NCBI GenBank assembly: GCA_905178155.1
Contig: CAJINV010000018.1
Coordinates: 1,247,562-1,274,360 of the forward strand
Length of the DNA: 26,799 bases
From: Amoebophrya sp. A120
Taxonomy: Eukaryota; Protista; Dinoflagellata
Direction: 5' to 3'
In this document: in pieces, positions 1 to 26,799 of the stretch
Layout: each line of letters starts with the position of its first letter
How positions within the stretch are numbered: the first letter of the stretch is position 1
Notes under the pieces: generated by a model
What the model was told of the DNA's origin: nothing
The model's input: the letters and a program-made list of their open reading frames with translations, nothing else
The model's database searches: none
Translations under genes and position numbers: made by a program

Positions 1-1
1 G

Positions 2-238
2 TGGTCGGACTGGTTTCGCGGCCACCTCAACAACGGTTATCAGCTTTTGTACACCGGCACGGGGAACGGGAACCGCGGACCCGGCGGGGGAACGCACTGC
101 GGCTTGGGCGACCGGTGCTACTTCTTCATCAAGTACGGAAACTGCAAGAAGATCCACACAGCGGCCGAGAAGGAGACTTTGCGCAAGAAGCGGGCCGAGT
201 ACGTCGCCAAATTTGGCGAGAACAAGAATCCCCCGTGA
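2..238 (+). CDS. gag: C-terminal end of retrotransposon Gag-like ORF with Cys/His zinc-finger motif (5' truncated by window edge)
   Basis: Frame is open from position 2 (WSDWFRGHLNNGYQLLYTG...) to TGA 236-238. Contains C-x5-C-x8-C-x3-H (CGLGDRCYFFIKYGNCKKIH). Lies directly upstream of, and in the same frame as, pol. Confidence 0.65.
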   Translation, partial: WSDWFRGHLNNGYQLLYTGTGNGNRGPGGGTHCGLGDRCYFFIKYGNCKKIHTAAEKETLRKKRAEYVAKFGENKNPP

Positions 239-3200
239 CTATCTAGTGGAAACACGAAACGCAGCAGCCGGAAAGAAAACAGCACAGCCACGCGCCGCGA
301 CGTGGCTCCGGCCTGTGCTGCAAAAGATTTTGATGTGAATTCTGCACGACCTGTTCCTTCCCCATGTACAGTTTTCGTTCCACCTTCCAGACCTACAGCG
401 CGCGGCACTTTGCCGCAAGCAAAAACAAGCACTACCAGCACTACCACTACGTCTTCCTCCTCCGAAAGCCTTTTGCAGACGGACGGGAAGAAGATTTCGA
501 CCAAGCGGTCCGGCAGCCTTTTGCAGCCGGAGCGCAACCATGAAGACCGGGAATCGGAGGCAGCTACCGCAGCGGGTAGCGAGCAAGACAAGCAGACGCC
601 AACCGATTTCGGGTCGACTTTGATGATGAAGAACGCATGCAAAAATGAGTGTGAATCTCGTGCAAAAATCCAAAACGTACAGACCAGCACTACCACGGGC
701 AGCAGCGCAGCCGTGGAACGACTAAAACTGGTATACCTTAGCCGGGGCGCCGACCTGGTTACCGCAACACTTTTCGCCTGTTTCGACACTGGGGCAAGCT
801 CACTGGTGTTTCCGGAGGACGGGGCGAATGAACTCGGAGCACAGGTCGTTCAAACCGGACCGAAAAAGACGTGGGAGACGGCCAAGGGAGCAATAGCGGA
901 TTTGGGGTTTTCCAACATTGCGATGCGGCACAGGAAAACGGACGGACGGTGGACCGCGTGGCGACCCGGGTGCTGGCGAGTGCTCCCGGGGCGGTTCCAC
1001 CCTTTGGTGGGTCGAAGCTTTCAGCGGCAGCTAGGGTTCCGCAACGAAACTAGCAACAGCGGGGAGATGCTAGTATTGGCGGGCGATCACCTCCGGGTGA
1101 ACAGTGCGGAGGACATTCTTCTGGTGGAGACAGAGTTCCGGCCCGCAAGCCCGCGGGAACAGGTTTTCTCGATCTTCCTTAGCGGGTTCCTGACCGGCCC
1201 CCAGCCGAAGTCGATCGCCGAGCTTTTTGAACGTTTTCCGCGAATCACGAGGGAGCGCAAAGAGTGGCTAGTGCGGTTGCACTACAACGGCGGCCACTTT
1301 GCGACCCTTGGGGAGAAGATCAAGGACGCTGCAGAGCGGGAATTTTTCGAAGGAATCCGAAAATACGACCTGTGCGAGGAGTGCGCCACCTTCGACAAAA
1401 CGCGCGACATCCTCCACCCGGTGGGGTTTAGCCAGTTCGCAGCACGGCCCCGCCTTCTAGTCGGGGGCGACGCCGTTAGCACCGCCCTTGGGGTGGTCTA
1501 TCACATGTTCGATTTCGGTGCACAGAAGCGGGTCTTGCACCTGATCGACCACCACTTGCCGGAGAAGACGGGCGCGAATTCCGCAAAGCCACCGCCGCAG
1601 GTTCCGGCCGCTCTGCACCGCTTCAAGAGCCGCGCCGGGGGGTTCCCCACTTGCTTCATTTACGACGAGAAAACGGACCAGATCAATGCAGAAGTGGAGG
1701 AGTTCTTGTTGGAGAGTGACATAATTGGCCTGCCCATCCCGTTCAAGTCGCCGCACATGATCGGGAAGGAGGAACGGGCGCACGCGAAGTTCAATAAAAG
1801 TCTGAACAAAATTTTGTTGCTGACCGGGGGGACCAAGATCGCGCTTTTGGAACAGATTGTCGGCCTGCGGGGTGTTTCCAAGGCTATTGCGGATTTCGCG
1901 GACACGGTGTACAACTCGAAGAAGGTCGACGCGGACCAGTTCGAGCTGAAGGAAAAGCTTTTGGACTACTGCGAGGAGTTGTTGAATTCCTGCCCGGGGG
2001 CGCATGGTACATGCTACAGCCCCAACAACCTCGCCCACGGCCACTGCGAGGGCAACGACGACCGGGGGTCGCGCTACATCCTGCAACAGTTCGGGTCGGC
2101 TTTGCAGGAGCAGAAAAAGGCGATGATCGAGGTGCAGTGGAAGGAGATGTTGAGTCGGGTTCGCCGTTTCAACCGCGGATACAAACTGAGCCGCTCCATC
2201 ACGAACATTTCCGAACTAAGGCCGGGCGACACGGTTCGCATTTTGCGGGCCCACGGCAAACAGTCGGAGAACTGGCACGGGGGGAAGGCGCACTGGAGAC
2301 AGACCGGAACGTGCGTTGGGGTGGATCCCCTCAAGGGCGAGGCTTTGGTGAGGCCTTCAGGCAGCAACAAAATTCTTCCCTACCGGGCCGCCCAGGTGAA
2401 GAAATTCGTGATGAGCGCAGAAGAGATTCAGCCCGGGAGACCTTTGGCCGACTACATGACCGCCCCCATTGAGTTCCACCCGCTTCCAGGAATTTCATCG
2501 CCTGAAGACCGCAAGCAACAAGTTTCCGCACCGGGGGCGGTCGGGACAGGCGAAGAAAAGAAGACCACAACTTCCGGGAACAACAGCAAGCTACCAGTCG
2601 CAGCAGCGGCAGAACCGACGTTCCAGCCGCCGCGCAAAATCATAAAGGAGGAACGAAAGCGGGGCCGCCCGCCAAAGCCAAAGCCAGCGTCTACCGTGCA
2701 ACCACTCGAACCTCCGCGACCACCACCAGAAGCAGTTCCGCAGCAAGCTGAGGCGGCCGGCCAGAAGAGAAGCGCGCAGGACCTTCTCGAGGAGGAAATT
2801 TTTGGGTCGCCCATTCCCGCGGAGCCAGCTAGCAAAGCCAGAAGACTGCTGATGACGAGTTGCGACGCGCTCTTCACGCGCGACAAATCTTCACCGGAAA
2901 CAAAAATAGATGACCGCGGCGCGGCTTTTTCCACCTTCAACATCTCCAACGGACCAGTTTACAACTGCGAACTAACCGAGGCGGCACAAGCGTTTGTTGC
3001 GCAAACCAGCACGAAACGAGCGCGGGTGGAGGAGGAAGATGACAAGTTGTTCTTGGTCGAAGCGGACCCGGTGGAGCGCGATCCGGTGCTACGGACGGCG
3101 GGGGACTGGGAGAACCAGCTGAGGGCCATCGAAAGCAACACAAACTTCCTGCAGGACCTGATCACCCAGCGCGGCCGCCAAACAGTCTTCAAGTCATCCT

Positions 3201-5374
3201 TTCGCGATCCGGTAGTAGCGGAAATAAACAAAATCCTAAACGGGCGACCGGTTTCAGGGACGGCGGCGGGCTTCGGGGGTGATGTTTACGTGGTTGAAGC
3301 GAAGGTGTTTCGCAAGGGCTGCCAAGTTCCACCAACTCTTCGCGGGTACGACCAGGCCTTCCGCTTCGGGCACCAAACCCCGTTCCAAGTTTTCGACCCG
3401 AGCCAGGACAGGCCACAGCGGGAAGACCTTCACTTGTTTTTGAAAATCGAGCAGCCGCGGGAGGTGAACTGGGAAGCAGTGACGCCAAACGGGTGCAGCG
3501 TCGAGCTGACGATGGCGCAGATAGACAAATACGGCCTGTGGCACCTGGTGGACGAAGCAAGGGCGGCGGAGGTCAAGGGAATCCAGGCCCTTGGGGTTTT
3601 CGACATGGGCAGCCAGCAAGACGACAGGCCGGCCGGGGCCTCTGTGGTGGCGAGCCGGATCGTCTTCACTTTGAAGTTCAATTCCGGGAAATTTGTCAAG
3701 GCCAAGATGCGGTGGTGCGCGAAGGGCTTCATGGATTCCCGCTTGGAGGGCGGGAAGTTGGAGAAGCGTTGCCACACCCTCTGCGACAGTTCCCTGCTGG
3801 TGATTTTGCACTGGCTAAGCAAGCACAACAAGCTGGCAAACATCGCGGACATCAGCCAGGCTTTTTTGCGCGGGGACCTTTTGCTCGACCCCGTCTGGCT
3901 GGAGATCCCCACCGCGATCCAAGGCAACACGGCTTTCGGCTTCCAGGCGAAGTACATAAAGCTTCGCCGCTGCTTGTACGGGCTTGCGGATGCCCCTTTA
4001 GCGTGGCAAAAAGTTCTTTTTAGGAGCTTGAAAGAAGCAGGGTGGCGGCAGGACCTGCAAGACCCGTGCTTGTGGTACTTCCCCAAGGAGAAAGCAGAAC
4101 CAGCAGCGGCAGACGAGAAACGAACCACCGGAACCGAAGCCGGGCCAGAGGAGACGCCCGCGGAGCCAAGTGGCGACGAGGAGAGGAGAAACGCAAACCC
4201 GCTGCTGCGCAGCAGCATCGACGACCCCTTGCTCGAGGAGCAAGAAATAGAGGGGATTTTGGGTGTTCACGTGGATGACACCATCTACGGCGGGTCGCAG
4301 CGCGCACACGAAAGTTTGGAAAAGGTCTTCGAACAGTTCCCGCCAGGAAGCCGGACCTGCCTGCAGCCGGGGGACAGCGACAATTTCTGCGGCCGCTCCA
4401 TCAAATGCACCAAGCACGGCGAGTTGCTGCCAGAGGAGAAAAAGAAAAACGGTTTCGAGCTGAAAGAGGGGGAGAAGATCGTCGCGGGCGCGGATTCGGA
4501 CTGCGCGTTGGCGTTCGAAGTCGGGCAACAATCTTTCATCCGAACCATGTCCCCGATCACCGAAGACGAAGTACAGAAATTCTTCGCAAACAGAAGGAGA
4601 AAATCGCCGCTGCGGAGGGCGATCGGGGAGCTTATGTGGGTCACAAAATGCCAGGTGAGTTTTGTGGCCAACATTTGCATCCTCGCCGGCATGGTGAACG
4701 ACGAAGCGGAGGAAGAGGAGTACAGCGCGCTAGTGGCGGAGGTTAATGACTTGATCGGGCAAGTCAAGGAGCACGCGGGCGACGCCATACACATCCGACC
4801 AACTTCCCAAGCCCCAGATGTAATTCTTGGCTTGGTAGACGCGTCGCTGGTGCCGCGGCTCGGTGCGCTAGTGTGCTTGCTGAACAAAGAGAAGGCTGCT
4901 GCGGGACAGGGCGAGGACGGGAAACAAGAGTTGGTCTACAACATGATTACGCACTACAGCTCCAAACCTTCCAGAGTTTTTAGCAGTTCCACAAGTGCGG
5001 AACTGCTTGCCATCCGCCTGATCATCAGCGAGCTTTTGTACTTTCGCGGAATTTGTGTTTCCGCTGGCCTCACCCTGTCGGTGCAGCCGCTGGTGATCTG
5101 CACCGACTCCAACAACATCGTCCGCAGCAGCAGCAGCACCATGATCCGGGCACCTAGTGAACGCAATTTGCGGGCGGACTACAACTTTATTTCGCGGCTC
5201 ATCCAGGACGGCGACTTGCTGTTGTGGCATATCAAGGGCGCGGCGAACCCGAGCGATATATTGACGAAGCAGGTGGAAAAATGCAACCTGGAGATGGTTC
5301 GGGAGTTTTTGCAGCACCACAAAGCGCAGTTTGCGCTTCCGCCGGAGGTGCTGTGCATGCTGGGGGACGGTTGA
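239..5374 (+). CDS. pol: Ty1/copia-type Pol polyprotein (aspartic protease, integrase, reverse transcriptase, RNase H)
   Basis: Uninterrupted frame from 239 to 5374. Protease FDTGA (~785); integrase H-x4-H...CEEC and D(GGDA)...D(IYDE)-x35-E(KEER); RT ADISQAFL, LYGLADAP and HVDD (4268-4279); RNase H LVDAS, STSAELLA, CTDS, NPSDILTK. The order PR-IN-RT-RH is diagnostic of Ty1/copia. Confidence 0.95.
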   Translation, partial: LSSGNTKRSSRKENSTATRRDVAPACAAKDFDVNSARPVPSPCTVFVPPSRPTARGTLPQAKTSTTSTTTTSSSSESLLQTDGKKISTKRSGSLLQPERNHEDRESEAATAAGSEQDKQTPTDFGSTLMMKNACKNECESRAKIQNVQTSTTTGSSAAVERLKLVYLSRGADLVTATLFACFDTGASSLVFPEDGANELGAQVVQTGPKKTWETAKGAIADLGFSNIAMRHRKTDGRWTAWRPGCWRVLPGRFHPLVGRSFQRQLGFRNETSNSGEMLVLAGDHLRVNSAEDILLVETEFRPASPREQVFSIFLSGFLTGPQPKSIAELFERFPRITRERKEWLVRLHYNGGHFATLGEKIKDAAEREFFEGIRKYDLCEECATFDKTRDILHPVGFSQFAARPRLLVGGDAVSTALGVVYHMFDFGAQKRVLHLIDHHLPEKTGANSAKPPPQVPAALHRFKSRAGGFPTCFIYDEKTDQINAEVEEFLLESDIIGLPIPFKSPHMIGKEERAHAKFNKSLNKILLLTGGTKIALLEQIVGLRGVSKAIADFADTVYNSKKVDADQFELKEKLLDYCEELLNSCPGAHGTCYSPNNLAHGHCEGNDDRGSRYILQQFGSALQEQKKAMIEVQWKEMLSRVRRFNRGYKLSRSITNISELRPGDTVRILRAHGKQSENWHGGKAHWRQTGTCVGVDPLKGEALVRPSGSNKILPYRAAQVKKFVMSAEEIQPGRPLADYMTAPIEFHPLPGISSPEDRKQQVSAPGAVGTGEEKKTTTSGNNSKLPVAAAAEPTFQPPRKIIKEERKRGRPPKPKPASTVQPLEPPRPPPEAVPQQAEAAGQKRSAQDLLEEEIFGSPIPAEPASKARRLLMTSCDALFTRDKSSPETKIDDRGAAFSTFNISNGPVYNCELTEAAQAFVAQTSTKRARVEEEDDKLFLVEADPVERDPVLRTAGDWENQLRAIESNTNFLQDLITQRGRQTVFKSSFRDPVVAEINKILNGRPVSGTAAGFGGDVYVVEAKVFRKGCQVPPTLRGYDQAFRFGHQTPFQVFDPSQDRPQREDLHLFLKIEQPREVNWEAVTPNGCSVELTMAQIDKYGLWHLVDEARAAEVKGIQALGVFDMGSQQDDRPAGASVVASRIVFTLKFNSGKFVKAKMRWCAKGFMDSRLEGGKLEKRCHTLCDSSLLVILHWLSKHNKLANIADISQAFLRGDLLLDPVWLEIPTAIQGNTAFGFQAKYIKLRRCLYGLADAPLAWQKVLFRSLKEAGWRQDLQDPCLWYFPKEKAEPAAADEKRTTGTEAGPEETPAEPSGDEERRNANPLLRSSIDDPLLEEQEIEGILGVHVDDTIYGGSQRAHESLEKVFEQFPPGSRTCLQPGDSDNFCGRSIKCTKHGELLPEEKKKNGFELKEGEKIVAGADSDCALAFEVGQQSFIRTMSPITEDEVQKFFANRRRKSPLRRAIGELMWVTKCQVSFVANICILAGMVNDEAEEEEYSALVAEVNDLIGQVKEHAGDAIHIRPTSQAPDVILGLVDASLVPRLGALVCLLNKEKAAAGQGEDGKQELVYNMITHYSSKPSRVFSSSTSAELLAIRLIISELLYFRGICVSAGLTLSVQPLVICTDSNNIVRSSSSTMIRAPSERNLRADYNFISRLIQDGDLLLWHIKGAANPSDILTKQVEKCNLEMVREFLQHHKAQFALPPEVLCMLGDG

Positions 5375-6443
5375 ATTTTATAACCCGAACCGCCGGCCGG
5401 GGAGGCCGTCGCGGTTTTGTTTCTCTTTTTGGCTGTTGAGTGTCCGCGGAAGCTCCACAACTATGAGCTCAACTTCAAGTAAGATTTTTAGTAAAAAAAA
5501 AAACCCTTCGCGCGACCTGAATCGCGCGAAAAGCAGCTGACAGCTTAACCCGCGGCACCTTGTAGCTCTATCGGTTTTCAAATATAATCATGTTGCATTT
5601 TTCAACTTCCAACTTCGGTTTTATTTTTGTATGATATCTACCAGACATAGTGCGAAACTCGCGTTCTCAGGCTTACAGAGCACCTTCCAGCCAGGTCCTC
5701 GACCACTATAAAAACCTTCTCTTTCGTTTCGTCGCCTCATGTAAGATTTCAGAAAAAGTAATCTAAATCTCGTTTCTACTGCCGCAAGACCTTTTTCATT
5801 TTGTAGAAAAAGTTCCAGAAAAATGAACTACTTCTTCTTTATTTCTCCTTCCTGTTCTCCTCCAGACACGGCGAGAACAGGAGTTTTGTACCTTTCAGAA
5901 CTAATCCAGAAAAATGAAGTTTTCCATGCTGTTTCGCACTTCGTTATCGTTTCTTTGTACTTTTGGCATTGCACTCTTCACATGAGGTTCTCGGTCTTCT
6001 ACATGACTTTGCACTCAGGCACTTTCTCCAATCTGTCATGCTCTTTTGTACAAAACTCTCTAGGTTCGATGTCTTCTAGCAAAAAAATATCGTCGTGTAC
6101 AATTTCAAAAAAAACTCTATCTCCGTGTACAGTTTACACCTTCGTCTGTCGGCATCTCTTCCCGCTAAGGAAGCTAGTTTCGTGGTCACCGTTTCGAGGT
6201 CAACTGTTTTTATCTTGTGGTGATAGGTTTCACCATCTCGTGGTCAATTTTTCGAGGACAAAAAAAAACTAGTATACTGCTATCGAGGACACGGGGTGCA
6301 AGGGCACCAAGTACGAGGACACAAGCAGGTGCCAGGGCACCTATTTCGGGGACACAAAGAAAACGTCTCTTCCGCTCCTGGCCCATACGACAATAGGTTT
6401 ACTACTTTTTCCTTTTTGCTCCAGCGCAAAAAAACTTATTTTT

Positions 6444-6454
6444 GAGAAGGGGGG
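6444..6454 (+). other. Polypurine tract (plus-strand primer) of the copia element
   Basis: GAGAAGGGGGG preceded by a T-run and immediately followed by TGTAAC, the canonical PPT/LTR junction. Confidence 0.8.
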
Positions 6455-6844
6455 TGTAACAATTGTGGTGTTGGTGGGGTGCACACCACCAGCGCCACAA
6501 ACTGTGATGCCTGCGCCTGTAAGTAGATCGTAGATTTTACAGCGTTAAGCCAGTCGCGTCGTACTTAGCCTTCTAGGGTCGTAGTCGTATGCCAGGAGTG
6601 GGGGGAGAGAATCGGAAGGCACAAGAGAGAACTCCGTGTGGTAAGATCGTACTCAGGTCGTAGCTCGTGGATGTCCGCATGCTGGCACACAAGGAAGAAC
6701 TTCATGCACAATGTGACTGCACTGGGGTGCTCTTTAGGTTGGTTCTACTATCTCGAGTTCCGGACGAAGGTCGTCTGGTGGTTCTGCCGCATCTGGGAAG
6801 CGTGTTCCTAGTGCGTTGCTAAGATAGTTCGATGCTATTTAACA
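6455..6844 (+). repeat. Putative 3' LTR (~390 bp)
   Basis: Starts TGT right after the PPT. Candidate end ...TTTAACA at 6844, shortly before the sequence becomes AT-rich. The second LTR is not in the window, so the end and TSD cannot be confirmed. Confidence 0.55.
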
Positions 6845-7159
6845 GCCGTGTTTGCCGGGTATTCCATAAGAAAAATCCCCTCCTTTGTCCAAATTTTTCT
6901 GTGTTTTTGTGGAGATCAAAAATTTTGAAAAATTATTGACGTGGTGAATCCCAGGTAAAATACAATGAAAATTATGCAGGTGGGCAGTGTTAGATGTCAG
7001 CCCGCCATCTCTTTCCATCTGTAAGAGTTTACTGAATTCATTGGGTCGGTCTTTGAGTAATTTTACAAAAAGGCACAGATTGTATAAAATTTCTGATGTT
7101 GTAAATACCCTTAGGAATAAGATTGAAGGATATATGTGAAATGCAAAAGATGCATGCTT

Positions 7160-8500
7160 TTAAGCGCTGTCGTCATCTCCTGACTCAGAAAAGGCTGGGG
7201 CTTCCGCCTTTTGTGTAATTTTCTGAAATCGCGAAACGATTGGGCCATGCTCCCCCCCCCCCGAGGCTTGGGCCATCTTATCTTTTAGGGTGGCGATTGG
7301 CCTCCGTCGATCGAGAAGGAGCGCACGCCCCGCCGTGGCTCCCTTTCCATATCCTATCCCATGCGGGAACGGCATGCCTGGCCCGCATGGTGCGCAAACA
7401 CTTACAGCGCGAATTCGCACCAATCGCGTCTCTTATGCGGACGGCTTTGGGCACCTGCGCCGATGAATTGGGTGCGCAAAAGCATAGACGCTGCGCCCTA
7501 TCGTCGCGCTTCATCGGGGCCCGACGCCGGTTCTTCCCGCGCGAGCCGGCGCTGGTTATGCAGTGGCCCGATGGCGCAAAAGGGCCGCGGCGTTGCCGGC
7601 AAGTTCGCCAAGCGACCGCGGGCGGACTTTCGCAGGCGGGGCGGGTAGCCGCGTCGAAAGGTCGCCCGCGCGGGCGCTCCCCGAGGCTGTGCGCTGCTTC
7701 CGCGCCGGATCGTCTCGGGCGAGCGCGATCGGGGCGGGTCCCGGCCGGCGCGGCGGCCCGCGGCGGTTCCCCGCCCCGCGGTTAGAGTTTCCGGAACCCC
7801 GATGCGAGCAAGTCTTTAGCCCCCCGGCGATGCGCCCAGAGCGTGACGCCCGCGGGCGGCTGTGCCTTGCGCCCCCCGCCCCCTCAACAGCACCGCCGCG
7901 CGCGATTGCGCGGGGCGGAGGCAGCTCGTCGGACGGCGTCGCGTTTGCCTCCCCTGGTGCCGCGCCTCTAGGGCGCGGGCCGGCTCGTTTCTTTCCCGCG
8001 CCTTTGCCCGCCGCCGGGCCCGACGAGGCGGCAAGGCCCGGCTTGGCAAGGCACAATCTCGCGCGATGAACTCGGCTACGTCGCACGACAAGGCTACGAG
8101 AGCCGCAGTTTTTCGCGCCGGTGTTCGTTTGCTAGATCGGTCGCGGCCCCGGACGGCCACGCCACCCTTCCCTGCGCCGCGGCAGCCCGAGTTCCTGACT
8201 TGTTTGTTCGTGTTCCTGCTTTGGGCCCAGCTTTGGACAAGCAAACGATCCGGCAATCGAGGGAAAGCCATTTCGTACGTGGCCCACCTATTTTCCAGAT
8301 CCACCTAGAATCGTCAGGTCCAAGGCATCAATGCAGCAGCGCTCGGCCGGATGCGAAATCCTATGGCGCGTCGCTTGTTCATCCTTCCTAGCGGCAGGTT
8401 GCGCTGCGCTAGGGTGAGTGGATAAACGTATGCAGAAAAGTAGTTGACACTCCGCTCGGTGTAGCAAGCCAGCCCACGACCGGGCTGCTACAGTGCTGTT
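7160..8500 (-). pseudogene. Possible highly degenerate copia RT-connection/RNase H relic, very GC-rich
   Basis: Minus-strand peptides in different frames are collinear with copia motifs: KTAALVALSCDVAEFIA (cf. KQxxVALSTAEAEYIA), LAGNAAAL (cf. xxDNxAAI), LCFCAPNSSAQVPKAV (cf. NxADxLTK). Similarity judged by eye and weak. Confidence 0.35.
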
Positions 8501-8631
8501 ATTACCGAGGTTCTTTGCACGGGAGACGGTTCTACTGCGGCCGATAATCGTCGACAATTGCGAAGAGGAAAAAGAAGAGAAATTTGTCCACGTCGATCCC
8601 TCGCTTGTTTTATCACGGCACCCCAACTACG

Positions 8632-10896
8632 ATGACAAGTCCGACAACTTCCACCGCGGTGGAGTCCTCCTCCACCGCAACCGCAAAGGAGCGCCAAGGC
8701 GTGGTGTTTGACCGGTGGCCGTTTCGGCTGGACATCGCCTACGAGTACCAGTGCTGGATTCTCGTCGCGATGTCGGTGTTTTGCGCAACCATCTGCCTCC
8801 TTCCCTGCTTGTGCGGGGTGTTCCGGTCCAAAATTTCCAAGCGGTTCACGGTCTGGGTGTACTCCAGGCTGCACACCTTTTTCTGCGTCTATCAGAAGCA
8901 AAAATCCCCCCTCCCCACATCGAAACGAAATTTCTGATGCTGGATTTGCGTACACAAATCAGATTTGTCTTGCAGTAGAGGACTGCATGCCCATATCATG
9001 CCCATGCACAGAGGGACATCAGGAACGTCTAGGCCGTAGGAACAGCAGCATTACAAACCGCCTGCATAATGGGGCGGAGACTGTGGTGCTGCGTTCTTGC
9101 ATCACAGATGCGATTTGTGGTCACAAATCAGCACGAGAAATTTTTTGAGGCGTGCCTTATCGATATGGGGAGAGGGGATTTTTCCTTACGATAGCGTCGC
9201 CTTCTACTTCAACGTCACGGTGTTGTTCTTCACGGTGGGTCTGCTCCCAGATTGGACGATCAACGAGTACGTGGCGGTATGGGAGAGAAATTTTGCGTTT
9301 TCCTTGTCGCGCGTGGCACTTTTGCCGGTGATGCACTTTCGTACCCAAAGGAGCAGCTGTACTAGTGTGCACATCATTCTTTTTTCAACCGTCGCACAAA
9401 GTCTGACAGCAACCGGCTCCTCTACCGTCATGCAAAGCGTCGAGATCATTCCAGCGCGGCGTGTTGCATAACTTGCCTAAGTATTGTAACCCAAAGAGAA
9501 GGTTGCTGCAACGCGAAGGAAAAATTGGTTTTCATCCCAAGCTATACTCGATATGTTTCGACTTTCTGGATTGGATGTTGATCCACACCGTGAAGTTCCT
9601 GGTCTCTGCGCTGATCCTGCTGGGCCTGTTCATTCTCGTCAGGTCCAACTTCTTGAAGTTGAAAGTTTTCTTTGTGATGCGTAAGTGGTTTGCCAGAGTT
9701 CCTTGTCATGCGGAGCCCCAACAGTAAATGCGCGACAAATTATGCACCACCCAAAATCCTATCAGGTTCAAGGAGCGCATCGCCGCTGCCGCCGGTGTGG
9801 AGCACATGACCTTTTTCCGCCTCGGAAAACTGAACCTCTTCCACACCGCGCAGCTCCGCGGCATCGAGGTGATCATTTGGAAGGTGGAGGAGCTTCCCTC
9901 GGGCACGGGGCTGAAGCCCAACGACGTGTATTTGGAATGCCATGCCGGCCAGAACGAACCGACAAGGACGCGGGTGCACAACAACGCGGGAGCGTATCAA
10001 GAAGAAAAATCCCTCCTCCCCATATCAAAACGGAAATCTGTGTTGCAGATTTGCAGGCACAAATCAGCTTTGTTATGCTAGAAGGGGAAAGACCCGGACT
10101 GTAGTGCTGGGTGGCCTGGGGAAGCCTTGCATCTTCAGCATGGCAGGAAGCAATTGGAAGTGGGAAACAGCATGACAAATTGCCTGCAAACGAGGCCACA
10201 ACTGCGGCTCTTGGCCTCCTAGCATTACAAGTCGATTTGTGTACTCAGATACAGCATCACACATTTTGTTTTCGATATGGGGTGGGGGGATTTTTCCATT
10301 TGATAGAGCCGCGGCGGTGATCAAGGAAACGTTTCAGGTATACTGAAGATAACTACACTGCAACATATTGAAGATAACTATCACTATCCGTTTTATGCAT
10401 TGCAAATATGGATTTGTGATGCGAAATTTCAAGGACAACAAGTACAAGACTTGTATTGCATGAAGATGAGGATGATCATCCCCAGGTCAACATTGACGAG
10501 AACGACGTGGAGGAACGGTTCACACTTTTGGTAAAAGACCAAGAGCTATCCTGTGCAAAAGTATCGTACTCTTATTGCAGTCATGCGCTACAAATCTTTT
10601 TCTTAAGGCAAATCCGCATTACTTCTCATGCTGAGGAAATTTGTAATGCATTTATACGAGTACGATACTTTTGCAATGCATAAGAGCTCCTAGTTTCCTC
10701 CGTGCTGTGCAAGCTCCAGCTGAAAACCAAGGATGTTCTTGCGATTGAGGCGCAGACGGGCAAGGTGAGCGAAGATTTCGTCTACGACGCGAATGCGTTT
10801 TCGCAGCTCCAGCTGCAGCCGCGGGGAAAAATATGGCTGCGGGTAAACCCCTTGGAAGACGGGGAGCAACAGCCGTTGACGAGTGGACTGTGCTGA
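8632..10896 (+). CDS. Membrane protein (about 3 hydrophobic segments) with a C-terminal C2-like domain, ~320 aa
   Basis: Exons 8632-8889, 9199-9276, 9542-9642, 9766-9994, 10311-10337, 10486-10546, 10688-10896 (963 nt, one frame). 3 GT-AG introns and 3 introners. C2-like pattern: IEVIIWKVEELP..PNDVYLECHAGQNEPTRTRVHNNAG..VIKETFQVNI..FTLLVKDQELL..GKIWLRV. Confidence 0.75.
8890..9193. mobile_element. Introner 1 (family A)
   Basis: TIR TATCAGAAGCAAAAATCCCCCCTCCCCACATCGA / TCGATATGGGGAGAGGGGATTTTTCCTTACGATA. DR GCGTC at 8885-8889 and 9194-9198. Removal gives FFCVAFYF. Confidence 0.9.
9995..10305. mobile_element. Introner 2 (family A)
   Basis: Imperfect ~90-bp inverted repeat starting TATCAAGAAGAAAAATCCCTCCTCCCCATATC. 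DR GAGCG/GAGCC. Removal gives NNAGAAAVIKE. Confidence 0.9.
10547..10682. mobile_element. Introner 3 (family B)
   Basis: TATCCTGTGCAAAAGTATCGTACTC ... GAGTACGATACTTTTGCAATGCATA. DR AGAGC/AGAGC. Closely similar to 15651-15795. Confidence 0.92.
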
Positions 10897-11505
10897 TTCC
10901 ACGATTTCCGCTCACGACTGCTGAAATTTACCAAGACGGGTGAGGTGATTGTTAGCCCGCGAAGGTCGAAGACGATGCGTTAATGTGCAGCTGTTGAAGC
11001 AGGTGCCTAGAAATGCATCTTGGACGTTGTTGCTCGTGGCTCTTCTCTTCTTGGTTTTTGTCTTTATCGTCTTGTTCTTCACGACCCTCGTGCGGCTGCA
11101 AAGGTAGGCCGCCGACGGCGCTTACTAGGAAAAGCAACTGCAGGAATCAACTTCGACGGTTGGTTGTGACAGCACCCTTTCATTGCCAAGACTTGGCTTA
11201 TCCTAGAAGATCACCCAGAAAACGGACGAGATTAAGTTGTGCAAAATTTGTTTTCTCGATCTGCAATTTTTCTCATTTCCACACAGGTGTCTGGTTTGTT
11301 TCACAGCGACATTAGCTTTTAACACGTCGCATACGCGACGCGTGTCGTTGCTATATTCACTTGTAGTCGCGATTTCAGTTTCAACATTCGGCACGTCATT
11401 TTTCAGATCTGTCTGAACAATTTAGAATCTTCTTGCTGGTTCTTTTTTACTCATACTTGGTAAAATTTTCATTAATTTTGTGGACGTTACAAGTAGACTG
11501 ACATC

Positions 11506-14500
11506 ATGTCGCGTCATTTGCTCTTTGAAACAACGTCAACCGCTCTGGAGCGGTCGCGACCCTCGCTTCCGCGGCTGAGAATAGGCGGGAAAAACACCAG
11601 TGCCGGGGCACTACCGTCTGTCTCCCCTGCAAACAAGCCGCAGAAAGCGGGTCTACCGGCGCCCCTGCTGACCGGCTCTTACACCTTCGGTGGCAGCAGC
11701 AGCTCAACTGCACCTACTTGGGGAAGGCGAGGATTCTCAAGTCATTCTGTTGGGAAAGGGTCCTGCGTTGCAGCGGAGACGCCAAATTTCTTTTCTCCCC
11801 AAACCATGAAGCCGCGACCAAATACCGGGCTGTCTCATCTGCCACAAAGCAACCATGCGTGGCGAGGGCGGGCCGAGTGGGAGGAGCCAGCAAGTAGACA
11901 CAGAGCTTACAGCACCAAGAGCACAGCATCGCAAGGTTTGTTCGACAGGAGGCAAGGGCTGCTGCGGGGAGCGGCGAATTTTTGTGGTCCGAGAAGTAGA
12001 CTGGGAGCAGGACGAGGACTCTTCACGAAAAACAGCTTCTCCTCATCCCCAATACGAAATACATTAAGCTCCCACCAGCAGCACCACCCGCCCCACAACA
12101 ACCTTCTGCTGCCTCGAGTCCGCACCATGATCATGATCCGCGAGACAGAGAACGGAGAGAGCAAGGATCCAAAAAAGAAACAGAAAACCTCCACCATCCG
12201 CACGCTAAAGTCCGTGCTCAAGTACGCGTGGCCGTCGGGCGACCCGAAACTGCAGTCCCGCCTGGTCGGCAGCATGGCGTGCTTGGTGCTCGGGAAAGCC
12301 GCAACCATTCTGGCGCCGCTGGCACTCGGAGACTTGGTGAACAGCCTAACCGTATGCATTGCAAATATGTTTGGGTCTGGAAGGTTGGAACTTGTAATGC
12401 TATCTTTCCATACCTAGGAAATCTGTATTGCATAACCAACATAAGCCGCGGCCTCTTTTGTACATGCAAAAACGCAGTTTCTCATGCGGATTGCCTATGA
12501 GAAAGCGTTCTGGAAAGTTGTCATGCTGGGTTGCATTGGAAACTGTTTCTATCATCCACATTTTTGCATCAGAAGTTTCCAGACCCAGACATTTTTGCAC
12601 TTGATAGACCGCCGTGCGAGCGAGTCCGGGCGCGTCGGACGCAGCCGCCGAGCAGCTCGCGGAGACCTTCTCCCGGACGGCGTCCACCCCGGGTCTGGGC
12701 GATTTGCTCACCGCCACCACGGACAGCACCAACGTGCTCCTCGCCACCCCGGAGATGGTCCCGTTGCTCTGGCTGGCGTCGTACGGGCTCGCGCGGTTGG
12801 GGGCCAGCGGGTTCTCCGAGCTCCGGACCTACCTGTTCGCGCGGGTGGTGCAGAAAGGGTGCCGCAAGCAGGCGCTGAACGTCTTCAACCACCTGCACAC
12901 CCTCGATGTCGAGTACCTCCAGGCGCTGAAGTCCGGCGAGATCCAAGCCATCATGAATCGCGCGCTGAAGTCCATGCAGCAGGTTCTCACGACGCTGTTG
13001 TGGAACGTGGCGCCAACTTTACTGGAATTCGCTTTTGTGCTCGCGATCGTGTACAATCAGATGGGGTTGTACTCGAGCGGCATTGTGTTTGCGACCTTCT
13101 GCAGTTACTTCGGTTTCACGACGGTATCAAATGCAAAAATGTCTGGGTCTCCTCTGGAAGAATGCAAGTTTGTCATGCTTGTCTGGCATGACTCGAGAAT
13201 CTGTGTTGCATAGGCACGAAAGAGACCTCTTAACTGTCACGCGAAAAGGCAGCTTGCCATGCGGAATACGTAAGACATGGCAGCCACAAAATTTGTCATG
13301 TATAACTGCGTACTGCGGCGCGTCTATCATTCACTTTTAGCATTACAAGTTTCCAGACCCAGACATCTTTGCATTTCATAGACGGCCTACAGCAACAAGC
13401 GGCGGGAGTACATGAAAGAATCGAATAAACGCGACGACCGGCTCGCGGGGCAGCTGGTGGACTCGGTCCTGAATTGCGAAGCGGTGCGGCACTTTTCCGC
13501 GGCGAAGCGGGAGGCCAGGCGGTACGACCGACAGTTAGCGAAATACGAGGAGAGCCAGGTACTAGGGGAGTCAGTGCACGATCCTGTGAAAATGTCTTTA
13601 CTTGATCAATCTTCATGCATAACTCGCCACAGGAGTGTGGTTATCGTCATGCTGTTTATAATCTTGAGTTTCGAATACCAATCCAACCTCTACTTGATGT
13701 GGTACTGCAGTCCCCCCGGCATGGTGAGAAGTTCCAATTTAATCACTGTCAGGTGCAAGTCCTGCAATCCCTCGCCACTTTGAATATCAAATGCAAAAAT
13801 GTCTGGATCTGGAAACATGGAACTTGTAATGCTAGCCCTACATTCCTGTAAGATCTGTATTGCATGACCAACAAAGAAAACGCCCTGTTTTGTCACGCGC
13901 ATGGCAAAGTGTTCGGCAAACTTGTCATGCTTGGCTGCCTTGGGAAGTGTTTCAGTCGTGCACAGTTCAGCATCACAAGTTTCCAGACCCAGACATTTTT
14001 ACAGTTGATATGGAACTTTGGGCAGCAACTGGTGATCAACACCGGCCTCCTTTCCATCATGGCACTGGCCACCTTCATATGCATTGCAAATATCCCTGGA
14101 TGTCCGGAAAATATGGAATTTGTGATGCTAACTTTCGAGGATACAAAAACCTGTATTGCTTTATGAGCAGCAGAAGCTATGCAGACCTTTGCCAACCGGA
14201 CAGGGCTGCATTTCTCATGCCGGATAGGCATGAGCAAGCCTTCGCGAAGACGAAACCTGTGATGCTAGAGCATGCATCAGTGGCATCGCAGGTCTTGTAA
14301 AATCTGCATGACAGACTCCCCGAATTATCTTCCAGACGTCCAGGCAGATAATTTTCAGTTGATACTTCAACGTGCTCAACGGTTCCGTCCCCGTCGGGGA
14401 CGTCGTTGCGGTGAACACGCTGATGCTGCAGCTCGCGCAACCGTTAAACTTCCTCGGCGGCGCGTACCGAATTACTCTGCAGGGGGTGTTGGACTTGCAG

Positions 14501-15867
14501 CGGCTGGAGCAGTTTTTGACCGACCAAAAAGGGTCCTTGCCCGAGGGGGAAAAAGATTTTCAGTACGCTGGCGGGAAAATCGAATTTGAGAACATCGATT
14601 TCCGTGCGCTGAGGGATTTCAACTTGAAGATTCCCGCGGGAGCAAAAGTTGGGATCGTCGGGCCGTCCGGGAGCGGGAAATCCACCATTCTGAAGTTGTT
14701 GGCGCGGACCGCGAAGCCGGAGAAGGGCCGCACGTTGGTGGACGATCAAGATCTGATGGACGTCACGCAGGACAGTTACGCCAGCGAGATCGGCATCGTT
14801 CCCCAGGAGTCGATTCTGTTCAACGACACGCTGCGGTTCAACTTGGAGTACGCGGCGTTGGCGGACAGTAAAGCAGCGCTAGATGATGATGATGTTGACA
14901 CATCGACAAGTACGGACGTAAAACTCGCTCTCACCGACGAGGAAGCGGAGCAGCAAAGGGTCAAACTCCAGCAGCAAATGGAGAACGCCTGCAAGCTCGC
15001 GCAGGTCCACGACGTCATCGAGAAGTTTCCGGACCAGTACGAAACGGTCGTCGGCGAACGGGGGTCGAGGCTGTCCGGCGGGGAGCGCCAGCGGATCAGC
15101 ATTGCGCGCACGTTGCTCCGCGATCCAAAAATTTTGCTGTTCGACGAGGCCACGGCGTCTTTAGATTTGGAAACGGAGGACAAGCTGACGCGGGCGATCC
15201 ACGATTTGATCTCGAACAGCAGCAACAAAACCATGCTGATCGTCGCGCATCGGCTATCCACGGTGAAGCAGTGCGATTTTCTGCTTTACATCGACGGCGG
15301 GAAGGTCGCGGAAATGGGCAGTATCCTAATTAAAAACGTCCCCACACCAGAGTCACGATGGGAAATCTGCTAGACAAATCAGCCAGCTTTGGTTGTCTGG
15401 CATGACAAGTTTGCCCTCGTAGTGTAATGCTGTTTAGCTAGTTCACAAGCATTACAGACCTAGCATAGCATGCAGCTTATAGCATCACAAATTCCAAAAC
15501 ACGAATAGAAAATGCTTCTCATAGGGCTCCGCATGAGAAGCTTTTTTGGCATGCAGAATTGCATTACAGCTCTGGGGTGGGGAAGTTTTTACTCAGAATA
15601 GGCAGCCACGAGGAATTACTGAAAAAGGAAAACGGGTTGTATCGGAAGCTTATCCTGTGCAAAAGTATCGTACTCGTATTGCAATCATGCATTACAAATC
15701 CTGTTCTTAAGGCAAATTAGCATTACAAATTCAACTTCTCATGCGGAGGAAATTTGTAATGCATTTATACGAGTACGATGCTTTTGCAATTCATAAAGCT
15801 GTGGGCGACCTACCAGAGAGGGGTGGGGATAGGGAATAACAACAACGCCGGGAACAAGAAGAGTTGA
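11506..15867 (+). CDS. ATM1: Mitochondrial ABC half-transporter, ATM1/ABCB7 family, ~896 aa
   Basis: Exons 11506-12352, 12612-13124, 13386-13558, 13753-13784, 14016-14077, 14370-15321, 15606-15650, 15801-15867 (2691 nt). TMD motifs DSVLNCEAV, SLATLNFGQ, QPLNFLG; Walker A GPSGSGKST; signature LSGGERQR; Walker B LLFDEATASLD; AHRLST. Long Ser/Arg-rich N-terminal extension consistent with a targeting peptide. Confidence 0.9.
12353..12606. mobile_element. Introner 4 (family C)
   Basis: TATGCATTGCAAATATGTTTGGGTCTGGAA ... TTCCAGACCCAGACATTTTTGCACTTGATA. DR AACCG/GACCG. Confidence 0.9.
13125..13380. mobile_element. Introner 5 (family C)
   Basis: TATCAAATGCAAAAATGTCTGGGTCT ... AGACCCAGACATCTTTGCATTTCATA. 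DR GACGG/GACGG. Confidence 0.92.
13785..14010. mobile_element. Introner 6 (family C)
   Basis: TATCAAATGCAAAAATGTCTGGATCTGGAAAC ... GTTTCCAGACCCAGACATTTTTACAGTTGATA. DR TTGAA/TGGAA. Removal restores conserved SLATLNFGQ. Confidence 0.9.
14078..14364. mobile_element. Introner 7 (family C variant)
   Basis: TATGCATTGCAAATATCCCTGGATGTCCGGAA ... TTCCAGACGTCCAGGCAGATAATTTTCAGTTGATA. DR CTTCA/CTTCA. Confidence 0.88.
15322..15600. mobile_element. Introner 8 (family D)
   Basis: TATCCTAATTAAAAACGTCCCCACACCAGAG ... CTCTGGGGTGGGGAAGTTTTTACTCAGAATA. DR GGCAG/GGCAG. Removal gives EMGSHEELL. Confidence 0.92.
15651..15795. mobile_element. Introner 9 (family B)
   Basis: TATCCTGTGCAAAAGTATCGTACTCGTAT ... ATACGAGTACGATGCTTTTGCAATTCATA. 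DR AAGCT/AAGCT. Removal gives GLYRKLW. Confidence 0.92.
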
Positions 15868-16654
15868 TTGCAATCTGCTTTCTTATATGCAAAAGATTTT
15901 TCCATGCAGAGATGCGCAGAAACTTTTACTTTTGTGTTGCACCCGAAGAAACAAAGATGAAGCAAGAAACATACACAATCAAAAAACTCGTGTTGGCCCA
16001 ACATCCCGCTGCGCCACAACGCTTCTATTTCCGCAGCTGTAGCCCAGTACATGGAGCAACGGCGTGACATGAAACAGTGTTCTTGAATGCTAGCCGCACC
16101 TGCAACTACCTGAAAGAACAACGGCCACCTTGCCATGAAGCAAAAGTGATATCCAGTGTAAAAAATCGAGCACGCCAAAATAAGGATAAACGTGAGAACA
16201 ATTTTCCAAACGCAGATGCAAAAAATTATTTTACAAACACTTCGCCGCCAGAACACAGAGAGAAGACAGATAACATCTCTTCGTGTTATATCATCTTCAG
16301 TTGTAGTTCTCCTGGTTCTCTGACAGCGACGTTTCCTGATATGTAGTAATTACGATGACTTCTAAAACACGATGTTGTGAATATGAAGATAGCGACGTGC
16401 TAGACCCAGTGCAGCTACTATAGTAGATTTATTTCAAGACGGAAACGGGGTGTATTCTTGTTTTCGTTTATTCCTCCAAATATCTTCGTGCTCTGCCTAG
16501 ATCTAGACGAGAACAGCAGTCGAACTGTGTTTACTTACTAGAAGACGAGTGAGAACAACATCTTCAAGAAGCGTTGAATAGATTAAGAGCGACTTCTGAA
16601 CCACAGCGTCTTCACTTCTGTAAAGTCACTTCTTTATCAGTCTTGGGTAAGTAT

Positions 16655-19600
16655 ATGGGCAACATTTTTTCCTCTTCCCCAGTAAAAACCGAAAGCGACA
16701 CAACAACACCCAGTACTAAAGCGACGAGCACGAGTAACAAGCGAAGAGCCTCTCTTAGTACTAGCGAAGAGAGCCCATCTAGCAAGAAAACCAACATGCC
16801 GTCCGCAAAAAACTCGGTAAAGAAGCCCGCCGGGAAGCAGCTCACGGCCGCTGAGCTTGGCGAAAAGTATGTGGGGACGGGGAAGCCGGGAGGTATAGTT
16901 TAGTTGTTCATTGCGGGCGCCGGACGGCAAGAATCTTGAAGCGGTTTGATGTGTAAAAAATGCGTTTCTATAGTCGTGGCGGGGATTTAGAAGTTTAAGT
17001 TGTAAGATTAAGATTCCAAAATCAAAAAATACCACAAGGTGCCAAGGATCCCAACCCAGCGAGATGGGAAGACCACAAGCAGCATCCCTTCTCATCCGGG
17101 CTGTGCATAGCAACGTTACTGGACGGGAGCAAGTGCCAGAAGACCTGGGCGGAAGCGTACGTCCCCTACTGCAAGCCGTGCATGGAGAAGGGCGACCCGT
17201 CGGCAAAGGTAATAACGCACGAGCGGTTTGGCAAGTGCCTCGTCGCGCAAAGGGATCTGCTATCAAATGCAAATGTGTCTGTGTGGTCTGGAAATAGAGC
17301 GATATTCATATTTGTCATCTCGCGGTTTATTTCGCATGACCAGTAGGGTCTGGTACTTAATAGTATGCACGCCTACGAGCATGACAGGTTCTGCGAGGGC
17401 TGCTTCCCAATGCCTTGAGCTCGCCTTCTTTCCGCGCGAGCAAAAGCGGCTAGCTTGTGCTGTTCATGGAAGACAGATCTCACCGTCTTCCTGAGCTAGC
17501 ATGACGAATTTGCCGCTCTTTTCCAGACCCAGACAAATTTTGCACTGCATATCTGCCGAAGGGGTACAAAATGGCCTTGTTCGGAAAGGTTTACGAAGAG
17601 GAAAACATGCCGGAGGCGGACAAAGAGTGGGGCTTCGAGTGCTCGGACGGCACGTAAAATTTCTATTACGCCACGGCATTTTCCTACTTTTTTCTGCTTG
17701 ATGTTTCTTTGTCATGCAGCAGCGCTATATATAGAAGGACGCGGTAGTACCATCATCAGTACGCGGAAGTTTTTTTGTCACACTGCTCGTCATCTTCACG
17801 GCTGTAAGAACAAGAAAAAACTCGAAAAATAAAACCTCTCAGGTTCATCAACCCGGTGAAGTACAGCGGCAGCCTCCCCCAGTTCTGCCAGTGCCCCGGC
17901 CCCAACGAAAAAGTCACCGTCACCTTTGCTCAGCCGCACTTGCTAATGGAGGCAGTGTATCGATTGCAAAGCAATAGCGTTAGATTCGTACTCGGACATA
18001 ATTGCAAAAATGGTGCGTGACAGGTGTAATAGTATGTAGCTGTGGGCGATGCAGCTCGTCAGCACGAGAAATTTGAATTTCATTTATCAGCATTCATTCT
18101 GGATGAGAAATTTGTGTCGTTATGCGAAAGCGAATAGTACGATATTTTTGCAATGCATACCTTGGAGAGGCACGAAGACCGCGAGTATCCCTACGCGTCA
18201 ATGGTACTAATGGTGGTGCTCACTTGATGTTTCAAGAGTTGCATCATGTGTACACAAGAAAGACAAAATAGAGGTATACAGTTGTCATTCGTAGCAATCA
18301 TGTTCGTGGTCCATATCAAGATTTCCAATCCGAATTTACATCGAAACAGCTCTATCAAATGCAAATATGTCTGGGTCTGGAAACTTGTGTTGTTGATAGA
18401 TGCTTGCATTGCAAACTTGCTGCGTGTAGGTGTACGGCATAACAGCATCAGAAATTTCCTTCGGAGCCATTCGCGTTTAGCATTACAAACTGCCATCCAG
18501 CACGACAAAAAAACCGGCCAATGGTATTCATTCATTACAGATCTTGTTGTCCTTGAAGTCCTGCGTCACAAATCCAGACCCAGACATGCTTGCAATGCAT
18601 AAGCTCTTCCAAACGACGATGCCTGTGCCGAAGAATCACCAGCTGGTGATGATGTACGCGGAAATATCCTGTGTAAAAGCATACCACCCGACGCCATTAT
18701 TTGTCATGCAAATCGGCATGCCCAGCATTGAGTCGAATGTGAATGTGTCTGCTCATGCGCAGCCCCATGAGGAGCATATTATAATAATTCTACCTGGCAA
18801 GAACGGATTGCTTTTACTCAGGATAGGAAAACGAAAAAGCTACCGAGGTCTTCTTTTCCGAGCGCGGAATCAGCAGGTGTGACGTCTGGCAGAAGTATGG
18901 ATTGCAAATATCGACTTGGGTCGTTGCGGAGAATGCGAAAAAAACTTGTGATGCTCTCTGTAGAAGCTCACGTTCTTTTGCATGAGTAGAAGCAGTGCCG
19001 TCCCAGGAGTTTCTGCGACGCAGTGATGGGTGTGTTTTGTAATGCAAGATAGTAAGCATTGCAAATTCTTGCCAGAATCTGTGCTACAAGTAGTCCACGA
19101 CCACGCATTTTGTGCAGACCTTTCGGGGCATGGAAAACCTGCATCACAAGTATCTGCATTCTTTGAGAGGACCCAGACTGCGTATTTGCAATGCATAACA
19201 AGAATGCCCCGACGATATTGAAGAAGTGCGCGCCCGCGGACCCGAAGAATTTGAAGCTGACGGGCAAGCCCATCAGCAAGGCGGAGAAGGACAAGAAGGT
19301 GAAGGCGTGTATGGAAGCGTCAGGTTTGAAATCGACAAAGTTGAAATGATTTGTCATGCATAAAATGGATACCAGTTGGAAGCCCAATTTTCAAGCGGCA
19401 CATGACAAATTTTCGGAGCACCGAAAGCCAATTTGTCATGCTGTTTGGGCATAAAAGGCGTCTTTTGTCATGCTACTTTAGCAGCTCTATCACAGACCCC
19501 AAACAGGCTGACAATCTGCCTCGCTTGCCATCCCTGCAAGAGAGACAATTCACGCCTTGCATTTCATGCATGACAAATCCTTTCAACTTTGACGATTTCA

Positions 19601-19827
19601 ATCCTGACAGATCCATAGCGTGGGAGCTCCACGAAAAGCAGAAGATGAAGTCGGCAGCCGAAAAGGAGAACATGACGAAGCAGAAACTGAAAATGAGCAG
19701 CAACGCCACCGCGATGAGTAAGATGAAGGAGGTGAAGAAGAAGAACGGCAAGGACAAGTCCGGCAAGAGTACGGGTAGCATGAAGTCCACGGCGACCAGC
19801 TCGAAGGCTGCGATGAAGAAAAAGTAG
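16655..19827 (+). CDS. Divergent SET-domain-like protein with upstream Cys4 motif and Lys-rich tail, ~382 aa
   Basis: Exons 16655-16892, 17039-17260, 17557-17653, 17843-17957, 18165-18203, 18604-18664, 18831-18895, 19203-19309, 19623-19827 (1149 nt). SET-like segments: FGKCLVAQRDLPKGYKMALFG, FINPVKYSGSLPQFCQCPGPN, LFQTTMPVPKNHQLVMMY. The start codon and the 17957/18165 junction are uncertain. Confidence 0.7.
17261..17551. mobile_element. Introner 10 (family C)
   Basis: TATCAAATGCAAATGTGTCTGTGTGGTCTGGAAA ... TTTCCAGACCCAGACAAATTTTGCACTGCATA. DR TCTGC/TCTGC. Confidence 0.9.
17958..18159. mobile_element. Introner 11 (degenerate, family B-like)
   Basis: TATCGATTGCAAA ... AGTACGATATTTTTGCAATGCATA. 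DR eroded (CAGTG/CCTTG). Confidence 0.7.
18353..18601. mobile_element. Introner 12 (family C), inserted at an intron acceptor site
   Basis: TATCAAATGCAAATATGTCTGGGTCTGGA ... TCCAGACCCAGACATGCTTGCAATGCATA. DR AGCTC/AGCTC. Confidence 0.9.
18665..18825. mobile_element. Introner 13 (short, family D-like)
   Basis: TATCCTGTGTAAAAGCA ... TGCTTTTACTCAGGATA. DR GGAAA/GGAAA. Confidence 0.88.
18896..19197. mobile_element. Introner 14 (family C variant)
   Basis: TATGGATTGCAAATATCGACTTGGGTC ... GACCCAGACTGCGTATTTGCAATGCATA. DR AGAAG/ACAAG. Confidence 0.85.
19310..19617. mobile_element. Introner 15 (family E)
   Basis: ~58-bp imperfect TIR TATGGAAGCGTCAGGTTTGAAATCGACAAAGTTGAAATGATTTGTCATGCAT... DR GCGTG/GCGTG. 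Confidence 0.92.
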
Positions 19828-21128
19828 GATGAGAATCGATGCGATTAGATATCCAGGTGCAGGAGGAGATACAAGTACAGTCACCTGCTCGACGTCTCGT
19901 CCTCGTCAGGATGATCCGTTTACTTCACCAGTACACGTCTTTTTACCCTGCTGTTGTTTCATCGAATGTTGACACAAAGTCTGTTCTTTCGATGGCAACT
20001 ATGCTTTAAAGGTGTTTTTTACGACGCAACAATTGGGGAAGAAAAAACTTTGTTCTTGACTGCGCGCCGGGGAAGAAATGAATAAGTAGAATGCAGCACT
20101 ACAATTATTACCTTTACTGTGGATGAAACACTCTACGATCCAGGGTTGTTGTTCTCAAGGTACTGTAATACAAAAACACGACCTCCGTTTGGAAGATAAA
20201 CGAGAGGTGTCACAGCTTCCACTGGAACCTTTGTGATAATTTCGATTCCACCTACGATTGTAGAACTTCTACCCTCTGCTCGAAGATGGCACAGGGATGT
20301 CTAGATTTTTTTGGTTTTTACTTACGACCCCCTGGGAGTTGATTTCAATCTTTTATCTTTTGCAGCTACACGCTAAAAGAAAACCAAAACTTTGCTTTTG
20401 ACGCTGTGTTTTTTTTTTGCATGAAAAGCGACAACTACAAGGTAAGTACAATACTAATGAAAAGAATCGGAGTTTTCCTCTACCATCACTTGGACGCGTT
20501 TCAATCTGACACCGCGAGCGGGTTTGGATGAGTAAAAAATAGTGTTCGACTGTGTGTTGTGATGTCCTGCTTTTATCGCCACTTTTTTTTGATGGATAGC
20601 GCCTCGGATGTTTTTTATTTGATGGTTTTCACTCGTCACGACCTGGAGCGTACTTATATGGCTTGAACTGAAGATCGATAAAAATGTGTTTTTCTTTTTT
20701 GTGAAAGAGACGGGCTTTTTTTTTGTTTCGCGAGGATCATCCCTTTGTCGCATCCGCTCGTAGTTGTTGGTTTTCTTCTTTTTTCCTTGCTTTTAGTTTT
20801 TTCCACTATTCTGTTTTCGCTGCAGGAAGAGTTAAGTGGTTTTGCGACCAGGTCGTGGTCCCTTGACCACGTGACGTGTAAAAATAGCTTTCAAAACGAC
20901 GTATCAGTCGCACCTCGATCGCTGCTCTTGCTGCGTTTGCGCAAATGGTATTGATTCTTTGACACAGCTCATGCCGACTTTTCCTTCGCAAAAAATGTTA
21001 ATCTCCAATATCCCTAGCCTTGTAGAGGGCCCACGATGTAGTTCCGTGGAATTCTAGTTTGCTTTGAATCCTCGTAAGAAGCAAGAAGTTTTTACAGCGT
21101 GGGTTCCTGCTTCCTATAGCTCGATACC

Positions 21129-23161
21129 ATGTCCGCGAACCAGGGCGCGCGGTCGCGGCTCGGCGCGTCTCTCCGGGCCATGACCGGCGGGGGTCAGAAG
21201 GCCGCGTCGAGTTCAGCCGCGGGGAGTAGTGATCATGCCGCGAAGGAGGTCGAGATTGTGAAATTGGTGCCACCGCAGCGACTGGAAGATCTCTACCAGT
21301 ACGATGTAAAATTGTACGACGCAGGTATAAAAATGATGATATTTTGGTGTGACAGTGACTCAGGTCATCATCCTTGTCATGATGCAGTGGAGGAACCAAC
21401 TACAAGCATGACAAGCATTCTCTCTCAATGCCCTCCCGCATGACAAATTCCTTAGGTGACCGCAGCAAAGTTTTCGCGGCCAAAGAGCGGGCGACGGGCA
21501 AGGACGTGATCGTGAAAATCAGGAAGATATGCACGGCAAATATCTCTGGGTCTGGAAAGATTCACCTGATTTGTGTTGCTGAGTTTTGCATGAAAGAGCG
21601 ATGTTCTGCACGGTATAAACGCATCACAAATTTTCCGTCCGGTATTGCGAGCTCCACCGCGGTGTGCATGACAAACTGAGATTCACTGCATGACAAGAAG
21701 TTGGCCAATCGCATTGATGTATTACAGATCTCGTTGGGTTTTCAATTTTGCATCACAAATTCAGACCCAGACAGGTTTGTAATGCATAAAAGAAAGGTTT
21801 CTTTTCCGGCGGGGAACGGGTCTGGCGGTCGGTGCTGACGAGGATGATGAACATATGCAGTGCAAAAGTATCGTACTCGTATCAATACATCACAAATTTT
21901 ATTCTCAGCATGAAAAATAAAATTTGTAATGCTGATCTACCTCAAGAAAAAGATTTGTAATGCATGACTGCAATCAGTACGAGTGCGATGCTTTTGCACA
22001 GCATAGAACATTGAGGAGAACGAAAATGTTCTAGGGATTGACACCATTCTAGAGGACGACAAAGGTATTGTCATTAACATTAAGTCTTGAAAATGATATA
22101 ATACGAGTCTTTTCACATGCACTTTCGCGAAGCTTGCTTGCATGTCTTTGTCCGACCGATGCCGATGCTATTGGAACAAGTCGAGTGCTAGTATACTTGC
22201 ATCAAAGAAGGAGTGTCAGTTTTATGTTTATCATGCACACAACGCACTAAAATGATTATTCCCAGCCTACTACGTGATCATGCAGAAGTGCGGCGGCGGC
22301 GAGCTTTTCGACTTCCTCTTAAACGAGACAGACGTCCCGGAGCGGGAGTGTAAACGGATCATGCGGGAAATCCTGAAAGCGGTGGACCACCTGCACAGCA
22401 AGGGGTTGATCCACCGCGATATCAAACCGGAAAACGTTTTGTTTGAGAAGGCAAAGGAGGAGCAACAGTCCCCGGAAGAGCAGCGGAAGTTGAAATTGAT
22501 CGATTTTGACACCTGTGCATTGCAAAAGTATCGTATTCTAGGATGAATTGCATCACAAATTTTCTGAAGAAGAAATATGCAACTTGTCATGCTACTTCGG
22601 GTAGAAAGTCGAATTTGTCATGCAATTGCCCTACGAGTGCGATACTTTTGCAGTGGATAACCACTGCCAGGACTGGACACCGAAATCGCCGAAGGCGCAA
22701 AGAATCGTCGGGACACCGGGGTACATCGCGCCGGAGAGCTTTCGCGGGGACTACACGCCAAGTAGCGATCTGTGGTCCGTGGGCGTGATTCTGTACATTC
22801 TGATGACAGGGGACATGCCGTTTCCGGAAGACGTATCTTAGACGATTCTGTTGTGTGTTTTGTGATTGTGACGCATGATTGTCCACTCGTGCTGTGGTCC
22901 TGTTCGATGCAAATTTTCACTGCTTAAAAATAATGAACACAGGTGTTCGGCGACGATATTGCGGGCAACAATCAGGTCGGCGGCGCAAAAATGGAGCAGA
23001 TCTACAAGCGGCTGAAAACTTTCCAGATTGACTTCGACTGCCCGCCGTGGCCGGATTTCCCGCAGGCCCGGGACCTGTGCTCCCAGTTGCTGGCGTTTGA
23101 CCCGGGTGACCGGAGCCCGAGTGCCGCGGACGCACTGCAGCATCCGTGGCTGAAGGAATGA
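21129..23161 (+). CDS. Ser/Thr protein kinase, CAMK/CDPK-like catalytic domain, ~338 aa
   Basis: Exons 21129-21324, 21456-21527, 21794-21853, 22011-22064, 22266-22513, 22665-22832, 22943-23161 (1017 nt). Motifs [47 protein letters not shown]. Confidence 0.92.
21528..21788. mobile_element. Introner 16 (family C)
   Basis: TATGCACGGCAAATATCTCTGGGTCTG ... CAGACCCAGACAGGTTTGTAATGCATA. DR GAAGA/AAAGA. Confidence 0.88.
21854..22005. mobile_element. Introner 17 (family B, inverted relative to introners 3 and 9)
   Basis: TATGCAGTGCAAAAGTATCGTACTCGTA ... TACGAGTGCGATGCTTTTGCACAGCATA. DR GAACA/GAACA. Confidence 0.92.
22514..22659. mobile_element. Introner 18 (family B, degenerate ends)
   Basis: TGTGCATTGCAAAAGTATCGTATTC ... 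GAGTGCGATACTTTTGCAGTGGATA. Flanks ACACC/ACCAC. Removing 22514-22664 gives [14 protein letters not shown]. Confidence 0.8.
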
Positions 23162-24678
23162 TAACGAATGTTGTACGTCGTAAATATCAAGATTATGATC
23201 TGTTTCACCAGTGATAAAGCAGTAAGTAGTAGAGTGTAAATGTAAAATTCGAAGACAAGAACGATTTCAAGCATAGTATCTCGATGGACGAAAAAGACAA
23301 CGAGTACAACTGTTCCATGTTGTGCTATCACGAAGAAGAATGAAACTTAGGAATGTGCAAGATTAGGAAACAAAAATGATCTTGTTTGAGGAATAGCTTT
23401 GCTACCTCAAAGTGTAAAAAGAGAAAGTGAACACGTATTGTTATCATGGAGAAAGCAAACGCGCCGCGTCCAGCACCGACGGCCGTAGCGCTGCGGCGCT
23501 TACCAGATGCGATTGCGAGACCTGCAATCTGCTGTTCTTCCAACATTTTTCTTTCACCGAAAGCGGCTGAGTGGGGCAGAAGAAATCGAGGCGCGAGCAA
23601 GATCCTGCCGCGAAAAAGTAAAAGCTGCGCGCTGCGGGGCGAGGGTGCACTCGTGACACCCTCTTTATGGCTAGCGCGCGGAGTGCCTGAGGTTCTGGCG
23701 TAATTGAGTGTCAGCACGACCACGTGGCGATGCAAGCTGCCGCTAGAGCGACGGAGGGAAAACTGTAACTGTTACTGTGTGAGGGAGGGGCATCTCCTGA
23801 CATTTCATGCACAGCATCATGTCGATCCTCTAATGAACTTAGTGCTCTAGAAAAAACTACAAATAATGGCACACAAGCTTTAATTCAATATTCGACCGAG
23901 TTCTTCTTTGCTAAAACACATCAAAGACAGAAAATATAGTCCGTGTTGCGGAGGTCTCTCGCTGTTCTTGAAGCTGCAGCTGTTTCTGTCTTCTGCCGAC
24001 CCTGGGAGAGGAAGCTGCTAGCTTTTCCACCGACCAGCCTCTGTGCCTTTTTTTTTTGCAGCGAAGCTTGTACCCGGCGGTAGATCAGGAAGTTGAACTG
24101 AGACGGCTTGCTTTCGCGGAAACAGCAAGCAAATCACCGGAGTCCATCCAGATCTACGAGATACACAGGTGGCTTTCTCCCGAAGATTTTCTGTGTGGCC
24201 CTGCAGAAAAATTTTCAGGCCGGTTCGCGGTCAATAATTCGAGGCAAGCTTCGAACATTCCGGGTTTGGTTCTCTTTGCCACGTTGACCCACGAGGTGGA
24301 GAATAAAGAACGTGACCGCGCCCAGCTCGTACCATCCTAACAACTGGCGACGGTGGTGGTCATTATCATCTTCGCGTCTCGACGTGGACGACATTGTCAG
24401 CAGTGCGGGGAGGTGGGAAGAAAACCAGAGAACAACGGGAGAAAAACAGCCACAGCGGCTCCTCTTGCAAGACCGAATTATTTTTCGCTGGATCAACATT
24501 GTCATTGACGAGTGCTGACGTGGCGTAGGTAGCCCCGCGGCCGTACGGTGCAGAGCTGTAACCCACTCTGGTACAACTGTGCATGTGGATGTTCTTGTAA
24601 CACCACCAGGACCACCAGCTCTTCAACGCAAGATAGAAGGTATAAACCGCGAGCTGGTTCTTGTGCACGACGAACACC

Positions 24679-26596
24679 ATGGACGATTTGGGCGCAGAGC
24701 AGCACAGCGACAAGCCGTATGACGAGGCAATCGAGGTGTCCGGCGACGACGCCAGCACGCCAACGTCATCGCCACGACAAAAACCACTCTACGATGTGCC
24801 GTCGCACGCATCACCCAGTCCGAAGGGGAAGCCGGAGGTAAAAAAGAGGGATGCTGCGTACTTGACAACCTGGATTTTGGATCGACTTCTATGCGGTGCA
24901 GCAGCATGTGTGAATTAAGGCATGGCAGGAATGTTTGAACTTAACAAAAAAAAATACTTTTTATCCCCTCACAGCCCCTCGAAACCGCCGTCAAGGCGTC
25001 ATCCCCGGGAACGAAATCAACACCGAAATCGAGCCCTGGGAAGTCAAGTCCCGGGAAGTCAGCAAGTCCGAAACCGGCAAAGAGTCCCGGGAAGGTATGT
25101 ATTGGGACGTTTGCATGACAAGTTTTTTGTGTGAAAATTTTTGTTTCTCATGCTGATTTGCCCACTGCGATTGCTTTTGTCATGCCATTCTGGATAATGA
25201 AACAGGAATCTTCTTCTTCCGATGCCACTAGTACGAGTTCTAGCGATGACGACGAAGGAATGATTATCCTGAGTAAAAACGTACCCACACCATAGTTGTC
25301 ATGCAAATCTGCATGCTGAGAATGTTTCTCATGCGGAGCCCCATGAGAAGCATTTTCTAGTCGTGTTTTGCAATTTGTCATGCTCCAATCAGCATGATAT
25401 GCTAGATCTGTGATGCTGCTGAGCTAGCTCAAACAGCACTACACTACGAATCCAAATTTGTCATGCAAAACAGCCAAAACTTGTGGATTTGTCTAGCCGA
25501 TTCCCCATCTTGACTATGGTGTGGGTACGTTTTTACTCAGGATAATGATAGCCGGGCAGTATAACCCCGCAGACTACGCAAATTTGAAGGTAAGGATTAC
25601 GATTAACTCCATCTTTGTCAGTACGCATGACATGTTTTTGTTTCTCATGCAGCACTCCTTACTCGTTCTCACCTCAGAGAAGATGAAAAAAGAACAACAA
25701 AAACAGGTCTCCCCCGAAGTCTCCGAGCTGTTTCAGTACATCACGAGGTATAAGCCCCACGCCATAGAATTAGATACGAAACTGAAAGCCTTCATACCCG
25801 ACTTCATACCGGCGATAGGCGAAGTGGACGCGATGATAAAAATTCCGCGCCCCGACAACAAGCCGGACGGGCTCGGGCTCACGCGGGTGGACGAGCCGTG
25901 CTTGAACCCCGCGGACCCGGCGGTTTTGGAGCTGCAACTGCGGTCCATATCGAAACACCAGAACCTAACCCCGATAGAAGTCCGGAGTGTCCGAACCGAC
26001 GCCGAGATAAAACAGTGGGTGAACAGAATAGGAGACCTGCACCGGATATGCATTACAAATATGTCTGGCTCTGGAAGATTGCCAGATTTGTCATGCTTGT
26101 CTGACATGACTCGGACCTCTGTCATGCGTAGGTGCAAAAAGATCGTTTTGTCTGTCAGGCAAAAGCGCAGTCTGCGATGCGGACTACGCTACACATAGCA
26201 CCTCAAAAACTTGTCATGCTTGGCCACGTATGACAGAGCGCCCAGTATTCCCTGGTTTGCATCACAAGTGTCCAGACCCAGACATATTTGCATTTGATAT
26301 CGGAGCAAGCCGGCGACGGCGGTAGTAACTTCGTCACAACATGAAGGAAGATGCATCAGGCGATAGATCTGAGGGTTTTTCGTTTCTGAATTTTTGTGAT
26401 GCGCAAAACAGGATACTCATACTTTACCTTCTCATAACATCAACCACAGGTGCAATACAGCAAGAAGATGCCGGATATAGAGACGCTGATGCAGGTGTGG
26501 CCTGCAGAAATGGAAAGTTATCTGGAGCAGAACTTACCATCATTGCAACTGGCAGCGTTGGACCACAAATCGCTGAGCTTGAAGGACTACATCAAG
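24679..26596 (+). CDS. IFT46: Intraflagellar transport protein 46 (3' end lies beyond the window)
   Basis: Exons 24679-24837, 24975-25094, 25206-25264, 25550-25589, 25707-26046, 26305-26321, 26450-26596. Recognisable IFT46 core: YNPADYANLKVSPEVSELFQYITRYKP..LKAFIPDFIPAIGEVDAMIKIPRPD..LGLTRVDEP..MPDIETLMQVWP. Confidence 0.92.
25265..25544. mobile_element. Introner 19 (family D, inverted relative to introner 8)
   Basis: Perfect 32-bp TIR TATCCTGAGTAAAAACGTACCCACACCATAGT. DR ATGAT/ATGAT. Confidence 0.95.
26047..26299. mobile_element. Introner 20 (family C)
   Basis: TATGCATTACAAATATGTCTGGCTCTGGA ... TCCAGACCCAGACATATTTGCATTTGATA. DR CCGGA/TCGGA. Removal gives DLHRSKPATA. Confidence 0.92.
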
Positions 26597-26672
26597 GTAC
26601 TGGAGGAACGATTGCGATAACATGTTTAAGAAGTAAGTACATGATTTTTATTGACGAACATGTTTAATGATC

Positions 26673-26795
26673 TGGTAACCAAATGCGTGCGCGCGCGCGC
26701 GCAGAGCGCGCGCCGGCCCACGAAGCCGGCGCGCGCGCTCTGCGCGCTTGCGATATTGCTTAGCAAACGCAGCGCGAAGGCAGTTGCCGTTACCA
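26673..26795. repeat. GC-rich foldback inside an IFT46 intron
   Basis: Arms 26697-26717 and 26725-26747 are reverse complements apart from a 2-nt bulge. Outer inverted repeat TGGTAAC (26673-26679) / GTTACCA (26789-26795). Confidence 0.7.
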
Positions 26796-26799
26796 TATA

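Follow-up and report, generated by a model that had tools for sequence, protein, structure and literature searches.

Hairpin introner elements in genes of Amoebophrya sp. A120 are absent, with one direct-repeat copy, from transcript-like contigs and likely cut at a fixed register

Amoebophrya sp. A120 carries 29,850 copies of introner elements of about 250 nt, the repeat ends of which consist of TAT, seven nucleotides and AAA. They are flanked by a direct repeat of 3–5 nt over the exon/intron border and have RNA-seq support (PMC7789003). The same inverted- and direct-repeat layout is found in 15% of the canonical introns of A120 (PMC7789003). Farhat et al. (2021, PMC7789003) described the border position as 'unknown' and the splice sites as 'variable'. 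For the nonconventional introns of Euglena, a tested rule places three bases before, and five or six bases after, a paired motif, and circular excision products are reported. The non-canonical introns of Fritillaria borealis were attributed to a modified U2 spliceosome (PMC13326754). The introners of Polarella, Symbiodinium and Aureococcus recruit their splice sites partly from the target-site duplication (TSD), and the donor of Polarella class 12 consists of the last TSD base and the first element base.

The window analyzed here, a stretch of A120 DNA of 26,799 nt, contained 21 hairpin elements of 136–311 bp, numbered E1 to E21 by position. An earlier note on this DNA gave the same size range and counted 20, missing the element at 9278–9546 with the direct repeats (DRs) GGCGG/CTCGA. 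All 21 elements ended in ATA; 20 started with TAT and one (E19) with TGT, so that the note's description of the ends held with the extra element included. Counting both ends, TAT was present at 41 of 42, and A occupied positions 11–13 in 19–21 of the 21 elements per end. The 5-bp DRs were perfect in 12 elements and had one mismatch in six, as the note had stated, and were eroded in three (3/5, 3/5 and 2/5 matches) instead of two; at least four of the five bases matched in 18/21. In related loci, 202 of 268 DRs were perfect at 5 bp, and none of the 268 at 6 bp.

The element matches are not due to chance. At a lax threshold, the search of the window gave 16 matches versus 0–4 across 20 block shuffles, and that of the related loci gave 361 versus 2 on the reversed sequence. 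Families were evident from full-length identities (E9/E20, 83%; E4/E10, 86%; E10/E18, 81%), with opposite orientations within a family (E9 versus E20; E18 versus E4 and E10), and relatives in metagenome loci were 70–82% identical. The transposon origin that the note had proposed from the terminal inverted repeats (TIRs) and DRs was supported. No transposase domain was seen in the 12 long open reading frames (ORFs) scanned, of 59 listed, and the one long TIR-bounded ORF found (locus L061) had no Pfam or Atlas match. A match in a viral contig (L136) was rejected because an AT-rich ORF there resembles the motif by chance. There were no Rfam families within the window.

All elements and host genes are given on the plus strand, and the intron ends quoted below are those predicted if the cut falls one base before TAT and four bases after ATA. 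Host gene 1 (8632–10896) encodes an unnamed protein, two exons of which were scanned against Pfam with no match, and contains four elements and two GT-AG introns. Contig 8294–11257 covers it. This contig skips 309 bases at E1 (8890–9193; DR GCGTC/GCGTC; predicted intron 8889–9197, CT-GT), 274 at E2 (9278–9546; decayed TIR; predicted intron 9277–9550, GT-CG), 316 at E3 (9995–10305; DR GAGCG/GAGCC; predicted intron 9994–10309, GT-GC) and 141 at E4 (10547–10682; DR AGAGC; predicted CT-AG).

Host gene 3 (16655–19827) encodes an unnamed 382-aa protein and is covered by contig 16302–20486, which has an A tail. The skips were 296 bases at E11 (17261–17551; DR TCTGC; predicted CT-TG), 207 at E12 (17958–18159; DR CAGTG/CCTTG; predicted GT-TT), 166 at E14 (18665–18825; DR GGAAA; predicted AT-AA), 307 at E15 (18896–19197; DR AGAAG/ACAAG; predicted GT-AA) and 313 at E16 (19310–19617; DR GCGTG; predicted GT-GT). 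E13 (18353–18601; DR AGCTC) sits at the acceptor of a 400-nt GT..AG intron (18204–18603), the AG of which is supplied by its right DR. The contig skips these 400 bases as a unit, and E13 was not counted as a non-canonical intron because it is removed inside this intron.

These two transcript-like contigs thus lack nine elements, each gap being exactly the element plus five bases. They also skip the GT-AG introns, which agrees with the note's statement that the same genes carry ordinary introns; the listed pieces contain no differing letters, and one contig ends in nine A. Both came from one run, X1, the listing of which as RNA is a guess; none of the records containing the stretch is annotated as RNA. 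Raw-read RNA runs X8–X10 (2026) gave matches to element ends only and none to exons.

In the other three genes, removal was judged from protein identity, contig ends and bin depth. Host gene 2 (11506–15867) encodes an 896-aa ABC half-transporter, named ATM1 in the earlier note. It contains E5 (12353–12606; DR AACCG/GACCG; predicted GT-CC), E6 (13125–13380; DR GACGG; predicted GT-CG), E7 (13785–14010; DR TTGAA/TGGAA; predicted AT-GA), E8 (14078–14364; DR CTTCA; predicted AT-TC), E9 (15322–15600; DR GGCAG; predicted GT-CA) and E10 (15651–15795; DR AAGCT; predicted TT-GC). The spliced product is identical to A120 protein P0124 (896 aa), and a contig piece has its two ends exactly at the DRs of E8 (beginning at 14365) and E9 (stopping at 15316). 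Host gene 4 (21129–23161) encodes a 338-aa protein kinase, an exon of which is 87% identical to the A25 ortholog. It contains E17 (21528–21788; DR GAAGA/AAAGA; predicted AT-AG), E18 (21854–22005; DR GAACA; predicted AT-AC) and E19 (22514–22659; DR ACACC/ACCAC; predicted CT-CA). Its spliced product is identical to A120 protein P0002 (338 aa), and bin depth over 22312–22955 was 6.69 versus the 6.6 expected if the contig is spliced. Host gene 5 (24679–26596, the model running to the next intron) encodes IFT46 (PF12317) and contains E20 (25265–25544; DR ATGAT; perfect TIR; predicted TT-GA) and E21 (26047–26299; DR CCGGA/TCGGA; predicted AT-GG).

These results supported exact loss of the element plus one DR copy without GT-AG. 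The note had claimed that deleting an insert with one DR copy restores frame and conserved motifs, and this was supported by the skips and by the identity of the products to P0124 and P0002, which also strengthens its link to the Amoebophrya introners with inverted and direct repeats and places the stretch in A120 or a nearly identical strain. Of its broader claim of non-GT-AG introns in all five genes, the X1 contigs displayed exact removal at nine of the 21 elements, which lie in two of the five genes (host genes 1 and 3); E13, removed within a GT..AG intron, does not count as a case.

The cut is likely made at one fixed spot, one base before TAT and four bases after ATA. Its position can be fixed because eroded DRs differ between their two copies. 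The upper bound came from the transcript contig, in which at most four left-DR bases are kept at E2 (2–4) and E3. The lower bound came from protein conservation. At E19, a conserved Thr, shared by 109 of the 120 homologs and replaced by Asn or His in none, demands at least four left-DR bases. An element in locus L016 likewise demands at least four (Lys in 31 of the 58 parsed, of 87 matches; Asn or His in none), and the A120 protein was reproduced only by cuts 4 or 5. E7, where a conserved Leu (4/4 aligned relatives) demands at least two bases, E12 (3–5 kept) and E15 (2–5 kept) agree with the same register. Coding-likelihood scoring of 56 DR mismatches showed no clear polarity.

Six registers are possible, and only the one proposed here places T at +2 together with A at +3. 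Given this register, U at +2 and a purine at +3 are present in 21/21 elements. This could be a one-in-six coincidence, because TAT is not specially conserved (284–285 of 288 in one family, versus 279–287 of 288 at positions 6, 8 and 9) and TA..TA is an ordinary transposon terminus. In Table S4 of Farhat et al. (2021, PMC7789003), the nine commonest non-canonical classes are all NT-NN in A120 and all TT-NN in A25, in which the repeats start with TTA. These junction placements may have been shaped by the aligners used.

Sliding the junction through the DR gave GT-AG in 0/21 elements. GC-AG was reachable only at E9 (15322) and GA-AG only at E14 (18665), and E8, with DR CTTCA, lacks G at both boundaries, all as the note had reported. 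Boundary statistics were taken from 235 further oriented elements of an A120-like metagenome at the proposed register. In these 235, there was no excess of G at +1 (73 versus 74.2 expected), of AG at −2/−1 (18 versus 20.1) or of G-G pairing of the intron ends (17 versus 22), and GT-AG ends were at chance level (6/235). The downstream exon started with A, C, G and T in 68, 48, 70 and 49 cases (expected 61, 58, 74 and 41), showing no purine preference. One codon phase was in excess (111/235), symmetrically under strand reversal, and was given no weight. G/C mismatches at DR position 5 had G on the intron side 5 to 0, a post hoc count in a small sample. The shared motif GCATNAC had no strand or position bias; it was rejected as a branch site, occurring in canonical introns 6 times in sense and 8 times in antisense and not gathering near their 3' ends. 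It was the one candidate examined, and no branch-site motif was identified.

The predicted folds set the elements apart from canonical introns. End-to-end pairs numbered 15–28 in 21/21 elements versus 0–10 in 13 canonical introns, and the folding z was −3.3 or lower in 18/21. The TAT:ATA tips had a predicted pairing probability of only 0.04–0.36 in E2, E4, E5 and E11, and those of E8 were predicted to be unpaired when folded with longer flanks. These predictions support a role for structure, in which the hairpin would guide removal. Such a stem would also sequester the donor, a point against a remodelled spliceosome.

We favor, with moderate confidence, the interpretation that these elements are non-autonomous hairpin transposons and that a remodelled spliceosome likely excises them from the pre-mRNA, always in one register. 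A putative transposase would insert the TAT...ATA element in either orientation, duplicating five bases, and the transcript would drop exactly the element plus five bases, as was seen for nine elements. Assuming a single register, the seven informative repeats suggest an intron of the form N-UAU...AUA-NNNN, in which U+2, A+3 and U+4 would come from the element's own end and resemble the GUA(U) donors of the organism. Canonical donors were GTA in 12/13 and GTAT in 6/13 in the window, and GTA in the 4/4 resolved in L016. The terminal stem would join both ends, and the 3' cut would be placed by distance and not by AG. Catalysis would fall to a putative U2/U5/U6 core with the G+1/G−1 and A−2 checks relaxed. 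Because the donor N-UAU matches the organism's own donors except at +1, it speaks for a single, altered spliceosome. A120 is reported to have almost the full set of spliceosomal proteins together with U2, U4, U5 and U6, and U1 was not found; U1 is kept in a GT-AG relative. The Fritillaria introns attributed to the U2 spliceosome are a precedent. In the yeast P-complex, the 3' site is docked via the same bases (+1, −2 and −1) that are unconstrained in the A120 elements, a point against this interpretation. Of the second, structure-guided system proposed in the earlier note, the structural part stood, with paired ends predicted in 21/21, and the second system is a possible but less favored reading, the donor fitting an altered spliceosome.

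The absence of constraint at +1, −2 and −1 nevertheless keeps the second-system reading alive. A dedicated hairpin-measuring machine unrelated to the spliceosome (an endonuclease with a ligase, or another RNP) would measure both cuts from the stem, convergently with that of Euglena, with the code N|UAU...AUA-NNNN| and free end bases. We regard it as a possible, somewhat doubtful alternative. It would account for junction bases wholly unconstrained in the 235 elements, for nearly equal orientations (100 versus 93 of the 193 metagenome elements with a full-length relative), for the paired ends in all window elements and for a geometry like the Euglena rule, the offset being two to three bases there and three in A120. 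On the other hand, the register falls exactly on U+2/A+3 in A120, with the same landing in the independently invaded A25 by Table S4, the hybrid GT- and -AG classes top that table and hybrids are rare in Euglena, the exon start lacks a purine preference, and no candidate enzyme is known.

That each element is cut wherever its repeat suits the machinery, as in the variable border of Farhat et al., appears improbable. The perfect repeats (12/21) are uninformative and the chance that some single register fits six window cases was P = 0.069, which leaves it some room; however, the seven informative cases share one value and each of the Table S4 classes has the form NT-NN. Direct repeats flanking a hairpin are a classic setting for reverse-transcriptase template-switch artefacts, and the evidence consisted of assembled contigs from a single run, but template switching or DNA-level excision in place of RNA processing is very unlikely: the skips are exact even where only two bases fit both sides (E2 and E12), GT-AG introns are absent from the same contigs, one of which has an A tail, and the intact conserved proteins encoded need removal, because the elements hold stops in most reading frames.

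The elements are already published, and the likely fixed cut register is the addition made here. With it, a border so far described as 'variable' and 'unknown' becomes a code that can be tested and that names exact nucleotides, and gene finders could position about 30,000 junctions. If the spliceosome is responsible, it is one that no longer reads G+1, A−2 and G−1. If a separate machine were true, it would be a second nuclear intron-removal machine handling tens of thousands of A120 introns, and would render transposon insertions harmless in either orientation.

Among known systems, the IS3EU/GingerRoot DNA transposons (PMC10045372) share the TA..TA termini, with a TSD of usually 6 bp versus 5 bp in the A120 elements. 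The Polarella, Symbiodinium and Aureococcus introners (bioRxiv 2020.10.14.339549; PMC9860276) are also TIR/TSD transposons turned introns, but carry or recruit GY/GA and AG sites, which the A120 elements do not. Fritillaria borealis (PMC13326754) shows a similar transposon-linked mass departure from GT-AG; its ends are constrained (AG-AC, AG-AT) and U1 is conserved, whereas the A120 ends show no constraint and U1 was not detected there. Nonconventional introns in Euglena (PMC12501133; PMC11282704) and in hemistasiid diplonemids (PMC12621601) share MITE-like ends, an end-joining stem, fixed spacers and the lack of GT-AG. Euglena introns read N3-CDG...CH'G-N5-6 with a purine next, and the proposed A120 code is N1-TAT...ATA-N4 without purine preference; the A120 motif is TAT/ATA in place of the Euglena CDG at +4 to +6 and CH'G 5–6 bases before the end, and the bases at the exon start are near expectation. 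The closest match is A120 itself: TAT-N7-AAA ends, 5-bp DRs, families and mixed intron types identify the phenomenon as the A120 introner elements, largely published and different in nothing of kind. Beyond the account of Farhat et al. (PMC7789003), the eroded repeats indicate one register, with junctions free of selection for GT or AG.

The window scan, together with reading by eye, gave 21 elements of 136–311 bp across five same-strand genes. All 20 inserts claimed in an earlier note were recovered, but 9278–9546 had been missed. All 21 ended in ATA and 20 started with TAT, and AAA was almost always present at repeat positions 11–13. The flanking 5-mers were perfect in 12 elements, had one mismatch in six, and agreed at 3/5 in two and at 2/5 in one. 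At a lax threshold, the element pattern was matched 16 times in the window versus 0–4 times in block shuffles. As had been claimed, sliding the junction through the repeat did not yield GT-AG in any of the 21 window elements.

The inserts are an instance of a phenomenon already known in A120. The accessible part of Farhat et al. (2021, PMC7789003) reports that non-canonical introns make up >60% of A120 introns, and counts 29,850 introner elements, with direct repeats of 3–5 nt and repeats that start with TAT, seven bases and AAA. It describes an almost complete spliceosome with U1 undetected, variable splice sites and an unknown border, and suggests an alternate mechanism. No paper found in the non-subscription literature fixed the cut position or the machinery; Figures 3 and S19–S25 of Farhat et al. 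may bear on the register. Further related papers, consulted in part, are PMC11282704, PMC11453091, PMC9860276 and bioRxiv 2020.10.14.339549.

Contigs of sequencing run X1 (RNA by guess) were placed on positions 7500–26799. A contig of 1653 nt spanned gene 1, with exon pieces summing to 1653, and one of 2170 nt spanned gene 3, with pieces summing to 2161 plus 9 A. These two contigs skipped five GT-AG introns and nine elements (among the 15 joints listed, of 42). Each of the nine was lost as its own length plus exactly 5, and the view that such skips are artefacts is hardly credible.

On the other hand, 18353–18601 was removed within a 400-nt GT..AG intron, the AG of which was supplied by its right repeat, and therefore gave no evidence for non-canonical removal. 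The claim of non-GT-AG removal was thus supported by the nine elements in the contigs, but not by this one. The original observation was confirmed, with two corrections.

In the ABC transporter, kinase and IFT46 genes, removal was supported indirectly by piece boundaries, bin depth and protein identity. Runs X1–X4 contained 0.46–0.50 of the transporter-stretch words (exons-only hand estimate, 0.51); runs X8–X10 matched element ends only. Protein searches with the kinase and ABC transporter exons each retrieved an Amoebophrya sp. A120 protein at 100% identity, and Pfam found kinase, ABC transporter and IFT46 domains in the host genes. Once every element, with 5 further bases, and all GT-AG introns were deleted, the kinase and ABC products were identical to A120 proteins (338 and 896 residues), as expected from the claim that deletion of an insert with one repeat copy restores frame and conserved motifs. 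This indicated that the public annotation already has the inserts as introns.

Elements with unequal repeat copies reveal, through the transcript, which of the two was retained; this is expressed as k, the number of left-copy bases kept. The contigs limited k to 2–4 at 9278–9546, at most 4 at 9995–10305, 3–5 at 17958–18159 and 2–5 at 18896–19197. At 22514–22659, in the kinase gene, the residue would be Thr at k = 4 or 5, Asn at 3 and His below; 120 homologs had Thr in 109, Ser in seven and Asn or His in none (four unparsed). At 13785–14010, in the ABC transporter gene, k of at least 2 was required (Leu in 4/4 relatives).

A metagenome scan gave loci of a strain with protein 99–100% identical to A120 over most exons. 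One of its elements gave Lys solely at k = 4 or 5. Lys was found there in three Amoebophrya proteins and in 31 of 58 parsed sequences (of 87 matches), and Asn or His in none. This public assembly contains an A120-like genome (L001–L135) with the same element families, whose copies have nearest relatives of up to 96% identity.

The sole value common to all informative cases was k = 4, which gives the intron as N-TAT...ATA-NNNN. The chance that the six window cases share some register was P=0.069, the seventh, metagenome case being outside the calculation. In Table S4 of PMC7789003, seen in part, the nine commonest non-canonical classes are all NT-NN in A120 and all TT-NN in the related strain A25; these fit k = 4, and aligners may have shaped the table. 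A register varying element by element is very unlikely. A likely fixed cut register, together with the measured absence of GT/AG selection described below, is what is added here.

At k = 4, every element presents U at +2, A at +3 (once G) and U at +4; canonical donors in the same genes read GTA in 12/13 and GTAT in 6/13. Junction statistics were taken from 235 oriented and framed elements of 361 (126 left out because the flanks were short or the strand or frame was ambiguous), with strand calls matching those elsewhere in the locus in 120/136 checks. Among the 235, there was no excess of G at +1 (73 vs 74.2 expected) or of terminal AG (18 vs 20.1), G-G end pairs numbered 17 vs 22, and six had GT-AG at the inferred register. 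In yeast, the P complex docks the 3' site through these junction bases (bioRxiv 212811, in the part available). Values near or below expectation argue against a normal spliceosome, and weigh on a reading by a remodelled one.

The duplication started in one codon phase in 111/235 elements (L001–L135). C was scarcer than expected at the fifth base of the duplication, on the intron side (43 vs 58), and more frequent than expected at the second (75 vs 58). These biases may reflect target-site preference.

A full-length relative was available for 193 elements, of which 100 had the same orientation and 93 the opposite, so the signal must sit in the symmetric ends. Folding predicted end pairing in 21/21 window elements and in none of 13 canonical introns. 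9278–9546 and 17958–18159, both removed in contigs, showed no folding signal overall (z of -0.1 and -0.9) and retained the terminal stem.

A perfect 5-bp duplication was present in 202/268 related-locus elements found without a repeat criterion, and a 6-bp one in none, which confirmed target-site duplication. No transposase domain was found among 12 long ORFs scanned, of 59 listed. According to PMC12130899, in its accessible part, A120 introners fall into several types of transposon, among them TIR elements that carry integrase-like ORFs. Metagenome locus L061 contained a 2459-bp stretch (476–2934) with the same TIRs, a perfect TTCCT duplication and a 415-codon minus-strand frame without Pfam or Atlas match, which may represent a cargo-carrying element or a nested insertion.

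The element-interior 7-mers GCATGAC, CATGACA and ATGACAA (overlapping words) were counted 25 times within GT-AG introns (1881 nt), versus three times in intergenic DNA (5363 nt) and 0.7 times after shuffling. They were present in 8/13 GT-AG introns (e.g. 21325–21455, 25095–25205, 9643–9765 and 17654–17842) and in 0/4 canonical introns of metagenome locus L016. Some of the GT-AG introns may themselves be elements converted long ago. The GT-AG intron 10338–10485 contains a truncated element left end (10394–10442).

Elsewhere, positions 239–5374 contain an open frame of 1711 codons that encodes RVT_2, the reverse transcriptase domain of Copia type. Together with a downstream purine tract followed by TGT (about 6443–6460), it is likely an LTR retrotransposon, into which no hairpin elements have inserted. 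The stretch upstream of gene 1 (7500–8200) was very GC-rich (76% at 7501–8000), and a GC-repeat palindrome lay at 26688–26750, at the end of the window.

As to mechanism, a putative remodelled U2-type spliceosome would read the minimal donor of the element intron, with the hairpin as a ruler placing the 3' cut. Judged from sequence, we consider this somewhat probable. It was favored by the landing of U+2/A+3 in two independently invaded genomes; by the nearly complete spliceosome, in which U1 is absent only from strains having such introns (PMC12005148, accessible part); and by the Fritillaria precedent (PMC13326754 and PMC12621601, as far as available). A separate structure-guided excision system, for which the entirely free junction bases and the resemblance of the stem offset to Euglena's tested code (PMC12501133, in part) speak, is possible but doubtful, and the earlier claim of a second system is unproven. 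The likely fixed register and the measured absence of GT/AG selection make the mechanism directly testable.

Among known systems, the A120 elements resemble IS3EU/GingerRoot in their TA..TA ends but differ in duplication length (PMC10045372, available part), and their stem offset is similar to that of the nonconventional introns of Euglena.

What the first reader, a model, noticed from the sequence alone, without database searches (positions are those of the whole stretch)
9990..26304. Mismatches between the two direct-repeat copies fall on silent codon positions
Seen: of the six DR pairs with one mismatch, five differ at a third codon position and four are synonymous whichever copy is kept. 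These are insert 2 GCG/GCC Ala, insert 4 CTA/CTG Leu, insert 16 AGG/AGA Arg and insert 20 CAC/CAT His. The exceptions are insert 14 CAG/CAC (Gln/His) and insert 6 TTG/TGG (Leu/Trp). A freely drifting intronic copy should ignore codon position (crude chance of at least 5 of 6 third positions is 13/729). Inference: the 'discarded' DR copy is constrained. Either both copies can end up in the mRNA (variable junction or microhomology-type joining), or DR identity is itself read by the excision machinery, like ciliate IES pointers. The sample is small.
Basis: partly seen in the sequence, partly recalled or inferred. Interest (0 to 1): 0.8.

Follow-up and report, generated by a model that had tools for sequence, protein, structure and literature searches.

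The report
Repeat mismatches pinpoint introner splice cut
In a marine parasite, transposon-derived introns sit between 5-base repeats, and every RNA junction we could test fits one fixed cut, so the excess of silent differences between the two repeat copies is likely mostly ordinary selection on the bases that stay in the message.

Summary
The window is Amoebophrya sp. A120; the inserts are its published introner elements. The six one-mismatch pairs are as described, but two 2-mismatch pairs and a missed 3-mismatch insert bring the tally to 7 of 13 third positions. In 283 framed elements of a close relative, 45 of 85 mismatches are third-position and 41 of 85 silent. RNA contigs show one base at each of 7 mismatched pairs, and all 14 junctions seen allow only one common cut, after repeat base 4. 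Discarded copies encode Trp or His at near-invariant residues, and a 2/5-identical repeat is still spliced. Variable junctions and pointer read-out are not supported; a partial slow-down of the discarded copy is not excluded. The useful by-product is the cut register N|TAT...ATA NNNN, which the original paper's figure legend calls unknown.

The parts
8885..9198 (+). Insert 1: introner 8890-9193 with perfect 5-nt repeats GCGTC
   Evidence: RNA joint, cut 0 to +5
9273..9551 (+).
   Evidence: RNA joint 9274>9549, cut +2 to +4; ends read from sequence; codons
9990..10310 (+). Insert 2: repeats GAGCG/GAGCC; mRNA keeps downstream C at repeat base 5 (GCC Ala)
   Evidence: joint 9989>10306, cut 0 to +4
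10542..10687 (+). Insert 3: perfect repeats AGAGC
12348..12611 (+). Insert 4: repeats AACCG/GACCG (CTA/CTG Leu); kept base not observed
   Evidence: its joint was not among the rows shown
13120..13385 (+). Insert 5: perfect repeats GACGG
13780..14015 (+). Insert 6: repeats TTGAA/TGGAA; upstream TTG Leu is the conserved residue, downstream TGG would be Trp; element folds as a long hairpin ending at TAT/ATA
   Evidence: Leu in 111 of 111 aligned homologues; fold z = -3.9; no RNA joint shown
14073..14369 (+). Insert 7: perfect repeats CTTCA
15317..15605 (+). Insert 8: perfect repeats GGCAG
15646..15800 (+). Insert 9: perfect repeats AAGCT
17256..17556 (+). Insert 10: perfect repeats TCTGC
17953..18164 (+). 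Insert 11: repeats CAGTG/CCTTG, two mismatches (silent third position; first position Val/Leu); mRNA keeps both upstream bases
   Evidence: joint 17955>18163, cut +3 to +5
18348..18606 (+). Insert 12: perfect repeats AGCTC at the acceptor of a GT-AG intron (18204-18603)
18660..18830 (+). Insert 13: perfect repeats GGAAA
18891..19202 (+). Insert 14: repeats AGAAG/ACAAG; mRNA keeps upstream G (CAG Gln)
   Evidence: joint 18892>19200, cut +2 to +5
19305..19622 (+). Insert 15: perfect repeats GCGTG
21523..21793 (+). Insert 16: repeats GAAGA/AAAGA; mRNA keeps upstream G (AGG Arg)
   Evidence: joint 21523>21790 in 4 of 4 runs
21849..22010 (+). Insert 17: perfect repeats GAACA
22509..22664 (+). Insert 18: repeats ACACC/ACCAC, left end TGT; mRNA keeps upstream bases 3 and 4 (ACC Thr; the discarded copy gives His); the only pair that forces the cut to +4 or later
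   Evidence: joint 22512>22664 in 4 of 4 runs; Thr in 110, Ser in 7, His in 0 of 119 homologues
25260..25549 (+). Insert 19: perfect repeats ATGAT, 30/30 inverted repeat
26042..26304 (+). Insert 20: repeats CCGGA/TCGGA; mRNA keeps upstream C (CAC His)
   Evidence: joint 26042>26301 in 4 of 4 runs
8632..10896 (+). Host gene A, unnamed, with hydrophobic stretches (inserts 1, 21, 2, 3)
   Evidence: open frame after splicing; joints; no Pfam hit for the exon tested
12130..15867 (+). Host gene B, ABC half-transporter (inserts 4-9); the annotated protein starts further upstream
   Evidence: contained in P0001, Amoebophrya sp. A120; Pfam ABC_tran and ABC_membrane
16655..19827 (+). Host gene C, unnamed (inserts 10-15)
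   Evidence: open frame; joints; no Pfam hit for the exon tested
21129..23161 (+). Host gene D, protein kinase (inserts 16-18)
   Evidence: identical to P0121; Pfam Pkinase
24679..26596 (+). Host gene E, IFT46 (inserts 19, 20); continues beyond this exon
   Evidence: Pfam IFT46_B_C, E 2e-40; joints

Best explanation
These are Amoebophrya A120 introner elements whose 5-nt direct repeats are likely target-site duplications, and all RNA junctions seen fit one cut after repeat base 4, so the silent-site excess likely comes mostly from the kept copy drifting at silent codon positions while the discarded copy changes at any position. Shown: the repeat is strictly 5 nt; mRNA contigs take repeat bases 1-4 from the upstream copy and base 5 from the downstream copy; the removed piece is N + TAT...ATA + NNNN. 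Inferred: the hairpin formed by the inverted repeats sets the register. The TAT end supplies U+2 and A+3 of a GUA-like donor, while G+1 and the terminal AG are not required, probably for a relaxed spliceosome. Repeat identity is a relic of insertion and decays with age.
For: Repeat length: 335 of 477 elements perfect at 5 nt, at most 11 at 3, 4, 6 or 7 nt. Junctions: the ranges allowed by 14 of 14 joints intersect only at +4; for the 7 mismatched pairs, random cuts would allow a common cut with P = 0.07 and +4 with P = 0.03; the three pairs laid agree in 4 of 4 runs. Codon statistics: 283 framed elements, 85 mismatches, 22/18/45 by codon position, rate ratio 2.03 (1.34-3.06), 44 of 85 non-silent. 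The one-free-copy model predicts 42% silent and 47% third-position at omega 0.1, kappa 2 (p = 0.27, 0.28); the both-coding model predicts 80% (p < 1e-4). A discarded-copy rate of zero is rejected for omega up to 0.2 on all mismatches. Discarded copies would give Trp for a Leu seen in 111 of 111 homologues and His for Thr/Ser in 117 of 119. Mismatch per site falls from 14% in elements with no close relative to about 5% in those with one. At +4 the 5' ends read N-TA, as 12 of 13 canonical window donors read GTA. In the paper's Table S4 all nine commonest A120 site pairs start N-T and A25 pairs start TT. Only 120 of 400 stranded elements start GT and 42 end AG at +4.
Against: Single-mismatch elements alone are 57% silent (35 of 61), and a fully free discarded copy is rejected there at p = 0.001-0.03. 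No discarded copy makes a stop, against about 2 expected; non-silent changes are slightly mild (P = 0.05). Omega was not measured; at 0.3 or more the both-coding model also fits. The lower bound +4 rests on insert 18 alone, which has an atypical TGT end; without it the range is +3 to +4. RNA evidence is contigs of one sample, flagged 'RNA?' by the tool, and contigs drop rare variants. One annotated A120 protein has Val where a +4 cut of locus L044 gives Ala, which is either a strain difference or a cut at +6. The paper calls the splice sites variable relative to the hairpin. The large sample is a close relative, not shown to be A120.
Confidence: 0.68

Rival explanations
1. The cut is fixed at +4, but the discarded bases (intron +1 and -4 to -1) are partly constrained by the splicing machinery, so they change at perhaps a quarter to a half of the neutral rate.
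For: Fitted relative rate 0.5 (0.22-1.32) on all and 0.24 (0.08-0.66) on single mismatches at omega 0.1; 0 stops against about 2; repeat position 1 has the fewest mismatches, 9 of 283.
Against: The interval on all mismatches includes 1 for omega up to 0.1. Keeping only single mismatches removes adjacent double changes (18 of 28 doubles are adjacent), which the discarded copy tolerates best. No base preference held up: G at intron +1 was 8 against 1 in the strict set but 10 against 5 in the wider set. A 2/5-identical repeat is spliced.
Confidence: 0.2
2. The junction slides within the repeat, so both copies reach mRNA often enough for protein-level selection to act on both.
For: Fits the codon statistics if omega is 0.3-0.5; the Val/Ala case at L044; 'variable' splice sites in the paper's Fig. 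3 legend; no stop in discarded copies.
Against: One base at each of 7 mismatched pairs and no alternative letter listed there; Trp and His at near-invariant residues; positions 4-5 beside the cut are 19 of 33 non-silent, the opposite of what sliding by one base predicts.
Confidence: 0.08
3. Repeat identity is read by an excision machine like the pointers of ciliate internal eliminated sequences, possibly at the DNA level.
For: 70% of repeats are perfect (335 of 477) although element interiors are mostly 80-95% alike to their nearest sampled relative.
Against: Inserts with 2 and 3 of 5 mismatches are removed cleanly. The contigs that skip inserts also skip GT-AG introns and one ends in an A run, so removal is at the RNA level (inference). 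An identity check would not care about codon position and cannot explain the silent bias.
Confidence: 0.03

Closest known systems
Amoebophrya A120 introner elements (Farhat et al. 2021, PMC7789003)
   Same: Same strain by protein identity; inverted repeats starting TAT with an A run; short direct repeats; about 250 nt; hairpin; non-canonical ends.
   Different: The paper gives repeats of 3-5 nt and, in the Fig. 3 legend, variable splice sites and an unknown border. Here the repeat is strictly 5 nt and mismatched pairs place the cut at one register. Its text on four nucleotides upstream and Table S4 (N-T starts) point the same way; its figures were not visible to me.
Polarella and Symbiodinium introner-like elements (Roy et al., bioRxiv 10.1101/2020.10.14.339549), such as class 12 with a 5-nt duplication
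   Same: DNA-transposon introns with target-site duplication; a donor can span the last duplicated base and the first element base.
   Different: Those recruit G-starting donors and AG acceptors from the duplication and allow several frames; here neither G+1 nor AG is required and one frame fits all data.
Euglenid nonconventional introns (as reviewed in PMC11282704)
   Same: Non-canonical junctions, terminal inverted repeats at a fixed offset from the ends, duplication-like repeats.
   Different: Pairing there is at +4 to +6 with -8 to -6; here it starts at +2 and ends at -5, with no purine/pyrimidine junction rule seen.
Ciliate IES pointers (recalled, no call)
   Same: Short direct repeats at both ends, one copy left after removal.
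   Different: IESs are cut from DNA; these inserts are removed from RNA and tolerate 3 of 5 mismatches.

Membership tests
Amoebophrya A120 introner elements | Host is Amoebrophrya-type strain A120 | tested here: met
   Two window exons are 100% identical to proteins named Amoebophrya sp. A120
Amoebophrya A120 introner elements | Terminal inverted repeat starting TAT, then an A run | tested here: met
   insert 18 starts TGT
Amoebophrya A120 introner elements | Direct repeat of 3-5 nt across the exon-intron border | tested here: met
   5 nt in 335 of 477 exactly
Amoebophrya A120 introner elements | Removed from mRNA with non-canonical ends | tested here: met
   14 joints skip an insert plus one repeat copy; 11 of 400 elements are GT-AG at +4
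Amoebophrya A120 introner elements | Repeated in families across the genome | tested here: met
   Window inserts match elements in other loci at 75-98%
Amoebophrya A120 introner elements | Hairpin joining the two ends | tested here: met
   Predicted for insert 6 only, z = -3.9; not shown in cells
Non-autonomous TIR DNA transposon (MITE) | A cognate transposase that makes 5-nt duplications | not tested
   None sought; the paper reports none in A120
Spliceosomal intron | Lariat with branch point, spliceosome dependence | not testable with these tools
   Only the U+2/A+3 likeness to canonical donors was seen
Ciliate IES with pointers | Excision from DNA | tested here: inconclusive
   No DNA run was laid; the joined forms come with GT-AG introns removed too, which points to RNA
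Ciliate IES with pointers | Pointer identity needed for removal | tested here: not met
   Repeats with 2 or 3 of 5 mismatches are removed
Euglenid nonconventional intron | Pairing at +4 to +6 with -8 to -6 | tested here: not met
   The stem starts at +2 and ends at -5 under the +4 cut

The most novel reading that the evidence does not exclude
Amoebophrya A120 splices tens of thousands of introners with a structural ruler: it cuts one base before and four bases after the hairpin, reads only U+2/A+3 supplied by the element, and ignores both terminal dinucleotides. Any 5-bp-duplicating insertion is then excised scarlessly at any site, in a cell where U1 snRNA was not found.
Probability: 0.5. Interest if true: 0.68.

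Novelty: already known. Interest (0 to 1): 0.38.

Why it matters
The elements are published, and the silent-site pattern is mostly what ordinary selection on the kept copy gives, so the finding as written is not a new mechanism. Its value is as a tool. Perfect repeats hide the splice junction, and the original paper's legend left the border unknown; mismatched repeats expose it. They give one register (N|TAT...ATA NNNN) that lines the element's TA up with the +2/+3 bases of canonical donors. That turns an open question, how a lineage without a detected U1 snRNA removes most of its introns, into direct tests on existing RNA reads and lariats.

Tried and rejected
No whole genome is held and the records behind the loci are not held for extension, so the tabulation covers 549 kb in 124 loci, not a genome. 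Raw RNA runs X9-X11 do not cover the exons; they hold only related element ends, so base counts per read could not be made. Joints of inserts 4-9 were not among the rows shown. Selection for G at intron +1: seen in the strict set (8 against 1), lost in the wider set (10 against 5; Fisher p = 0.37); rejected as unproven. Extension of the hairpin into the repeats: 59 against 51 pairs, no signal. Gain of AG acceptors: no excess of A or G at downstream positions 3-4. Polarising locus mismatches by codon scores was too weak. A homologue search with an L044 exon found nothing; a second found only a partial A120 protein. No Rfam family reached its gathering score in 5400-26799. No earlier scan findings were returned. 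Rows dropped before the codon count: of 458 non-window elements, 24 had 3 or more mismatches (some mis-paired), 1 was lost in in-silico excision and 150 had no confident frame.
Full report
WHAT THE WINDOW IS. Two exons match proteins named Amoebophrya sp. A120 at 100% identity. Scripts found 20 inserts that start TAT, end ATA and are flanked by 5-nt direct repeats. They match the introner elements of Farhat et al. 2021 (PMC7789003): inverted repeats that start TAT in A120, direct repeats of 3-5 nt, more than 60% non-canonical introns, U1 snRNA not detected. With inserts and GT-AG introns removed, five genes read open: an ABC half-transporter, a protein kinase, IFT46 and two unnamed genes. The spliced kinase equals the annotated protein and the transporter product lies within it.

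THE OBSERVATION. Two more pairs differ at two bases (inserts 11 and 18), and an RNA joint revealed a 21st, degenerate insert at 9278-9546 whose repeats differ at three. Over all 13 mismatches the codon positions are 4/2/7 and 6 are silent; P(>=7 of 13) is 0.10 under 1/3.

A LARGER SAMPLE. A pattern scan returned 124 loci (549 kb) of one assembly with the same element families. One locus differs from an annotated A120 protein at one or two residues in about 95, so it is a close relative. Elements were detected from their inverted repeats alone, with no repeat criterion: 477 including 19 from the window, of which 335 are perfect, 90 have one mismatch, 28 two and 24 three or more; no other repeat length fits. 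Frames were called with coding models that did not score the repeat codons; 13 of 13 window calls with margin 8 or more were right. Of 458 non-window elements 283 were framed. Their 85 mismatches fall 22/18/45 on codon positions 1/2/3 (rates 4.6, 4.2 and 8.9%), and 41 are silent. The excess over 1/3 is real (p = 0.0008); the rate ratio is 2.03 (1.34-3.06).

THE RIGHT NULL. A mismatch appears when either copy mutates. If the discarded base is free and the kept base is coding, third positions collect changes from both copies and the others mostly from one. On the real codon contexts this predicts 42% silent and 47% third-position at omega 0.1 and kappa 2 (p = 0.27, 0.28). Both copies coding predicts 80% silent (p < 1e-4) and fits only at omega 0.3 or more; omega was not measured. 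A likelihood fit of the discarded copy's rate, relative to silent sites, gives 0.5 (0.22-1.32) on all mismatches. On single-mismatch elements it gives 0.24 (0.08-0.66), and a rate of 1 is rejected at p about 0.01. That subset excludes adjacent double changes (18 of 28 doubles). No discarded base makes a stop, against about 2 expected. Some constraint on the discarded copy is thus possible but not shown.

WHICH COPY REACHES THE mRNA. Contigs of runs X3-X6 (one sample; 'RNA?' is the tool's guess, but they skip GT-AG introns too) join across the inserts. Insert 2 keeps downstream base 5. Inserts 11, 14, 16, 18 and 20 keep upstream bases (positions 2-3, 2, 1, 3-4 and 1). Insert 21 keeps upstream 1-2 and downstream 5. 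Inserts 16, 18 and 20 agree in 4 of 4 runs; the others were seen in X3 only. The cut ranges of all 14 joints intersect only at +4; insert 18 alone sets the lower bound, otherwise +3 to +4. Random cuts would allow a common cut with P = 0.07, so this is suggestive in itself. Homologues agree: the discarded copy of insert 6 gives Trp for a Leu present in 111 of 111 homologues, and that of insert 18 gives His where 117 of 119 have Thr or Ser. Sliding by one base should make positions 4-5 the most silent; they are 19 of 33 non-silent. Contigs drop rare variants, and the raw runs X9-X11 do not cover these exons, so minority junctions are not excluded. One case may point the other way: protein P0242 has Val where a +4 cut of L044 gives Ala, either a strain difference or a cut at +6.

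HOW IT LIKELY WORKS. Inferred: a transposase-type insertion duplicates 5 bp. In the transcript the inverted repeats pair (predicted for insert 6, z = -3.9), and the cut falls one base before and four bases after the stem, which restores the target exactly. The intron then starts N-U-A, in register with canonical window donors, 12 of 13 of which read GTA. Only 120 of 400 stranded elements start GT, 42 end AG and 11 have both, so the terminal dinucleotides seem not to be needed. In the paper's Table S4 the nine commonest A120 pairs all start N-T and the A25 pairs start TT, matching A25's TTA ends; this fits the same register, though aligner conventions could contribute. Whether the spliceosome does the cutting is untested. 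Repeat mismatch rises from about 5% per site in elements with close relatives to 14% in those without, as expected of a decaying relic, and a 2/5-identical repeat is still removed, so identity is not required.

WHAT IS IN PRINT. PMC7789003: I read the abstract, sections 10, 11, 12, 16, 25, 32 and 35, passages of supplementary file 1 and its part 3. Its figures (Fig. 3, S19-S23) are images I could not see and may show the register. PMC11282704, PMC12130899, PMC9860276 and bioRxiv 10.1101/2020.10.14.339549: passages only; the preprint's supplements were not seen. Five searches listed no paper that uses repeat mismatches to place the Amoebophrya junction; subscription journals are largely outside the library. 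The ciliate comparison is recalled.

VERDICT. Known elements; a real but mostly ordinary silent-site excess; no support for variable junctions or pointer read-out; a residual hint of slower change in the discarded copy; and a candidate fixed splice register worth a genome-wide test.

Noticed in passing
window 239-5374 (+): Open 1711-codon frame with an RVT_2 reverse-transcriptase hit (E 6.5e-10), a Copia-like retrotransposon polyprotein. PMC12130899 reports A120 introners with Copia/Gypsy homology and terminal inverted repeats; a link to the 5-nt duplications was not tested.
   Followed up: partly
window 18204-18606: Insert 12 duplicated the acceptor AG|CTC of a canonical intron; the mRNA joint uses the downstream copy's AG, so the element is removed inside or with a GT-AG intron.
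   Followed up: partly
window and loci L001-L124: Double mismatches are adjacent in 18 of 28 repeats (p = 0.008), and G in the left copy with C in the right outnumbers the reverse 21 to 9 (p = 0.04, uncorrected). This may reflect error-prone filling of the insertion gap.
   Followed up: partly
L014:4460-4800 and L049:1985-2340: Elements whose repeat copy is separated from the inverted repeat by three extra bases; the frame would be kept either way.
   Followed up: no
window 13981-14010, 25438-25544, 26271-26304: Raw RNA runs X9-X11 carry ends of the same element families with other flanks but none of this window's exons: shared families in another strain or species, present in RNA.
   Followed up: no
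L044:3330-3600 (-): Annotated A120 protein P0242 has Val right behind a perfect repeat where the locus gives Ala; strain difference or a cut at +6.
   Followed up: partly
L044:1011-8941 (-): Nineteen introners within 8 kb, exons often 45-100 nt.
   Followed up: no
window 7500-8100: A stretch of 73-76% G+C upstream of gene A; no Rfam family.
   Followed up: partly
framed elements in loci: At the +4 cut the intron phases are 133/61/89 for phase 0/1/2, biased although no fixed splice bases seem to be recruited from the exon.
   Followed up: no

What the first reader, a model, noticed from the sequence alone, without database searches (positions are those of the whole stretch)
10547..25544. Introners work in either orientation
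Seen: insert 19 (25265-25544) is a full-length reverse-complement homologue of insert 8 (15322-15600). Insert 17 (21854-22005) is the reverse complement of inserts 3 and 9. All host genes are on +. Known: spliceosomal donor, branch and acceptor signals are strand-specific. Inference: removal depends on symmetric features (terminal stem, TAT/ATA ends, DR) rather than linear signals, as expected for a DNA-transposon origin and hairpin-guided or DNA-level excision.
Basis: partly seen in the sequence, partly recalled or inferred. Interest (0 to 1): 0.75.

Follow-up and report, generated by a model that had tools for sequence, protein, structure and literature searches.

The report
Reversible transposon introns of Amoebophrya
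Small jumping-DNA inserts in the genes of an algal parasite sit in either direction about equally often and are missing exactly from the messenger RNA either way, so the cutting signals likely lie in their mirror-image ends; the inserts are known, the cutting machinery is not.

Summary
Confirmed and extended. Insert 19 is the reverse complement of insert 8 (233/280 identical); insert 17 is the reverse complement of inserts 9 and 3 (123/152, 120/152), also inside the TIRs. These are the published Amoebrophrya A120-type introners (TAT...ATA ends, 5-bp duplication). RNA contigs of one sample lack exactly element plus one duplication for reversed inserts 17 and 19 (4 of 4 runs). Removal of inserts 3, 8 and 9 is shown indirectly, and a DNA run keeps the inserts. 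In another assembly, 17 of 17 families occur in both predicted orientations, the largest 75:82, with no GT/AG enrichment at target sites. DNA-level excision is unsupported. 'Symmetric rather than linear signals' is a false choice: the TIR puts N-TA, matching canonical GTA donors, at the 5' end either way. Either-orientation introners are known in Aureococcus and Polarella; I found no statement of it for Amoebophrya. Best reading: a hairpin-guided, relaxed spliceosome (about 0.5); rival: endonuclease plus RtcB. Earlier unchecked scan notes report similar hairpin introns in other dinoflagellates, without orientation data.

The parts
15322..15600 (.). Insert 8, 279 bp, family 4; duplication GGCAG; in the ABC transporter gene
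   Evidence: an X3 contig leaves the genome at 15316
25265..25544 (.). Insert 19, 280 bp, family 4, opposite orientation to insert 8; duplication ATGAT; in IFT46
   Evidence: joint skipping 285 nt in 4 of 4 RNA runs
10547..10682 (.). Insert 3, 136 bp, family 0; duplication AGAGC
   Evidence: an X3 contig piece starts at 10682
15651..15795 (.). Insert 9, 145 bp, family 0, same orientation as insert 3; duplication AAGCT
21854..22005 (.). Insert 17, 152 bp, family 0, opposite orientation to inserts 3 and 9; duplication GAACA; in the kinase gene
   Evidence: joint skipping 157 nt in 4 of 4 runs
22514..22659 (.). Insert 18, 146 bp, diverged family 0, probably oriented like 17; starts TGT; its duplication copies differ at positions 3-4 and fix the cut at or after position 4
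   Evidence: joint skipping 151 nt in 4 of 4 runs
21528..21788 (.). Insert 16, 261 bp; duplication copies differ at position 1; RNA keeps the left copy
   Evidence: joint skipping 266 nt
26047..26299 (.). Insert 20, 253 bp, family 2; duplication copies differ at position 1; RNA keeps the left copy
   Evidence: joint skipping 258 nt
8890..9193 (.). Insert 1, family 5
   Evidence: X3 piece ends at 8884
9995..10305 (.). Insert 2, family 15
12353..12606 (.). Insert 4
   Evidence: ORF restored on removal; no RNA joint seen
13125..13380 (.). Insert 5, family 2
   Evidence: no RNA joint seen
13785..14010 (.). Insert 6
   Evidence: no RNA joint seen
14078..14364 (.). Insert 7
   Evidence: X3 piece starts at 14365
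17261..17551 (.). Insert 10
   Evidence: spliced length 2161 equals the RNA contig
17958..18159 (.). Insert 11
   Evidence: same length check
18353..18601 (.). Insert 12; its left duplication overlaps the AG of a canonical intron
18665..18825 (.). Insert 13
18896..19197 (.). Insert 14
19310..19617 (.). Insert 15, family 7
   Evidence: X3 piece starts at 19618
8500..11257 (+). Host gene 1 (unnamed; span of the RNA contig within the stretch laid); carries inserts 1-3
   Evidence: no Pfam hit for the one exon tested
11506..15867 (+). Host gene 2, half ABC transporter (ATM1-like by eye); carries inserts 4-9
16655..19827 (+). Host gene 3, about 380 aa, unnamed; carries inserts 10-15
   Evidence: no Pfam hit for the one exon tested
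21129..23161 (+). Host gene 4, protein kinase; carries inserts 16-18
24679..26596 (+). Host gene 5, IFT46 (continues past this point); carries inserts 19-20
   Evidence: spliced model identical over 294/294 aa to P0001

Best explanation
The inserts are Amoebophrya A120-type introners, short TIR-bounded elements with 5-bp target duplications that stay in the DNA and are missing exactly, with one duplication copy, from RNA contigs in both orientations, and they are likely removed by a modified spliceosome that reads the TIR hairpin instead of GT-AG. Shown: anatomy, reverse-complement pairs, exact removal of both orientations in this window, retention in a DNA run, and no canonical sites at the targets. 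Predicted: a near 50:50 orientation ratio in other loci (host strand called from coding potential) and pairing of the two TIRs in either strand. Inferred: (1) a cut-and-paste transposase making a 5-nt staggered cut inserts them without regard to gene strand; (2) in the pre-mRNA the stem brings both ends together; (3) the 5' cut falls after duplication base 4, so every intron starts N-U-A-U, the canonical GUA donor with a free first base, supplied by whichever TIR is upstream; (4) the 3' cut is measured 4 nt beyond the downstream TIR rather than found at an AG, which removes element plus 5 nt and restores the gene. Orientation independence with RNA-level removal: about 0.93. Spliceosomal chemistry: about 0.5.
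For: Joints of element plus 5 nt for 5 of 5 inserts in 21400-26520, in 4 of 4 runs, in the same contigs that skip GT-AG introns. RNA allows a common cut only after duplication base 4 or 5 (insert 18: 4 or later; inserts 16 and 20: 5 or earlier). In the base-4 register, +2 is T and +3 is A, as in 13 of 14 canonical donors of the window. All 18 predominant non-canonical sites in Farhat Table S4 have T at +2, in both strains, although the TIRs start TAT in A120 and TTA in A25. All but six of 89 spliceosomal proteins and U2, U4, U6 (U5 in A120) are reported present. In that register 135 of 286 insertions are phase 0, like 8 of 12 canonical introns in the window (hand count). Precedent for a spliceosome adapted to TIR-derived non-canonical sites: Fritillaria. 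Inner TIR pairs are predicted in 242 of 252 elements, in both orientations.
Against: No 3' AG (25 of 306) and no G enrichment at +1 (69 of 306); only 18 of 306 could be GT/GC-AG in any register. First and last intron bases show no compatibility pattern (GG 21 observed vs 27.2 expected). The 5' and 3' TIRs are indistinguishable in host orientation, so TAT conservation may just reflect the transposase. U1 was not found. The base-5 register is not excluded, and a single shared register is an assumption. The published +2 T may be an aligner preference within the repeat. No branch point was identified. Duplication mismatches are more often synonymous than a fixed cut predicts (40 of 66 vs 25-29). 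RNA evidence is contigs from one sample.
Confidence: 0.5

Rival explanations
1. Spliceosome-independent removal: the TIR duplex is recognised as structure, cut by an endonuclease at fixed offsets and ligated by RtcB or a similar ligase. This would be a precise counterpart of animal SOS splicing or of euglenid nonconventional splicing.
For: No dependence on target sequence, no AG, no terminal-pair pattern, no orientation bias, no asymmetry between the two TIRs. Stems are predicted in both strands. SOS splicing is triggered by ITR pairing and needs RTCB. U1 is missing.
Against: SOS splicing is imprecise and leaves indels, whereas 5 of 5 joints here are exact. TIR positions 4-7 are complementary in only 34-60% of 450 elements, and the outer TAT/ATA pair is predicted in 170 of 252, so the stem base is a poor ruler. 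The +2 T register in two strains with different TIRs would be a coincidence. RtcB, AKAP17A and CAAP1 could not be looked up in this genome.
Confidence: 0.32
2. Copy-choice skipping: RNA polymerase (in vivo) or reverse transcriptase (in the library) jumps across the hairpin between the two 5-nt repeats, so the junction can fall anywhere in the repeat.
For: It explains exact removal of element plus one repeat, orientation independence and lack of sequence preference. It fits the excess of synonymous mismatches between repeat copies (40 of 66, p 0.0002-0.005 against a fixed cut).
Against: Insert 18 is removed exactly with only 3 of 5 repeat bases matching, and the RNA keeps left bases 1-4 in all four runs. 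At positions 2-4 the left copy has the likelier codon in 15 of 16 non-synonymous mismatches. A pure library artefact cannot explain genes that carry in-frame stops if the insert is kept (259 of 286; 5 of 5), or zero RNA depth inside insert 16.
Confidence: 0.1
3. Programmed DNA-level excision, as for ciliate IESs, in some life stage.
For: Exact excision leaving one repeat copy resembles IES removal (recalled). Only one DNA run was laid, its stage is unknown, it may be the source of the window, and contigs drop rare variants.
Against: X1 contigs at 41-50x run unbroken through six whole inserts and across boundaries of 8, 17 and 19. Every insert-free contig seen also lacks GT-AG introns. Spores arise from the intracellular stage, so excision there would erase the elements in one cycle unless a separate template exists (inference from the life cycle).
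Confidence: 0.05

Closest known systems
Amoebophrya A120 introner elements (Farhat et al. 2021, PMC7789003)
   Same: TAT start followed by seven variable bases and a run of A, 3-5 nt direct repeats, non-canonical borders, hairpin, about 240 nt, RNA-supported removal. The window's IFT46 model is identical to a protein named Amoebophrya sp. A120.
   Different: Nothing in kind. Element orientation is not addressed in the main text or supplement text I could search ('strand' 0 hits; 'orientation' only for genes). Its figures were not visible.
Either-orientation introners of Polarella glacialis (bioRxiv 10.1101/2020.10.14.339549) and Aureococcus (Huff 2016, seen only second-hand)
   Same: DNA-transposon-derived introns made in both orientations, with no change in mRNA.
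   Different: They use GT/GC/GA-AG sites, recruit bases from the duplication and show orientation bias. Here no base is detectably recruited and 16 of 17 families show no significant bias.
SOS splicing (Zhao et al. 2025, PMC12779559)
   Same: DNA transposons cut from mRNA, keyed on terminal inverted repeats, without GU-AG.
   Different: Imprecise, with indels and variable sites, and shown only in animals. Removal here is exact; the factors were not testable.
Fritillaria borealis non-canonical introns (PMC13326754)
   Same: MITE-derived introns whose splice sites come from the TIR; U12 system absent.
   Different: U1 is retained and U2AF duplicated, with preferred AG-AC/AG-AT ends. In Amoebophrya U1 was not found and the 3' end has no preferred bases.
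Euglenid nonconventional introns (PMC12501133, PMC11282704)
   Same: Terminal inverted repeats join the ends, borders are non-canonical, and duplication-like repeats flank them.
   Different: Different end motifs (CAG/CTG), circular products reported, unrelated lineage.

Membership tests
Amoebophrya A120 introner elements | Terminal inverted repeat starting TAT, seven variable bases, then three or more A | tested here: met
   19 of 20 window inserts start TAT (insert 18 TGT); A at TIR positions 11-13 in 87-94% of 306 elements; 613 of 642 ends found without requiring TAT have it
Amoebophrya A120 introner elements | 3-5 nt direct repeat at the borders | tested here: met
   5-nt repeat, 5/5 in 12, 4/5 in 6, 3/5 in 2 of 20
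Amoebophrya A120 introner elements | Repeated, in families | tested here: met
   369 of 450 elements fall in 17 families of four or more; summed depth on inserts reaches about 1e5 vs about 45 on unique DNA
Amoebophrya A120 introner elements | Removed from transcripts at non-GT-AG borders | tested here: met
   5 of 5 joints; the RNA label of runs X3-X6 is a guess by the tool, backed by GT-AG joints, poly(A) and empty intergenic bins
Amoebophrya A120 introner elements | Host is Amoebophrya | tested here: met
   exon 100% identical to P0001 (named A120) and 88% to P0002 (named A25); 294/294 aa
Non-autonomous TIR DNA transposon (MITE) | TIRs, fixed-length duplication, no ORF, many copies | tested here: met
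Non-autonomous TIR DNA transposon (MITE) | Cognate autonomous element or transposase | tested here: inconclusive
   4 long TIR-bounded candidates in 632 kb plus the window; the 3 checked are chance pairings of separate short elements; whole genome not held
U2 spliceosomal intron | GT/GC donor and AG acceptor | tested here: not met
   18 of 306 in any register
U2 spliceosomal intron | +2 U and +3 purine at the donor | tested here: inconclusive
   met only if the cut is after duplication base 4; RNA allows 4 or 5
U2 spliceosomal intron | Branch point and lariat; dependence on U2/U6 | not testable with these tools
   no consistent branch motif found; no lariat data
SOS splicing substrate | Paired terminal inverted repeats in mRNA | tested here: met
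   predicted only: inner TIR pairs above 0.5 in 242 of 252
SOS splicing substrate | Imprecise excision with indels | tested here: not met
   5 of 5 dominant joints exact; contigs hide minor forms
SOS splicing substrate | Needs RTCB, AKAP17A, CAAP1 | not testable with these tools
   no genome held
Ciliate-type IES (DNA excision) | Absent from a somatic DNA version | tested here: not met
   retained in DNA run X1; other stages not examined

The most novel reading that the evidence does not exclude
Amoebophrya runs a dedicated, fully precise RNA excision system that recognises only the paired ends of a transposon, in either orientation and at any target sequence, and cuts and ligates without the spliceosome. 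That would make exonic transposon insertion nearly free of cost and explain tens of thousands of new introns. The unexplained codon-phase bias and the synonymous excess in the duplications would be its footprints.
Probability: 0.3. Interest if true: 0.9.

Novelty: already known. Interest (0 to 1): 0.5.

Why it matters
How Amoebophrya removes about 60-65% of its introns without GT-AG or a detectable U1 is an open question in the paper that described them. The results here narrow it: removal is exact, works in both orientations, and needs no particular target sequence, so all the information lies in the first 20 or so bases of the TIR and its distance to the cut. That gives natural test pairs (8/19, 9/17) and natural register markers (elements with mismatched duplications, about a quarter of those detected) that separate a relaxed spliceosome from an endonuclease-ligase pathway. 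The elements themselves, and either-orientation introners in general, are already in print.

Tried and rejected
No match in viral contigs. No listed holder is on record as RNA. Raw RNA runs X9 and X10 touched only 6 and 3 of 30 bins, on TIR-like stretches, and are uninformative. In one search the joint table was swamped by repeat joints of the DNA run (15 shown, 1419 hidden), so rare excised DNA is not excluded by it. Proto-splice sites (G at duplication base 5, AG at 3-4): not enriched. An A excess and G deficit at base 5 (1.34 and 0.70 in 286 elements) did not replicate in the other 144; rejected. Terminal-pair compatibility: none. 5'/3' asymmetry in TAT decay: 302 of 316 vs 311 of 326 exact; first-base changes 4 vs 8, too few. 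The GCATNASA motif as a branch point: absent in sense orientation from 64 of 450 elements, including 3, 17 and 19; rejected. Insert 13 as a reversed short relative of insert 8: a local hint was not upheld by global alignment. Autonomous partner: not found. A 470-nt match of inserts 8+9 to other loci reflects close neighbours with unrelated spacers, not paralogy. Huff 2016 is not held.
Full report
Observation. The window holds 20 inserts of 136-311 bp with TAT...ATA ends (insert 18 starts TGT) and a 5-nt repeat directly outside them. Insert 19 aligns to insert 8 as a reverse complement over its whole length (233/280; interior 174/210, score 272 against -8 forward and a best shuffle of -14). Insert 17 does the same to inserts 9 and 3 (123/152, 120/152; interior scores 81 and 65 against 2 and -5, best shuffle 0). 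All five host genes read on +. Removing each element plus 5 nt, and the GT-AG introns, gives open frames of 898, 383, 341 and 303 codons for genes 2-5. Pfam names an ABC transporter, a kinase and IFT46 (5 of 7 exons hit). Kept in place, each of inserts 3, 8, 9, 17 and 19 brings an in-frame stop.

Identity. One IFT46 exon is 100% identical to a protein named Amoebophrya sp. A120 and 88% to one named A25. The spliced model equals the former over 294/294 residues, and the A25 protein is colinear across the sites of inserts 19 and 20. The anatomy is that of the A120 introner elements of Farhat et al. 2021, PMC7789003 (abstract, sections 10-12 and 16, passages, supplement part 2 and rows of Tables S4, S5 and S7 read; figures not visible).

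Are both orientations removed? Four RNA-like runs of one sample, laid on 21400-26520, show joints of 266, 157, 151, 285 and 258 nt: element plus 5 for inserts 16-20, 5 of 5, in 4 of 4 runs. The same contigs skip six GT-AG introns (five in X6). That covers the reversed copies 17 and 19 directly. For the forward copies the evidence is indirect (run X3). A contig piece begins at 10682 and another ends at 15316, the leftmost positions of exact removal of inserts 3 and 8. For insert 9, the remaining 239 nt of that contig end at 15989 if it is removed, which reproduces the bin depth (17.6 + 3.1 = 20.7 observed, against 18.0 if retained). The spliced model of gene 3 is 2161 nt, exactly the contig length without its poly(A). 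Limits: contigs from one sample give the dominant form, not efficiency, and their RNA label is a guess supported by intron loss, poly(A) and empty intergenic bins.

DNA. Run X1 has flat depth of 43-58 in bins without inserts, and contigs at 41-50x that cross inserts 7, 10, 11, 13, 14 and 16 whole and one boundary each of 8, 17 and 19. It may be the source of the window, its stage is unknown and its joint table was truncated, so rare or stage-specific excision is not excluded. Nothing supports it.

How general? A pattern scan returned 134 loci of another assembly (687 kb, 632 kb after removing contained duplicates). They hold 556 elements, against 6 in shuffled sequence. Of these, 541 had enough flank and 430 received a host-strand call from a codon model. 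Confident calls agree within loci in 272 of 286 cases and with an ORF-only method in 200 of 206. With the 20 window inserts, 369 of 450 fall in 17 families, with no conflicting orientation edge. All 17 have both orientations: 75:82 for the family of 3/9/17, 7:8 for that of 8/19, and one family at 12:3 (p 0.035 uncorrected). With ORF-only strands the largest family is 27:33, and 13 of 17 families still show both, the other four having 2-5 members called. Without any strand call, same-family neighbours within 3 kb are 47 alike and 43 opposed. Opposite-orientation pairs reach 95% identity. These loci have no RNA evidence and were selected by a family 0 motif.

What carries the signal? Not the target site. 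In 306 elements G at duplication base 5 (69) and AG at bases 3-4 (25) are not enriched, and 18 could be GT/GC-AG in any register. The two TIRs look alike in host orientation. Inner TIR pairs are predicted in 242 of 252 elements and the outer TAT/ATA pair in 170, while TIR positions 4-7 are complementary in only 34-60%. Mismatched duplications fix the cut: insert 18 keeps left bases 1-4, and inserts 16 and 20 allow at most base 5. At positions 2-4 the left copy gives the likelier codon in 15 of 16 non-synonymous mismatches. If one register serves all elements, it is after base 4 or 5. After base 4 the intron begins N-T-A-T, and 13 of 14 canonical donors in the window begin GTA. All 18 predominant non-canonical sites listed for A25 and A120 have T at +2, and A25 TIRs start TTA plus two purines, again GTA-like; aligner bias may contribute. 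So a linear donor-like signal exists and is symmetric because it sits in the TIR. The hard part is the 3' cut, which has no AG and must be placed by distance from the TIR.

Mechanism. I favour a relaxed, U1-less spliceosome guided by the hairpin (0.5) over an endonuclease-ligase route like SOS splicing (0.32), copy-choice skipping (0.1) and DNA excision (0.05). Against my reading: no terminal-pair pattern, no branch motif, no asymmetry between the ends, and 40 of 66 duplication mismatches are synonymous where 25-29 are expected if one copy were free. That excess may mean a wobbling junction or gene conversion from empty alleles. A codon-phase bias (135:74:77; 138:77:78 with the duplication masked; only 107:85:77, p 0.07, with ORF-only frames) is not explained by recruited bases.

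Comparison with print. Either-orientation introners with canonical sites and orientation bias are reported for Polarella and Aureococcus (passages of bioRxiv 10.1101/2020.10.14.339549; passage of PMC10228655; Huff 2016 itself not held). SOS splicing is ITR-triggered but imprecise (PMC12779559: abstract, passages, Discussion). Fritillaria adapted U2AF and snRNA methylation (PMC13326754: abstract and section 30; preprint passage). Euglenid introns use terminal repeats (passages). Other papers seen as passages only: PMC12130899 (supplement 2 of 118 rows, two files not searched), PMC9860276, PMC12005148, PMC8469720. Eight library searches gave no statement on the orientation of Amoebophrya introners. 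Subscription papers, the figures of Farhat et al. and the unread supplements of PMC12130899 and the Polarella preprint could hold one. The scan has no notes on this genome. Unchecked notes on other dinoflagellates describe similar hairpin introns.

Verdict. The elements are known. The unbiased, target-independent, exact removal is a useful and apparently unreported constraint on an open mechanism. Interest 0.5.

Noticed in passing
L001-L134 and window: Spacers between neighbouring elements peak at 40-80 nt (131 of 457), with only 4 under 30 nt. This suggests a minimum exon size plus insertion next to existing elements, perhaps into chromatin linkers.
   Followed up: partly
L001-L134; window inserts: Codon-phase bias of insertion sites without recruited splice bases: duplication bases 2-4 form a whole codon in 135 of 286 and in 9 of 19 window inserts (hand count); weaker with ORF-only frames.
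   Followed up: partly
L001-L134: Mismatches between the two duplication copies are synonymous in 40 of 66 cases, 22 of 29 at bases 4-5; 25-29 of 66 are expected if one copy were unconstrained.
   Followed up: partly
window inserts and canonical introns: The motif GCATNASA occurs on either strand 64 times in 4.8 kb of elements, 11 times in 2.0 kb of canonical introns, 0 in 6.9 kb of exons and 3 in 7.1 kb of intergenic DNA. It may be a transposase site, and some canonical introns may be decayed introners.
   Followed up: partly
window 10394-10442: A TIR fragment related to insert 12 lies inside the canonical intron 10338-10485.
   Followed up: no
window 9274-9592: An intron of about 310-313 nt in gene 1 seems to lack both an AG end and TIRs; its borders could not be fixed from the contig length alone.
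   Followed up: partly
window 18204-18606: Insert 12 sits on the acceptor of a canonical intron: its duplication includes the AG, so two routes give the same mRNA.
   Followed up: no
window 239-5374: An intact 1711-codon ORF without introners with copia-like reverse transcriptase and RNase H motifs by eye. Copia integrases also make 5-bp duplications (recalled), and PMC12130899 describes an A120 introner with copia homology and TIRs. Not tested as the mobiliser.
   Followed up: no
window 7500-8200: A very GC-rich stretch (76% in 7501-8000) upstream of gene 1; unexplained.
   Followed up: no
window 13559-13752: A canonical intron of the ABC gene with a degenerate internal inverted repeat near both ends, unlike the TAT family.
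   Followed up: no
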